This document shows positions 1 to 48,138 of a stretch of DNA of 48,138 nucleotides, piece by piece. Origin of the DNA: an uncultured Bacilli bacterium (GTDB lineage: Bacteria; Bacillota_I; Bacilli_A; RF39; UBA660); the NCBI GenBank assembly GCA_944371955.1, contig CALVYB010000003.1, forward strand, positions 1 through 48,138, written 5' to 3'. A program made the position numbers and the translations under genes. Position 1 is the stretch's first letter; each line of letters opens with the position of its first letter. The notes beneath the pieces were generated by a model. It searched no databases and was not told the origin of the DNA. It saw nothing but the letters and a program-made list of their open reading frames with translations.

Positions 1-48
1 AAAAAGTCTTTTTATTTACTAAATTAAGATATAAAACTAGTAAATGGA

Positions 49-77
49 TTGTCAAAAAAAGAAAAATGTAGTATATT
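49..77 (+). promoter_or_regulatory. sigmaA-type promoter of the adhesin/pilus locus
   Basis: TTGTCA (49-54), 17 bp spacer, TATATT (72-77). RBS AGGAGGAG at 193-200 precedes ATG 206. Confidence 0.5.
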
Positions 78-205
78 TAATGTAGTAAAGAGTAGAAATA
101 ACACTTAAAAATAGTATCATAGAGTATCTACCTTTATGATTGTATCACGATTATTTTATAAATTTATATATTTAGGTAAAAGATATGAATATAGGAGGAG
201 TTTAG

Positions 206-3200
206 ATGATAAGGAAACTGCAAAGAATCATTAGAAATAATAAAAAAGAAGTAGTTGTTTCTAGTTTTTTAATTTTAGTTTTATCAATCTTTTTTATAGG
301 AAATGCTTTCGCATCCCTAACTCCTACTAAAAGTGTAATTATTACATCTCAAAATACTAATTATGATAATAAAGATGCAGGATCTTGGAAAGTAGAAAAG
401 AGTAGTAAATGGATAGGTAAAGGAAGGGCTAGAGTCAGTTTTAATGTGGATACAACGGCAATGCCCAAAAGTAAAAATACGGATGTTGTTATGGTAATAG
501 ATGTTTCTGATTCTATGTCTGGTAATAAATTAGAAAATGTGAAACAAAGCTCTACAGAGTTAATAGAAACATTATTATCAAACTCTAACAACAATGTTTC
601 TTTAGTGAGTTTTGCCAATAGCTCCAATATTCTGTCTTCTTTTACTAATGATAAAGATACATTAATTAATGAAATCAATAATTTACAGTCCGGTGGGTCT
701 ACTAATTATTATCAAGCTTTAAAAGGTGTAGATACTATCTTAAAAGATTATGTGAAAAAAGATAATACAGATGTCATTGTATTATTTTTGACGGGTGGTT
801 ATCCAAACACAGATACACCAAATCAAATCGCACAATATCGATATTTAAAAGATGCATACTCATATATTACTATTAATGCGATTCAATATGGTTTTGGAAA
901 AGAAATTTTAAATACAATCAAAGAGGTAAGTGATCGTCAGTTTTTAGCTAACAATAATACCTTAAGTACGGTATTAACTGATGCCTGTGTTATCCCAGTA
1001 AAATATGAAGAGTTTCAACTCGTAGATTATATTGATAATCAATATTTTACTTTGAGTAGTGAAGATGATATTACAGTTAGTAAAGGCCAAGTGACATTAG
1101 AATATGAAAAAGCTAAACAAAAAATTATTTGGACCATTGATAATTTAAAATCTGGAGAAGAAGTTAAACTTACTATGGATATTAATTTAAATAAAGAGTT
1201 TATAGGAGCAGGAGGAGTTTATTCAACTAATGAAAAAGTAGAAATAACTACAAAAATAGGAGATAAGCTAGAAAATGTTTCTAGTACACAAACTCCTGCT
1301 TTAGCAGAAAGTTATAAGGTAACTTACGAAGGAAATGCTCCAGAAGGAGCCAGGGTTACTAACGTTCCAGATGAAAGCAGTTATTCGGTATTTGAAACAG
1401 CCACAATTTCTACAGAAAAACCAACTTGTACAGGATATGAATTTAAAGGCTGGGAGATCGTTACTGAAAACGTAACTCGTGTAGGAGATGGTTACTTCAT
1501 CATGCCAGAAAAAGATGTAGTATTACGAGCAAAGTGGAGTAAAGTTGCGATAGCTAAATCAATGGATGGGACAGTAAGTACCCAAGGAGAACCTATTATG
1601 ATGGGATCATCTTGGTGGAATAGTGACTTTGAAAAAGAAAAAGTAACGAGCATCGAAGTTAAAACAAGTACCGCTATACCAGAGACCGCAATAGCTTATT
1701 GGGATGCATCCCAAGCACAAGATAAGAGTGTTGTAGCCTATATAGAAGACGATGGAAATGGAGATTACAAAGTATCCATTGGAGGACTAGGAGGAGTAAT
1801 CGCAAATAGTAATTGTTCTTCTTTGTTTAGTGGTTTTACCAATACTAAAGCTATACTATTGGATAATTTTGATACTTCAAATGTCACTAATATGGCTACA
1901 ATGTTTTACCCTTGTAAAGCACTCACCAGTTTAAATTTGAGTAATTTTGATACATCAAATGTTACTAATATGTATGCTATGTTTCAAGGATGTAGTAGTT
2001 TAGTTAACCTAAACTTAAATAGTTTTGATACTTCAAAAGTTAATAGTATGGGGATAATGTTTGATGGATGTAGTAGTTTAAAATCATTGGATTTAAACGG
2101 TTTTGATACTTCCCAAGTAACTACTATGTATGCTATGTTTAATGAGTGCAACAGTTTAACAAGTCTAAATTTAGAAAACTTTATTACTTCAAATATTGTA
2201 AACATGGCAAATATGTTTGGTGGGTGTAGAAGTTTAACTGATTTGAATATAAGAAATTTTGATACTTCAGAAGTCACTAATATGGTAAATATGTTTTATA
2301 ACTGCAGTAACTTAACCAAAATAGAAATATTATATTTTGACACTGCTAAAGTAGTTAATATGGCTAGTATGTTCAATGGTTGTAGCGGTTTAATAAGCTT
2401 AGATTTAAGTAATTTTAACACTTCAAACGTAACTAATATGGCTTCTATGTTTCAAGGATGTAGCAATTTAACAAGTTTAAATACAACTAATTTTGATACA
2501 TCGCAAGTTACTACTATGTATGCTATGTTTCAAGGATGTAGTAGTTTAGTTAACCTAAACTTAAATAGTTTTGATACTTCAAAAGTTAATAGTATGGGGA
2601 TAATGTTTGATGGATGTAGTAGTTTAAAATCATTGGATTTAAACGGTTTTGATACTTCCCAAGTAACTACTATGTATGCTATGTTTAATGAGTGCAACAG
2701 TTTAACAAGTCTAAATTTAGAAAACTTTATTACTTCAAATGTTGTAAACATGGCAAATATGTTTGGTGGGTGTAGAAGTTTAACTGATTTGAATATAAGA
2801 AATTTTGATACATCGCAAGTTACTACTATGTATGCTATGTTTCAAGGATGTAGCAGTTTAACAAGTTTAGATTTAAATAATTTTGATACTTCAAATGTCA
2901 ATCGAATGGATTTGATGTTTAGACTTTGTAGCAATTTGTCAAGCTTAGATTTAAGTAATTTTGATACTTCAAGTGTTACTGATATGGGAAGTATGTTTGC
3001 TGGATGTAATAGCCTGTCGAATTTAAATATTAAAAGTTTTGATACTTCAAATGTTACTAATATGTCTAATATGTTTAGTGGATGTAATAAGTTAACGGGT
3101 ATAAATTTGAGCAATTTTGATACATCAAAAGTAACTAATATGAATGGAATGTTTAGTAATTGTAATAGTTTAGGCAGTTTAAATTTAAGTGATTTTGATA

Positions 3201-3856
3201 CCGCTCAAGTAACAAGCATGATGGATATGTTTAGAAACTGTTGGAAGTTAGTAGAATTAGATTTGAGTAATTTTAACACTGCTAATGTTATTAGCATGGC
3301 TAGTATGTTTAATGGATGCAGGAATTTGGAAAATTTGTTACTAAATGATTTTAATGTTTCGAATGTTGGGGATATGGGCTGGATGTTTCAAAATTGTTAT
3401 AGTTTAACTAATTTAGATTTGAGTAGCTTTGATACTTCAAATGTTAACAAGATGGCTAGTATGTTTGATGGTTGTAGTAGTTTAGTAACCTTAGATATGA
3501 GAAATGCTGAATTTAATGCTACGTCTTATGATAGTATGCTGGCTGCTATCAATGACACAGTTAACATTATTGTTAAAGACACTACTGCCCAAAGTTGGGT
3601 TCGTTCTAGATTAGATGAAGCAAATAAACCTAATGCAACCATCACAATTGCTCCTGAGACTGAGGTTAAAGTGGAAGCGGATAATGATACTAGCGTTAAC
3701 GATGAAGACACTAATATTGTTGATAATAGCATGAGTATTATTGATAATTCTACTAATGATATTAGCTTTAGATTAGATGATTCTAGTATTACTTTTGGTT
3801 TTAAACTTTTGCCTCTTAGGTATGGAGTTCGTTTTAATCAATTTGGATGGTTATAG
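206..3856 (+). CDS. Large surface adhesin: signal/TM, vWA domain, InlB-B-type repeat, 21 tandem 26-aa BspA/DUF285-type LRR-like repeats
   Basis: N-terminal hydrophobic segment; MIDAS-like DVSDS and GGSTN; KPTCTGYEFKGW (InlB B-repeat); 21 units of LxLxxFDTSxVxxMxxMFxxC; strong RBS. Confidence 0.85.
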   Translation: MIRKLQRIIRNNKKEVVVSSFLILVLSIFFIGNAFASLTPTKSVIITSQNTNYDNKDAGSWKVEKSSKWIGKGRARVSFNVDTTAMPKSKNTDVVMVIDVSDSMSGNKLENVKQSSTELIETLLSNSNNNVSLVSFANSSNILSSFTNDKDTLINEINNLQSGGSTNYYQALKGVDTILKDYVKKDNTDVIVLFLTGGYPNTDTPNQIAQYRYLKDAYSYITINAIQYGFGKEILNTIKEVSDRQFLANNNTLSTVLTDACVIPVKYEEFQLVDYIDNQYFTLSSEDDITVSKGQVTLEYEKAKQKIIWTIDNLKSGEEVKLTMDINLNKEFIGAGGVYSTNEKVEITTKIGDKLENVSSTQTPALAESYKVTYEGNAPEGARVTNVPDESSYSVFETATISTEKPTCTGYEFKGWEIVTENVTRVGDGYFIMPEKDVVLRAKWSKVAIAKSMDGTVSTQGEPIMMGSSWWNSDFEKEKVTSIEVKTSTAIPETAIAYWDASQAQDKSVVAYIEDDGNGDYKVSIGGLGGVIANSNCSSLFSGFTNTKAILLDNFDTSNVTNMATMFYPCKALTSLNLSNFDTSNVTNMYAMFQGCSSLVNLNLNSFDTSKVNSMGIMFDGCSSLKSLDLNGFDTSQVTTMYAMFNECNSLTSLNLENFITSNIVNMANMFGGCRSLTDLNIRNFDTSEVTNMVNMFYNCSNLTKIEILYFDTAKVVNMASMFNGCSGLISLDLSNFNTSNVTNMASMFQGCSNLTSLNTTNFDTSQVTTMYAMFQGCSSLVNLNLNSFDTSKVNSMGIMFDGCSSLKSLDLNGFDTSQVTTMYAMFNECNSLTSLNLENFITSNVVNMANMFGGCRSLTDLNIRNFDTSQVTTMYAMFQGCSSLTSLDLNNFDTSNVNRMDLMFRLCSNLSSLDLSNFDTSSVTDMGSMFAGCNSLSNLNIKSFDTSNVTNMSNMFSGCNKLTGINLSNFDTSKVTNMNGMFSNCNSLGSLNLSDFDTAQVTSMMDMFRNCWKLVELDLSNFNTANVISMASMFNGCRNLENLLLNDFNVSNVGDMGWMFQNCYSLTNLDLSSFDTSNVNKMASMFDGCSSLVTLDMRNAEFNATSYDSMLAAINDTVNIIVKDTTAQSWVRSRLDEANKPNATITIAPETEVKVEADNDTSVNDEDTNIVDNSMSIIDNSTNDISFRLDDSSITFGFKLLPLRYGVRFNQFGWL
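1856..3500 (+). repeat. Coding tandem repeat array, 21 units of 78 bp (26 aa)
   Basis: Counted 21 F(D/N/I)(T/V)(S/A)...MF..C units at a 78-bp period. The array contains near-identical blocks 1969-2265 and 2515-2811. Array ends are approximate. Confidence 0.9.
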
Positions 3857-3876
3857 GTTTTAGAAAGGAGAAGAAT

Positions 3877-5961
3877 ATGAAAGACAAGAAGTTGTTAGTT
3901 ATTGCTATTTCTAGTTTGTTTTTGATTGTGTCTAGTGTTGTTGTTATCTTTTCTTTTTCATTTTCTGCTCCTTTAGCGAATGATGTTAAGATACAAGAAG
4001 ACAGTGAACTTACGTATTATATTGATGTTAATTATGATGGTAAGGATGGTAGTGCTGTTAGTTCTAGCGATAGTGTTCCTGCACAAGTTTATAGTGATTA
4101 TATTTATGTGGAAGATAAAATTCCTAATGGTCTAACATTTAAAGAATTTGTAGGAACGAAAGATGGTACTATCGGTGCTGTTAAAAGAGATGATGGTAGT
4201 AGTTGTGCCGGTTATGTAGATGGTGGAGTATCAGGATTAAATTATGATAGTGATACTAGAACTGTTTCATTTAGAGTAAAGAACTTACAGGCTGGTTGCA
4301 AAATTACTGTGGGTGTAATCACCCAAACTCCAACCTTGTCAAATGGTATTTATCGAATGGATTTTTATAACACTGCTTATGGTAGAGAAGGTAATAGCTC
4401 CGTAAAATCTAATACAGTTCATGTTTTTTCGGGAAGAGAAAATATCAGCCCATTTAATGTAATTTATCAATATGCAGGAGATGTTCCAGAAGGAGCACCA
4501 GATGTACCTATTATTACTAGTTATATAGCAGGAAGCACGGTCGGTGTTAGCCAAGCTGTTGATTTAGAAGGGTATGAGTTTAGTGGTTGGACAACAGATG
4601 ATGCTGTGGTATCAAATGGTTCCTTCACCATGCCATCTTCTCATGTTACTTTCCAAGGATCTTTTACTAAAAAAGATGAAGTAAAGAAACCGGTTACCTA
4701 TACGATTTCAGGAGACTTTCCCGAAGGATTTGTACTTCCAAAGGATAAGAATTATGTTGTTGGTAGTGATGTAAAACTTGATTCTTTAAAAGTTGGAGAT
4801 ATTATCAACGGTTATAGATTTTTAGGATGGACATCTAGTGATGTGGAATTACCAGATTCTAGTATTGATGCTACTACTATCTTTACGATGCCTAATCACG
4901 CGGTTACTTTAGTAGGAAGATTTGAGAAAGTTAGTTATAAAGTTACTTATCAATTTCAAGGAAGTATTATTCCACCGAACGCAGACAGCTTATTGCCGAT
5001 GGAGAGAAACTATTACCCAGGCGATACAGTAACAATAGCAGAAAATCCAGAAACTTCTGGTTATCGATTTGTTGGCTGGTATTCTTCTAACACATTTAAG
5101 ATGCCAGACGAAGACGTTATTATTTATGGAGAATGGGTGATTGAAGAAGGAGTCTTTTCTCCAACTATTACAACAAATATTATTGATAAACAAGAATCTT
5201 ATCAAAACGGGGATACTGTTAGATTTTCTATTGTGGTGGAAAATACAGCGGATTATCCTATTACCGATGTTATGTTAGAAGAAAAAACTTCTGGTTGTGT
5301 GTTTGTCGGTGGAGGAGATTATAGTGTAAGAAGTGATAATCAAGTTTTAATCCCAACAATTGAAGCACATAGTAGTGTTACCGTTTATGCCTCTTATGAT
5401 GTTGGTAAAGACATCGTTAAAAATGTTACTAATGTTGTAGAACTTACTGGAGCTTTAGCGCCTAATTCTAATTATCATTTGGATACTAGTAAAGATTATT
5501 CTTCACAAGTTGAATTTATGGTTTCTAACATTACTTTAGAAATTAACCTTGTAAATGAACAAGATGAAAAATTAACGGAAGCAGAATTTACTCTATATCG
5601 AGATAGTAATTTATCTAATATTGTTTCTACCGGTTTTAACTTTACTGGACTTTCTCCTAATGTTACTTATTATCTTAAAGAAACAAAAGCTGCTACAGGA
5701 TATCAGCTATTAGGTAAGGTATTAGATGTTAAAGTCGATAGCAACGGTACTATGACTATTCCTGGCTATGATATTTCTAACGAAGAAGGCATTAATAAAG
5801 TATCGATTGTGAACGAAAAAATTAATGTATTGCCAAATACTGGTGGTGAGGGAGTTATTCCTTATATCATTGCGGGACTTGTGCTAATCTTTGGTGGTAG
5901 TTTTTGCTTGTTCTTCTTACTTAGGAAAAGAGGTGAGAAAAATGAAAAAAGTCATAAGTAG
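3877..5961 (+). CDS. LPXTG-anchored ancillary pilin/adhesin (InlB-B repeats, DUF11-like domain, SpaA/Cna-B domain)
   Basis: Start re-called at ATG 3877 after RBS AAGGAG. Three GY(E/R)FxGW repeats, E-box-like YYLKETKAATGY, then LPNTG + TM + basic tail. Confidence 0.85.
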   Translation: MKDKKLLVIAISSLFLIVSSVVVIFSFSFSAPLANDVKIQEDSELTYYIDVNYDGKDGSAVSSSDSVPAQVYSDYIYVEDKIPNGLTFKEFVGTKDGTIGAVKRDDGSSCAGYVDGGVSGLNYDSDTRTVSFRVKNLQAGCKITVGVITQTPTLSNGIYRMDFYNTAYGREGNSSVKSNTVHVFSGRENISPFNVIYQYAGDVPEGAPDVPIITSYIAGSTVGVSQAVDLEGYEFSGWTTDDAVVSNGSFTMPSSHVTFQGSFTKKDEVKKPVTYTISGDFPEGFVLPKDKNYVVGSDVKLDSLKVGDIINGYRFLGWTSSDVELPDSSIDATTIFTMPNHAVTLVGRFEKVSYKVTYQFQGSIIPPNADSLLPMERNYYPGDTVTIAENPETSGYRFVGWYSSNTFKMPDEDVIIYGEWVIEEGVFSPTITTNIIDKQESYQNGDTVRFSIVVENTADYPITDVMLEEKTSGCVFVGGGDYSVRSDNQVLIPTIEAHSSVTVYASYDVGKDIVKNVTNVVELTGALAPNSNYHLDTSKDYSSQVEFMVSNITLEINLVNEQDEKLTEAEFTLYRDSNLSNIVSTGFNFTGLSPNVTYYLKETKAATGYQLLGKVLDVKVDSNGTMTIPGYDISNEEGINKVSIVNEKINVLPNTGGEGVIPYIIAGLVLIFGGSFCLFFLLRKRGEKNEKSHK

Positions 5962-6631
5962 TTTATTTCTTTTCCTAACTATAATCAATTTTAGTGTTTT
6001 AAATGTAAAAGCAGATAATATTGACCCTTCTAAAGTATCTAGTATTACGATTCATTATCAATATGATGATGTTAAAATTTCGGATACTAATACTTCCCTT
6101 TATTATTTGGCTAGTATAGATACAAGCGGACAATATTTATTTCAAGATCAATATTTAGATATTTCTTTTGAAGTTGGTGATATGTCAACATCACAAATTA
6201 GTCTGAAAGCCAAAGAGATACTTTCCTATGTTACAGAGAAAAAATTACCATCTGATTTTACTTTGAAAACACAAGAAGATGGAACTAGTTATTTTTCTAA
6301 TTTAGTTCCAGGATTATATTTAATTTCTATTGATAGTAAAGTGATAGGAGATTATCAATATAATGTTTCTCCAATGTTGGTTACAATACCCACACTAGAA
6401 AATGATACATATCAATACGACGTTTTAGTAAATACTAAAACTGAAAGAGAAAAGATTGAACAAGAAGTTACTCCGCCAGACAGTAATGATGATGGTGAAA
6501 AGGTTCCTAATACATTAGATAATATCTATCTTTATATAGGACTTTTACTTATTTCATTTTTATTGATGATAGGAGTAATGATATATATTTTAAGAAAGAA
6601 AGGTGGAAATAAAGATGAAAATAAGAAATAA
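5942..6631 (+). CDS. Minor/basal pilin-like sortase substrate with atypical VPNTL sorting motif
   Basis: Signal peptide; Cna-B-like FSNLVPGLYLI; Pro/acidic linker; VPNTLD + TM + RKK tail. Start ATG 5942 after RBS GAGGTG. Confidence 0.7.
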   Translation: MKKVISSLFLFLTIINFSVLNVKADNIDPSKVSSITIHYQYDDVKISDTNTSLYYLASIDTSGQYLFQDQYLDISFEVGDMSTSQISLKAKEILSYVTEKKLPSDFTLKTQEDGTSYFSNLVPGLYLISIDSKVIGDYQYNVSPMLVTIPTLENDTYQYDVLVNTKTEREKIEQEVTPPDSNDDGEKVPNTLDNIYLYIGLLLISFLLMIGVMIYILRKKGGNKDENKK

Positions 6632-8138
6632 AGTATTATTATTAATTTTATCAGTTTTTCTTTTTATGGGAATAGTTAATGTTTCAGCTATTTCTGTTGG
6701 AAGCGAAACTGGGACAACAGATACCGAAAGTAAAATTATTACAGACACAGCAACTTTGTCTATTACTGGGGTTGTATCTGGTGATCAATTTGCGGCATAT
6801 AAGATTTTAGATGCCTTTTACAATGAAACAACTAATGTAATTACTTATGAATTTACAGATGATTTTCAAAACTTCTTGAAACAATCATCTAATTCTACTT
6901 ATCAAAAACTTAAAGTGGATGATTTGTATTCTTATAGTAGTGGAGATATTAATACAGGTTCTACTTTATCAACTTCAGATATTGATAAGCTAGCCAGTGC
7001 TTATGCTGGATATATAAAATCTCATTCTGTTAACGGTAGTGCAATGAACGTAAGTGGCACAACAGCAAGTGCAACACTACAAGCCGGTTCATATCTAGTA
7101 TTACCAACAGCAACAACTAGAGTTTATGCTGTAATGGTTGGTAATTTAGATTTTTCTACTAGTGGCAACACATGGGTAATTAACAACGAAGAAATTGTTG
7201 CGAAAGTAAGCGATGCGGATGTTAATTTATCTATAGGAGAAGATGGTTATGATAGTGGAAGCTATTCAATAGGTGATGATATTCCATTTATTATTACTGC
7301 TAGTGTTCCACAATATCCTACAAACGCCACAAATAAGGTTTATACTATCACAGATACTCTTAGTGAAGGATTAGATTTCAACAGCATTTCTTCTGTAGTA
7401 ATCAAAGATGGAGATGTTACATTAACTACTGCTAGTGATGGAAAAGTAACCAATGCTAGTGGAGAAGAAGTTGCAATTATCTCAATTGAAAATAGAGTTA
7501 TGACCATAACTTTTAATACTAATTATGTTGATAGTACTACAATCACTATTAACTATATTGCGAGATTAAATACTAATGCAGGGCTTGGTGTAAACGGAGG
7601 AAATACTAGTAGTGTTAGTCTAACTTACTCTAATGATCCATATGGAACAGGAACTAACGCAACTGTACCTTCAAAAGGAGACGGACAAGTTAGTGTATTA
7701 GTTTATGGTTTAGAAACTTATAAATATGCTACCGAAGGAAAAGCAGCTTTGGAAGGAGCAGAATTTACTATCTACAAAGATGCTGAATTAAAGCAAGTAG
7801 TTGGAGTTATTACTACGAATGCAAGTGGTATTGCTCAATACAAAGGCCTTGCAGCAGGTACATATTACGTAAAAGAAACTAAAGCACCTAATGGTTACCG
7901 CTTAAGTAATTCTGTAATTAGCGCTAAAGTTGGTCCAGGAGAAGGAAGTTTAGCTAATGCCGAGACAGAAGGATATTATCGTTTAGAAGTTGCTAACGAA
8001 AAAGCTGGTTTATTACCTGTTACAGGTGGTATCGGTACTATTGTGATTACTTTAGTAGGTTTAACTATTGTTGCTGGAGCAATTTATTTCTTCTTTATTT
8101 ATCGTAAGAAAAAAGAAAACAAAGAGGATCAAGCATAA
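6615..8138 (+). CDS. Major (backbone) pilin, SpaH/EbpC-like
   Basis: Signal peptide; D2-type isopeptide domain (YTITDTLSEGL...YSNDP); E-box YYVKETKAPNGY; LPVTGG + TM + RKKK. Lies directly before the class C sortase. Confidence 0.85.
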   Translation: MKIRNKVLLLILSVFLFMGIVNVSAISVGSETGTTDTESKIITDTATLSITGVVSGDQFAAYKILDAFYNETTNVITYEFTDDFQNFLKQSSNSTYQKLKVDDLYSYSSGDINTGSTLSTSDIDKLASAYAGYIKSHSVNGSAMNVSGTTASATLQAGSYLVLPTATTRVYAVMVGNLDFSTSGNTWVINNEEIVAKVSDADVNLSIGEDGYDSGSYSIGDDIPFIITASVPQYPTNATNKVYTITDTLSEGLDFNSISSVVIKDGDVTLTTASDGKVTNASGEEVAIISIENRVMTITFNTNYVDSTTITINYIARLNTNAGLGVNGGNTSSVSLTYSNDPYGTGTNATVPSKGDGQVSVLVYGLETYKYATEGKAALEGAEFTIYKDAELKQVVGVITTNASGIAQYKGLAAGTYYVKETKAPNGYRLSNSVISAKVGPGEGSLANAETEGYYRLEVANEKAGLLPVTGGIGTIVITLVGLTIVAGAIYFFFIYRKKKENKEDQA

Positions 8139-8141
8139 TCT

Positions 8142-9038
8142 ATGAACAAAGAGATAAAAGAAAAATTTATTATTTTTCTATTTATCCTTATGATTATAAT
8201 AGGATTAAGTTTTATCTTATATCCTATTATTAGTAATCTAATTAATAAAAATCATTATCAAAAAATCATTCATACTTATGAAACCACAGTAAATGATAAG
8301 AGCAATATAGAAAATGACAAACTATTAATAAAAGCAAGACAATACAATTCTTCTTTGTCATCTACTCACATTGTTGATGCTTTTCAAAATGCTAGTCAAA
8401 CAAATTCTTCAGAATATTTATCTATCTTGAATGTAAGTGATAATGGAATGATGGGCTACATCTCTATACCTAAAATCGATGTTAGAATACCGATTTATCA
8501 TGGTACAAGTTCAGATGTATTACAAAAAGGGGTAGGACATTTAGAAGGAAGTTCTTTTCCGGTTGGCGGTACTAGCACACACGCTATTTTATCGGCACAT
8601 CGTGGACTGCCTTCTTCACGTCTTTTTACAGATTTAGATCAACTTGAAACAGGAGACATCTTTTATATTTATGTAGCAGACGAAGTTCTTGCCTACAAAG
8701 TAGACCAAATATTGGTTAGCGATCCATCAGAAATAGAAGCGTTAAAAATAGTAGATGGTAAAGACTATATTACCTTAGTTACTTGCACACCATACGCTGT
8801 TAATACTCATCGATTACTAGTTCGTGGGGAAAGAATAGAATATAATAAACAAGTTGAAAAGGAAATAGTAAAAGATAAGTCTTTATCTTATGCTGATATT
8901 ATTTTGTATGGTAGTTTAATCATTTCCATTATTTTAATTATTTCTATGGTTATAATAATTATTTATTATAAACAAAAAAAGATAGATAGAATAAAGAAGA
9001 AGAAGGGGAAGGTTTTCAAGAAAAAAGGTGATTTTTAA
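8142..9038 (+). CDS. srtC: Class C (pilin-specific) sortase
   Basis: Lid DAF, GHLEGSSFPVGG, SAHRG, TLVTCTPY...HRLLVRG, and N- and C-terminal TM segments. Confidence 0.93.
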   Translation: MNKEIKEKFIIFLFILMIIIGLSFILYPIISNLINKNHYQKIIHTYETTVNDKSNIENDKLLIKARQYNSSLSSTHIVDAFQNASQTNSSEYLSILNVSDNGMMGYISIPKIDVRIPIYHGTSSDVLQKGVGHLEGSSFPVGGTSTHAILSAHRGLPSSRLFTDLDQLETGDIFYIYVADEVLAYKVDQILVSDPSEIEALKIVDGKDYITLVTCTPYAVNTHRLLVRGERIEYNKQVEKEIVKDKSLSYADIILYGSLIISIILIISMVIIIIYYKQKKIDRIKKKKGKVFKKKGDF

Positions 9039-9039
9039 A

Positions 9040-9834
9040 GTGAAGAATGCTATGAAGAATAAGAAAATGATAATTTGTTATATTGTTTTTGGAATCTCTG
9101 TCATAGTATTCTTTTTTTCTTTGTATCATATTGTAGTTTGGTATAATGACAATAAAGCCACTAATCGACTGATTTTAGAGTTACAAGATATCGTAAAAAT
9201 AAAGGATACAAATAAAACTATTACAACAGAGGTATTAGATACTACAAAGTATTATGATGAAGATTTACTAAGTGTAGATTTTACTAATCTTTTAGATAAA
9301 AACGAAGAGGTAGTAGGATGGATAGAAGTTCCCTATACCAATATTAATTATCCTTTTGTCCAACACAGCAACAATACATTTTATTTAAACCATTCGTTTG
9401 ATAAGAGCTATAACGGTGCTGGATGGGTGTATTTAGATTATAGAAACAAAATGGATTTAGCTGATACAAATACAATTATTTATGCCCATGGAAGAGTAGA
9501 TGGAACAATGTTTGGAAGTTTAAAGAATGTGCTCGATGAAGAATGGATAGGCAAGGATAAACATATTATAAAAGTATCAACTCTAAGTTATAATTATTTA
9601 TTCGAAATATTTAGTGCATACCATATCAAGACTACAAATGATTATTTAGTTACTAATTTTAGCAATACAATAGAATATCAAGGGTTTATAGATAAAATAA
9701 CAAGTAGAAGTATGATAGATTTTGGAACAGAAGTAACAACAGAGAACAGAATACTGACGCTGTCTACTTGTTATAATAATAGAGAGAAGGTAGTAGTACA
9801 TGGGAAATTAGTCAAACAAGAAAAAAGGTATTAG
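9040..9834 (+). CDS. srtB: Class B sortase
   Basis: GWIEVPYTNINYP, FYLNHSF, NTIIYAH, MFGSL, LTLSTC...R. GTG 9040 chosen from RBS AAAGGTGA; ATG 9052 is the alternative start. Confidence 0.88.
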   Translation: MKNAMKNKKMIICYIVFGISVIVFFFSLYHIVVWYNDNKATNRLILELQDIVKIKDTNKTITTEVLDTTKYYDEDLLSVDFTNLLDKNEEVVGWIEVPYTNINYPFVQHSNNTFYLNHSFDKSYNGAGWVYLDYRNKMDLADTNTIIYAHGRVDGTMFGSLKNVLDEEWIGKDKHIIKVSTLSYNYLFEIFSAYHIKTTNDYLVTNFSNTIEYQGFIDKITSRSMIDFGTEVTTENRILTLSTCYNNREKVVVHGKLVKQEKRY

Positions 9835-9850
9835 TATTTATAATACTATA

Positions 9851-9921
9851 AAAAAAGTAGATTACAGTTTATGGCTGTATCTACTTTTTATTTTATGGAA
9901 AAGTAAGCTAATGCTTACTTT
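9851..9921. terminator. Two hairpins between convergent genes (intrinsic terminators)
   Basis: AAAAAGTAGA-T-TACAG...CTGTA-TCTACTTTTT (9851-9889) and AAAGTAAGC-taat-GCTTACTTT (9900-9921). Confidence 0.7.
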
Positions 9922-9925
9922 AAAA

Positions 9926-11935
9926 TTATTCTGAAGGTTGTTCTGGTTCTGGCTCTTCAGGCTCTTTTGGAACACATTCATTACCCTCTAAAATCTCATC
10001 ATCTCCACAAACTGGTGGATTAGGATTCTTTTCATCATCTTCTGTTTGATTTTCATCATCTGAAGGTTTTTGTTCTTCTTTTTCGTTCTCTTGTTCACTA
10101 GATTGAGTTCCACCTAAAGTCAATGTGACACTTCCACTGATTTTATCAATTCTCTTGCCCTCTGGATATTCTTGAGCAATAACGTATCCATTACCTCCAA
10201 CAAAATTAACACTGATTCCTAAACGGCTAGCAGTAGCCCTGGCTTGAGCTTCACTATCACCAGTAAAGTCAGGAAGTAGAGTATATCCACCACTTGATTT
10301 ATATGGACCATAACCAATTACTTCTTTTTCATATGGTTCATTAATAGAGAAGCTAAATTCTTTAATTACCTGATGTTCAACAAGTCCTAGATTTTCTTTC
10401 ATAGCTCTTACAACATCTTTTTTACTTTGTCCGTTAGGAACATAATTATATAGAACCATTCTCATACGTTCATCGTAAATCATTTGTCCTTGTCCTTGTA
10501 AATATAGTTGTTGAATATTAACTATATTAGAAGCTTCTTTAGAAGCACTTCTTTTAACAATGTCTTTACCGATATTATAGAAAGATAAAATTTGTTTAGT
10601 TGTTAAATTGGTATCTAAACTATTAGAAATAGTATCTAAAATATCCATAAAAGTAGACACTTTAGTAATTGTTTTCATTTTATTCATTAATGCAACTACG
10701 ATTTCTTGTTGATGTTGTCCACGACCAAAGTCTCCGTTAACCAATTGTTTTCTATTTCTTGCATAAACTAAAGCTTGTTCACCATTTAATGTTTGGAATC
10801 CTGGCTCAATACATACTTGCTCACCCCTTGAAGAGTCATCCGTACATAATGTTTGAGTAGCATCAACATTAACCTCAACACCACCAACAGCATCAACCAG
10901 TTTAACTAAACCTTTGAAATTAATTTTTGCATAATAGTCAATATTAATACCAAAATAATCTTCTATTGTTTGCATCATACAATCAGTACCATAACCAGCT
11001 GCATGAGTAATTTTGTTTTCTGCTTTATCACTCCAACATGCAATAGGAACGTAACTATCACGAGGAATAGAAATCATAGTAGCATTCAAAGTTTTTGGGT
11101 TAAAAGTAACTAAAATTAAAGTATCACCATTAGCGATTGCATTTTTTTCTAACACTTCATCAGTTGAGTCAATTCCCATAAGTAACATAGTAAATGGTTC
11201 TGTAATAGATTTGCCACTAGAACTTACTTCTTGCTGAGATGTATCAGATTTTTTCATCTTTTTATCTTTAGAAAGAATAATTTTAGTATCTGTAGCTACA
11301 TCTTCGTAGCCAGAAACATTAGAAAACATATCAACATAATTATCAGTGATAAAAATGGCATTGACCTCTCCAGCATACAAATCAACTAACATAGTAGAGT
11401 AGTCATCATATTTTTTTATTTCATTATCATCTTCTAATTTATTTTCTTGAATCATTTCTTGTGGAATAATATATCCATCAGGAGAATCGTTATCATTTAG
11501 AATACCGATAGTATAACCTTTAATATCTTCAATTTTTGTAGCTGCATTATCATTCATTACTACAAGATCAGATGTATACGTAACATAAGCTTTATTAAGG
11601 CTATTAAGTTGGCCATAGAAATAAGCAATAACAAGACCAACAGCAAAGCAGATTAGAGAGTAAATTAGCATAAAACTAATTAATCCAATTCTCTTGCTTC
11701 TCTTTTTCTTTCTCTTTTTAGAAGCCACTCTAACTTTAATTAGCAATATTATATCTATAAGAATCAAAATTCCCATAACAATATATCGTAATAAAGTTTC
11801 TATAGAACTAAGCAAAAATATTTCATAAATAGCAAATGCACTACATGCAAGAGCAATAATCAGAAATATTGATAATACAATTCTTATTTTTGGTTTTTTT
11901 ACTTTTTCTTCATTTTCAATTTCTCGTTTAGCCAT
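9926..11935 (-). CDS. LytR-CpsA-Psr (LCP) family wall-glycopolymer transferase with accessory domain and C-terminal PASTA-like domain
   Basis: 3 TM; LLMGIDS, DTLILVT, ISIPRDSYV, KITHA, ALVYARNR, DFGRGQHQQ. Start re-called at 11935 from RBS GGAGG. Confidence 0.9.
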   Translation of the reverse strand: MAKREIENEEKVKKPKIRIVLSIFLIIALACSAFAIYEIFLLSSIETLLRYIVMGILILIDIILLIKVRVASKKRKKKRSKRIGLISFMLIYSLICFAVGLVIAYFYGQLNSLNKAYVTYTSDLVVMNDNAATKIEDIKGYTIGILNDNDSPDGYIIPQEMIQENKLEDDNEIKKYDDYSTMLVDLYAGEVNAIFITDNYVDMFSNVSGYEDVATDTKIILSKDKKMKKSDTSQQEVSSSGKSITEPFTMLLMGIDSTDEVLEKNAIANGDTLILVTFNPKTLNATMISIPRDSYVPIACWSDKAENKITHAAGYGTDCMMQTIEDYFGINIDYYAKINFKGLVKLVDAVGGVEVNVDATQTLCTDDSSRGEQVCIEPGFQTLNGEQALVYARNRKQLVNGDFGRGQHQQEIVVALMNKMKTITKVSTFMDILDTISNSLDTNLTTKQILSFYNIGKDIVKRSASKEASNIVNIQQLYLQGQGQMIYDERMRMVLYNYVPNGQSKKDVVRAMKENLGLVEHQVIKEFSFSINEPYEKEVIGYGPYKSSGGYTLLPDFTGDSEAQARATASRLGISVNFVGGNGYVIAQEYPEGKRIDKISGSVTLTLGGTQSSEQENEKEEQKPSDDENQTEDDEKNPNPPVCGDDEILEGNECVPKEPEEPEPEQPSE

Positions 11936-12040
11936 AATTACCTCCAAAATTATTCTTATCATCTTGCTTTTTCTATTATACCTAAAATTCGTTATTTTAT
12001 CAACCTAAGTGAAATGAATTATCTTATAAAAAAAGAAGAC

Positions 12041-12066
12041 TGTAAAATAATGTAAAAATTGTCGAA
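12041..12066 (+). promoter_or_regulatory. Perfect Spo0A box with two phased degenerate TGTAAAA repeats
   Basis: TGTAAAA at 12041 and 12051 and TGTCGAA at 12060-12066, in the LCP/glucosaminidase divergent region. Confidence 0.4.
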
Positions 12067-12145
12067 AACATTCAAAATTTAAAAAAACTTTTACTTAGAT
12101 ATTGTATAATATAATTGAGTGATTATAGGATATAAGGAGGGGAAT

Positions 12146-15100
12146 ATGAAAAAGAAGATTTTATTACTAGTTTTATCAGTTTTTTGCATAATAATTTTTC
12201 CTAAAGAAACTTATGCTTTCTCCTCTGAAAATTATAAAAACAAATCCTTATGTGGAAATTATGAGGTGGCAGGAATGCATTCAGATGGAGTAATCGATCC
12301 AGTTGCCTGTTTAAACACTTTTGAAGAGGCACAGGCTTGGATGAAAAACAATGGTGCAGATGATTTAGTAGTATTTGGGAAAGTAGCAGGGAAAACAAAG
12401 ATATTAGATGCCAATTTAGCACTAGTAGATTTAAGTGTAAATCCAGAAACTTTAACTTATTTTTATACAGATAAAGAAAAGACTTCTTCATATACTTATA
12501 TGGATACCGGGTCCTTATATGGAGGAGTAGATGGCGCATTAATAAGCGCAGGCTATTCTAATGCTCATGGTAGATTCGTGATAAAAGTAAAAATTGGTAA
12601 CTTTACTGGTTGGATATTAGATAGCACATATGAAATTGTTCCGTTAACATGGGTAAAATCATCTAGCAGTTATACTGTTACGAATGAAGATATAAAACAT
12701 AACTATGTAAATAAAATACAAGAAACATACACTGGAAGTAGAGGAAGTATCATCGGTCCTAAACCAGAAATGCTTTCTCCTGGAACATATTACAGTTATG
12801 ATGGGAAATATTTTTATAAAGACCGAAAAACGATGCTACAAGATTATAAAAATGGGAATTATAATAATGCTGTAAATAAAAATAATGAATACTACAATTA
12901 TTATATGTATTTGTCAAACCATACAAGAACTAGTTATTCTAGTCAAAATATAGATGAATATATTAGAAATAATATGGGATATAAAATGGATGCCTATGGT
13001 AATAAAGCAGAATCAAGTGCCTCTAGATTATATGGAAAAGGGCAGTTCTACTATTATGCTCAAGAAAAATATGGTGTAAATGCTTTACTTTCTTTAAGTT
13101 TAAGTAGAAATGAAACAGGAAATGGTCAAAGTAATTTAGCTGTAAACAAAAATAATGGTTTTGGTCTAAATGCAGTTGACAGTAATCCATATGGTTCTGC
13201 AAATCAATATGTTACATATGCACATAGTATCTTAGGGTACGCATCTGATTGGATAACCTATGGATATGCTCATCCAAGAGATTGGAGATACTTTGGTCCA
13301 CAATTTGGAGATAAATGGATAGGTATGAATGTAAAATATGCATCAGATACCTATTGGTCTGAAAAAATGGCCTCTCATTATTATGCTTTTGATAAAGCCA
13401 AAGGATTACAAGATTATAATTATTATCAATTAGGGGTTGTAACAAAAGGAGCTGTATGGGCAAGAAGTGATGCAAAAAATTCCGCTAAAGGAGTTTACCA
13501 ATATCCAGAAGCAGAAGATGCCGTTGTCATCGTTGGAGAAAAGCAAGGAGAAAGTGTAGAAGGAAATACACTTTGGTACGAAGTAGTTAGTGATTTAAAC
13601 ATTAATGATAATTATGATGAAATTACTTCAGGAGACTATAACTGGAATAAAACAGTTTATGTTCCAGCCGCTTATATAAAGAAAATAAATAAAGGTAAAA
13701 ATGGTTATATCTCACCAAATGAAGTTACCGAGTACCAAGATAAAGATTATGAATACGATTTATATGCAGAAGGAACAACGTATAAACCGAAAGTCGGTAA
13801 AAGTACAAAAGATACAGAATTTTATTATGATTCATCTTTGACTGCAAAAAAAGGTCAAAAGTTAGTAAACAATCGTTATGTTATGGTATATGCCGCTGCC
13901 AAAGATAAAAATGGAGCTGTAGTATCTTATTTAGTAACATCTGATTATAAATATGATCAAAAACATTGGGTATCAGCAGATAGTATTGATTTAATAACAA
14001 GCAATTATGGAAAGTTTTCAGTAACTGCTTCAGGGAACCAATTTACTTGGGTAAACTCAACAACTGAAGATACTAAAGCTACATTAATTGGAGGACAGTA
14101 CCATAATTCTTATGCACCGATATTAGAAGAGAAAAATGTAAATGGTCAATTATGGTATAAAGTACCAGTAGATATTTCGGGAACAACAAATGAATTTGGA
14201 TGGACTTTAGCATCAGCACCTAATGTTTATGTAGAAAAATTAAGTGTAAAAGCAGAAAATACACCTCCAGTGATAGTTGCAGAAGATAAAACAATAGTAC
14301 AAGGAACAAAATTCAACTATAAAGAAGGAGTAACTGCTACAGATAATGAAGATGGACCTCTAACAGATAAAATTGAAGTAGTAGAAGAAACTGTTAAGGT
14401 AGATGTGGTAGGAACATATAAAGTAACCTATAAAGTAACAGATAAAAATAACACTACAACAACTAAGACCATAACAGTAACGGTAACAGAAAATAAAAAA
14501 CCAGTAATCTCAGCAGAAGATAAGGAAGTAATTCAATATAGAGAATTAGATGAATTAGATGGTGTAACTGCAACAGACGAAGAAGATGGCAAAGTCGAAG
14601 TAAAAATAAAGAACAGCACGGTAAAACTAGATACGCCTGGAGACTATGAGATTACTTATGAAGCAACTGATACTTATAATCAAACTACAGAGAAAAAGGT
14701 TAAAGTAACCGTTGTTAAAGACGAAGCACCTGTAATTAATGCAGAAGATAAAACAATAACTCAAGGAACAAAATTCGATGCTTTAAAAGATGTAACAGCA
14801 GAAGATAAAGAAGAAGGAAAAATAAAAGAAATAGAAGTTGTTAAAAATGATGTAAAAGAAAAAGAAATTGGTGAGTATGAAGTTACTTATAAAGCTGTAG
14901 ATAGTTATAAAAATGAAACAATAAAAACAATTATAGTAACAGTAGTAGAAAATCAAAAACCAATTATTAATGCAGAAGATAAAACAATATATTTAAATGA
15001 AGAATTTAAACCATTAGAAGGTGTAACGGCAGAAGATTCAGAAGATGGAAAAATAGACAAAATAGAAGTTATCAAAAATGACGTAAAAACAAATGAAATA

Positions 15101-16120
15101 GGAGAATATAAAGTAACTTATAGAGTAGAAGATACTTTCGGTAATGTAGTTGAAAAAGAAATTACAGTAACCGTAAAAGAAAAGAAGTTACAAGAAAAAG
15201 ATGGAATATTTTACTTAGATTATCTAAAAAAAGTAAATGGAAATTTGCAAATAAAAGGTTATAATGCTATTAAAAGTATTAATAATACATTAGATACTGA
15301 TATTTCATTTTATGTTGTTTTTCAAGATTTGACAACAGGAGAAGAACACACACAAAAGTTAACAAGAATCACTAATAAAGATGAAATAACAAGGCCAGTA
15401 TATAGTCCAGATGGTAATGATTATACATATTCATGGTTTAAAGGTAACTTAGATATTGATAGTTTACCTGATGGAGACTATAATTTATATATATTAACAG
15501 AAAGCAAAGATTACTATGCTAAATCTAAAGTTAATAATAAAGTGTTAAAAGATCAAATAGCAGAGTATACAAGTAAAAAAACAGTCACAACAAGAAATGA
15601 TTATAGAGACAGTGAAATGCCTTTACAATTTGTAATAAGAACTGAAAAAATAGCTGAAAAAACAGCCAACAGTCTATATAATCAATATACTCAGTATCGT
15701 ACTTTTGCCTTTGAGAATAATAAATTACATATAAAGGGTACAGCATACTCTATTGGAATGGATTTATCAGCAACCACGAAAGTAAGACGTCAAATAATTT
15801 TTGAAAATCAAGAAAATTATAAAACATATAGTTATGACTTAGATAGTATTACAGATGGTCTTTATGAAGTAGGTTCAGCCTTAAATGATGGTCTAAATAA
15901 AACAAGAGCATGGTTTGATAAAACAATAGATATTAGTAATATTCCTAAAGGAAATTACACTATTTATATAGCAACACAAAGCAATGTTAATGATTACAGT
16001 GAATTTACAGAACTATTATCTAGAAACTTAGATGATGTAAAGTTAGAAATAGAAGGCAAAACTTATAGCTTTACTGTAGATATTAATGAAAGATTTAGAA
16101 TAGAAATGAGCGTAAAATAG
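12146..16120 (+). CDS. Secreted GH73 glucosaminidase (LytB-like peptidoglycan hydrolase) with SH3-like domain and four Ig-like (DUF5011-type) repeats
   Basis: Signal peptide; YGVNAL...NETGNG, KNNGFGLNAVDSNP, GMNVKYASD.YW; four P.I.AEDK...ATD.EDG repeats (~14258-15180). Start ATG 12146 after AAGGAGG. Confidence 0.87.
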   Translation: MKKKILLLVLSVFCIIIFPKETYAFSSENYKNKSLCGNYEVAGMHSDGVIDPVACLNTFEEAQAWMKNNGADDLVVFGKVAGKTKILDANLALVDLSVNPETLTYFYTDKEKTSSYTYMDTGSLYGGVDGALISAGYSNAHGRFVIKVKIGNFTGWILDSTYEIVPLTWVKSSSSYTVTNEDIKHNYVNKIQETYTGSRGSIIGPKPEMLSPGTYYSYDGKYFYKDRKTMLQDYKNGNYNNAVNKNNEYYNYYMYLSNHTRTSYSSQNIDEYIRNNMGYKMDAYGNKAESSASRLYGKGQFYYYAQEKYGVNALLSLSLSRNETGNGQSNLAVNKNNGFGLNAVDSNPYGSANQYVTYAHSILGYASDWITYGYAHPRDWRYFGPQFGDKWIGMNVKYASDTYWSEKMASHYYAFDKAKGLQDYNYYQLGVVTKGAVWARSDAKNSAKGVYQYPEAEDAVVIVGEKQGESVEGNTLWYEVVSDLNINDNYDEITSGDYNWNKTVYVPAAYIKKINKGKNGYISPNEVTEYQDKDYEYDLYAEGTTYKPKVGKSTKDTEFYYDSSLTAKKGQKLVNNRYVMVYAAAKDKNGAVVSYLVTSDYKYDQKHWVSADSIDLITSNYGKFSVTASGNQFTWVNSTTEDTKATLIGGQYHNSYAPILEEKNVNGQLWYKVPVDISGTTNEFGWTLASAPNVYVEKLSVKAENTPPVIVAEDKTIVQGTKFNYKEGVTATDNEDGPLTDKIEVVEETVKVDVVGTYKVTYKVTDKNNTTTTKTITVTVTENKKPVISAEDKEVIQYRELDELDGVTATDEEDGKVEVKIKNSTVKLDTPGDYEITYEATDTYNQTTEKKVKVTVVKDEAPVINAEDKTITQGTKFDALKDVTAEDKEEGKIKEIEVVKNDVKEKEIGEYEVTYKAVDSYKNETIKTIIVTVVENQKPIINAEDKTIYLNEEFKPLEGVTAEDSEDGKIDKIEVIKNDVKTNEIGEYKVTYRVEDTFGNVVEKEITVTVKEKKLQEKDGIFYLDYLKKVNGNLQIKGYNAIKSINNTLDTDISFYVVFQDLTTGEEHTQKLTRITNKDEITRPVYSPDGNDYTYSWFKGNLDIDSLPDGDYNLYILTESKDYYAKSKVNNKVLKDQIAEYTSKKTVTTRNDYRDSEMPLQFVIRTEKIAEKTANSLYNQYTQYRTFAFENNKLHIKGTAYSIGMDLSATTKVRRQIIFENQENYKTYSYDLDSITDGLYEVGSALNDGLNKTRAWFDKTIDISNIPKGNYTIYIATQSNVNDYSEFTELLSRNLDDVKLEIEGKTYSFTVDINERFRIEMSVK

Positions 16121-16145
16121 AAGCCTCTAAACAGGCTTCTATTTT
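16114..16145. terminator. Bidirectional intrinsic terminator
   Basis: AAAATAGAAGCCT-ctaaac-AGGCTTCTATTTT between convergent genes. Confidence 0.8.
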
Positions 16146-16180
16146 TATACAATAAAAAAGCAATCCTTTTGGAAGCTTTT

Positions 16181-18148
16181 TTAACCTTTATTAATTTTTA
16201 AGATATAAGTATCACAGTGATTTAAATCGTGACCATCAATATCATTACTATTAACAACTAAACCAATACCAGGACCATTAGAAACATAACTACAACTAAA
16301 ATGTACATTAGAGTATTTATTCTTGATATTATTACATGTAGTAACTGGATCATTAGAAATCAAATCAGGATAAATCCATACTGTAGTTGTAATTGTTTTA
16401 TCACAAGTAGGTGGCTCGGGTTTAGAATCAGGTGTAGATGTACCACCACCAGAATTATTATTTCCAGAATCATTTTCAAAAGAAGAGTTTGATTCCTCTC
16501 GATGCTCATTATCTTTACCACTACTCAAAGTAACTGTGATTGTCGTGCCGCTACTTACTTTGCTACCAGCACTAATAGATTGTTTTATAACAGTATTTTT
16601 AGCTTTAGAACTATTTTGTGTTACGAAGTTATAATTAAGTCCTGCATCTTCTAAAGCTTGAATTGCTTTACTTTTAGACATTCCTATAATATTAGGAACC
16701 TTACATTCTTTTCCATCAGAAATAGTAACAATAATACTATCACCATTTTTAATGGTATCACCTTTTTTATATGAATAAGAAATAACTTCTCCTTGAGGAA
16801 TATCTTCACTAAATTCATGTTGTTCCTGATAAGAAATATTATATTTATTTGCCCATTCTTTGAAATCTTCAAAAGATTTAAAATCTTCCATAACTAAACT
16901 ACCTTTAGAAATGACAACTTTAACAGTAGACCCTTGTTCAATTTTCTCGCCTTTATCATAGTTTGCAGAAATAACATTATTTTCTTTTACTGCATCATCA
17001 TATTGATTAGTAAACTCTAACTTTAATTTATTTTCAACAACCCATTCAGTAATCTCTACCATGCTCATTTTCTTTAAATCGGGAACTTCTATACTTTTAC
17101 CTCTACTAATAGTAATAGTAACTTTATTTTCATCACTATCTACTTTAACAGTATCACCAGCTTTAACACTTTGTTTTGCTACATTACCACGTTCAATTTT
17201 ATTAGAAAATTCTTTTTCGATTTCGTACTTGATACGATGTTGCTTTAAATAAAAGACTGCTTCAAACTCACTCATATTAGTTAAATCAATCATTTTAACA
17301 TCACTATTATCTAGTTCTTCGCCTAAAGAGAAGGTAAGTTTTAGCTCATCACTACGTTTCATACTACCAGATTTGTTTTGTTCAATGACAGTATCTTCAG
17401 CTTTATCAGATTTTTCGAAACTAACATCAACATTATTTAAATAATTATCTAAAACATAGTTTATAACACGTTCACTATTCCAACCATCCATATCAGGAAC
17501 AATAATTTCTTTATCCGGATTAGGACCTTCACTAACAGAAACGGTAAGTTCATTAATATCCTTTACTTTAACTCCTGCTTCTACATCTTGGGAAATAATA
17601 TTGTAGGATTGAACCATATCACTATATTCATAATCTTGATTTAAAGTAATGTTATTTTTTTCAGCCCATTTTACAACATCCGTTAAACTCTTACCAGTAA
17701 AATCTTCAACTTGTCCCAATGCTGGAATATTAACCACATTTAAAGTAGTAAGAACTCCAAACAAATTAAATAGTAATAAGAAGAAACTTCCTAAAAAAAT
17801 AGTACCTTTCTTACGAGTCGGATTTGTAATACATATAGCAACAAATAAAATAGAAAAGACTACTAAAAGTAAACTACTTATTAAAGAACTAAAGAAACTA
17901 CTGATATTTTGACCTTTCCATAAAGAAATACCAAAATAAACTAAACTACTAATAAGTGTTAAAACTAATAAAAAATTAACCATAGGATGTTTCTTTCTTT
18001 TTTTGTATTGTATTTTTTCATTAGTAGAATAATTATTCGTTATTTCTCTTGCAACAACTTCTTCATCATTATCATCTTTTGAATTTCTATTTCGATTAGG
18101 ATAATTATTTTTATTATAATGATTCGAAGAATTATTCTTCTGCTTCAT
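16181..18148 (-). CDS. Membrane protein with about six PASTA domains and no kinase or transpeptidase domain
   Basis: 3 TM, then repeats of the type VPD/N..G.S...VI.Q...G......VS.G; Ser/Asn-rich and Cys-containing C-terminus; RBS GAGGTG. Confidence 0.8.
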   Translation of the reverse strand: MKQKNNSSNHYNKNNYPNRNRNSKDDNDEEVVAREITNNYSTNEKIQYKKRKKHPMVNFLLVLTLISSLVYFGISLWKGQNISSFFSSLISSLLLVVFSILFVAICITNPTRKKGTIFLGSFFLLLFNLFGVLTTLNVVNIPALGQVEDFTGKSLTDVVKWAEKNNITLNQDYEYSDMVQSYNIISQDVEAGVKVKDINELTVSVSEGPNPDKEIIVPDMDGWNSERVINYVLDNYLNNVDVSFEKSDKAEDTVIEQNKSGSMKRSDELKLTFSLGEELDNSDVKMIDLTNMSEFEAVFYLKQHRIKYEIEKEFSNKIERGNVAKQSVKAGDTVKVDSDENKVTITISRGKSIEVPDLKKMSMVEITEWVVENKLKLEFTNQYDDAVKENNVISANYDKGEKIEQGSTVKVVISKGSLVMEDFKSFEDFKEWANKYNISYQEQHEFSEDIPQGEVISYSYKKGDTIKNGDSIIVTISDGKECKVPNIIGMSKSKAIQALEDAGLNYNFVTQNSSKAKNTVIKQSISAGSKVSSGTTITVTLSSGKDNEHREESNSSFENDSGNNNSGGGTSTPDSKPEPPTCDKTITTTVWIYPDLISNDPVTTCNNIKNKYSNVHFSCSYVSNGPGIGLVVNSNDIDGHDLNHCDTYILKINKG

Positions 18149-18231
18149 ACTATCACCTCATTATCTTATATATAACATTATATAATATAGGAAAAGAAAT
18201 AGAAACAAATTACAAAAACTAGACTGTAAAG

Positions 18232-18260
18232 TGTACAAAAAAATAAGAGTATGGTAAAAT
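18232..18260 (+). promoter_or_regulatory. sigmaA-type promoter of the polysaccharide cluster
   Basis: TGTACA, 17 bp spacer, TAAAAT with extended TG. Confidence 0.45.
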
Positions 18261-18280
18261 AGAAGGGGAAAGGTGAAAAT

Positions 18281-20596
18281 ATGAACACTTGGATAAAAAA
18301 GAATTTTAATACATTATTAATTATATTTATTTTATTACAACCGATTTTAGACTTAATTACAGGATTCGCAATACATGTATGGAACATAAATATAACCTTA
18401 GGAATTATTATTAGAATGCTATTTTTAACATTTATTCTATATAGCGTTCTGTTTGTTTATAAAAGAAGACAGAATTGGAAATATTATGGTTTATTAATAG
18501 TCTATGGGGTTTTCTATATATTAGGAATGATTTATTACAAAGATGGAATTGGATCGTTCTCTGAAATTCAAGGTCTATGCCGAGTATTCTATTTTCCTGT
18601 TTTATTAATGGCACTATACAGTATTAAAGATGAAATTAGGATTAGTAAAATGACTTTAATGGTAGTGCTAATAACATATTTAGTATGTATCTTAGTACCA
18701 AATTGTCTAAATTTAGGATTTGAAACTTATGAAATAACTAAAAAGGGAACCCTTGGTTTCTTTAATTCAGCTAATGAAATTAGTGGCATTATCTCAATAT
18801 TAACACCAATTATGATTGTAATTTTTGTCAAGAGTAAAAAAATAGTACCCATGATAATTATTTCATTAATATATTTATATATAATTTTAACCATAGGAAC
18901 AAAAACACCATTACTATCTTTATCGATTACCATATTTTTCGCTTATGCATGGTTTGTTTATAAAGAAATAAAAATAAAAAGATTTAAAAGAATTGCTGTG
19001 AGTTTAATTGTTTTAATGGTATCTATAATAGGATTAATATTAATATTACCTAAGACAACTTTTTATAAAAATATAAAAACCCATCTAAATTATTTAAAAT
19101 TAGATAATGTAACAGAAGTATTTGAAGATAAAGAATTAGTTGATCATTTTATCTTTAGTCAAAGATTAACATTTATGGAAAATAGACAACAAGACTATAT
19201 GAATAGTAGTACTTATCAAAAATTATTTGGTATAGGCTATTTAAATGGAAAAAAAGATGCCAAAGCAGTAGAAATGGATTATTTTGATATTTATTACTCA
19301 CATGGAATTATTGGCTTCATTATTTATTTTGGTATTTATGGTTATCTCTTTTATTTAATTATGAAAGATAAAAAGAAATTAGACTTTGAACAATATATGC
19401 TATATATCAGTGTATTATTAAGTATTTTTCTATCTTTCTTTACAGGACATATTATAACAGCTCCTGCAGTAAGTATTTTAGTAACAATTATTTTATTGAT
19501 GTTAGTAAAAAATAAAAAGAAAAAATTATTATTCACTGCGTATAGTTTAAACTTAGGTGGCATAGAAACCGCGTTAATCAATTTAGTAAATAGAATTAAT
19601 TTAGATAAATATGAAATAGTAATATTACTAGAAAAAAAAGAAGGTATTTTCTTAGACAAAGTAAAAAAAGAAATTACGGTAAATGAGTTTAAAGTATATG
19701 ATAATAAAAATGCAGTGATTAGAAAAATACGAAATTTAAGTAAACGAATATTATTTACTATAACAAATTATAAAGTATATGATTTTAGTTGTTGCTATGC
19801 AACTTACAGTTTAAGTGGTAGCAAACTATCTAAAATAGCTAGTGATAATAAAGCTTTCTACGTTCACAATAATTATAAAGATTTATATAAAGATGAACGT
19901 AAAGAAAAAGAATTCTTTGACAATAGGGAAATAGAAAAATATGACCATATCGTTTTTGTATCAAATGAATATAAAAAAGAGTTCTTAAGACTTTATCCTA
20001 ATCTAAAAGATAAATCGTTAGTGTTAAATAATTTCATTAATACCAAAGAAATATTAGAAAAAAGTAAAGAAAGCATAAAAGAGTCTAAACCGAAAAATAA
20101 AACCTTATTTGTTTTTGTAGGAAGATTAGATGATGATGCAAAAAAAGTAGGAAGAGCAATACGTTTAGTAAAAAAAATACCAGATACATGTTTATGGCTG
20201 GTAGGGGATGGGCCAGCACGTGAAGAATATGAGAATTTAGTAAAAACAGAAAAATTAACTAGTAGAGTAAAATTTCTTGGTAGACAAAAAAATCCTTATC
20301 CATACATGAAAAAGGCCGACTATATTTTGATGACATCTGATTATGAAGGATTTCCTGTAACTTATTTAGAAGCCATAACATTAGAAATACCAATTATTAC
20401 AACAGTGGATGTAAGTGATGATAAGCTAAACATCGGTAAAGACTATGCAGTTATTATTTCTAAAGATGAAAAACAAATGTTAAAACAAGTAAAAGAAGTG
20501 TTAAAAGAAAAAAATCTTCCTAAAAAAATTGATATTGAAAAACTACAATCAACAAGAATGAACGATTTTGAAAAGTTATTTGATGGAGTGATTTAA
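18281..20596 (+). CDS. Fusion: O-antigen ligase/Wzy-like polytopic domain + GT4 glycosyltransferase
   Basis: Multi-TM N-terminal ~410 aa (GFFNSANEIS, GTK, EMDYFDIYYSHGIIG), then GGIETAL, FVGRL, LVGDGP, NPYPYMKKAD, SDYEGFPVTYLEA. Confidence 0.82.
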   Translation: MNTWIKKNFNTLLIIFILLQPILDLITGFAIHVWNINITLGIIIRMLFLTFILYSVLFVYKRRQNWKYYGLLIVYGVFYILGMIYYKDGIGSFSEIQGLCRVFYFPVLLMALYSIKDEIRISKMTLMVVLITYLVCILVPNCLNLGFETYEITKKGTLGFFNSANEISGIISILTPIMIVIFVKSKKIVPMIIISLIYLYIILTIGTKTPLLSLSITIFFAYAWFVYKEIKIKRFKRIAVSLIVLMVSIIGLILILPKTTFYKNIKTHLNYLKLDNVTEVFEDKELVDHFIFSQRLTFMENRQQDYMNSSTYQKLFGIGYLNGKKDAKAVEMDYFDIYYSHGIIGFIIYFGIYGYLFYLIMKDKKKLDFEQYMLYISVLLSIFLSFFTGHIITAPAVSILVTIILLMLVKNKKKKLLFTAYSLNLGGIETALINLVNRINLDKYEIVILLEKKEGIFLDKVKKEITVNEFKVYDNKNAVIRKIRNLSKRILFTITNYKVYDFSCCYATYSLSGSKLSKIASDNKAFYVHNNYKDLYKDERKEKEFFDNREIEKYDHIVFVSNEYKKEFLRLYPNLKDKSLVLNNFINTKEILEKSKESIKESKPKNKTLFVFVGRLDDDAKKVGRAIRLVKKIPDTCLWLVGDGPAREEYENLVKTEKLTSRVKFLGRQKNPYPYMKKADYILMTSDYEGFPVTYLEAITLEIPIITTVDVSDDKLNIGKDYAVIISKDEKQMLKQVKEVLKEKNLPKKIDIEKLQSTRMNDFEKLFDGVI

Positions 20597-21523
20597 ATGC
20601 CCAAATTTAGTATTATTATACCTGTATATAATGTGGAAAAATACATAGGGAAATGTTTGGAAAGTGTAAAAAGTCAAACTTTTAAGGATTATGAAGTTAT
20701 TATTGTGAATGATGGAACACAAGATGACAGTATGAAAATTGCAGTCAAATATCCATTTACAATAATCAATCAAGAAAATCAAGGATTAAGTGTTGCGAGA
20801 AATAGAGGGGTAAAAGAGGCAAGTGGCGACTATTTAATATTTTTAGACAGTGATGATTATTGGGAGAAAGATTTATTAAAAGAATTAACCAAATCTATAA
20901 AAAACGACCCTGATTTGATAAGATTTCAGATAAAGCAAATTGATGAAAATAATAATAGTGTAGATTATAAGGAAAAAGGATTTAGAGGGCTTAGTGGTGA
21001 AGCTGCTTTTAATAAAATAGTTAAGTTTCATTTTGTTGAAAATGCTTGGGCATACTGTATAAAAAGAAAATATTGGTTAAAAAATAAATTTCAGTTTACC
21101 GAAGGAAAGTTTCATGAGGATTTTGGGATAATACCCCTGGTAATTATTAAGGCAGAAAACGTTAATTCGATAGAGTATGTAGGATATAATTATTTTCAAA
21201 GAGCTAATTCGATTATGAATAATAACAACTATGAAAAAACCAAAAGAAAAGTAGAAGATTTCTACCAACACTATTTATTTCTAAAAAAACAAATTAATAA
21301 AACAAGTTTTAATAAGAAAGTATTTATGAGTTTTATATCAAATTCATTAATTATAAAGATAGCAGAGTTAAATAATCCTTTGTATAAAAAATATAAAACT
21401 ATATTAAAAAAAGAACGAGTCTATAACGACGTTTTAGATGATACTGTAGTGAGAAAGTTAAAAAGAGTTGTTATGAAATTAAGTCCAAAATTATTTAAGA
21501 GAATAAGTAGGAGGGATAAATAA
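20597..21523 (+). CDS. GT2 glycosyltransferase
   Basis: FSIIIPVYNVEKY, NDG, NQGLSVARN, FLDSDD, HED. Confidence 0.92.
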   Translation: MPKFSIIIPVYNVEKYIGKCLESVKSQTFKDYEVIIVNDGTQDDSMKIAVKYPFTIINQENQGLSVARNRGVKEASGDYLIFLDSDDYWEKDLLKELTKSIKNDPDLIRFQIKQIDENNNSVDYKEKGFRGLSGEAAFNKIVKFHFVENAWAYCIKRKYWLKNKFQFTEGKFHEDFGIIPLVIIKAENVNSIEYVGYNYFQRANSIMNNNNYEKTKRKVEDFYQHYLFLKKQINKTSFNKKVFMSFISNSLIIKIAELNNPLYKKYKTILKKERVYNDVLDDTVVRKLKRVVMKLSPKLFKRISRRDK

Positions 21524-23034
21524 TGAAAAAGATTTTTAACGAAAAGATGAGTTGGCTTAAAAAAAATACAAAGAATTTAAACAAATATATAAAGGGATTT
21601 TTTAAAGATAATATGAGGGTTATTTTGATATTTTTTGTTATCTATTTTATCGCTTTAATACCCCTTATTAGAGCAAATATCAATTATAATGATGATTTAG
21701 GAAGAGTTAGATATGGATATCGTGACTTTGGATTTGGAAGATATGTTTCAAATTTCTTGTCAATATTCTTACATGGCAGTAGAAGCTTATCAGATATTTC
21801 ACCATTTACGACTATTTTAGCTATTTTAATAATGTCAATATCTAGTGTTGTTATTTTAAAAATACTTATAAAAAACAAACAAATAAGATGGTATCATATA
21901 ATAGCATCACTTCCTATAGGGTTAAATCCATATTTTTTACAATGTTATGCCTTTAAGTTTGATGCACCTTATATGGCTTTATCTGTTTTGTTTTCTGTAT
22001 TACCTTTTATGTTTTATGACAAAATAAACAAGAATATAGGGTTTATTATTGTAACTGGTATTTGTACCTTTTTAATGGCCGCAAGTTATCAAGCGTCAGC
22101 AGGTATATTTCCAATGATTACCGTAATTATTATCTTAACAATGCTTAACGAAAAAAAAGAAAAGGGTGAGATTTTTAAATTCCTATACAAATCAATAATT
22201 GGCTACATGCTTGGTCTAATCTTTTTTAAACTATCAATGCCACCGGCAACTGAGTATTATTTAGATCCAGGTATGCTAAGTTTTAACGATTTGATCCCTA
22301 AATCTATTGCTAACTATAAAGAATTTTATACCTCTGTTTATAGTGATATGAAATTCAGATGGTTGATTTATATGGCATTGATTATATTTACTTTTACAGT
22401 TACTCAAATATTACAGAGTAAACAAAAAAAGTACATATCAATATGCTGTGTTTTAGTTTCATTACTATTATTATTTTTAATGCCTTTCGGTGTATATCCA
22501 TTTTTAAAAAATCCTATATTTAGCCCTAGGGCTATGTATGGATTTATGATACTAATTTCTTTGCTTTCAATAAAAAGTGTGGATTATAAAAACAACTTTA
22601 TTGTTAAAGTTTCTACAATTTGTTTAGCATATGCTTTTTTGACTACATCGTTAATATTTGGGAATGCAATTAATGAACAAAATGAATACAACCATTTTAG
22701 AATTAACTTACTAATAAATGATTTAAATAATCTAGATGTAAATAATCAAGAAACTCTGAAAATAGATTTAGAAGGAAATGCAGGTAATTCCCTTAAAGTT
22801 AATGACCTAATTACTAAATTACCAATACTAAACAAATTGTTGCCACCAACATTAGGCGATAATAAAGTATTGTGGCAAGTTTATGAAATTGGAACATATT
22901 ATGACATTCCAAATGTTGAGTTTAATATTTGGACGAAAAATAAAATTTCAAAAAATGATATGAAACTTGTAAAAAAGACACGATATCATTCAATATATCA
23001 GAAAGATAATTACGTTTTAATTAAAGTAAATTAG
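21523..23034 (+). CDS. GtrII-like polytopic (GT-C) glycosyltransferase
   Basis: About 10 TM, early NYNDDLGR acidic motif, FKFDAP, SYQ; adjacent to the GtrB-like gene. Confidence 0.7.
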   Translation: MKKIFNEKMSWLKKNTKNLNKYIKGFFKDNMRVILIFFVIYFIALIPLIRANINYNDDLGRVRYGYRDFGFGRYVSNFLSIFLHGSRSLSDISPFTTILAILIMSISSVVILKILIKNKQIRWYHIIASLPIGLNPYFLQCYAFKFDAPYMALSVLFSVLPFMFYDKINKNIGFIIVTGICTFLMAASYQASAGIFPMITVIIILTMLNEKKEKGEIFKFLYKSIIGYMLGLIFFKLSMPPATEYYLDPGMLSFNDLIPKSIANYKEFYTSVYSDMKFRWLIYMALIIFTFTVTQILQSKQKKYISICCVLVSLLLLFLMPFGVYPFLKNPIFSPRAMYGFMILISLLSIKSVDYKNNFIVKVSTICLAYAFLTTSLIFGNAINEQNEYNHFRINLLINDLNNLDVNNQETLKIDLEGNAGNSLKVNDLITKLPILNKLLPPTLGDNKVLWQVYEIGTYYDIPNVEFNIWTKNKISKNDMKLVKKTRYHSIYQKDNYVLIKVN

Positions 23035-23050
23035 GAATGGAGTAAAGACT

Positions 23051-24028
23051 ATGAAGCAAATAAAAGAATTAATTTCAATTATAGTTCCTTGCTATAATGA
23101 AGAGGATTCGTTGCCTATATTTTATGAAGAAATAACAAAAATTGCGAAAGAAATGAAAAATCAAGATTTTGAGTTTTTATTTATTAATGATGGTAGTAAA
23201 GATAATACTTTAACAATTTTAAAAGATTTAGCAAGAAAGGATGAAAGAGTACGCTTTATATCGTTTTCTAGAAATTTTGGAAAAGAAGGAGGAATGTATG
23301 CTGGTTTAGAAAATGCAACAGGAGATTACGTTGCAATAATGGATGCTGATATGCAAGATCCCCCTTCAATGATAAAAACAATGTATCATGATATTACAAA
23401 AGAAGGTTTTGATTGTGTTGCTTTATATAGTCCAAGCCATAAAGGGTATGGGATAATTAGAAAAATCTTTACGAATTGTTGGTACAAACTAATTGGGTTA
23501 ATATCATCAACTTCACAAGTGCCAGGAGCCAGAGATTTTCGTTTAATGAAAAGAAAAATGGTAGATGCCATTGTTAATATGAGAGAATATAACAGATATT
23601 CTAAAGGAATATTTAGTTTTGTTGGCTTTAATACAAAATGGATTGAATATGAAGCCCCTGATAGAGCAGCAGGAACATCTAAATTTAACTTTTGGAAATT
23701 ATTTAAATATGCCTTAGAAGGAATTTTAGCATTTTCCACAACCCCATTAGTATTAGCAGCAATCATTGGTTTAATATTCTGTCTAATTGCATTTATCGCA
23801 ATTATCGTAATCATTGTCAAGACTTTAATCTTGGGAGACCCAGTAGGAGGATGGCCATCACTTGCTTGTATGATAATGTTTGTTAGTGGTGTACAATTAT
23901 TCTTCTTAGGAATATTTGGAATGTATATGTCAAAGCTATATCTAGAAGTCAAGAAAAGGCCAATTTACATATCATCTGAAACAGAAAAAAATGTAAGAGA
24001 AGATAAAAAGGAAGAAAAAAATGACTGA
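23051..24028 (+). CDS. Undecaprenyl-phosphate glycosyltransferase (GtrB/CsbB/YkoT-like GT2)
   Basis: IVPCYNEE, SRNFGKE, DADMQDPP, DFRLM, R.AG.SKF, two C-terminal TM, EVKKRPIY. Confidence 0.92.
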   Translation: MKQIKELISIIVPCYNEEDSLPIFYEEITKIAKEMKNQDFEFLFINDGSKDNTLTILKDLARKDERVRFISFSRNFGKEGGMYAGLENATGDYVAIMDADMQDPPSMIKTMYHDITKEGFDCVALYSPSHKGYGIIRKIFTNCWYKLIGLISSTSQVPGARDFRLMKRKMVDAIVNMREYNRYSKGIFSFVGFNTKWIEYEAPDRAAGTSKFNFWKLFKYALEGILAFSTTPLVLAAIIGLIFCLIAFIAIIVIIVKTLILGDPVGGWPSLACMIMFVSGVQLFFLGIFGMYMSKLYLEVKKRPIYISSETEKNVREDKKEEKND

Positions 24029-24977
24029 TATAAGTATTATTGTTCCAATTTATAATGCTGAAAAATATTTAAATAAATGTCTTGATTCTTTAATTAGTCA
24101 GACAAAAAAAGAATTAGAACTTATTCTAATCAATGATGGATCTACAGATTCATCAGAACAAATTATTAAAGGTTATGATGATAAAAGAATTAAATATTAT
24201 AAAAATAAAAATCAAGGAATAGGAAAGACAAGAAATTTTGGGATAAACAAAGCAACTGGAAAATATATTATGTTTTTAGATAGTGATGATTTTCTAGAAT
24301 TAGATGCCTGTGAAAAAATGTATGAAAAAGCAGAAAAGGATAACTTAGATATAGTAATATGTGATTATTATAGATATTTTGAGAATGGAAAAACAGAGGA
24401 GGTAAAACTACCGAACTTTAAGAATTCTTCATTAAAGGACAACCCAAACATTATATGCGAACATTTATCTCCGTGGGCTAAAATATATAAGGCAGACTTA
24501 TTAAAGAAAAATAATATTAAATTTGTAGAAAATTTAAAGTATGAAGATGCCCCTTTTGTAATAGAAGCTCTAGTTTGCGCAGAAAAAATAGGAAAAGTAA
24601 ACATGCCCTTAAACTATTATGTAATTCATGAAAAAAGTGAAACGGCAGTGAGAGATGAAAAAATATTTGACATTATAAAAATTGTTGATCAGATTAGAAA
24701 GTACACTAAAAACAAAGTATATTTAAAAGATAAAATCGATAAATTAACGGTTAGAATATTAACAAATTACACAATTCAACAACGAATGCAAAAAGATAAA
24801 AAAATTGGAATGAAGTTCATTAACGAAGCTTTTGCATATCTAAAAAAAGAAGTACCAGATTATAAAAATAATAAGTATTATGAAAATAGGAATTATTTAA
24901 AAAGAATAATAGAAAAAAATATCCTATTAACTAAATTATATTGTAAAATATATAACAATAAGAAAAGAAAAAGATAA
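24021..24977 (+). CDS. GT2 glycosyltransferase
   Basis: ISIIVPIYNAEKY, NDGSTD, FLDSDD, PWAKIY, YED. Confidence 0.92.
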   Translation: MTDISIIVPIYNAEKYLNKCLDSLISQTKKELELILINDGSTDSSEQIIKGYDDKRIKYYKNKNQGIGKTRNFGINKATGKYIMFLDSDDFLELDACEKMYEKAEKDNLDIVICDYYRYFENGKTEEVKLPNFKNSSLKDNPNIICEHLSPWAKIYKADLLKKNNIKFVENLKYEDAPFVIEALVCAEKIGKVNMPLNYYVIHEKSETAVRDEKIFDIIKIVDQIRKYTKNKVYLKDKIDKLTVRILTNYTIQQRMQKDKKIGMKFINEAFAYLKKEVPDYKNNKYYENRNYLKRIIEKNILLTKLYCKIYNNKKRKR

Positions 24978-24978
24978 T

Positions 24979-25027
24979 CTATAAAGTGAACTTTCACAAA
25001 AAGAAAGACTTACTTTATAGTTTTTTT
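24979..25027 (+). terminator. Intrinsic terminator
   Basis: CTATAAAGTGA...TTACTTTATAG followed by a T run. Confidence 0.65.
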
Positions 25028-25448
25028 ACTTTTGCACAACATAATAAGTATGTGAAGAATTTTATTCTAGATGCATAACTAAAAATGGAGTAAAAATAGA
25101 TAAATTAACAAGATTTCACTGAAGCAATCATTTATAATGACTGTTTTAATTAAAAATTACATCGCTCTATAGTCTTTTTATGAAAAAAAACTGGCTAATT
25201 GAGATTTAGAAAGGAATCCTATTGGATAATACACTACGTGAATTTGGTCTTGGGAATCCGAAAGATAAGTTATTTATATAAATTCTGATAGTATTGGTAC
25301 TTTCTTGAGCATATTTACTTGCAAAATTACAATAATAGAAATTTTTTGTATGTGTTATACTGTTGGCAAGTTAATTATTATTTTATACTATTTCAATATT
25401 AGTGGATAATTTTATAACCAAAAACATAAAAAAACTTATAGTGAAAAC

Positions 25449-25477
25449 TTTATGTTAAAGAGTATCTATGTTATAAT
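25449..25477 (+). promoter_or_regulatory. Extended -10 sigmaA promoter of wzm
   Basis: TG-T-TATAAT at 25469-25477; RBS AAGGAG before ATG 25510. Confidence 0.45.
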
Positions 25478-25509
25478 TAAAAAGAATAACAATTAAAAGG
25501 AGTAAAAAT

Positions 25510-26322
25510 ATGAAAAATATAAAAAATATATTAGCAAATTTTAAACGATATTGGTATTTAATGACTCAAATAATTTTAAGAGATTTCAAAAAGAAATATA
25601 AAAGAAGTGTATTAGGTGTATTATGGAGCTTGTTATATCCAATTATGATGATGGCTGTCATGACGGTAGTATTCTCACATATGTTTAAATTTAGTACAGA
25701 AGGAACAAACTATTTGGTTTATTTAATGACAGGAATTATCTTATGGAATTATTTTAGTGAAGCAACAACAGGAGCAATGACATCAGTAGTTGATAATTTT
25801 ACACTTATTAATAAAGTATATATTCCAAAGTATGTATTTCCTATTTGTAAGTGTATGTTTTCTGGGATTAATTTCTTGCTAACATTAATTCCATGGTTAG
25901 GAATAATAATATTGACAAAATTTGGATTAGGGGATTATCCAGCAAGTATAAATATATATTATTCGTTTATCCCATTTATTTTTTTATTCTTCTTCCTATT
26001 TACAGTAGGGATAGGATTAATAATATCTTGTTTATCCGTATTTTTGAGAGATATATTTTATATTTTTGGAATTGTTTTAACTATTTGGAACTACTATACA
26101 CCAGTATTTTATAGTTTAACAATTTTACCAGAAAGTCTTCAACAAATATTCAAACTTAATCCGTTATATCAATACATAAATACAGTAAGGGACATTGTAT
26201 TATATGGCAAGTGTCCAAGCCTATTAACTATGGGAGTACTTGCAGGAATGGGGATAGTATCCTTAGGAATAGGTGCATTAATATTTAAAAAAAATCAAGA
26301 TAAATTTATATATTATATTTAA
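25510..26322 (+). CDS. wzm: ABC-2 polysaccharide export permease (Wzm/RgpC-like)
   Basis: RDFKKKYKRSVLGVLWSLLYP, INKVYIP, YYTPVFY, LNPL; 6 TM. Confidence 0.9.
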   Translation: MKNIKNILANFKRYWYLMTQIILRDFKKKYKRSVLGVLWSLLYPIMMMAVMTVVFSHMFKFSTEGTNYLVYLMTGIILWNYFSEATTGAMTSVVDNFTLINKVYIPKYVFPICKCMFSGINFLLTLIPWLGIIILTKFGLGDYPASINIYYSFIPFIFLFFFLFTVGIGLIISCLSVFLRDIFYIFGIVLTIWNYYTPVFYSLTILPESLQQIFKLNPLYQYINTVRDIVLYGKCPSLLTMGVLAGMGIVSLGIGALIFKKNQDKFIYYI

Positions 26323-27089
26323 TGGAGGTAAAAATGATATACGTAAATCATGTATCTATGAAATTCAATTTAGGAATTGAAAAAGGATTTTCAATTAAGC
26401 AAGCATTTGTAAACTTTTTTGATCCTAAAATTAGAAAGAAAAAAACAGAAAAAAAATATTTTATGGCATTAAATGATGTTAATTTTCATATAGAGCCAGG
26501 AGAAGTAGTGGGATTGATTGGTTCAAATGGAGCGGGAAAATCTACATTGCTAAAGGTTGTAAGCGGTGTATTGAAACCGACGAAAGGAAATGTTCAAGTA
26601 AATGGGGCTATATCGCCAATGATTGAATTGGGTGCAGGATTCGATCAAGACTTAACTGCAAGAGAAAATATTTATTTGAATGGGGCTATTTTAGGTTATT
26701 CAAAAAAATTATTAGATGACAAGTTTGAGGATATAGTAGAGTTTTCAGAATTAAGAGATTTCCTTGATGTACCTGTAAAAAATTTTTCATCAGGAATGGT
26801 TGCAAAGTTAGCTTTTTCTATTGCAACAATTGTAAATCCAGAAATACTAATAGTAGATGAAATTTTATCAGTAGGTGATATAAAATTTCAAGAAAAAAGC
26901 AAAAATAAGATGATGGAATTAATAAAAGGCGGAACAACGGTATTATACGTTTCTCATTCTATTGAAAGTATAAAAGAGCTTTGCACAAAAGTTATTTGGA
27001 TAGAACATGGGCAAATTGTAAAAATAGGCCCAACCCGAAAAATATGTGATGAATATTTTGAGGCCCAAATAGGAAGAGGAAAAAAATAA
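26322..27089 (+). CDS. wzt: Polysaccharide export ABC ATPase (Wzt/RgpD-like) without a C-terminal carbohydrate-binding domain
   Basis: Walker A GSNGAGKST, FSSGM, ILIVDE, VSH; 255 aa. Confidence 0.92.
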   Translation: MEVKMIYVNHVSMKFNLGIEKGFSIKQAFVNFFDPKIRKKKTEKKYFMALNDVNFHIEPGEVVGLIGSNGAGKSTLLKVVSGVLKPTKGNVQVNGAISPMIELGAGFDQDLTARENIYLNGAILGYSKKLLDDKFEDIVEFSELRDFLDVPVKNFSSGMVAKLAFSIATIVNPEILIVDEILSVGDIKFQEKSKNKMMELIKGGTTVLYVSHSIESIKELCTKVIWIEHGQIVKIGPTRKICDEYFEAQIGRGKK

Positions 27090-27144
27090 ACTGAAATAAA
27101 TAACAATCATAATTATCAGGGGTTGAATTGAGGAGGACAAGTAG

Positions 27145-28950
27145 ATGAAAAAGTATATTCATTATTGCTGGTTTGGGGAAAAACCACTGCCCAAACTTGC
27201 TAGAAAATGCATAGAGAGCTGGAAAAAATATTTACCAGATTATGAAATTATGCTTTGGAATGAGAAAAATACAAATTTAGATGAGTGTGTGTTTATAAAG
27301 GAAGCATATGAAAATAAAAAATGGGCTTTTGTAGCTGATTATGTAAGAACAAAAGCAATGTATGAATATGGAGGAATTTATTTTGATACTGATATGGAAA
27401 TTATAAAGCCAATCGACGACCTTTTGAATTCGGAAAATGGCTTTTTAGGGGTTGAAGATTCACATATGATTGCCTGTGGAGTGTGGTATGAACCTAAGCC
27501 TAAAAGTTATTTATCAAAAAAAATGCTTGAATTTTACAAAAGCCAAGAATATTTTGATATAGATAATATGTATAAAATAAGTATTCCAAGAATAATAAGC
27601 AGTATTTTAAATGACTTTGATTCTTCCAATTTTGAAACGCAAAAATTAAAACATCATGAAATAATATATAAAAGAGAATACTTTTATCCATTATCATATA
27701 ATCATCAATATAATATTTTTACAGATAATACATGTATGATTCATTATTATGATGCCAGTTGGACACCGAAATGGGAACAAAGGGAAAACAGGATGTTCAG
27801 AATTTTTGGTAAAGAAAGAGGAAAAAAAATAATAGCAATAGCTATTAAATTAAAAAGAGTTGTTAGAAAAGCAGTGAAACTTGCTATATACCCATTGTAT
27901 AAATTCCATAAAAGAAGGAACCTTATTACTAAAGACTATATAAATAATACAAAAGATTCAATTAATAGAATAAAAAAGACGAAATATGATTATATTGCTT
28001 TTTACAATCCAGATTGGCTTGGAGTATCCAATGCAACAATTGAATTGTTTGAAAATTCTTCTCCAATGAAAGAAATATATAGAAACAGCGATATAAATAA
28101 AGTTGCAAATAAAATTATTTCTTCAAATTATAAGAAGGTAATATTTAGCGGTTTTTGTATTGGGTGGAAAAAACTAGCAGAAAAGCTAAATAATAATAAT
28201 ATCGTTGTAAAAACATATTTTCATGGAAGTCATTCTCAAGTATTAGAGCCATATGGTTGGGCTAGAAATATGGAAATATTTGATTTAACTAAAAGAGGAA
28301 TTGTTAAAAAGATGGCAATTTGTAAAGAAAGTTTAGTGAAATTTTATAAAACTTATGGTTGTAATACATACTTATTGACTAATAAAGTTGATGTAAAAAA
28401 ATATCCACATAAAAAAAGCGACAATAAAATAATAATAGGAATTTATGCAGCCAAAACTGAAGATTTTAGAAAAAATGCATTTGCTCAAATCGCAGCGGTA
28501 TCATTAATAAAAAATAAAAATGTAAAAATTGACATGGTCCCATTAAATAAAAAGGCCAAAAGTTTTGCTAAATTTTTAGGAGTGGAAATTGATGGAGAAA
28601 ATCATCCAATTCCAAGAGAAGATCTAATGAAAAGATTAGCAAACTGTGACATTTCATTATATGTTACATATTCAGAATGTGCTCCAATGACATCACTAGA
28701 AAGTTTTGCTCAAGATACAATATGTATCGTTGGTAATAACTGCCATTACTTTAAAAATGAAGAAATAGAAAAATATATTGTTGTAAATGAAGAGAATAAT
28801 CCTGAAGAAATTGCCAAAAAAATTGAATACGCATTAGATAATAAAGATATGGTATTAAAGTTGTATAAAGATTGGGAAATTAAAAATAAAGATATGTCAA
28901 AGAAGTTACTACAAGAATTTTTAGAGGATGGTGATAGCAGTGAGAAATAG
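27145..28950 (+). CDS. Two-domain glycosyltransferase: GT32 (DXD) + GT-B/GT4-like domain
   Basis: IHYCWFG, AFVADYVR, YGGIYFDTD, HYYDASW; C-terminal RKN...SECAPMTSLES (EX7E). Confidence 0.8.
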   Translation: MKKYIHYCWFGEKPLPKLARKCIESWKKYLPDYEIMLWNEKNTNLDECVFIKEAYENKKWAFVADYVRTKAMYEYGGIYFDTDMEIIKPIDDLLNSENGFLGVEDSHMIACGVWYEPKPKSYLSKKMLEFYKSQEYFDIDNMYKISIPRIISSILNDFDSSNFETQKLKHHEIIYKREYFYPLSYNHQYNIFTDNTCMIHYYDASWTPKWEQRENRMFRIFGKERGKKIIAIAIKLKRVVRKAVKLAIYPLYKFHKRRNLITKDYINNTKDSINRIKKTKYDYIAFYNPDWLGVSNATIELFENSSPMKEIYRNSDINKVANKIISSNYKKVIFSGFCIGWKKLAEKLNNNNIVVKTYFHGSHSQVLEPYGWARNMEIFDLTKRGIVKKMAICKESLVKFYKTYGCNTYLLTNKVDVKKYPHKKSDNKIIIGIYAAKTEDFRKNAFAQIAAVSLIKNKNVKIDMVPLNKKAKSFAKFLGVEIDGENHPIPREDLMKRLANCDISLYVTYSECAPMTSLESFAQDTICIVGNNCHYFKNEEIEKYIVVNEENNPEEIAKKIEYALDNKDMVLKLYKDWEIKNKDMSKKLLQEFLEDGDSSEK

Positions 28951-29860
28951 TAATAAGATATTAATTCTATTAAAAGATACTGATCACTTTATGAAGAAAA
29001 TATTAGAATATAATTTCAAAAAAGCAGATATAAAGTTAGTGCCAGAAAGTTATACACCGTTTGACAGAGAAAATCTTGCAAAGATAATTAATAAAAAATA
29101 TAAGCAAGTTATATTCTATGACTATTATGACCAATTTTATTTATTGTTACCTTTAATATCGAAAAAAGTAATAAAAAAATATATTATAAACAATGGTATA
29201 GCACTTTTAAGTAGTGATTATATTTTAAATAACATGATGCAACTGTTTGAATATAAAGGAAGAAATATGATTGACTATATTGCAACAACACGTTATGACA
29301 CATACGTGTCTATGAAGGATAAGATTGAATATATTCGTCTTGATTATAAAGTAAAATTGCATCCAAAAAATAATGATAGTATCGGAATACTAGGCCTATA
29401 TTATGCTGAATATTCCAATTTTTTCGTACAATTAAGTGCTGTTGCTATGTCAAAGATAAAAAAAGCAGTAGTGTTAGATGAAAATACGGTTGTAAAAAAA
29501 TTTGGTGAAGATTTTAATGTGGAAATTGAGAAAGAAATAGATTTTGAAAAGTTAATAGCTAAGAATAAAGTGAATTTAGATTGCTCGTTTAGTGAAGTCT
29601 CAATTATAGGTTTTCTAATAAGTATGGATGCTGGTATTCCATGTATAATAGGAAATACAAATTTGTTAGATAATGATGAAAAATTAAAAAAATTATTAGT
29701 TCTTAAGAGCGATGATGATGTTAATGAAATATACGAAAAAATAGAAGATGTATTAGCCAATAAAAAAGAAATAGAACAAAAATATGATTGCTGGAGAAAA
29801 AAATATTCAGACAATTCTAAAAAATCAATTGACAAATTTATCGAACTTGGAGATTGTTAA
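28940..29860 (+). CDS. Degenerate GT-B-fold protein, paralog of the upstream C-terminal domain
   Basis: Aligns by eye with the C-half of 27145-28950 (NFFVQLSAV vs NAFAQIAAV; GIPCIIGN vs DTICIVGN). GTG start 28940 after GGTGA. Confidence 0.65.
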   Translation: MRNSNKILILLKDTDHFMKKILEYNFKKADIKLVPESYTPFDRENLAKIINKKYKQVIFYDYYDQFYLLLPLISKKVIKKYIINNGIALLSSDYILNNMMQLFEYKGRNMIDYIATTRYDTYVSMKDKIEYIRLDYKVKLHPKNNDSIGILGLYYAEYSNFFVQLSAVAMSKIKKAVVLDENTVVKKFGEDFNVEIEKEIDFEKLIAKNKVNLDCSFSEVSIIGFLISMDAGIPCIIGNTNLLDNDEKLKKLLVLKSDDDVNEIYEKIEDVLANKKEIEQKYDCWRKKYSDNSKKSIDKFIELGDC

Positions 29861-29861
29861 T

Positions 29862-32800
29862 ATGAAAAAAATATCTATTATTATACCATGTTATGAAACA
29901 GAAGAGTATGTAGAAAAATGTATCGAAAGTCTTTTTGAACAAACATATAAAAATCTAGAAATTATAGCTGTAAATGATTGTTCTACAGGAAATATGCAAG
30001 AAATATTGGAAAAATTAAAAAGAAAGGATAAAAGACTTAAAATTATCAAAAATGAAGTTAATAAAGGAAAATTTCATAGTAGAATAATAGGTTCAAAAGA
30101 AATAACGGGAGATTATATTTCATTTTTAGATAGTGATGATTATGTTAACAAAGATTTTTACAGATTATTAGTAAATAATATAGAAGATAATGATAGTGAT
30201 ATAGTTATGTCTAATTTTGTTAGAGAAAATAAAGAAGAAAAAAATGTATATCCATTAATTTTTAATACAAATAATGCTGTGTACAATGGAAGAAAATTTT
30301 ATGATATGTTTTTTGAACAAACTGGCCGAAACATTAGATATCATTTGTTATGTACCAAATTAATAAAGGTGGATATTTGGAAAAAAGTAATAGAAAACGT
30401 AAGTAAAATAAAACCCAAAATTACTATGGCTGAAGATTTAGTATTTACTTCTATAGCTTTATTTCATGCTAAAAAAATATCATTTTGTGATAATGCGATA
30501 TATTATCATACAATTAATGAAATCCAAGTAACAAGCAACCAAAAAATTACAGTTTCAAAACTAAATAATAATATAAAAGATATTAACCACGTTTTTAATT
30601 TTATTAAAGAATTTTTAATAAAGAATAAAGTATATGAACAATATAAAGAAAATTATGAAATATGGAAATCATTTTATATATCCATACAAGTAAAGAATTA
30701 CAAAGAGTTAAAGAAAAAAAATAAAAATATCAAAAAATTAGAATTTGATTACGAAAATGATAAGAATATAAAAAAATTTTACCGGATAAAAGAAAGTGAT
30801 AAAAGCTGGGATAATTATTTAGAGTTAAAAACTCCATATGATGAAGCATTTAACCAAATAAAAGAAAAAATTATCAATCCAAATGTTAAAGTAGTAAGTT
30901 TTGATATGTTTGACACACTTGTAGCAAGACCATTTTTGGTGCCATTAGATATGTTTACATTACTCAATGATTATTTTATAAAATTATTTAATCCAATAGC
31001 TGTCATAGATTTTTCTAGAATCAGAGTCAAAGGTGAGGATGAACTTAGGAATTTAAATTATAAAATGGGTATCCAAGAAGTCTCTTTAGATGAAATATAT
31101 CAATACATATCAGATGCATATGATTTAGATATTGAAAAATTAGTTAAAATAAAAAAGAAAGAAATGGAGCTGGAATTACATTTTTGTAATAGGAGAAATT
31201 CTGGTTATGAGCTATATTTATTAGCAAAACAACTAAAAAAGCGTGTGATTGTAACTTCAGATATATATTTGCCAAGAAGTTTAATTGAAGCAATTTTGAA
31301 AAAAAATGGATATGAATTTGAAAAGATATATATATCTGCAGAACTTCGTAAAACTAAATCAAATGGTTCGTTATTTTCATATGTTATAAATCAAGAAGGT
31401 ACCAATAACATTCTACATATTGGTGATAATTATGAAAGCGATTATAAAAAACCATTAGAGTATAATATTGAATCTGCTAGGCTTATTAAAGCTACAGATG
31501 TTATGATGGGATATTCTGATAAAAATGTTAGGCATTGTGGGAATTTATATAAGCATTTTGTTTTATTTAACCAAGACCATATTCCTTATGAAGAAATAAT
31601 GGGAGTTAGATGTTCAATTGGGATGATAGCAAATAAGTATTTTGACAATCCATATAGACCATTTAATGCATACTCTGATTTTAATGGCGATCCATATTTT
31701 ATTGGCTATTATGCACTAGGAATGCAAACATTAGCAATTTGCAAATGGTTATTAGAAGATGCAAAACGAAATGGTATTCATTCTATATGTTTTATGGCAA
31801 GAGATGGATATTTACCTTATGAAGCAGCTAAAGTATATAAAGGAATAATAGGAAATTATGATGATATTCACTTAAATTATACATATGTTTCAAGAAAGGC
31901 TTTAATGCCATTGTTATTAAAAGATAAAAGTGGTATATCACTAATTGATACATACTTAAATGTAGATATGCTAACTCCAAGAGAGTTGATGAATCAATTT
32001 GAAAAAGTAATAAGCATTACTGCCAAAAATGAAAAAATAATTAATAAAGAATTTAAATTAGATAAAAAAATTAGGACAGTAAGAGAATTCAATGCGTGTT
32101 TATCGCTAATATATGATACTTGTTTTGATAAAGAAAAGTATAATAGATATTATAATATATGTAAAAAATATTTTGATAAAGAATTTAGCAAAAAATGTGC
32201 CACATTTGATATTGGTTATAGTGGAAAGCCAGAAGCTATTATATCTACAATAATTAACAAGCCCATAAGAACTTATTTTATACATACCAATAATTCGTCA
32301 GCTTATAATAATTTAAGAAATTGTAAATCTGATTTATGTACTTTTTATGAATATAAACCAACGTTAACTGGAACAACAAGAGAATTATTTATTTCATATG
32401 ACGGTCCTTCCTGTATAGGATATTATGAAGACGGAGATGAAATAAAGCCACAATTAAAGGATTCAGATAAATATAATTACTTCAATAAAAGAATGATTCA
32501 ATTAATCCAACAAGGAGCATTAGACTTTGTAGAGGATTTTTGTAACAGATTTAAAGAGAATATAGAAAACATTGATTTAAACAAATATTATATGTCTATC
32601 CCATTAGAGTATTACTATCATTATGCAGAAATGGAAGACAGATTACCAACTAAGAATCTACTATTTGAAAATAATATAAATGATTATATTGAAATAAACG
32701 ATTATATATTTAAAAGATATGATGACTATGCAAAAGAGTACTCATTAGGATCAATTCCTAGAAAGCCAGAAGAAAATGAAATCAATTATTTGTTACCCAA

Positions 32801-32900
32801 AAATAGAATAAAAAGAATATTATACTATCTAATAAAGGATAGAGATGAGTTGAAAATAAAATGGAATAAATGGAAAGAGAGTCAAAAGAAAAACGGATAG
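29862..32900 (+). CDS. Three-domain enzyme: GT2 + HAD phosphatase + glycan phosphoribosyltransferase-like domain (putative ribofuranosyltransferase)
   Basis: GT2 IIIPCY/FLDSDD/AED; HAD VVSFDMFDT, TSD, K, HIGDNYESD; C-terminal FMARDG, YVSRKA, FDIGYSG. Start re-called at ATG 29862. Confidence 0.75.
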   Translation: MKKISIIIPCYETEEYVEKCIESLFEQTYKNLEIIAVNDCSTGNMQEILEKLKRKDKRLKIIKNEVNKGKFHSRIIGSKEITGDYISFLDSDDYVNKDFYRLLVNNIEDNDSDIVMSNFVRENKEEKNVYPLIFNTNNAVYNGRKFYDMFFEQTGRNIRYHLLCTKLIKVDIWKKVIENVSKIKPKITMAEDLVFTSIALFHAKKISFCDNAIYYHTINEIQVTSNQKITVSKLNNNIKDINHVFNFIKEFLIKNKVYEQYKENYEIWKSFYISIQVKNYKELKKKNKNIKKLEFDYENDKNIKKFYRIKESDKSWDNYLELKTPYDEAFNQIKEKIINPNVKVVSFDMFDTLVARPFLVPLDMFTLLNDYFIKLFNPIAVIDFSRIRVKGEDELRNLNYKMGIQEVSLDEIYQYISDAYDLDIEKLVKIKKKEMELELHFCNRRNSGYELYLLAKQLKKRVIVTSDIYLPRSLIEAILKKNGYEFEKIYISAELRKTKSNGSLFSYVINQEGTNNILHIGDNYESDYKKPLEYNIESARLIKATDVMMGYSDKNVRHCGNLYKHFVLFNQDHIPYEEIMGVRCSIGMIANKYFDNPYRPFNAYSDFNGDPYFIGYYALGMQTLAICKWLLEDAKRNGIHSICFMARDGYLPYEAAKVYKGIIGNYDDIHLNYTYVSRKALMPLLLKDKSGISLIDTYLNVDMLTPRELMNQFEKVISITAKNEKIINKEFKLDKKIRTVREFNACLSLIYDTCFDKEKYNRYYNICKKYFDKEFSKKCATFDIGYSGKPEAIISTIINKPIRTYFIHTNNSSAYNNLRNCKSDLCTFYEYKPTLTGTTRELFISYDGPSCIGYYEDGDEIKPQLKDSDKYNYFNKRMIQLIQQGALDFVEDFCNRFKENIENIDLNKYYMSIPLEYYYHYAEMEDRLPTKNLLFENNINDYIEINDYIFKRYDDYAKEYSLGSIPRKPEENEINYLLPKNRIKRILYYLIKDRDELKIKWNKWKESQKKNG

Positions 32901-33056
32901 CAAATACTATTAGAATATCAAAAATAGAAGTAATAATACAATGGTGATGCTATTAAAATCTTATACATAATGACAATAAATACCCAGTAATATAAATTAA
33001 GAGTAAAGAGAATAGAATTTTAGAAACTAAACATTTGAAGTATTAGAGGTGGTTTA

Positions 33057-34190
33057 ATGAATACAGAAAGGAATTCGAATTTAGAATTAATGAGAATTAT
33101 CTCAATGTTTTTTATAGTTTTAGGACATGTTATTTTATTTGGAAAACTATTAGAAACGGAGAATAAAGCTATATTGTTAATATATTATTTTATTGAGTTT
33201 ATACTTATAATTCACGTTAATTCATATGTTTTAGTTACTGGATATTTTCAATCAAAATCAAAACTCAAATTAAAAAAAATATGGTCTATTATTAGCTCCA
33301 GTTGGTTTTATAGAGTAATAATTATGGCTATATTTTTATCCTTGGGATTAATATCAATTGGAATAGGTCAAATAATTAAAGATATATTTCCAATAAGTAT
33401 AGATAATTACTGGTTTATAAAAGTATATATAATACTTTATCTCTTATCACCTTTTTTTAATAAATTGATAAAAGATTTAAATAAAGTTGAGTTTTTAAAA
33501 TTACTTATATTAGGTTTTATTATATTCTGTGTTACACCATATATTACAAATAATGAATTTTTTGAAAATTCGGGGTACACTTTATACAATTTTGTATATT
33601 TATATTTTTTAGGGGCATATTTAAATAAATATCCGCTGAATAAAAGTAAATATTTTAAAAAGATAGAAAAAAGGTCATTTAGAAATATAATGCTGTTTAT
33701 ATTTTTTTTCTGTGTTATTTTAAATTTTGTATTATTCTATGTTGCTCAGTATTTAATTCCAACAAATAACAGCATAGAAAACTATCTTCGCTCGATGATA
33801 TTAAATAATAAGATTGCATATAGCAATCCAATAATTATAATTCAAACAATAGCATATTTTCAAATATTTTTAACATTTGAATTTAAGTCAAAAATCATTA
33901 ATAAAATATCAGCGCTTACGCTGGGTATTTATTTTATCCATGAGAACAATTATATTAGAAACAAACTATATAATTGGTTAGGAGTAATTAATGGTAATCA
34001 TAATTCATTCAAATTTATAAGTTATGTATTTATAGTAGCAATATCGATATTTGTTGTATGTGCAATAATTGAATTTATAAGACAAATAATATTTAAAAAA
34101 ATCTCTAGGACAAACATTATAGTAAATTTAAAAAATAATGCTAAAACTAAATTAAAAGAAATAAAGATATGTTATAATATAAAAGCATAA
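33057..34190 (+). CDS. Acyltransferase family 3 (polysaccharide O-acyltransferase)
   Basis: RNSNLELMRIISMFFIVLGH, YVLVTGYF, YWF, GIYFIHE; about 10 TM. Confidence 0.9.
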   Translation: MNTERNSNLELMRIISMFFIVLGHVILFGKLLETENKAILLIYYFIEFILIIHVNSYVLVTGYFQSKSKLKLKKIWSIISSSWFYRVIIMAIFLSLGLISIGIGQIIKDIFPISIDNYWFIKVYIILYLLSPFFNKLIKDLNKVEFLKLLILGFIIFCVTPYITNNEFFENSGYTLYNFVYLYFLGAYLNKYPLNKSKYFKKIEKRSFRNIMLFIFFFCVILNFVLFYVAQYLIPTNNSIENYLRSMILNNKIAYSNPIIIIQTIAYFQIFLTFEFKSKIINKISALTLGIYFIHENNYIRNKLYNWLGVINGNHNSFKFISYVFIVAISIFVVCAIIEFIRQIIFKKISRTNIIVNLKNNAKTKLKEIKICYNIKA

Positions 34191-34222
34191 AACTAATATA
34201 CTTATTTCTAGGAGTGATTATA

Positions 34223-34930
34223 ATGATGAAAAAAATAGTTTTACTTTTAATAATTATCGTATTAGGATATCTTGTATTATATAATTTGAATAAAGAGAAT
34301 TTAATTGTAACTAATGAAGAAGTTAAATCCGAAACTGAACATATAAAAACAATACAAGATTTAAGAAAAATAGAAAATATTGTTTTTTTGGGAGATTCAA
34401 TTACAGAGATTTATCCCATAGAGGAAATATATGGTAACCTTCCAATAATAAAAAAGGGAATATCTGGATATACAACAGAAAATATTTTAGAAAATTTAGA
34501 AGAAATGGTTTACAAGTACAATCCTACAAAAATATTCTTGTTAATAGGTACAAATGATTATAAAGATGAATGTGATACTGATAAAATGGCAGAAGTCTTA
34601 AAAAACATAAAAGAAATAGTAAAAAGAATAAAAGAAAATAGAAAAAATGCCAAAATTTATATACAATCTATATATCCGGTAAATAGAAATATGGATAAAG
34701 CTATGGTAGCAAACAGAGAAAACGATATTATTATAAAAACAAACAGCCAATTAAAAAAATATTGTCAAGAAAACGATTTAACATATATCAATGTTTATGA
34801 TCAATTAACAGATGAAGCTGGAAATTTTGACCAAAAATATACCTACGACGGTTTACATCCAAATACAATGGGATACGCTAGAATTAGTAGAATTTTACTC
34901 CCATACATTTATAAAGGCTACACGATTTAA
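34223..34930 (+). CDS. Membrane-anchored SGNH/GDSL family esterase/acetyltransferase
   Basis: N-terminal TM; FLGDSIT, GISG, IGTND, DGLHPN. Start ATG 34223 after AGGAG. Confidence 0.88.
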   Translation: MMKKIVLLLIIIVLGYLVLYNLNKENLIVTNEEVKSETEHIKTIQDLRKIENIVFLGDSITEIYPIEEIYGNLPIIKKGISGYTTENILENLEEMVYKYNPTKIFLLIGTNDYKDECDTDKMAEVLKNIKEIVKRIKENRKNAKIYIQSIYPVNRNMDKAMVANRENDIIIKTNSQLKKYCQENDLTYINVYDQLTDEAGNFDQKYTYDGLHPNTMGYARISRILLPYIYKGYTI

Positions 34931-35325
34931 TTAAATATAATATCAAGAATGAAACATTAATGGAAAATTTTAATCATGAAGACAAATTTACTCTAAAGAT
35001 ATTTTTTGTATGCATGGATATACAAAAATAATCGGTTATGTATTTGCATATACAAAATGTTTAGAAGTTTATATTGATAGAAATTATAATTCAAAAGAAT
35101 AAAACAGATGAATCAAAAATGAAGATAGAAAACAATCCCTTTTATTTTTTACCTTTGTCCCACATAGCAAGGAAGAATATATTTAGGATGTTATAATAAA
35201 GTAACATTTGTCAGTTTAAAACTAAACCAGATATCTTAAGGAGAAAAATTGATTTTGGGATGTAACGAAGAAAAATAAATTTTATAGATTAAAGAAGAAC
35301 AGAAAATAGAGTGTATTTTATTACT

Positions 35326-35364
35326 AAAAGGATTTCTCAGTTTATTTTTATGAGAAATCCTTTT
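35326..35364. terminator. Intrinsic terminator
   Basis: 14-bp inverted repeat AAAAGGATTTCTCA...TGAGAAATCCTTTT abutting the stop of the minus-strand gene. Confidence 0.75.
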
Positions 35365-36963
35365 TTATTCACATTTTCCAAAATTAATGCAATTGTCGTA
35401 ATAAGTAGAATACTTTTTTAACTCTTGATCAATATAATCGTTACCATATTTTTCACTTAATGTTTTTTTATCGCTAAACAAATTTGTTCCAAGACCTAAT
35501 CGATTACCTTCGATTTTCACACCTAAAGAAGCTAGAGTAGTGGGGTAATAATCAAAAGTGGTAAAATCTCGATTACTGGTGTTGTTAGTTTCTACAGCAG
35601 AATTTAAATAAACATTATACACACGTCTTTCGTATCCCTCGGGTAATTTACCGAATGAAGTTGTATTCATACTCAAATGATCGCCAGCCAAAATAACCGT
35701 GGTATTATCATAGAACTCTTGCTCTTGAATCCAAGATATAAACTTCCCAAGTTGCATATCTGAACAGTAAATAGCATTTAAATAAGGATTACTAGAATAC
35801 TGAGGACAAAAACTACTTTCATACCCATCAGGCATATGACTATCTACAGTTAACATAGTAAAATTAAAAGGTTCATCCTCAGAACTTAAGTTTTTAAGTT
35901 CTTTCTTTACATACTCAAATAATTTTTCATCTTCATAACCCCAAAAAACATAATAATCATCCGAAATAATTCCGTCTTCTCTGGCTGTATATAAATCAAA
36001 AACTTGATAATTTCCATGGCCTTTATAATAAGTTCTTCTACCCCCAAACGATAAATCCGATCCTACCATAACAGATTGATGGTAACCTTCATCATCTAAA
36101 ATATCTCCAATAGCAATTGCTCCATTAACTAAGCCATTTTCATAATTAGCTTCTTGATTAGCATCGGCTGCAATAAATGGGGTTTTAATAGGAATCCCAG
36201 CAGTAGCAGCAACCATGCCACCCATAGTCCAACTTGCACCATATGGCATATGAGCTCCTCCGATTTTGTCTGTATTAGAAAAATTAATGTTATCTTGAGC
36301 TAATTTTGTAAGATTGGGAATATAATTATAGGAATATCCTCCGCCATTTTTATAATCAGCATAAGTAGATTCCATCGATTCTAAAAAGATGTATATTAAA
36401 TTTCTCTTTTTCTTAGGGAACTCTAGCTTAACATCTGCTGGGTTCACATATTCTTCTTCAAAGAAAGTAGAGCTTTTTTTATTATCCTCAATATATTCAT
36501 TAATATATAATTTGTCCATTGCGTAAACAACAGAATCAGTCAAAGTACAGATTGGGATAATACAAGCTATCAAGAAAATAAAAATTACAATATTAAAATT
36601 CATATAACACTGTTTTTTAAATATACTAAAGTGTAATTGAATTTTACTATTCCTAAAAATAAATTTATAAGCCAGATAAATAATCATAAAAATTACCAAC
36701 ATAATAATAGTGGTTTGTAACGGAGGATAGATATTAGATTCAAAGAAATCATCTAAAACGCCCTTACTAGCAGTAGTGACAGAAGTACCTAAAGTATATA
36801 AAATTTCATCAAATGATGAAAAACTATAATTCTTAACCGCCCAATTTGTTCCAAGACGTAAAGCCATAGAAAGAAAAATAGCTAAGAAAAATAGTATAAC
36901 AAAAAGGAGACTAACGCTTCCTTTTAGAATTTTTACTATAACTTTTAGAACTTTTTTTAACAT
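35365..36963 (-). CDS. LTA synthase / phosphoglycerol transferase family (sulfatase fold)
   Basis: 3 TM; RNLIYIFLESME, WTMGG (nucleophile Thr), WGYED, TVDSH, GDH. Confidence 0.85.
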   Translation of the reverse strand: MLKKVLKVIVKILKGSVSLLFVILFFLAIFLSMALRLGTNWAVKNYSFSSFDEILYTLGTSVTTASKGVLDDFFESNIYPPLQTTIIMLVIFMIIYLAYKFIFRNSKIQLHFSIFKKQCYMNFNIVIFIFLIACIIPICTLTDSVVYAMDKLYINEYIEDNKKSSTFFEEEYVNPADVKLEFPKKKRNLIYIFLESMESTYADYKNGGGYSYNYIPNLTKLAQDNINFSNTDKIGGAHMPYGASWTMGGMVAATAGIPIKTPFIAADANQEANYENGLVNGAIAIGDILDDEGYHQSVMVGSDLSFGGRRTYYKGHGNYQVFDLYTAREDGIISDDYYVFWGYEDEKLFEYVKKELKNLSSEDEPFNFTMLTVDSHMPDGYESSFCPQYSSNPYLNAIYCSDMQLGKFISWIQEQEFYDNTTVILAGDHLSMNTTSFGKLPEGYERRVYNVYLNSAVETNNTSNRDFTTFDYYPTTLASLGVKIEGNRLGLGTNLFSDKKTLSEKYGNDYIDQELKKYSTYYDNCINFGKCE

Positions 36964-37282
36964 CTTTTTTCTTTTCCTTTACTTCAATATTAATCTGTAC
37001 TACTTTAGAAAGAATAAACAATAAACAAGCAATCGCAATAGCAACTATTAAACTAATTAACATATATTGCATAGTAAAATCGATAGTAAATAATTGGGAA
37101 TTATATGATTTAATTTTACCAGTATGAATAAAATGATAAATAATAGTCATAATTAGATTAATAGTAAAAGTATAACCAAGATAAGGAATGACTAACTCTT
37201 GAAGACTCCGTTTATCTTCTCTTAATCTTTCACTTACCAAGATAGAAATACTAGCAGGTAAAAATAAACATAAATACAACAT
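36911..37282 (-). CDS. Small 3-TM membrane protein overlapping the start of the LtaS-like gene
   Basis: 123-aa hydrophobic ORF; RBS-like GAAGGTG; 53-bp overlap with the downstream gene. Confidence 0.7.
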   Translation of the reverse strand: MLYLCLFLPASISILVSERLREDKRSLQELVIPYLGYTFTINLIMTIIYHFIHTGKIKSYNSQLFTIDFTMQYMLISLIVAIAIACLLFILSKVVQINIEVKEKKKDVKKSSKSYSKNSKRKR

Positions 37283-37392
37283 ACTACACCTTCTTCATTA
37301 TAAATTTTCTTATAGACGTATAAAACAACAAGATTATAACAAAAAAAAGGCGAAAAATCAATGAATATAAAATTATTCGAAAAATAATAAAA

Positions 37393-37421
37393 TGTACTAA
37401 AATAAAAGAATATGATATAAT
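37393..37421 (+). promoter_or_regulatory. sigmaA-type promoter of the DAG kinase gene
   Basis: TGTACT, 17 bp spacer, TATAAT with extended TG; RBS AAGGAG. Confidence 0.5.
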
Positions 37422-37444
37422 ATACCTATCAAGGAGCGAAGACT

Positions 37445-38365
37445 ATGAAAAAATGTATCATTATTATGAATCCTGAAAGTGGTAAAGTTAAAAGTTTAAG
37501 TACTAAAAATGAATTTTATGATGCTTTAAGAAAACATGGATATGATGCAGAAATTAAATATACAAAAGGTCCTAAAGACGCTACAAAAATAGTAGAAGAG
37601 TTAGCCGACGATATCGATTTAGTAATCAGTGCTGGAGGGGACGGTACTTTAAACGAAGTCGTAACTGGTAACCTTCGCCGTGAAAAAAAATTAGTTTTGG
37701 CAAATCTTCCTATGGGGACTACTAACGATGTTGCAAATATGTATGGATACACAAAAGATTATCAAAAAAATCTAGAATTGCTCTTAAATGGTGTAAGAAA
37801 AAAAGTAGATGTTTGCTATATTGATAATACACCGTTTGTATACGTCGCGTGTTTAGGCGATTATATTGATATGGCATATAACACTCCAAGAAATTTAAAA
37901 AAGAAATATGGAAAAATAGCATATATTTTATACGGATTAAAACAACTACAAAATAAAATTCATAAATATCGTATAAAATACAAAGTAGATGGTGTCGAAT
38001 ATGAAGGGGAATATTCATTTTTCTTTATTACAAATTCATCTAGAGTAGCTGGAGTAGATGATATCTATTACGATGTGAAAATGGATGATAATATGTTTGA
38101 AGTAGCTTTAGCAAACCCAAAAACAAAACCTGATATTTTAAGAATGCTAGTTCAGGTAACAATGAAAGATGTTAAAGAAGTACCTGGAATAACGTATTTT
38201 CAAACTAACCATTTTGAAATAGAATTTTTAGATAAACCTAAGACTTCATGGTGTATTGATGGGGAAGAGTATAAAACCAATAAATTAAAGTACGAATTTA
38301 AGGTAGAGCAACGAATGAAAATGCTAATTCCCAAAACAAATGCTAAAAAGTTATTTAATAAGTAG
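37445..38365 (+). CDS. Diacylglycerol/lipid kinase (YegS/BmrU/DgkB family)
   Basis: NPESG, GGDGTLNEV, PMGTTNDVA, DGE. Confidence 0.9.
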   Translation: MKKCIIIMNPESGKVKSLSTKNEFYDALRKHGYDAEIKYTKGPKDATKIVEELADDIDLVISAGGDGTLNEVVTGNLRREKKLVLANLPMGTTNDVANMYGYTKDYQKNLELLLNGVRKKVDVCYIDNTPFVYVACLGDYIDMAYNTPRNLKKKYGKIAYILYGLKQLQNKIHKYRIKYKVDGVEYEGEYSFFFITNSSRVAGVDDIYYDVKMDDNMFEVALANPKTKPDILRMLVQVTMKDVKEVPGITYFQTNHFEIEFLDKPKTSWCIDGEEYKTNKLKYEFKVEQRMKMLIPKTNAKKLFNK

Positions 38366-38373
38366 GAGAAGTT

Positions 38374-39171
38374 ATGAAAAAAGAGAGTAAAAAGCAAAAA
38401 AGACAATTGAAAATTAATATAGCAGTATATTTGATATTAAGATTTTTAGTTATCCTATGCATGGTAGAACAAGCTTTGAAAGGAAATTGGCATAGTGTAG
38501 CTTTATGCTTTTTAACCCTAATATTATTTACGCTTCCAACAGTAGCATCAAGAAAATTTAAAGTAAATTTGCCAACAACACTAGAGATTATTGTGTATCT
38601 ATTTATATTTGCTGCGGAAATTTTAGGGGAAATTCAGAATTTTTATGGAGTATTTAAACACTGGGATACTATGCTACATACGCTAAATGGCTTTTTATCT
38701 GCTGCGGTAGGATTCTCATTAATCGATATTTTAAACAGAACAGAAAGATTTCATATCAAAATGACTCCACTATTTGTAGCATTGGTTGCTTTCTGCTTCT
38801 CTATGACAATAGGTGTATTGTGGGAGTTCTTTGAATTTGGAGCAGATCGATATTTTAATTTAGATATGCAAAAAGATAGAATTGTAAATCAAATTTCATC
38901 TGTAGAATTAAATAAAAAGAATAAAAATGACCCAGTAATGATAAAAGATATTAATAAAACAGTTATTTATAGTAGCGATAATCAAAAAACAATCATTGAA
39001 GATGGTTATTTAGATATTGGAATTATTGATACCATGAAAGACTTAATAGTTAATTTCATAGGAGCAATTGTATTTTCTATGTTAGGATTTTTATATATTA
39101 AGGATCGCGATGAATATAAATTTATTGAAAGATTCCTACCTGTCATGAAAAAATTTAAAGAGGAAAGTTAA
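38374..39171 (+). CDS. Conserved membrane protein (DUF2238-like)
   Basis: About 6 TM; WDTMLH, GVLWEFFEF, DTMKDL motifs. Confidence 0.7.
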   Translation: MKKESKKQKRQLKINIAVYLILRFLVILCMVEQALKGNWHSVALCFLTLILFTLPTVASRKFKVNLPTTLEIIVYLFIFAAEILGEIQNFYGVFKHWDTMLHTLNGFLSAAVGFSLIDILNRTERFHIKMTPLFVALVAFCFSMTIGVLWEFFEFGADRYFNLDMQKDRIVNQISSVELNKKNKNDPVMIKDINKTVIYSSDNQKTIIEDGYLDIGIIDTMKDLIVNFIGAIVFSMLGFLYIKDRDEYKFIERFLPVMKKFKEES

Positions 39172-39208
39172 AGATTAAAAACAGAAAATGATATTCTAAT
39201 TAAAATAG

Positions 39209-39245
39209 AAAATATTAGTGAAAACAAAGCACTAATATTTTTTTG
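39209..39245 (+). terminator. Intrinsic terminator insulating the spoIIA promoter
   Basis: AAAATATTAGTG...CACTAATATTTT followed by a T run. Confidence 0.7.
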
Positions 39246-39249
39246 TTTT

Positions 39250-39282
39250 TGTCGAACGAAAGATTTGTCATATTTTGTCGAA
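39250..39282 (+). promoter_or_regulatory. Spo0A boxes upstream of the spoIIA-like operon
   Basis: TGTCGAA at 39250-39256 and 39276-39282; degenerate TGTCATA at 39266-39272, 10 bp before the second box. Confidence 0.75.
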
Positions 39283-39333
39283 ACACTGGAAAATTTTTAT
39301 TAGATGATTTATAGTGCTAAAAGAGGTGAAGAC

Positions 39334-39672
39334 ATGTTAACAGTATCACTACAAATAAATAGAGGAATTATGTTTATGAGATTGGAGGGAGAACTAACCA
39401 CGCAAAACTTTCATAAAGTAGCAGAAGAAATAAATTATTTACTGTACAAGCAAGGAATTTTAACCTATGTTTTCAATTTAGAAGCAGTAAAAAAAATAGA
39501 TAAAAATATTTTTGGTAGTATTCAAAATAAACTGACAGAAATATTTTTAAAATGTGGTAGTGTTGCTTTCTGTGGAATATCAGAGACATTTCAAAAAATG
39601 ATAGGAGAACGAAAAAACGAGTTGTTTTATGTAAGTAAAGAACAAGAAGTATTTCAATATATCAGTATATAA
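39334..39672 (+). CDS. spoIIAA: STAS-domain anti-anti-sigma-like protein (SpoIIAA-like, phosphoacceptor lost)
   Basis: MRLEGEL, VFNLEAVKKID, CGSVAFCGIS; 112 aa; directly before the sigF-like gene. Start ATG 39334 after GAGGTG. Confidence 0.75.
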   Translation: MLTVSLQINRGIMFMRLEGELTTQNFHKVAEEINYLLYKQGILTYVFNLEAVKKIDKNIFGSIQNKLTEIFLKCGSVAFCGISETFQKMIGERKNELFYVSKEQEVFQYISI

Positions 39673-39683
39673 AAGGAGAAATT

Positions 39684-40319
39684 ATGGACAGCATATTGGA
39701 ATATGAAGCATTAATCTATAAAATAATTGCAAGATATAGAAGTTTTGATAAAGAAGACTTATACCAAGTAGCTATGATTGGACTAATGAACGCCTTAAAG
39801 AATTATAATCCTAATGCTAATGCAAAATTTTCAACATATGCATATTATTATATTGTAGGAGAAATCAATACTTATATTTCTGCCAGCAGTCCTTTAAAAA
39901 TAAGTAGAGATTTGTTGCGTTTGAATAAAAGTTTGGAACATGCTAAAGAAGTTTTAGCCCAAAGATTGGCTAGAGAACCAACAACAGAAGAGTTAGCAAT
40001 ATTTTTAGAAACTCCCACAGAAAAAATAGAAGAGGCCTTAATAGCCGCTAGGCGGGTAGAGAGTTTAGACTGTGCTTATGATGATGAATCAGGAAGTTTA
40101 TATAATTGCTTCGGACAAGAAGAAACTCAAATGACAGATGAATTTTTAGATCTAAAAAATGCGATTCAAAATTTACCAAGAGAGGAACAACAATTGATTG
40201 TTGCGAGATATTATGATGGATTAACCCAACAAGAAACGAGTCAAACACTTGGTATGTCACAAGTACAAGTATCAAGAAGAGAAAATAAAATATTACAAAA
40301 ATTAAAGACTACTTTATAA
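39684..40319 (+). CDS. sigF: SigF-like sporulation sigma factor, N-terminally short
   Basis: EDLYQV..IGL, KFSTYA...I.GEI, LKISR, REPT.EELA, RYY..LTQ.E....LGMSQVQVSR.E.KIL; lies between spoIIAA and spoVA. Confidence 0.82.
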   Translation: MDSILEYEALIYKIIARYRSFDKEDLYQVAMIGLMNALKNYNPNANAKFSTYAYYYIVGEINTYISASSPLKISRDLLRLNKSLEHAKEVLAQRLAREPTTEELAIFLETPTEKIEEALIAARRVESLDCAYDDESGSLYNCFGQEETQMTDEFLDLKNAIQNLPREEQQLIVARYYDGLTQQETSQTLGMSQVQVSRRENKILQKLKTTL

Positions 40320-40463
40320 AAGAAGTTAAAAAGAAGAAAGATTAAAGTATGCAATCCCGTTAACAGCAATTATTACATATATAGCATAATTAAAGTGATA
40401 GCTTTAAAAAAAAGTCAAATACCAGCAATTTATTAAAAGAAAGTGTTTTTTGCTTTCTTTTTT

Positions 40464-40492
40464 GTATGAAATTAAAAAAAATACTAATAATA
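40464..40492 (+). promoter_or_regulatory. Possible SigG/SigF-type forespore promoter of spoVA
   Basis: GTATG (40464-40468), 17 bp spacer, AATAATA (40486-40492) fits GHATR...MAWAMTA. The AT-rich background weakens the call. Confidence 0.35.
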
Positions 40493-40507
40493 TAAATGGT
40501 GATATAA

Positions 40508-40951
40508 ATGACACAAGAAAAATACGAAAAGATTGCCCAACAACATAAAGCACCAATTCCTAAACTTAAAAATGCCATCACTTCATTTTTTGTAGGAGGA
40601 TTGATTGGAATGATTGGTGAAGCGGTGATTGAATTATTGTGTATTTGGTTGCATATTTCTAGGAACAATGCTGGGACTATTATGATAGTTACAATGATCT
40701 TCATTGCTTCACTTGCCACTGCATTAGGTTTTTTTGATAAATTAGTAACCAAATTTAAATGTGGGCTTCTAATACCGATTACTGGGTTTGCTCATTCTAT
40801 GACTAGTGCAGCGTTAGATTATAAAAAGGAAGGTCCAATTTACGGAATAGGATCAAATATTTTTAAATTAGCAGGATCAGTAATTTTATATGGCATAGTA
40901 GCAGCATGGTTTTTTGGAATGATTCGTTACTTACTAGGGGGAAGAATATGA
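40508..40951 (+). CDS. spoVAC: Stage V sporulation protein AC
   Basis: FFVGGLIG, G..IPITGFAHSMTSAA, EG...GIGSNIFKLAGSVILYG. Confidence 0.92.
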   Translation: MTQEKYEKIAQQHKAPIPKLKNAITSFFVGGLIGMIGEAVIELLCIWLHISRNNAGTIMIVTMIFIASLATALGFFDKLVTKFKCGLLIPITGFAHSMTSAALDYKKEGPIYGIGSNIFKLAGSVILYGIVAAWFFGMIRYLLGGRI

Positions 40952-41940
40952 CATTTACTTATAATGATGTATATATTAAAGATACTGCGACGATTGCCGG
41001 TCCTTATGAGAAAAAAGGTCCACTAAAAAAATACTTTGATAAAACATTTGATGATTTATATTATGGAGAAGACTCTTTTGAAAAAGCCGAAATTAAATCA
41101 GTAAAAGAAAGTTTAAAACTGCTACATAAAAAAGTTGGATTAACAAGAAAAGAAGTAGATGTAATTTTAGGAGGAGACTTACAAAATCAAATTGCCGCTA
41201 CCACTTATGGAACCTATAACTATTCTAAATGTTTTCTAGGTTTGTATGGTGCTTGTTCTACATCGGTTGAAGGAATGATTATAGGCAGTGTTTTAATCGA
41301 TTCTAAAAAAGTGAAAAACGCTATTGTAACGGTTTCATCTCATAACATGTCAGCAGAAAAACAATTTAGAAACCCAACAGAATATGGTGCTCCAAAACCA
41401 AATTCTGCTACATTCACTGCAACTGGAAGTGCTTCTTTATTACTTACAAAAGAAAAAACAGATATCAAAGTGGAATCTTCTACAATTGGACAAATTACGG
41501 ATTTAAATCAAAATAATCCCAATGATATGGGAAAAGTAATGGCACCAGCTGCTATAGATACAATTAAAAGACATCTAAAAGATTTAAATAGAACTCCTGA
41601 TTATTATGATTTGATTGTAACCGGCGATTTAGGCCTATATGGAAAAGAAATATTAATGGATTATATGCTAGAAGAATATAATATAGATTTAAAAAATAAT
41701 TATAATGATTGTGGAGTTATGCTTTATGATTTAAAAAAACAAAAACAATGCTTAGCAGGAGGAAGTGGCCCCGTTTGTAGTGCTTTAGTATCATTTAGCT
41801 ATATCTTTCATGAAATGAAAAAGAAAAATCTAAAAAAAGTATTAATTGTTGCAACAGGAGCATTATTTTCTCCAACCATGGTTTATCAAAAACAAAATAT
41901 TTATTCAATAGCCAATGCAATTAGTCTGGAGGTAATTTAA
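40948..41940 (+). CDS. spoVAD: Stage V sporulation protein AD
   Basis: GP.E..GPL, FEKAE, GGDLQNQ, GLYGACST, SAEKQFR.P.EYG, MG.VMAPAA.DT, TGDLG, DCG, AGGSG, TGALFSP; ATGA overlap with spoVAC. Confidence 0.95.
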   Translation: MTFTYNDVYIKDTATIAGPYEKKGPLKKYFDKTFDDLYYGEDSFEKAEIKSVKESLKLLHKKVGLTRKEVDVILGGDLQNQIAATTYGTYNYSKCFLGLYGACSTSVEGMIIGSVLIDSKKVKNAIVTVSSHNMSAEKQFRNPTEYGAPKPNSATFTATGSASLLLTKEKTDIKVESSTIGQITDLNQNNPNDMGKVMAPAAIDTIKRHLKDLNRTPDYYDLIVTGDLGLYGKEILMDYMLEEYNIDLKNNYNDCGVMLYDLKKQKQCLAGGSGPVCSALVSFSYIFHEMKKKNLKKVLIVATGALFSPTMVYQKQNIYSIANAISLEVI

Positions 41941-42290
41941 TGTTACTTATAAATTCATTCATATTTTGTGGAATAATTTGTATGATTGCTCAAATTATAT
42001 TAGATAATACGAAATTAACCCCTGGTCATGTTACTAGTATGTTTGTAGTAATTGGTGCTTTCCTTGACTCTTTTAGTTTTTATGATAAGCTCATCAAAGT
42101 AGTAGGAGGGGGAGCACTCCTACCTATTACCAGTTTTGGGCATTCTTTAATTCATGGTGCTTTGGCAAGAGCAAATCAATATGGAATACTAGGTATTTTA
42201 ATGGGAATGTTTGATTTAACTGCCACTGGTATAACAGCCGCTATCATTTTTTCATTTGTATTAACTCTAATATTTAAACCAAAAAATTAA
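41940..42290 (+). CDS. spoVAE: Stage V sporulation protein AE (SpoVAEb-type)
   Basis: GIICMIAQ..LD.TKLTP.HV, GGGALLPITSFGH, C-terminal FKPK. Confidence 0.92.
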   Translation: MLLINSFIFCGIICMIAQIILDNTKLTPGHVTSMFVVIGAFLDSFSFYDKLIKVVGGGALLPITSFGHSLIHGALARANQYGILGILMGMFDLTATGITAAIIFSFVLTLIFKPKN

Positions 42291-42320
42291 AATTTATGAT
42301 AAAATAATTTTGGTGATAGC

Positions 42321-42959
42321 ATGAAAGAGAAAATAAAAAAAGTAATAGAAATAGAAAGAAAAAAACCACTCATAACTTATGATAATCCATTTCTAATTTT
42401 ATTAACAGGCAATGTTGGAAGTGGTAAAAGTTTAGTTTCTCAAATATTATCAAAAGAATTATATCTATATCTAATCAGTGGAGATTACATAAGAAATATA
42501 ATAAAGAAAATACAACCAGAAATAAATTTACATACTCCAGAAGTTAGAAGTACAAATAATATAATTTGTTTGGAAGAAATCAAATATTGCCTTGATAATA
42601 AATTTTCCATAATTTTAGACAGAAGTATATCTAGTCAAAAAGATTTGTTTACTATCAAAGAAAAAATAAATCTACCTATTATTTTTATTAAAATAATATC
42701 TAGTGAAGAAGAAAATATTAAAAGAGTAAAAAAACGTCAAAAAACAAAAGATATAGAAATTCCTCATTACGGTCATCAAGAGTCAAAAAGTGGTGTAACA
42801 ACAGAGGATGAATATCACGAAATAAAAGAAAGAAAAACATATGATTTAGACGATAGTGTTTATGATTATTTTATAAATACTAATACTTCACTAGATGAGT
42901 TAAAAATAAATTTAAATAAAATAATAGAAGATATAAAGAAAAAGTATCCAAACAAATAA
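42321..42959 (+). CDS. P-loop kinase (AAA_33-like)
   Basis: Walker A GNVGSGKS, ISGDYIR, IILD, R...R lid; own extended -10 TG-A-TAAAAT at 42297-42305. Confidence 0.75.
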   Translation: MKEKIKKVIEIERKKPLITYDNPFLILLTGNVGSGKSLVSQILSKELYLYLISGDYIRNIIKKIQPEINLHTPEVRSTNNIICLEEIKYCLDNKFSIILDRSISSQKDLFTIKEKINLPIIFIKIISSEEENIKRVKKRQKTKDIEIPHYGHQESKSGVTTEDEYHEIKERKTYDLDDSVYDYFINTNTSLDELKINLNKIIEDIKKKYPNK

Positions 42960-42989
42960 AAAGAAATTGCTACAACAATTTCTTTTTTT
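42958..42989. terminator. Bidirectional intrinsic terminator
   Basis: AAAAAGAAATTG-ctacaa-CAATTTCTTTTT between convergent genes. Confidence 0.7.
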
Positions 42990-43011
42990 GATAAAACAAT
43001 TTAAAGTATAT

Positions 43012-43317
43012 TTAATATTGATTAGAAGAAAGAGAGATAATTAAATCCATATTATCATCTTTTGCCATAATATTTTTATGATACTCTCCACAAGTTCTAC
43101 AACGATAAACTATTTTATAAGTATCTCTAAACTTTTCAATACCAATAGGATTTAAAATTCCTAGACAAGTATTTTGTCTATCTCCAGGCATGATATCTAC
43201 ATGTTTAGAACAAAGACAAAAAGGGCAATGGTCTCTTGCACTATATTTTAAAACAGAAACCTTTTTGCCACAGTTTTCACAAATGAATTCTTCATCCCTC
43301 ATAGTAAATTGTTTCAT
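43012..43317 (-). CDS. RNHCP-domain zinc-binding protein
   Basis: FICENCG, RDHCPFCLCSKHVD..PGDR...C, CRTCG. Start re-called at 43317 (MKQF) after RBS GGTGA. Confidence 0.85.
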   Translation of the reverse strand: MKQFTMRDEEFICENCGKKVSVLKYSARDHCPFCLCSKHVDIMPGDRQNTCLGILNPIGIEKFRDTYKIVYRCRTCGEYHKNIMAKDDNMDLIISLSSNQY

Positions 43318-43354
43318 AACATCACCATCTGTTGTTATTATAACAGGAAACAAA

Positions 43355-43383
43355 TTGAAAAAAAAGAAGCTTTTTGCTATAAT
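43355..43383 (+). promoter_or_regulatory. sigmaA promoter of scpAB
   Basis: TTGAAA, 17 bp spacer, TATAAT with extended TG. A divergent TGTTATAAT on the minus strand (43337-43345) serves the RNHCP gene. Confidence 0.7.
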
Positions 43384-43417
43384 GATAAGGAAATTGACAA
43401 AGTTCGGAAGTGATTAC

Positions 43418-44137
43418 ATGCAATTTAGAATTAATGAATTTGAAGGGCCTCTAGATTTATTACTACATTTAATTAAAGAAAATAAAATGGATATTATGAA
43501 TATAGAGATAGAACATATTACAGAACAATATATTTCTTATTTAAATGAACAAGAAAAAATGAATTTAGAAATTGCTAGTGAGTATCTAGTAATGGCTTCA
43601 GAATTAATTGAAATAAAATCAAAGTTATTACTTCCAAATCAAAGAACTGAAAATGAAGAGGAAGAAGAAATAGATCCTAGAGAAGAACTAGTAAATAGGC
43701 TTTTAGAATATCAAGCTTATAAAGAGATTACCAAAGTATTGAAAGAAAAAGAAGAATTAAGAAAAGAAATTTACACTAAATCACCAGAAAACGTGAAGAA
43801 CTATGTAGACGAAAGTGCTAGATTATCAAGCGATATCACACTAGATGATTTAGTAGAAGCTTTTAAAAAATATTTAGAGAGAAAAAAAGAATCAAAACCG
43901 TTAAAAACAAAAGTAACAACAAATGAAATTAGTGTTTCTTCTAGGAGACTAGAAATAAAAAGTATATTAAAAAATAAACCTAAAGTATCTTTTTTTGAAC
44001 TCTTTCCTGTCTTAAATAAGGAATATGTAGTAGTAACATTTCTTGCTATTTTAGAAATGGCTAAAAATAAAGAATTAAAAATAACCCAAGATAAAAATTT
44101 TGATGACATTATATGTGAGGTGCGAGATGAAAAATAA
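43418..44137 (+). CDS. scpA: Segregation and condensation protein A (SMC kleisin)
   Basis: FEGPLDLLLHLI, ASEYLVMASELIEIKSKLLLP, DPREELV.RLLEY, VVTFLAILE; true start ATG 43418. Confidence 0.95.
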   Translation: MQFRINEFEGPLDLLLHLIKENKMDIMNIEIEHITEQYISYLNEQEKMNLEIASEYLVMASELIEIKSKLLLPNQRTENEEEEEIDPREELVNRLLEYQAYKEITKVLKEKEELRKEIYTKSPENVKNYVDESARLSSDITLDDLVEAFKKYLERKKESKPLKTKVTTNEISVSSRRLEIKSILKNKPKVSFFELFPVLNKEYVVVTFLAILEMAKNKELKITQDKNFDDIICEVRDEK

Positions 44138-44699
44138 AGCAGTATTGGAAGGATTATTGTTCGTTGTTGGAGAAGATGGTCTAACTTTAGATCAAATAGA
44201 GGACGTATTAGAAATATCCGAAGATGAGGTAAAAAAATTAGTCAATGAATTAAAACATAATTATGAAAATGAAGATAGAGGATTAAGAATAGATTTTTTA
44301 GGAAATAGATTAAAGTTAACCACCAAATTCGAACACAGAGAATATTATCAAAAGCTATTAGAAAATCCAGAAACGAATATATTAAGTCAAGCTGCTCTTG
44401 AAACTTTAGCGATTATTGCATATAATGAACCAATTACGAGAATGCAAATTGATAAAATCAGAGGAGTAGGAAGTAGCCAAATGATTAGAAAGTTAGTTGC
44501 TAAAGGATTAATTAAAGAATCTGGTAGAAGTGATTTACCAGGTAGACCAATCCTTTATGAAACAACAAATGATTTTTTAGATTATTTTGGATTAAGTAAT
44601 ATAGAAGAGCTACCTGATATGGAAGCATATATTGAAGAAGCTGAAGAAGATCCAGATGATGAAAAAGATTTATATACATCTAAATATAAAGAAGTATAA
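44127..44699 (+). CDS. scpB: Segregation and condensation protein B
   Basis: LEGLLFVVG, LSQAALETLAIIAY.EPITR, IRGV, GRP.LY.TT..FL.YFGL; start ATG 44127. Confidence 0.95.
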   Translation: MKNKAVLEGLLFVVGEDGLTLDQIEDVLEISEDEVKKLVNELKHNYENEDRGLRIDFLGNRLKLTTKFEHREYYQKLLENPETNILSQAALETLAIIAYNEPITRMQIDKIRGVGSSQMIRKLVAKGLIKESGRSDLPGRPILYETTNDFLDYFGLSNIEELPDMEAYIEEAEEDPDDEKDLYTSKYKEV

Positions 44700-44730
44700 A
44701 GGACCTGTATACACTTTGCAGGTTCTTTAT
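44696..44730 (+). terminator. Probable terminator of scpAB
   Basis: ATAAAGGACCTGTA...TGCAGGTTCTTTAT imperfect hairpin. Confidence 0.55.
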
Positions 44731-44881
44731 AAATAAAAAAACATTATATAAATTACTAATTACTATTATTTATATAACTAACAACCCTTCTATCTCAAAT
44801 ATATAAGTATACTAAAAGTAACAAAAAAGACTAAAAAAGACTAGAAATTATAAAAATATGTGATATAATCTAATATGTAAT

Positions 44882-44968
44882 GCCTGCGTGGCGGAATTGG
44901 TAGACGCGCTGGACTCAAAATCCAGTGTTAGCGATAACGTGTCGGTTCGAGTCCGACCGCAGGCACCA
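44882..44968 (+). tRNA. tRNA-Leu (anticodon CAA)
   Basis: Acceptor stem GCCTGCG/CGCAGGC, D-loop GGAATTGGTAGAC, anticodon arm CTGGA-CTCAAAA-TCCAG (CAA 44916-44918), long variable arm, GGTTCGAGTCC, encoded CCA; TG-A-TATAAT at 44861-44869. Confidence 0.97.
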
Positions 44969-44978
44969 AATTGATAGG

Positions 44979-45028
44979 AAACTCAAACTTTCTCAAACTT
45001 TAAAAACGACTTGAAAGTTTGAGTTTTT
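44979..45028 (+). terminator. Inverted repeat after the tRNA
   Basis: AAACTCAAACTTTC (44979-44992) / GAAAGTTTGAGTTT (45013-45026), with an internal tandem CTCAAACTTT x2. Confidence 0.6.
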
Positions 45029-45145
45029 AAATATTCAAATTTGTGCTATTATACTTAAAAAATTCAAAATAATTATTTGTTAATATTGAAACGTCCTTAT
45101 ACCTTGATAAATCAATGTGTTTTATAAAACGTTAGGAAGTGAATT

Positions 45146-45790
45146 ATGTCTAAATGGTCTGATTTATATGAAAAAGAAATATTATCTTCCCGGTCTATAG
45201 ATGAGTATATTAAACAAAAATTATCAACTAAAAAAAAGATAATAAAATTAATTAACAAATATGCTTCTAACAAAAAAATAATGGAACTAGGTGCAGGTAC
45301 TGGTGTATTAGCATTATATATTTCATCGCTATATAATAATAAAGTAGATGCACTAGACAAAGATCATGATATGATATCATTAAGTAAAAAATATTTTTTA
45401 TCAAAATTTAAAAATTCTAATATAAATTATTTATGTAATGACATTAGAAATATAAATATTAAAGAAAAATATGATGTTTGTTATAGTATTGGTATTTTAG
45501 AACATTACAATGATGATGAAATTATAGAGTTGATTAATAAGCAAGTTTTCATAAGTAAATATGTCATTTTTGGAATACCAACAAAATATTTTGATGAAGA
45601 TAAAAAAATGTATGGAAATGAAAGGTATTTACCGCTACAATATTGGAGAAAAATAATAAAAAAGAGTAATTGTAAAATAATTGAGGAATCATCATACCAT
45701 TATTTAAGTTTTTTGAGAAGAATAATCAATTATAAAAAATGGTTTAAACCGAAACCTGTGCATATTTTTGTTATAAAGAAAAGTTATTGA
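45146..45790 (+). CDS. Class I SAM-dependent methyltransferase
   Basis: IMELGAGTG, ALD, YDVCYSIGILEH. Confidence 0.88.
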   Translation: MSKWSDLYEKEILSSRSIDEYIKQKLSTKKKIIKLINKYASNKKIMELGAGTGVLALYISSLYNNKVDALDKDHDMISLSKKYFLSKFKNSNINYLCNDIRNINIKEKYDVCYSIGILEHYNDDEIIELINKQVFISKYVIFGIPTKYFDEDKKMYGNERYLPLQYWRKIIKKSNCKIIEESSYHYLSFLRRIINYKKWFKPKPVHIFVIKKSY

Positions 45791-45822
45791 TTGCTCCTTC
45801 CTTATAATCCAAAATAGACTTT

Positions 45823-45912
45823 AAACCCTTGAATCGCAAGGGTTTTATTTTTTTCTCCAAATTACTATGACTTATAGATCGGATACATAGAAAAAGCAAG
45901 CATTTGCTTGCT
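45823..45912. terminator. Two terminator hairpins between convergent genes
   Basis: AAACCCTTG-aatcg-CAAGGGTTT + T run (45823-45854) and AGCAAGCA-tt-TGCTTGCT (45895-45912). Confidence 0.65.
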
Positions 45913-45942
45913 GTGAAAATATTCATAACTAGAAATTTATAT

Positions 45943-46920
45943 TTATGTACTCATGCTAATGTTATACCAATCATCTTCTTTTGAGATAACCCATTCTAAT
46001 CCCCGACGTCTTTCGACTACGGTAGATGCATCCAAGTTTCCTATATTAGAATTGCGATTAAGTTCTTTTTCATTTATTGCCCAATTATATCTTAAGTATA
46101 AATCTTGCATATCAAGTATTTCACTAATACTTCTCATATTACATTTACTTTTAAATTCTTCAACAGATTTAGAATTTTTAACAAACGATATTGCCGCATT
46201 ACAGTCACAAATTTGACTTGCATCCTGAATATCATCAACAAGTCCCAAACACCAACATATTGCCCAATATATTTCATAAGCCCAATCCATATCAATGGCA
46301 TCTTGTTTGCTATAGGTACCATCAATAATTCTCTTTTCTTTCGAATTTAAGTAATCTTCCACCTGATATTGTTTTAATATTGGCAAAAAGAAATCTAAGG
46401 ATTCTTTATATTTATTATTGTTTATGTCACAAGCTATTTGAACAACGATTAGAGAAGCTATTGCTTTTTTACATATAACATCTATATTTTTTAATTCTAT
46501 TTTGCTATCCTCGTATGAACAAGGTAGTAATTTATTAGCTGTAATATGATGATTAATTAAATATTCATAATTTTTTAGCCTTCTGTTTTTCTGCATATCG
46601 GTTTCTGTAACATTACTTTCCCTTAAGCAGTCATGATTTTCGTACATATAATTAATAGTTTGATTATACATATCTTCATCTATGGTAAGAAGAATGAGTT
46701 TGTTATTTTGTACAGCAAAATAATAAGTCTTTTTATTTTTTATAGATAATTTATATAGGGCTTCTAATACGCCATCATCTTTAGTAAATAAATATCCGTA
46801 AACACATTGAACAGAAGATAAGTCATCAGTATTGATGATGTTTTTAGATAATAACATTTCTAATGCGTAATTAGCTAATTGCTCCTTAATTTTTTTATTA
46901 TTAATTTCATTTATTTCCAT
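45943..46920 (-). CDS. DUF4272-domain protein with an extra N-terminal domain
   Basis: W.YE..WAICWCLG, R...EILD..DLY.RY.WA, VVERRRGLEW, W; RBS AAGGA. Confidence 0.75.
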   Translation of the reverse strand: MEINEINNKKIKEQLANYALEMLLSKNIINTDDLSSVQCVYGYLFTKDDGVLEALYKLSIKNKKTYYFAVQNNKLILLTIDEDMYNQTINYMYENHDCLRESNVTETDMQKNRRLKNYEYLINHHITANKLLPCSYEDSKIELKNIDVICKKAIASLIVVQIACDINNNKYKESLDFFLPILKQYQVEDYLNSKEKRIIDGTYSKQDAIDMDWAYEIYWAICWCLGLVDDIQDASQICDCNAAISFVKNSKSVEEFKSKCNMRSISEILDMQDLYLRYNWAINEKELNRNSNIGNLDASTVVERRRGLEWVISKEDDWYNISMST

Positions 46921-47090
46921 CTTTATCCGTCCTTTTATTTTAGTTTTCCTGTTAACATATATTGTTAAATTGGATGACTATCAGATCTCCTATAGGGATT
47001 AGAGTTTAAAAATGTATAAATTTATAACAAAATTAACCCCATAAATTTAAAAAATAGTATTAACACATCAACTGACATGAATATTAATTA

Positions 47091-47549
47091 TTACATGGTT
47101 TTACCTTTATAATATGGCTCATAAGATAGGTATTCTTCATTTTTACCTTTCATCCAATAGCCAAATGTTCCAATCAACTTAACAGGTTTATCTAAAGGCT
47201 TAAAATTAAGATGTTTGGTATTTGATGCCTTTGCCCCTTCAGCTAATGATGCAGTAATATGAGGGGGCTTCAAAACAGTTGGATTTTCTTCATCGTAATT
47301 TATATAATATTTTTTTAATTCATCAGGGAATAGTATTTCAAATCCACTATTTTGTCCATCATTTCCATATCCTATAAGATAAACTTCAAATTTTTTTCCA
47401 ACTATGTCATCAAAAATCTCATCAGCTGTTGGATGATATTTAAAAGTACAATGCAATTTATCATTAACTTTAGCTAATTTTTCCGTTTCTAATGAATGTA
47501 TCAAATCAACCATATCTGATTCAAAAAATATTCCTTCATAACTTAACAT
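47091..47549 (-). CDS. 2H phosphoesterase (cyclic phosphodiesterase-like)
   Basis: Two HxT motifs, LHCTF (His33) and PHITAS (His97), followed by KASN; RBS AAGGAG. Confidence 0.7.
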   Translation of the reverse strand: MLSYEGIFFESDMVDLIHSLETEKLAKVNDKLHCTFKYHPTADEIFDDIVGKKFEVYLIGYGNDGQNSGFEILFPDELKKYYINYDEENPTVLKPPHITASLAEGAKASNTKHLNFKPLDKPVKLIGTFGYWMKGKNEEYLSYEPYYKGKTM

Positions 47550-47665
47550 ATATATTCTCCTTTCTAATCTATTAATTCAAAATTTTACTATAATATTATG
47601 TTTTTTAATCATTATGGAAAACTATCAATATTTCATTGTGATCATTAATAAAAATAATTTGTGTA

Positions 47666-48014
47666 TTATTTTTCAAAGATATGAGATAATGAAATATTAT
47701 TTTTATGATAAGTATGCAGCCAACGTTCTTTTGAAATAACAATTCCCATATCTTTTTCAAAAAGAGCATGTTTATTTAATGATTCATTTTCTTTATTATA
47801 AAATTTATAAATAGATAATATATGTAGTTCAATATTTTCTAAGCTGCATAATTGATTTAATGCTTGAATATTTGATATCCAAGACCTTTTGTTTACAAAA
47901 TGGAATATTTACCCAAATCATAAGAACTAAAACTATACTAATTATACCACGTATAAAAGAATAAATCATTATAAATAAACACAAAAGTACTATCATAATA
48001 GTGTATGATGTCAC
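47666..48014 (-). pseudogene. Possible frameshifted membrane-protein gene remnant
   Basis: A hydrophobic 61-codon frame (47829-48014) overlaps a second stop-free minus-strand frame of ~80 codons (47666-47908) that has no standard start at its 5' end. Confidence 0.35.
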
Positions 48015-48138
48015 ATCAATTGTAACACTACAATAATAAAATTCTTAAATAACAAGCGTTTTTGTCAATAATTTAGGAAAATGTCCCGAAAAAAACTAAA
48101 CATTAGTGAAAAAATATGTTTATAATTTAGGCATACAC

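What the first reader, a model, noticed from the sequence alone, without database searches (positions are those of the whole stretch)
39250..40319. spoIIA operon apparently without the partner switch: no spoIIAB and a non-phosphorylatable SpoIIAA
Seen: the spoIIAA-like stop (39672) is 11 bp from the sigF-like ATG (39684), with an RBS in the gap, so there is no room for spoIIAB or a remnant of it. The STAS protein has I-D-K-N-I-F-G (39496-39516) where SpoIIAA has M-D-S-S-G-L-G, so the phosphoacceptor (Ser58 in B. subtilis) is Lys. GELDHH has also become GELTTQ. Established: spoIIAA-spoIIAB-sigF is a near-invariant operon in endospore formers, and SpoIIAB kinase / SpoIIE phosphatase cycling on that Ser confines SigF activity to the forespore. 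Inference: kinase and phosphosite were lost together while both ORFs, the Spo0A boxes and spoVA stayed intact. This points to a rewired, phosphorylation-independent control of the first forespore sigma, for example with the STAS protein binding SigF directly or sensing a ligand.
Basis: partly seen in the sequence, partly recalled or inferred. Interest (0 to 1): 0.85.

Follow-up and report, generated by a model that had tools for sequence, protein, structure and literature searches.

The report
Sigma-F operon without its kinase switch
In this small-genome gut bacterium and in every sampled relative in its order, the first spore-specific sigma factor sits next to a SpoIIAA-like protein that has lost its phosphorylation site, and the kinase and phosphatase that normally switch it on are missing, so this textbook switch must work differently here.

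Summary

**The locus**
- A 112-aa STAS protein runs from the likely start at 39334 to 39672. An 11-nt gap carrying an RBS follows, then a 211-aa sigF orthologue (39684-40319), then spoVAC-AD-AE.
- The column that is the phospho-serine in canonical relatives (MDSSG) holds Lys here (IDKNIFG).

**What is missing and what remains**
- The assembly holds one STAS gene. It has no small SpoIIAB-type GHKL protein and no SpoIIE.
- It does hold Spo0A, SigE, SigG, SigK, SpoIIR, SpoIIGA and SpoIVA.
- This is not an assembly gap. In 201 sampled genomes of the order, all at least 90% complete, SpoIIAB was found in 0 and a SpoIIE-type PP2C domain in 0. Spo0A was found in 179 and the STAS gene in 153.
- Wherever I looked, the STAS gene almost always lies directly upstream of sigF.

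**Selection**
- Only 6 of 54 STAS sequences keep a Ser at the site.
- Both genes are under purifying selection (median dN/dS 0.20 for STAS, 0.13 for sigF).

**Lineage and prior work**
- Named relatives place the lineage in RF39 (Candidatus Faecimonas).
- Field et al. 2024 already report that spoIIAB and spoIIE are reduced or absent in RF39. In the passages I read they do not mention the retained, non-phosphorylatable SpoIIAA next to sigF.

**Mechanism**
- It is unresolved. The complex prediction gave no answer.
- One genus keeps sigF without the STAS gene.

The parts
39250..39256 (+). Spo0A-box-like TGTCGAA (distal, -84 from ATG 39334)
   Evidence: Exact match. A box at -84/-85 is present in 10 of the 19 same-genus upstream regions with enough flank. 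That TGTCGAA is the 0A-box consensus is recalled.
39276..39282 (+). Spo0A-box-like TGTCGAA (proximal, -58)
   Evidence: Exact match. Kept at -58/-59 in 17 of the 19 same-genus upstream regions with enough flank.
39310..39315 (+). -10-like TATAGT
   Evidence: Consensus scan TGGAAA-17-TATAGT. TATAGT or TATATT is conserved across the genus alignment. It lies downstream of ATG 39304, which argues for 39334 as the start.
39334..39672 (+). spoIIAA-like STAS gene, 112 aa (the longest ORF starts at 39304)
   Evidence: Pfam STAS 32.3 bits. A profile of 50 orthologues hits SpoIIAA chains best in the PDB (E 9e-22, 80 bits; next family 41 bits). AF2 model pLDDT 91.2, with SpoIIAA as the top Foldseek matches at TM about 0.8. 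Median dN/dS 0.20.
39496..39516 (+). Degenerate phosphorylation loop I-D-K-N-I-F-G; Lys (39502-39504) stands in the phospho-Ser column
   Evidence: Aligned with MDSSG[IL]G of four canonical relatives. Ser is found in this column in 6 of the 54 STAS sequences of the order that I examined.
39673..39683 (+). 11-nt intergenic gap with RBS AAGGAG; no room for spoIIAB
   Evidence: Read directly from the sequence. The same direct STAS-to-sigma junction occurs in 20 of 20 same-genus loci.
39684..40319 (+). sigF orthologue, 211 aa, divergent and short at the N-terminus
   Evidence: Sigma70 regions 2, 3 and 4. Best NCBIfam equivalog is SigF, 153.4 bits and below the cut-off. Reciprocal best hit with a canonical SigF (38% identity, against 31% to the genome's own SigG). 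Median dN/dS 0.13.
40508..40951 (+). spoVAC
   Evidence: TIGR02838 151.3 bits; Pfam SpoVAC_SpoVAEB 104 bits.
40906..41940 (+). spoVAD
   Evidence: PF07451 405 bits; NF006160 416 bits, over the cut-off.
41940..42290 (+). spoVAE(B)
   Evidence: TIGR02839 142.6 bits, over the cut-off.

Best explanation
This is a reduced spoIIA operon (spoIIAA-like STAS gene plus sigF, followed by spoVAC-AD-AE) of an RF39-type small-genome gut bacterium.

**Shown**
- The anti-sigma kinase SpoIIAB and the SpoIIE-type phosphatase were not found in any sampled genome of the order.
- The phospho-acceptor of the STAS protein is not conserved.
- The STAS gene and sigF stay adjacent, intact and under purifying selection.
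- The rest of the early sporulation cascade is present: Spo0A, SpoIIR, SpoIIGA, pro-SigE, SigG, SigK and SpoIVA.

**Inferred**
- Sigma-F is made from a Spo0A-activated promoter and is not governed by the phosphorylation partner switch.
- The loss probably ran SpoIIE first, then SpoIIAB as a suppressor that freed sigma-F again. This rests on recalled B. subtilis genetics.

**Committed mechanism (about 0.35)**
- The STAS protein, made in fixed ratio with sigma-F from the coupled genes, now acts on sigma-F itself by phosphorylation-independent binding. It would hold or tune sigma-F until the forespore is formed.

Odds by layer: the descriptive core about 0.9; that the STAS protein is still functionally tied to sigma-F about 0.65; direct binding about 0.35.
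For: **Own genome**
- One STAS match.
- Only long histidine kinases match the SpoIIAB and HATPase_c_2 profiles, or a profile built from four related SpoIIAB proteins.
- No SpoIIE; the only PP2C is an Stp1-type phosphatase.

**Relatives**
- SpoIIAB is over the cut-off in 4 of 41 genomes, all from other families. It is found in 0 of the 25 genomes of the window's family.
- SpoIIE matches at E<=1e-5 occur in 6 of 41 genomes, none of them in the family.

**Order sample of 201 genomes, all at least 90% complete**
- SpoIIAB 0/201 at E<=1e-15.
- PF07228 0/201 at E<=1e-5.
- Spo0A 179/201.
- STAS 143/201 by Pfam and 153/201 by the lineage profile.

**Synteny**
- STAS lies directly before the sigma gene in 20 of 20 same-genus loci and in 4 of 5 loci from other genera.
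- In the 30 best order-wide loci, 29 have a full-length sigma directly downstream.

**Phospho-site**
- Ser occupies the site in 6 of 54 sequences. The residue varies even within the genus: K, Q, N, I, F, H, S.

**Selection and fold**
- dN/dS over 190 pairs each: median 0.20 for STAS and 0.13 for sigma; the closest informative pairs give 0.03-0.09.
- SpoIIAA fold and best sequence matches.

**Downstream pathway**
- SpoIIR, SpoIIGA and SpoIVA are present in 5 of 5 genomes checked.
- A forespore-type promoter lies upstream of spoIIR in 3 of 3 genomes (the consensus is recalled).
- Spo0A boxes are conserved upstream of the operon.
Against: - No result here shows that the STAS protein touches sigma-F.
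- One genus (5 of 5 genomes searched) has Spo0A and a sigF orthologue (208-226 bits) but no STAS gene. There the sigma gene follows a 362-376 aa signal-peptide protein instead. The STAS protein can therefore be dispensed with.
- One other genome (G021) has the STAS gene without a sigma gene beside it.
- No direct STAS-sigma binding surfaced in one search or in the passages of the STAS review that I read (PMC8256260).
- No member of the lineage is cultured as far as my searches show, so actual sporulation is unproven.
- G000 is 92.8% complete. Absence in this genome alone would be weak; the argument rests on the order-wide sample.
Confidence: 0.4

Rival explanations
1. The STAS protein is still an antagonist, but of an unrecognised anti-sigma-F factor that is not a GHKL kinase. 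That factor would be encoded elsewhere in the genome. The switch would be thrown by something other than phosphorylation, such as a ligand, proteolysis or localisation.
For: The STAS protein keeps the SpoIIAA fold and a nearly invariant Asp before the former phospho-site. In most genera outside this one it also keeps the D-x-x-G loop (34 of 34 Asp and 31 of 34 Gly). This would fit continued docking on a partner. Purifying selection also fits.
Against: No candidate was found. The SpoIIAB, HATPase_c_2 and relative-built SpoIIAB profiles hit only 343-767 aa histidine kinases. Gin gave 0 of 5 genomes. Fin gave 0 of 5 over the cut-off, with only weak hits inside proteins of about 475 aa. No conserved extra gene sits in the operon. 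Loss of an antagonist in genus g44 should lock sigma-F off unless the unknown factor was lost too.
Confidence: 0.25
2. The STAS protein now does something unrelated to sigma-F. It might, for example, bind the ATPase domain of a sporulation histidine kinase, or another target. It would stay next to sigF only because of inherited operon structure.
For: Sigma-F persists without the STAS gene in genus g44, and G021 has the STAS gene without an adjacent sigma gene. The best GHKL match to the SpoIIAB profile in the own genome and in the listed same-genus genomes is a histidine kinase, in most of them a 413-445 aa protein with several membrane spans.
Against: The junction with sigF is kept, with gaps of about -16 to +15 nt, in 29 of 30 order-wide loci and in 20 of 20 genus loci spanning many genera. 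That is a lot of conservation for an accident of history. Spo0A boxes drive both genes together.
Confidence: 0.15
3. The locus is a relic. Sporulation is decaying in this reduced-genome lineage, and the STAS-sigF pair is on its way out.
For: Genomes are small (0.6-2.1 Mb), and 22 of 201 lack Spo0A. G063 has an internally deleted sigma gene and no Spo0A match. About 26 Spo0A-positive genomes lack the STAS gene. Field et al. 2024 describe stepwise sporulation loss in these orders.
Against: Both ORFs are intact in 21 of 21 genus genomes, with dN/dS of 0.13-0.20. The promoter boxes are conserved. SpoIVA scores 693 bits, and SpoIIR, SpoIIGA, SigE, SigG, SigK and SpoVA are all intact.
Confidence: 0.1
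4. The finding is an artefact. spoIIAB and spoIIE would lie in the unassembled 7% of this 69-contig genome, or the contig would be mis-binned.
For: G000 is 92.8% complete and fragmented.
Against: The 11-nt junction leaves no room for spoIIAB at its usual place. The same architecture occurs in genomes of 7-10 contigs (G012, G014, G015). There were 0 of 201 hits across the order.
Confidence: 0.02

Closest known systems
The spoIIA operon (spoIIAA-spoIIAB-sigF) of Bacillus subtilis and other endospore formers, with SpoIIE
   Same: It has a SpoIIAA-fold STAS protein first and sigF last, with spoVA genes directly downstream. That B. subtilis has the same order is recalled. Spo0A boxes lie upstream. 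SpoIIR, SpoIIGA and pro-SigE are kept downstream.
   Different: The middle gene (the SpoIIAB anti-sigma kinase) and SpoIIE are missing order-wide. The phospho-Ser is not conserved. Both proteins score far below their equivalog cut-offs.
The RF39 sporulation gene set described by Field, Bowerman and Hugenholtz 2024 (PMC10868615)
   Same: It appears to be the same lineage, judged from named relatives (Candidatus Faecimonas = GTDB CAG-877, RF39). The paper states that spoIIAB and spoIIE are reduced or absent in RF39. [quoted passage not shown]
   Different: The paper is a presence/absence survey. In its main text 'spoIIAA' and 'sigF' occur 0 times. It does not mention the retained STAS gene, its lost phospho-site, its fusion-like junction with sigF or the selection on it.
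Canonical spoIIA loci in other families of the same class (G029, G030, G033, G038)
   Same: These are the closest relatives with a complete switch: STAS (113-131 aa), SpoIIAB (143-149 aa) and SigF (207-241 aa), plus SpoIIE-like proteins. SigF of G030 is the reciprocal best hit of the window's sigma.
   Different: They carry GELDHH (GELDDH in G030, GELDQK in G033) and MDSSG[IL]G, and SpoIIAB at 152-190 bits. The window's order has none of these.
Non-canonical STAS-domain-only proteins (SypA, RbaV, HmpV) reviewed in PMC8256260
   Same: They are single-domain STAS proteins whose output is not, or not known to be, release of a sigma factor from a kinase-type anti-sigma (passages read).
   Different: In the passages I read, HmpV is described as switched by phosphorylation from a partner kinase. 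Here no such kinase or phosphatase is found at all, and the gene is coupled to a sigma factor.

Membership tests
SpoIIAA (anti-sigma-F antagonist, TIGR02886) | STAS fold of the SpoIIAA type | tested here: met
   AF2 model pLDDT 91.2, pTM 0.85. The top Foldseek PDB hits are SpoIIAA chains 1thn_B, 1th8_B and 1tid_B at TM about 0.8. The profile of 50 orthologues hits SpoIIAA at E 9e-22.
SpoIIAA (anti-sigma-F antagonist, TIGR02886) | Score over the curated equivalog cut-off | tested here: not met
   32.9 bits against a cut-off of 114.75.
SpoIIAA (anti-sigma-F antagonist, TIGR02886) | Conserved phosphorylatable Ser in the D-S-S-G loop | tested here: not met
   Lys stands in that column here. Ser occurs in 6 of the 54 sequences of the order. 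All 4 canonical relatives have MDSSG.
SpoIIAA (anti-sigma-F antagonist, TIGR02886) | First gene of the operon that ends with sigF | tested here: met
   It lies directly upstream of the sigF orthologue, with spoVA downstream.
SpoIIAA (anti-sigma-F antagonist, TIGR02886) | Cognate SpoIIAB to antagonise | tested here: not met
   No SpoIIAB in the own genome. None in 0 of 201 order genomes.
Sporulation sigma factor SigF (TIGR02885) | Sigma-70 regions 2, 3 and 4, and closest to SigF among sigma families | tested here: met
   Pfam r2, r3 and r4. SigF is the best equivalog (153.4 bits, against 124.5 for SigG). Reciprocal best hit with a canonical SigF.
Sporulation sigma factor SigF (TIGR02885) | Score over the curated equivalog cut-off | tested here: not met
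   153.4 bits against 321.45. The profile is matched from position 21, so the N-terminus is short.
Sporulation sigma factor SigF (TIGR02885) | Directs early forespore genes such as spoIIR | tested here: inconclusive
   spoIIR is present (137.7 bits). It has a forespore-type promoter-like site (GAATA-18-CATTATA) that is conserved in G012, while in G014 the printed stretch ends upstream of that site. The consensus is recalled, and SigF and SigG sites cannot be told apart this way.
Partner-switching system (STAS + GHKL kinase/anti-sigma + PP2C phosphatase) | GHKL serine kinase / anti-sigma partner | tested here: not met
Partner-switching system (STAS + GHKL kinase/anti-sigma + PP2C phosphatase) | SpoIIE/RsbU-type PP2C phosphatase | tested here: not met
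   Own genome: only an Stp1-type PP2C. PF07228 in 0 of 201 genomes. TIGR02865 in 0 of 26 genomes of the order among the relatives.
Endospore formation | Spores actually formed | not testable with these tools
   Only gene content can be assessed: Spo0A, SigE/G/K, SpoIIR, SpoIIGA, SpoIVA and SpoVA are present. My searches turned up no cultured member and no spore observation.

The most novel reading that the evidence does not exclude
A whole order of gut bacteria would run the first compartment-specific step of endospore development without the SpoIIAA~P / SpoIIAB / SpoIIE switch. The surviving STAS protein would have become a one-protein, phosphorylation-independent regulator that binds sigma-F directly. 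That would be a STAS-sigma contact with no precedent in the literature I searched, and a natural minimal solution to forespore-specific activation.
Probability: 0.3. Interest if true: 0.85.

Novelty: new variant of a known kind. Interest (0 to 1): 0.62.

Why it matters
The SpoIIAA/SpoIIAB/SpoIIE switch is the textbook case of how two genetically identical sister cells come to express different genes. [quoted passage not shown]

Here a large, gut-abundant, uncultured order keeps sigma-F and its downstream signalling to sigma-E. It has discarded both enzymes of the switch, yet it keeps the third protein under selection with a site that cannot be used in the known way.

This makes a long-standing question testable: what is the minimum needed to confine sigma-F activity? 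It also gives the STAS fold a possible new mode of action. Finally, it bears on whether RF39 bacteria transmit between hosts as spores.

Tried and rejected
- **Complex prediction.** STAS (50-row alignment) with sigma-F (48-row alignment) scored 0.00 and gave 'no answer'. This is not evidence either way.
- **RNA evidence.** No RNA holder was listed for 39200-40400. I did not lay reads.
- **The search for related loci** with the 26-row STAS alignment failed because it had no conserved stretch. I repeated it with the single sigma protein.
- **Second canonical operon or relocated spoIIAB.** Rejected.
- **Known non-kinase modulators.** Gin was found in 0 of 5 genomes. Fin had only weak hits (16.5-18.2 bits) inside proteins of about 475 aa, so 0 of 5 over the cut-off.
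- **The 362-376 aa protein upstream of sigF in genus g44.** No Pfam family.
- **Literature.**
  - Searches found no paper describing a non-phosphorylatable SpoIIAA or sigF without spoIIAB, other than Field et al. 2024.
  - Wang et al. 2020 on RF39/RFN20 has no occurrence of 'sporulation', 'spore' or 'sigma'.
  - PMC11536998 mentions RF39 once, only in its methods.
- **Spo0A-box count.** Enrichment in the window is not significant on its own: 5 found against 2.3 expected, and 11 of 100 shuffles reach 5.
- **Not attempted.** Coevolution or mirror-tree analysis (too few pairs), and a class- or phylum-wide survey of other lineages that have Spo0A but lack SpoIIAB.
Full report
**What is at the locus**

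The window is contig C3 of a 1.125-Mb, 29% G+C assembly of 69 contigs, 92.8% complete. Between 39250 and 42290 the + strand carries the following features:
- two TGTCGAA boxes (39250-39256 and 39276-39282);
- a TATAGT (39310-39315);
- a STAS-domain ORF ending at 39672;
- an 11-nt gap with AAGGAG;
- a 211-aa sigma gene (39684-40319);
- spoVAC, spoVAD and spoVAE.

The one correction is the start codon. Orthologues share an 'ML' start that corresponds to ATG 39334. A strong RBS precedes it, and the conserved -10-like hexamer lies downstream of the alternative ATG at 39304. The protein is therefore probably 112 aa.

**Identity of the two proteins**

The STAS protein scores only 32.9 bits on the SpoIIAA equivalog, against a cut-off of 114.75. 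Other evidence places it with SpoIIAA:
- A profile of 50 orthologues finds SpoIIAA as by far the best solved relative (80 bits, E 9e-22; the next family scores 41 bits).
- A confident AF2 model (pLDDT 91.2) matches SpoIIAA chains best, at TM about 0.8.

The sigma has regions 2, 3 and 4. Its best equivalog is SigF, at 153 bits against a cut-off of 321. It is the reciprocal best hit of a canonical SigF from a related family (38% identity, against 31% to the genome's own SigG).

With spoVA directly downstream, the pair is the orthologue of spoIIAA and sigF. That B. subtilis has the same gene order is recalled.

**Is the switch really missing?**

In the own genome:
- There is exactly one STAS match.
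- The SpoIIAB equivalog, Pfam HATPase_c_2 and a profile I built from four related SpoIIAB proteins hit only five histidine kinases of 343-767 aa.
- The only PP2C is an Stp1-type phosphatase.
- The six sigma genes are SigA, SigE, SigG, SigK, a SigH-like sigma and this one. There is no second spoIIA operon.

An incomplete assembly could hide two genes, so I asked the relatives. Among 41 genomes, SpoIIAB passed its cut-off in four. All four belong to other families of the class, and there it sits between a STAS gene and sigF. None of the 25 genomes of the window's family has it, nor does the one genome of the sister family. SpoIIE-like matches show the same split.

A sample of 201 genomes of the order spans 99 genera, and all are at least 90% complete. 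It gave:

| Search | Genomes with a match |
|---|---|
| SpoIIAB, E<=1e-15 | 0/201 |
| SpoIIE-type PP2C domain (PF07228), E<=1e-5 | 0/201 |
| Spo0A | 179/201 |
| STAS, Pfam | 143/201 |
| STAS, lineage profile | 153/201 |

The loss is therefore ancestral to the order and not an artefact.

**Architecture and the phospho-site across the order**

The STAS gene is followed directly by the sigma gene in these loci:
- 20 of 20 same-genus loci.
- 4 of 5 loci from other genera among the relatives. The exception is G021, where a SAM-synthetase-like gene follows.
- 29 of the 30 best order-wide loci. The exception is G063, which has an internally deleted sigma and no Spo0A match.

All four canonical relatives have MDSSG[IL]G. 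In the column of the first Ser the window's genus shows K, Q, N, I, F, H and once S. Other genera mostly have I, L or M. Overall, Ser occurs in 6 of the 54 sequences examined.

The preceding Asp is nearly invariant. The Gly three residues on is kept outside this genus but lost within it. This genus is therefore the most derived.

**Are the genes alive?**

Nei-Gojobori estimates used 20 of the 21 genus sequences, giving 190 pairs for each gene. G020 was left out because its start is unclear.
- Median dN/dS is 0.20 for the STAS gene and 0.13 for sigF.
- The closest informative pairs give 0.03-0.09.
- A few distant STAS pairs reach 0.6-0.8, with implausibly low dS. I read these as saturation and A+T bias.

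Other signs that the pathway is alive:
- The Spo0A box at -58 is kept in 17 of 19 upstream regions, along with a terminator-like hairpin of the upstream gene and the -10-like hexamer.
- Downstream partners of sigma-F are present in 5 of 5 genomes checked: SpoIIR, SpoIIGA (next to sigE) and SpoIVA.
- spoIIR carries a conserved forespore-type promoter-like site (the consensus is recalled).

**Which lineage, and what is already known**

The nearest named records are Candidatus Faecimonas MAGs, at 73-80% sigma identity. That is the same range as the same-genus genomes. Gilroy et al. 2021 equate Faecimonas with GTDB CAG-877, in order RF39 (passage read).

[quoted passage not shown] They predict spores with markedly different regulation. 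They also note lineages that lack spoIIE but not spoIIAB.

In their main text 'spoIIAA' and 'sigF' do not occur. The gene absences are therefore already in print. I did not find the retained, non-phosphorylatable SpoIIAA coupled to sigF in print.

**Mechanism**

Shown: sigma-F here cannot be controlled by SpoIIAB/SpoIIE phosphorylation, yet selection keeps the STAS protein.

Inferred history (recalled B. subtilis genetics: loss of SpoIIE locks sigma-F off, and loss of SpoIIAB suppresses that): SpoIIE was lost first, then SpoIIAB. This would leave an orphan STAS protein that would be expected to decay unless it had another use.

My committed reading, at about 0.35, is direct and phosphorylation-independent action on sigma-F. 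It is favoured by the tight, order-wide coupling of the two genes.

Rival readings:
- an unrecognised, non-GHKL anti-sigma partner (0.25);
- a sigma-F-independent role (0.15);
- decay (0.1);
- artefact (0.02).

Evidence against an indispensable role:
- Genus g44 (5 of 5 genomes) keeps Spo0A, SigG and a sigF orthologue but has no STAS gene.
- Known small modulators were not found: Gin in 0 of 5 genomes, and Fin in 0 of 5 over the cut-off.

The single complex job gave no verdict, and no RNA run was listed.

**Verdict**

- It is a new variant of a known system. Its novelty is reduced by the 2024 survey, but it remains a natural experiment on a textbook switch.

Noticed in passing
L136-L140 (genomes G194, G190, G236, G131, G067 of genus g44): A sigF orthologue (214-218 aa, 208-226 bits) occurs with no STAS gene. 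It is preceded by a 302-376 aa protein (362-376 aa with a signal peptide in four of the five loci) that has no Pfam family in the two I scanned, and further upstream by spoVAE. This is a rearranged, STAS-less version of the locus.
   Followed up: partly
window 38374-39171 (+): A 265-aa protein with several membrane spans has no Pfam or NCBIfam match. It ends at a terminator-like hairpin just before the Spo0A boxes. A homologue lies directly upstream of the STAS gene in many same-genus loci but not all.
   Followed up: partly
G000 contig C26:10173-11414 (+) and counterparts in same-genus genomes: A histidine kinase of 413 aa (420-445 aa open frames in relatives) with several membrane spans is among the best GHKL matches to the SpoIIAB profile in the own genome and in most listed same-genus genomes. 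It may be the sporulation kinase, and it is an untested alternative target for the orphan STAS protein.
   Followed up: no
L118 (G063) and L046 (G021): G063 has a STAS gene followed by a sigma gene with an internal deletion (profile positions 48-134 missing) and no Spo0A match, which looks like decay. G021 has an intact STAS gene followed by a SAM-synthetase-like gene rather than a sigma gene.
   Followed up: partly
G000 contig C4, upstream of spoIIR (C4:14006-14524, - strand); L099: A site GAATA-18 nt-CATTATA (CACTATA in G012) lies about 20 nt upstream of the spoIIR RBS. It resembles forespore sigma-F/G promoters; the consensus is recalled.
   Followed up: partly
L053 (G025, sister family) and L133 (G050): These STAS proteins carry Glu in the phospho-Ser column (VDEYALK, LDEYGLK). 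An acidic residue there would mimic the phosphorylated state in a canonical SpoIIAA; that reading is recalled.
   Followed up: no
window 25510-36963: This is a cell-envelope gene cluster. It holds an ABC-2 transporter pair, a 601-aa two-domain glycosyltransferase, an acyltransferase_3, a GDSL lipase and an LtaS-type sulfatase-domain protein on the - strand. The glycosyltransferase has a DXD sugar-binding region and a weak 36-residue match to the TcdA/TcdB glycosyltransferase domain. It looks ordinary.
   Followed up: no
window 43012-43353 (-): A small RNHCP-domain zinc-ribbon protein (95 bits) lies between the spoVA genes and scpA/scpB.
   Followed up: no
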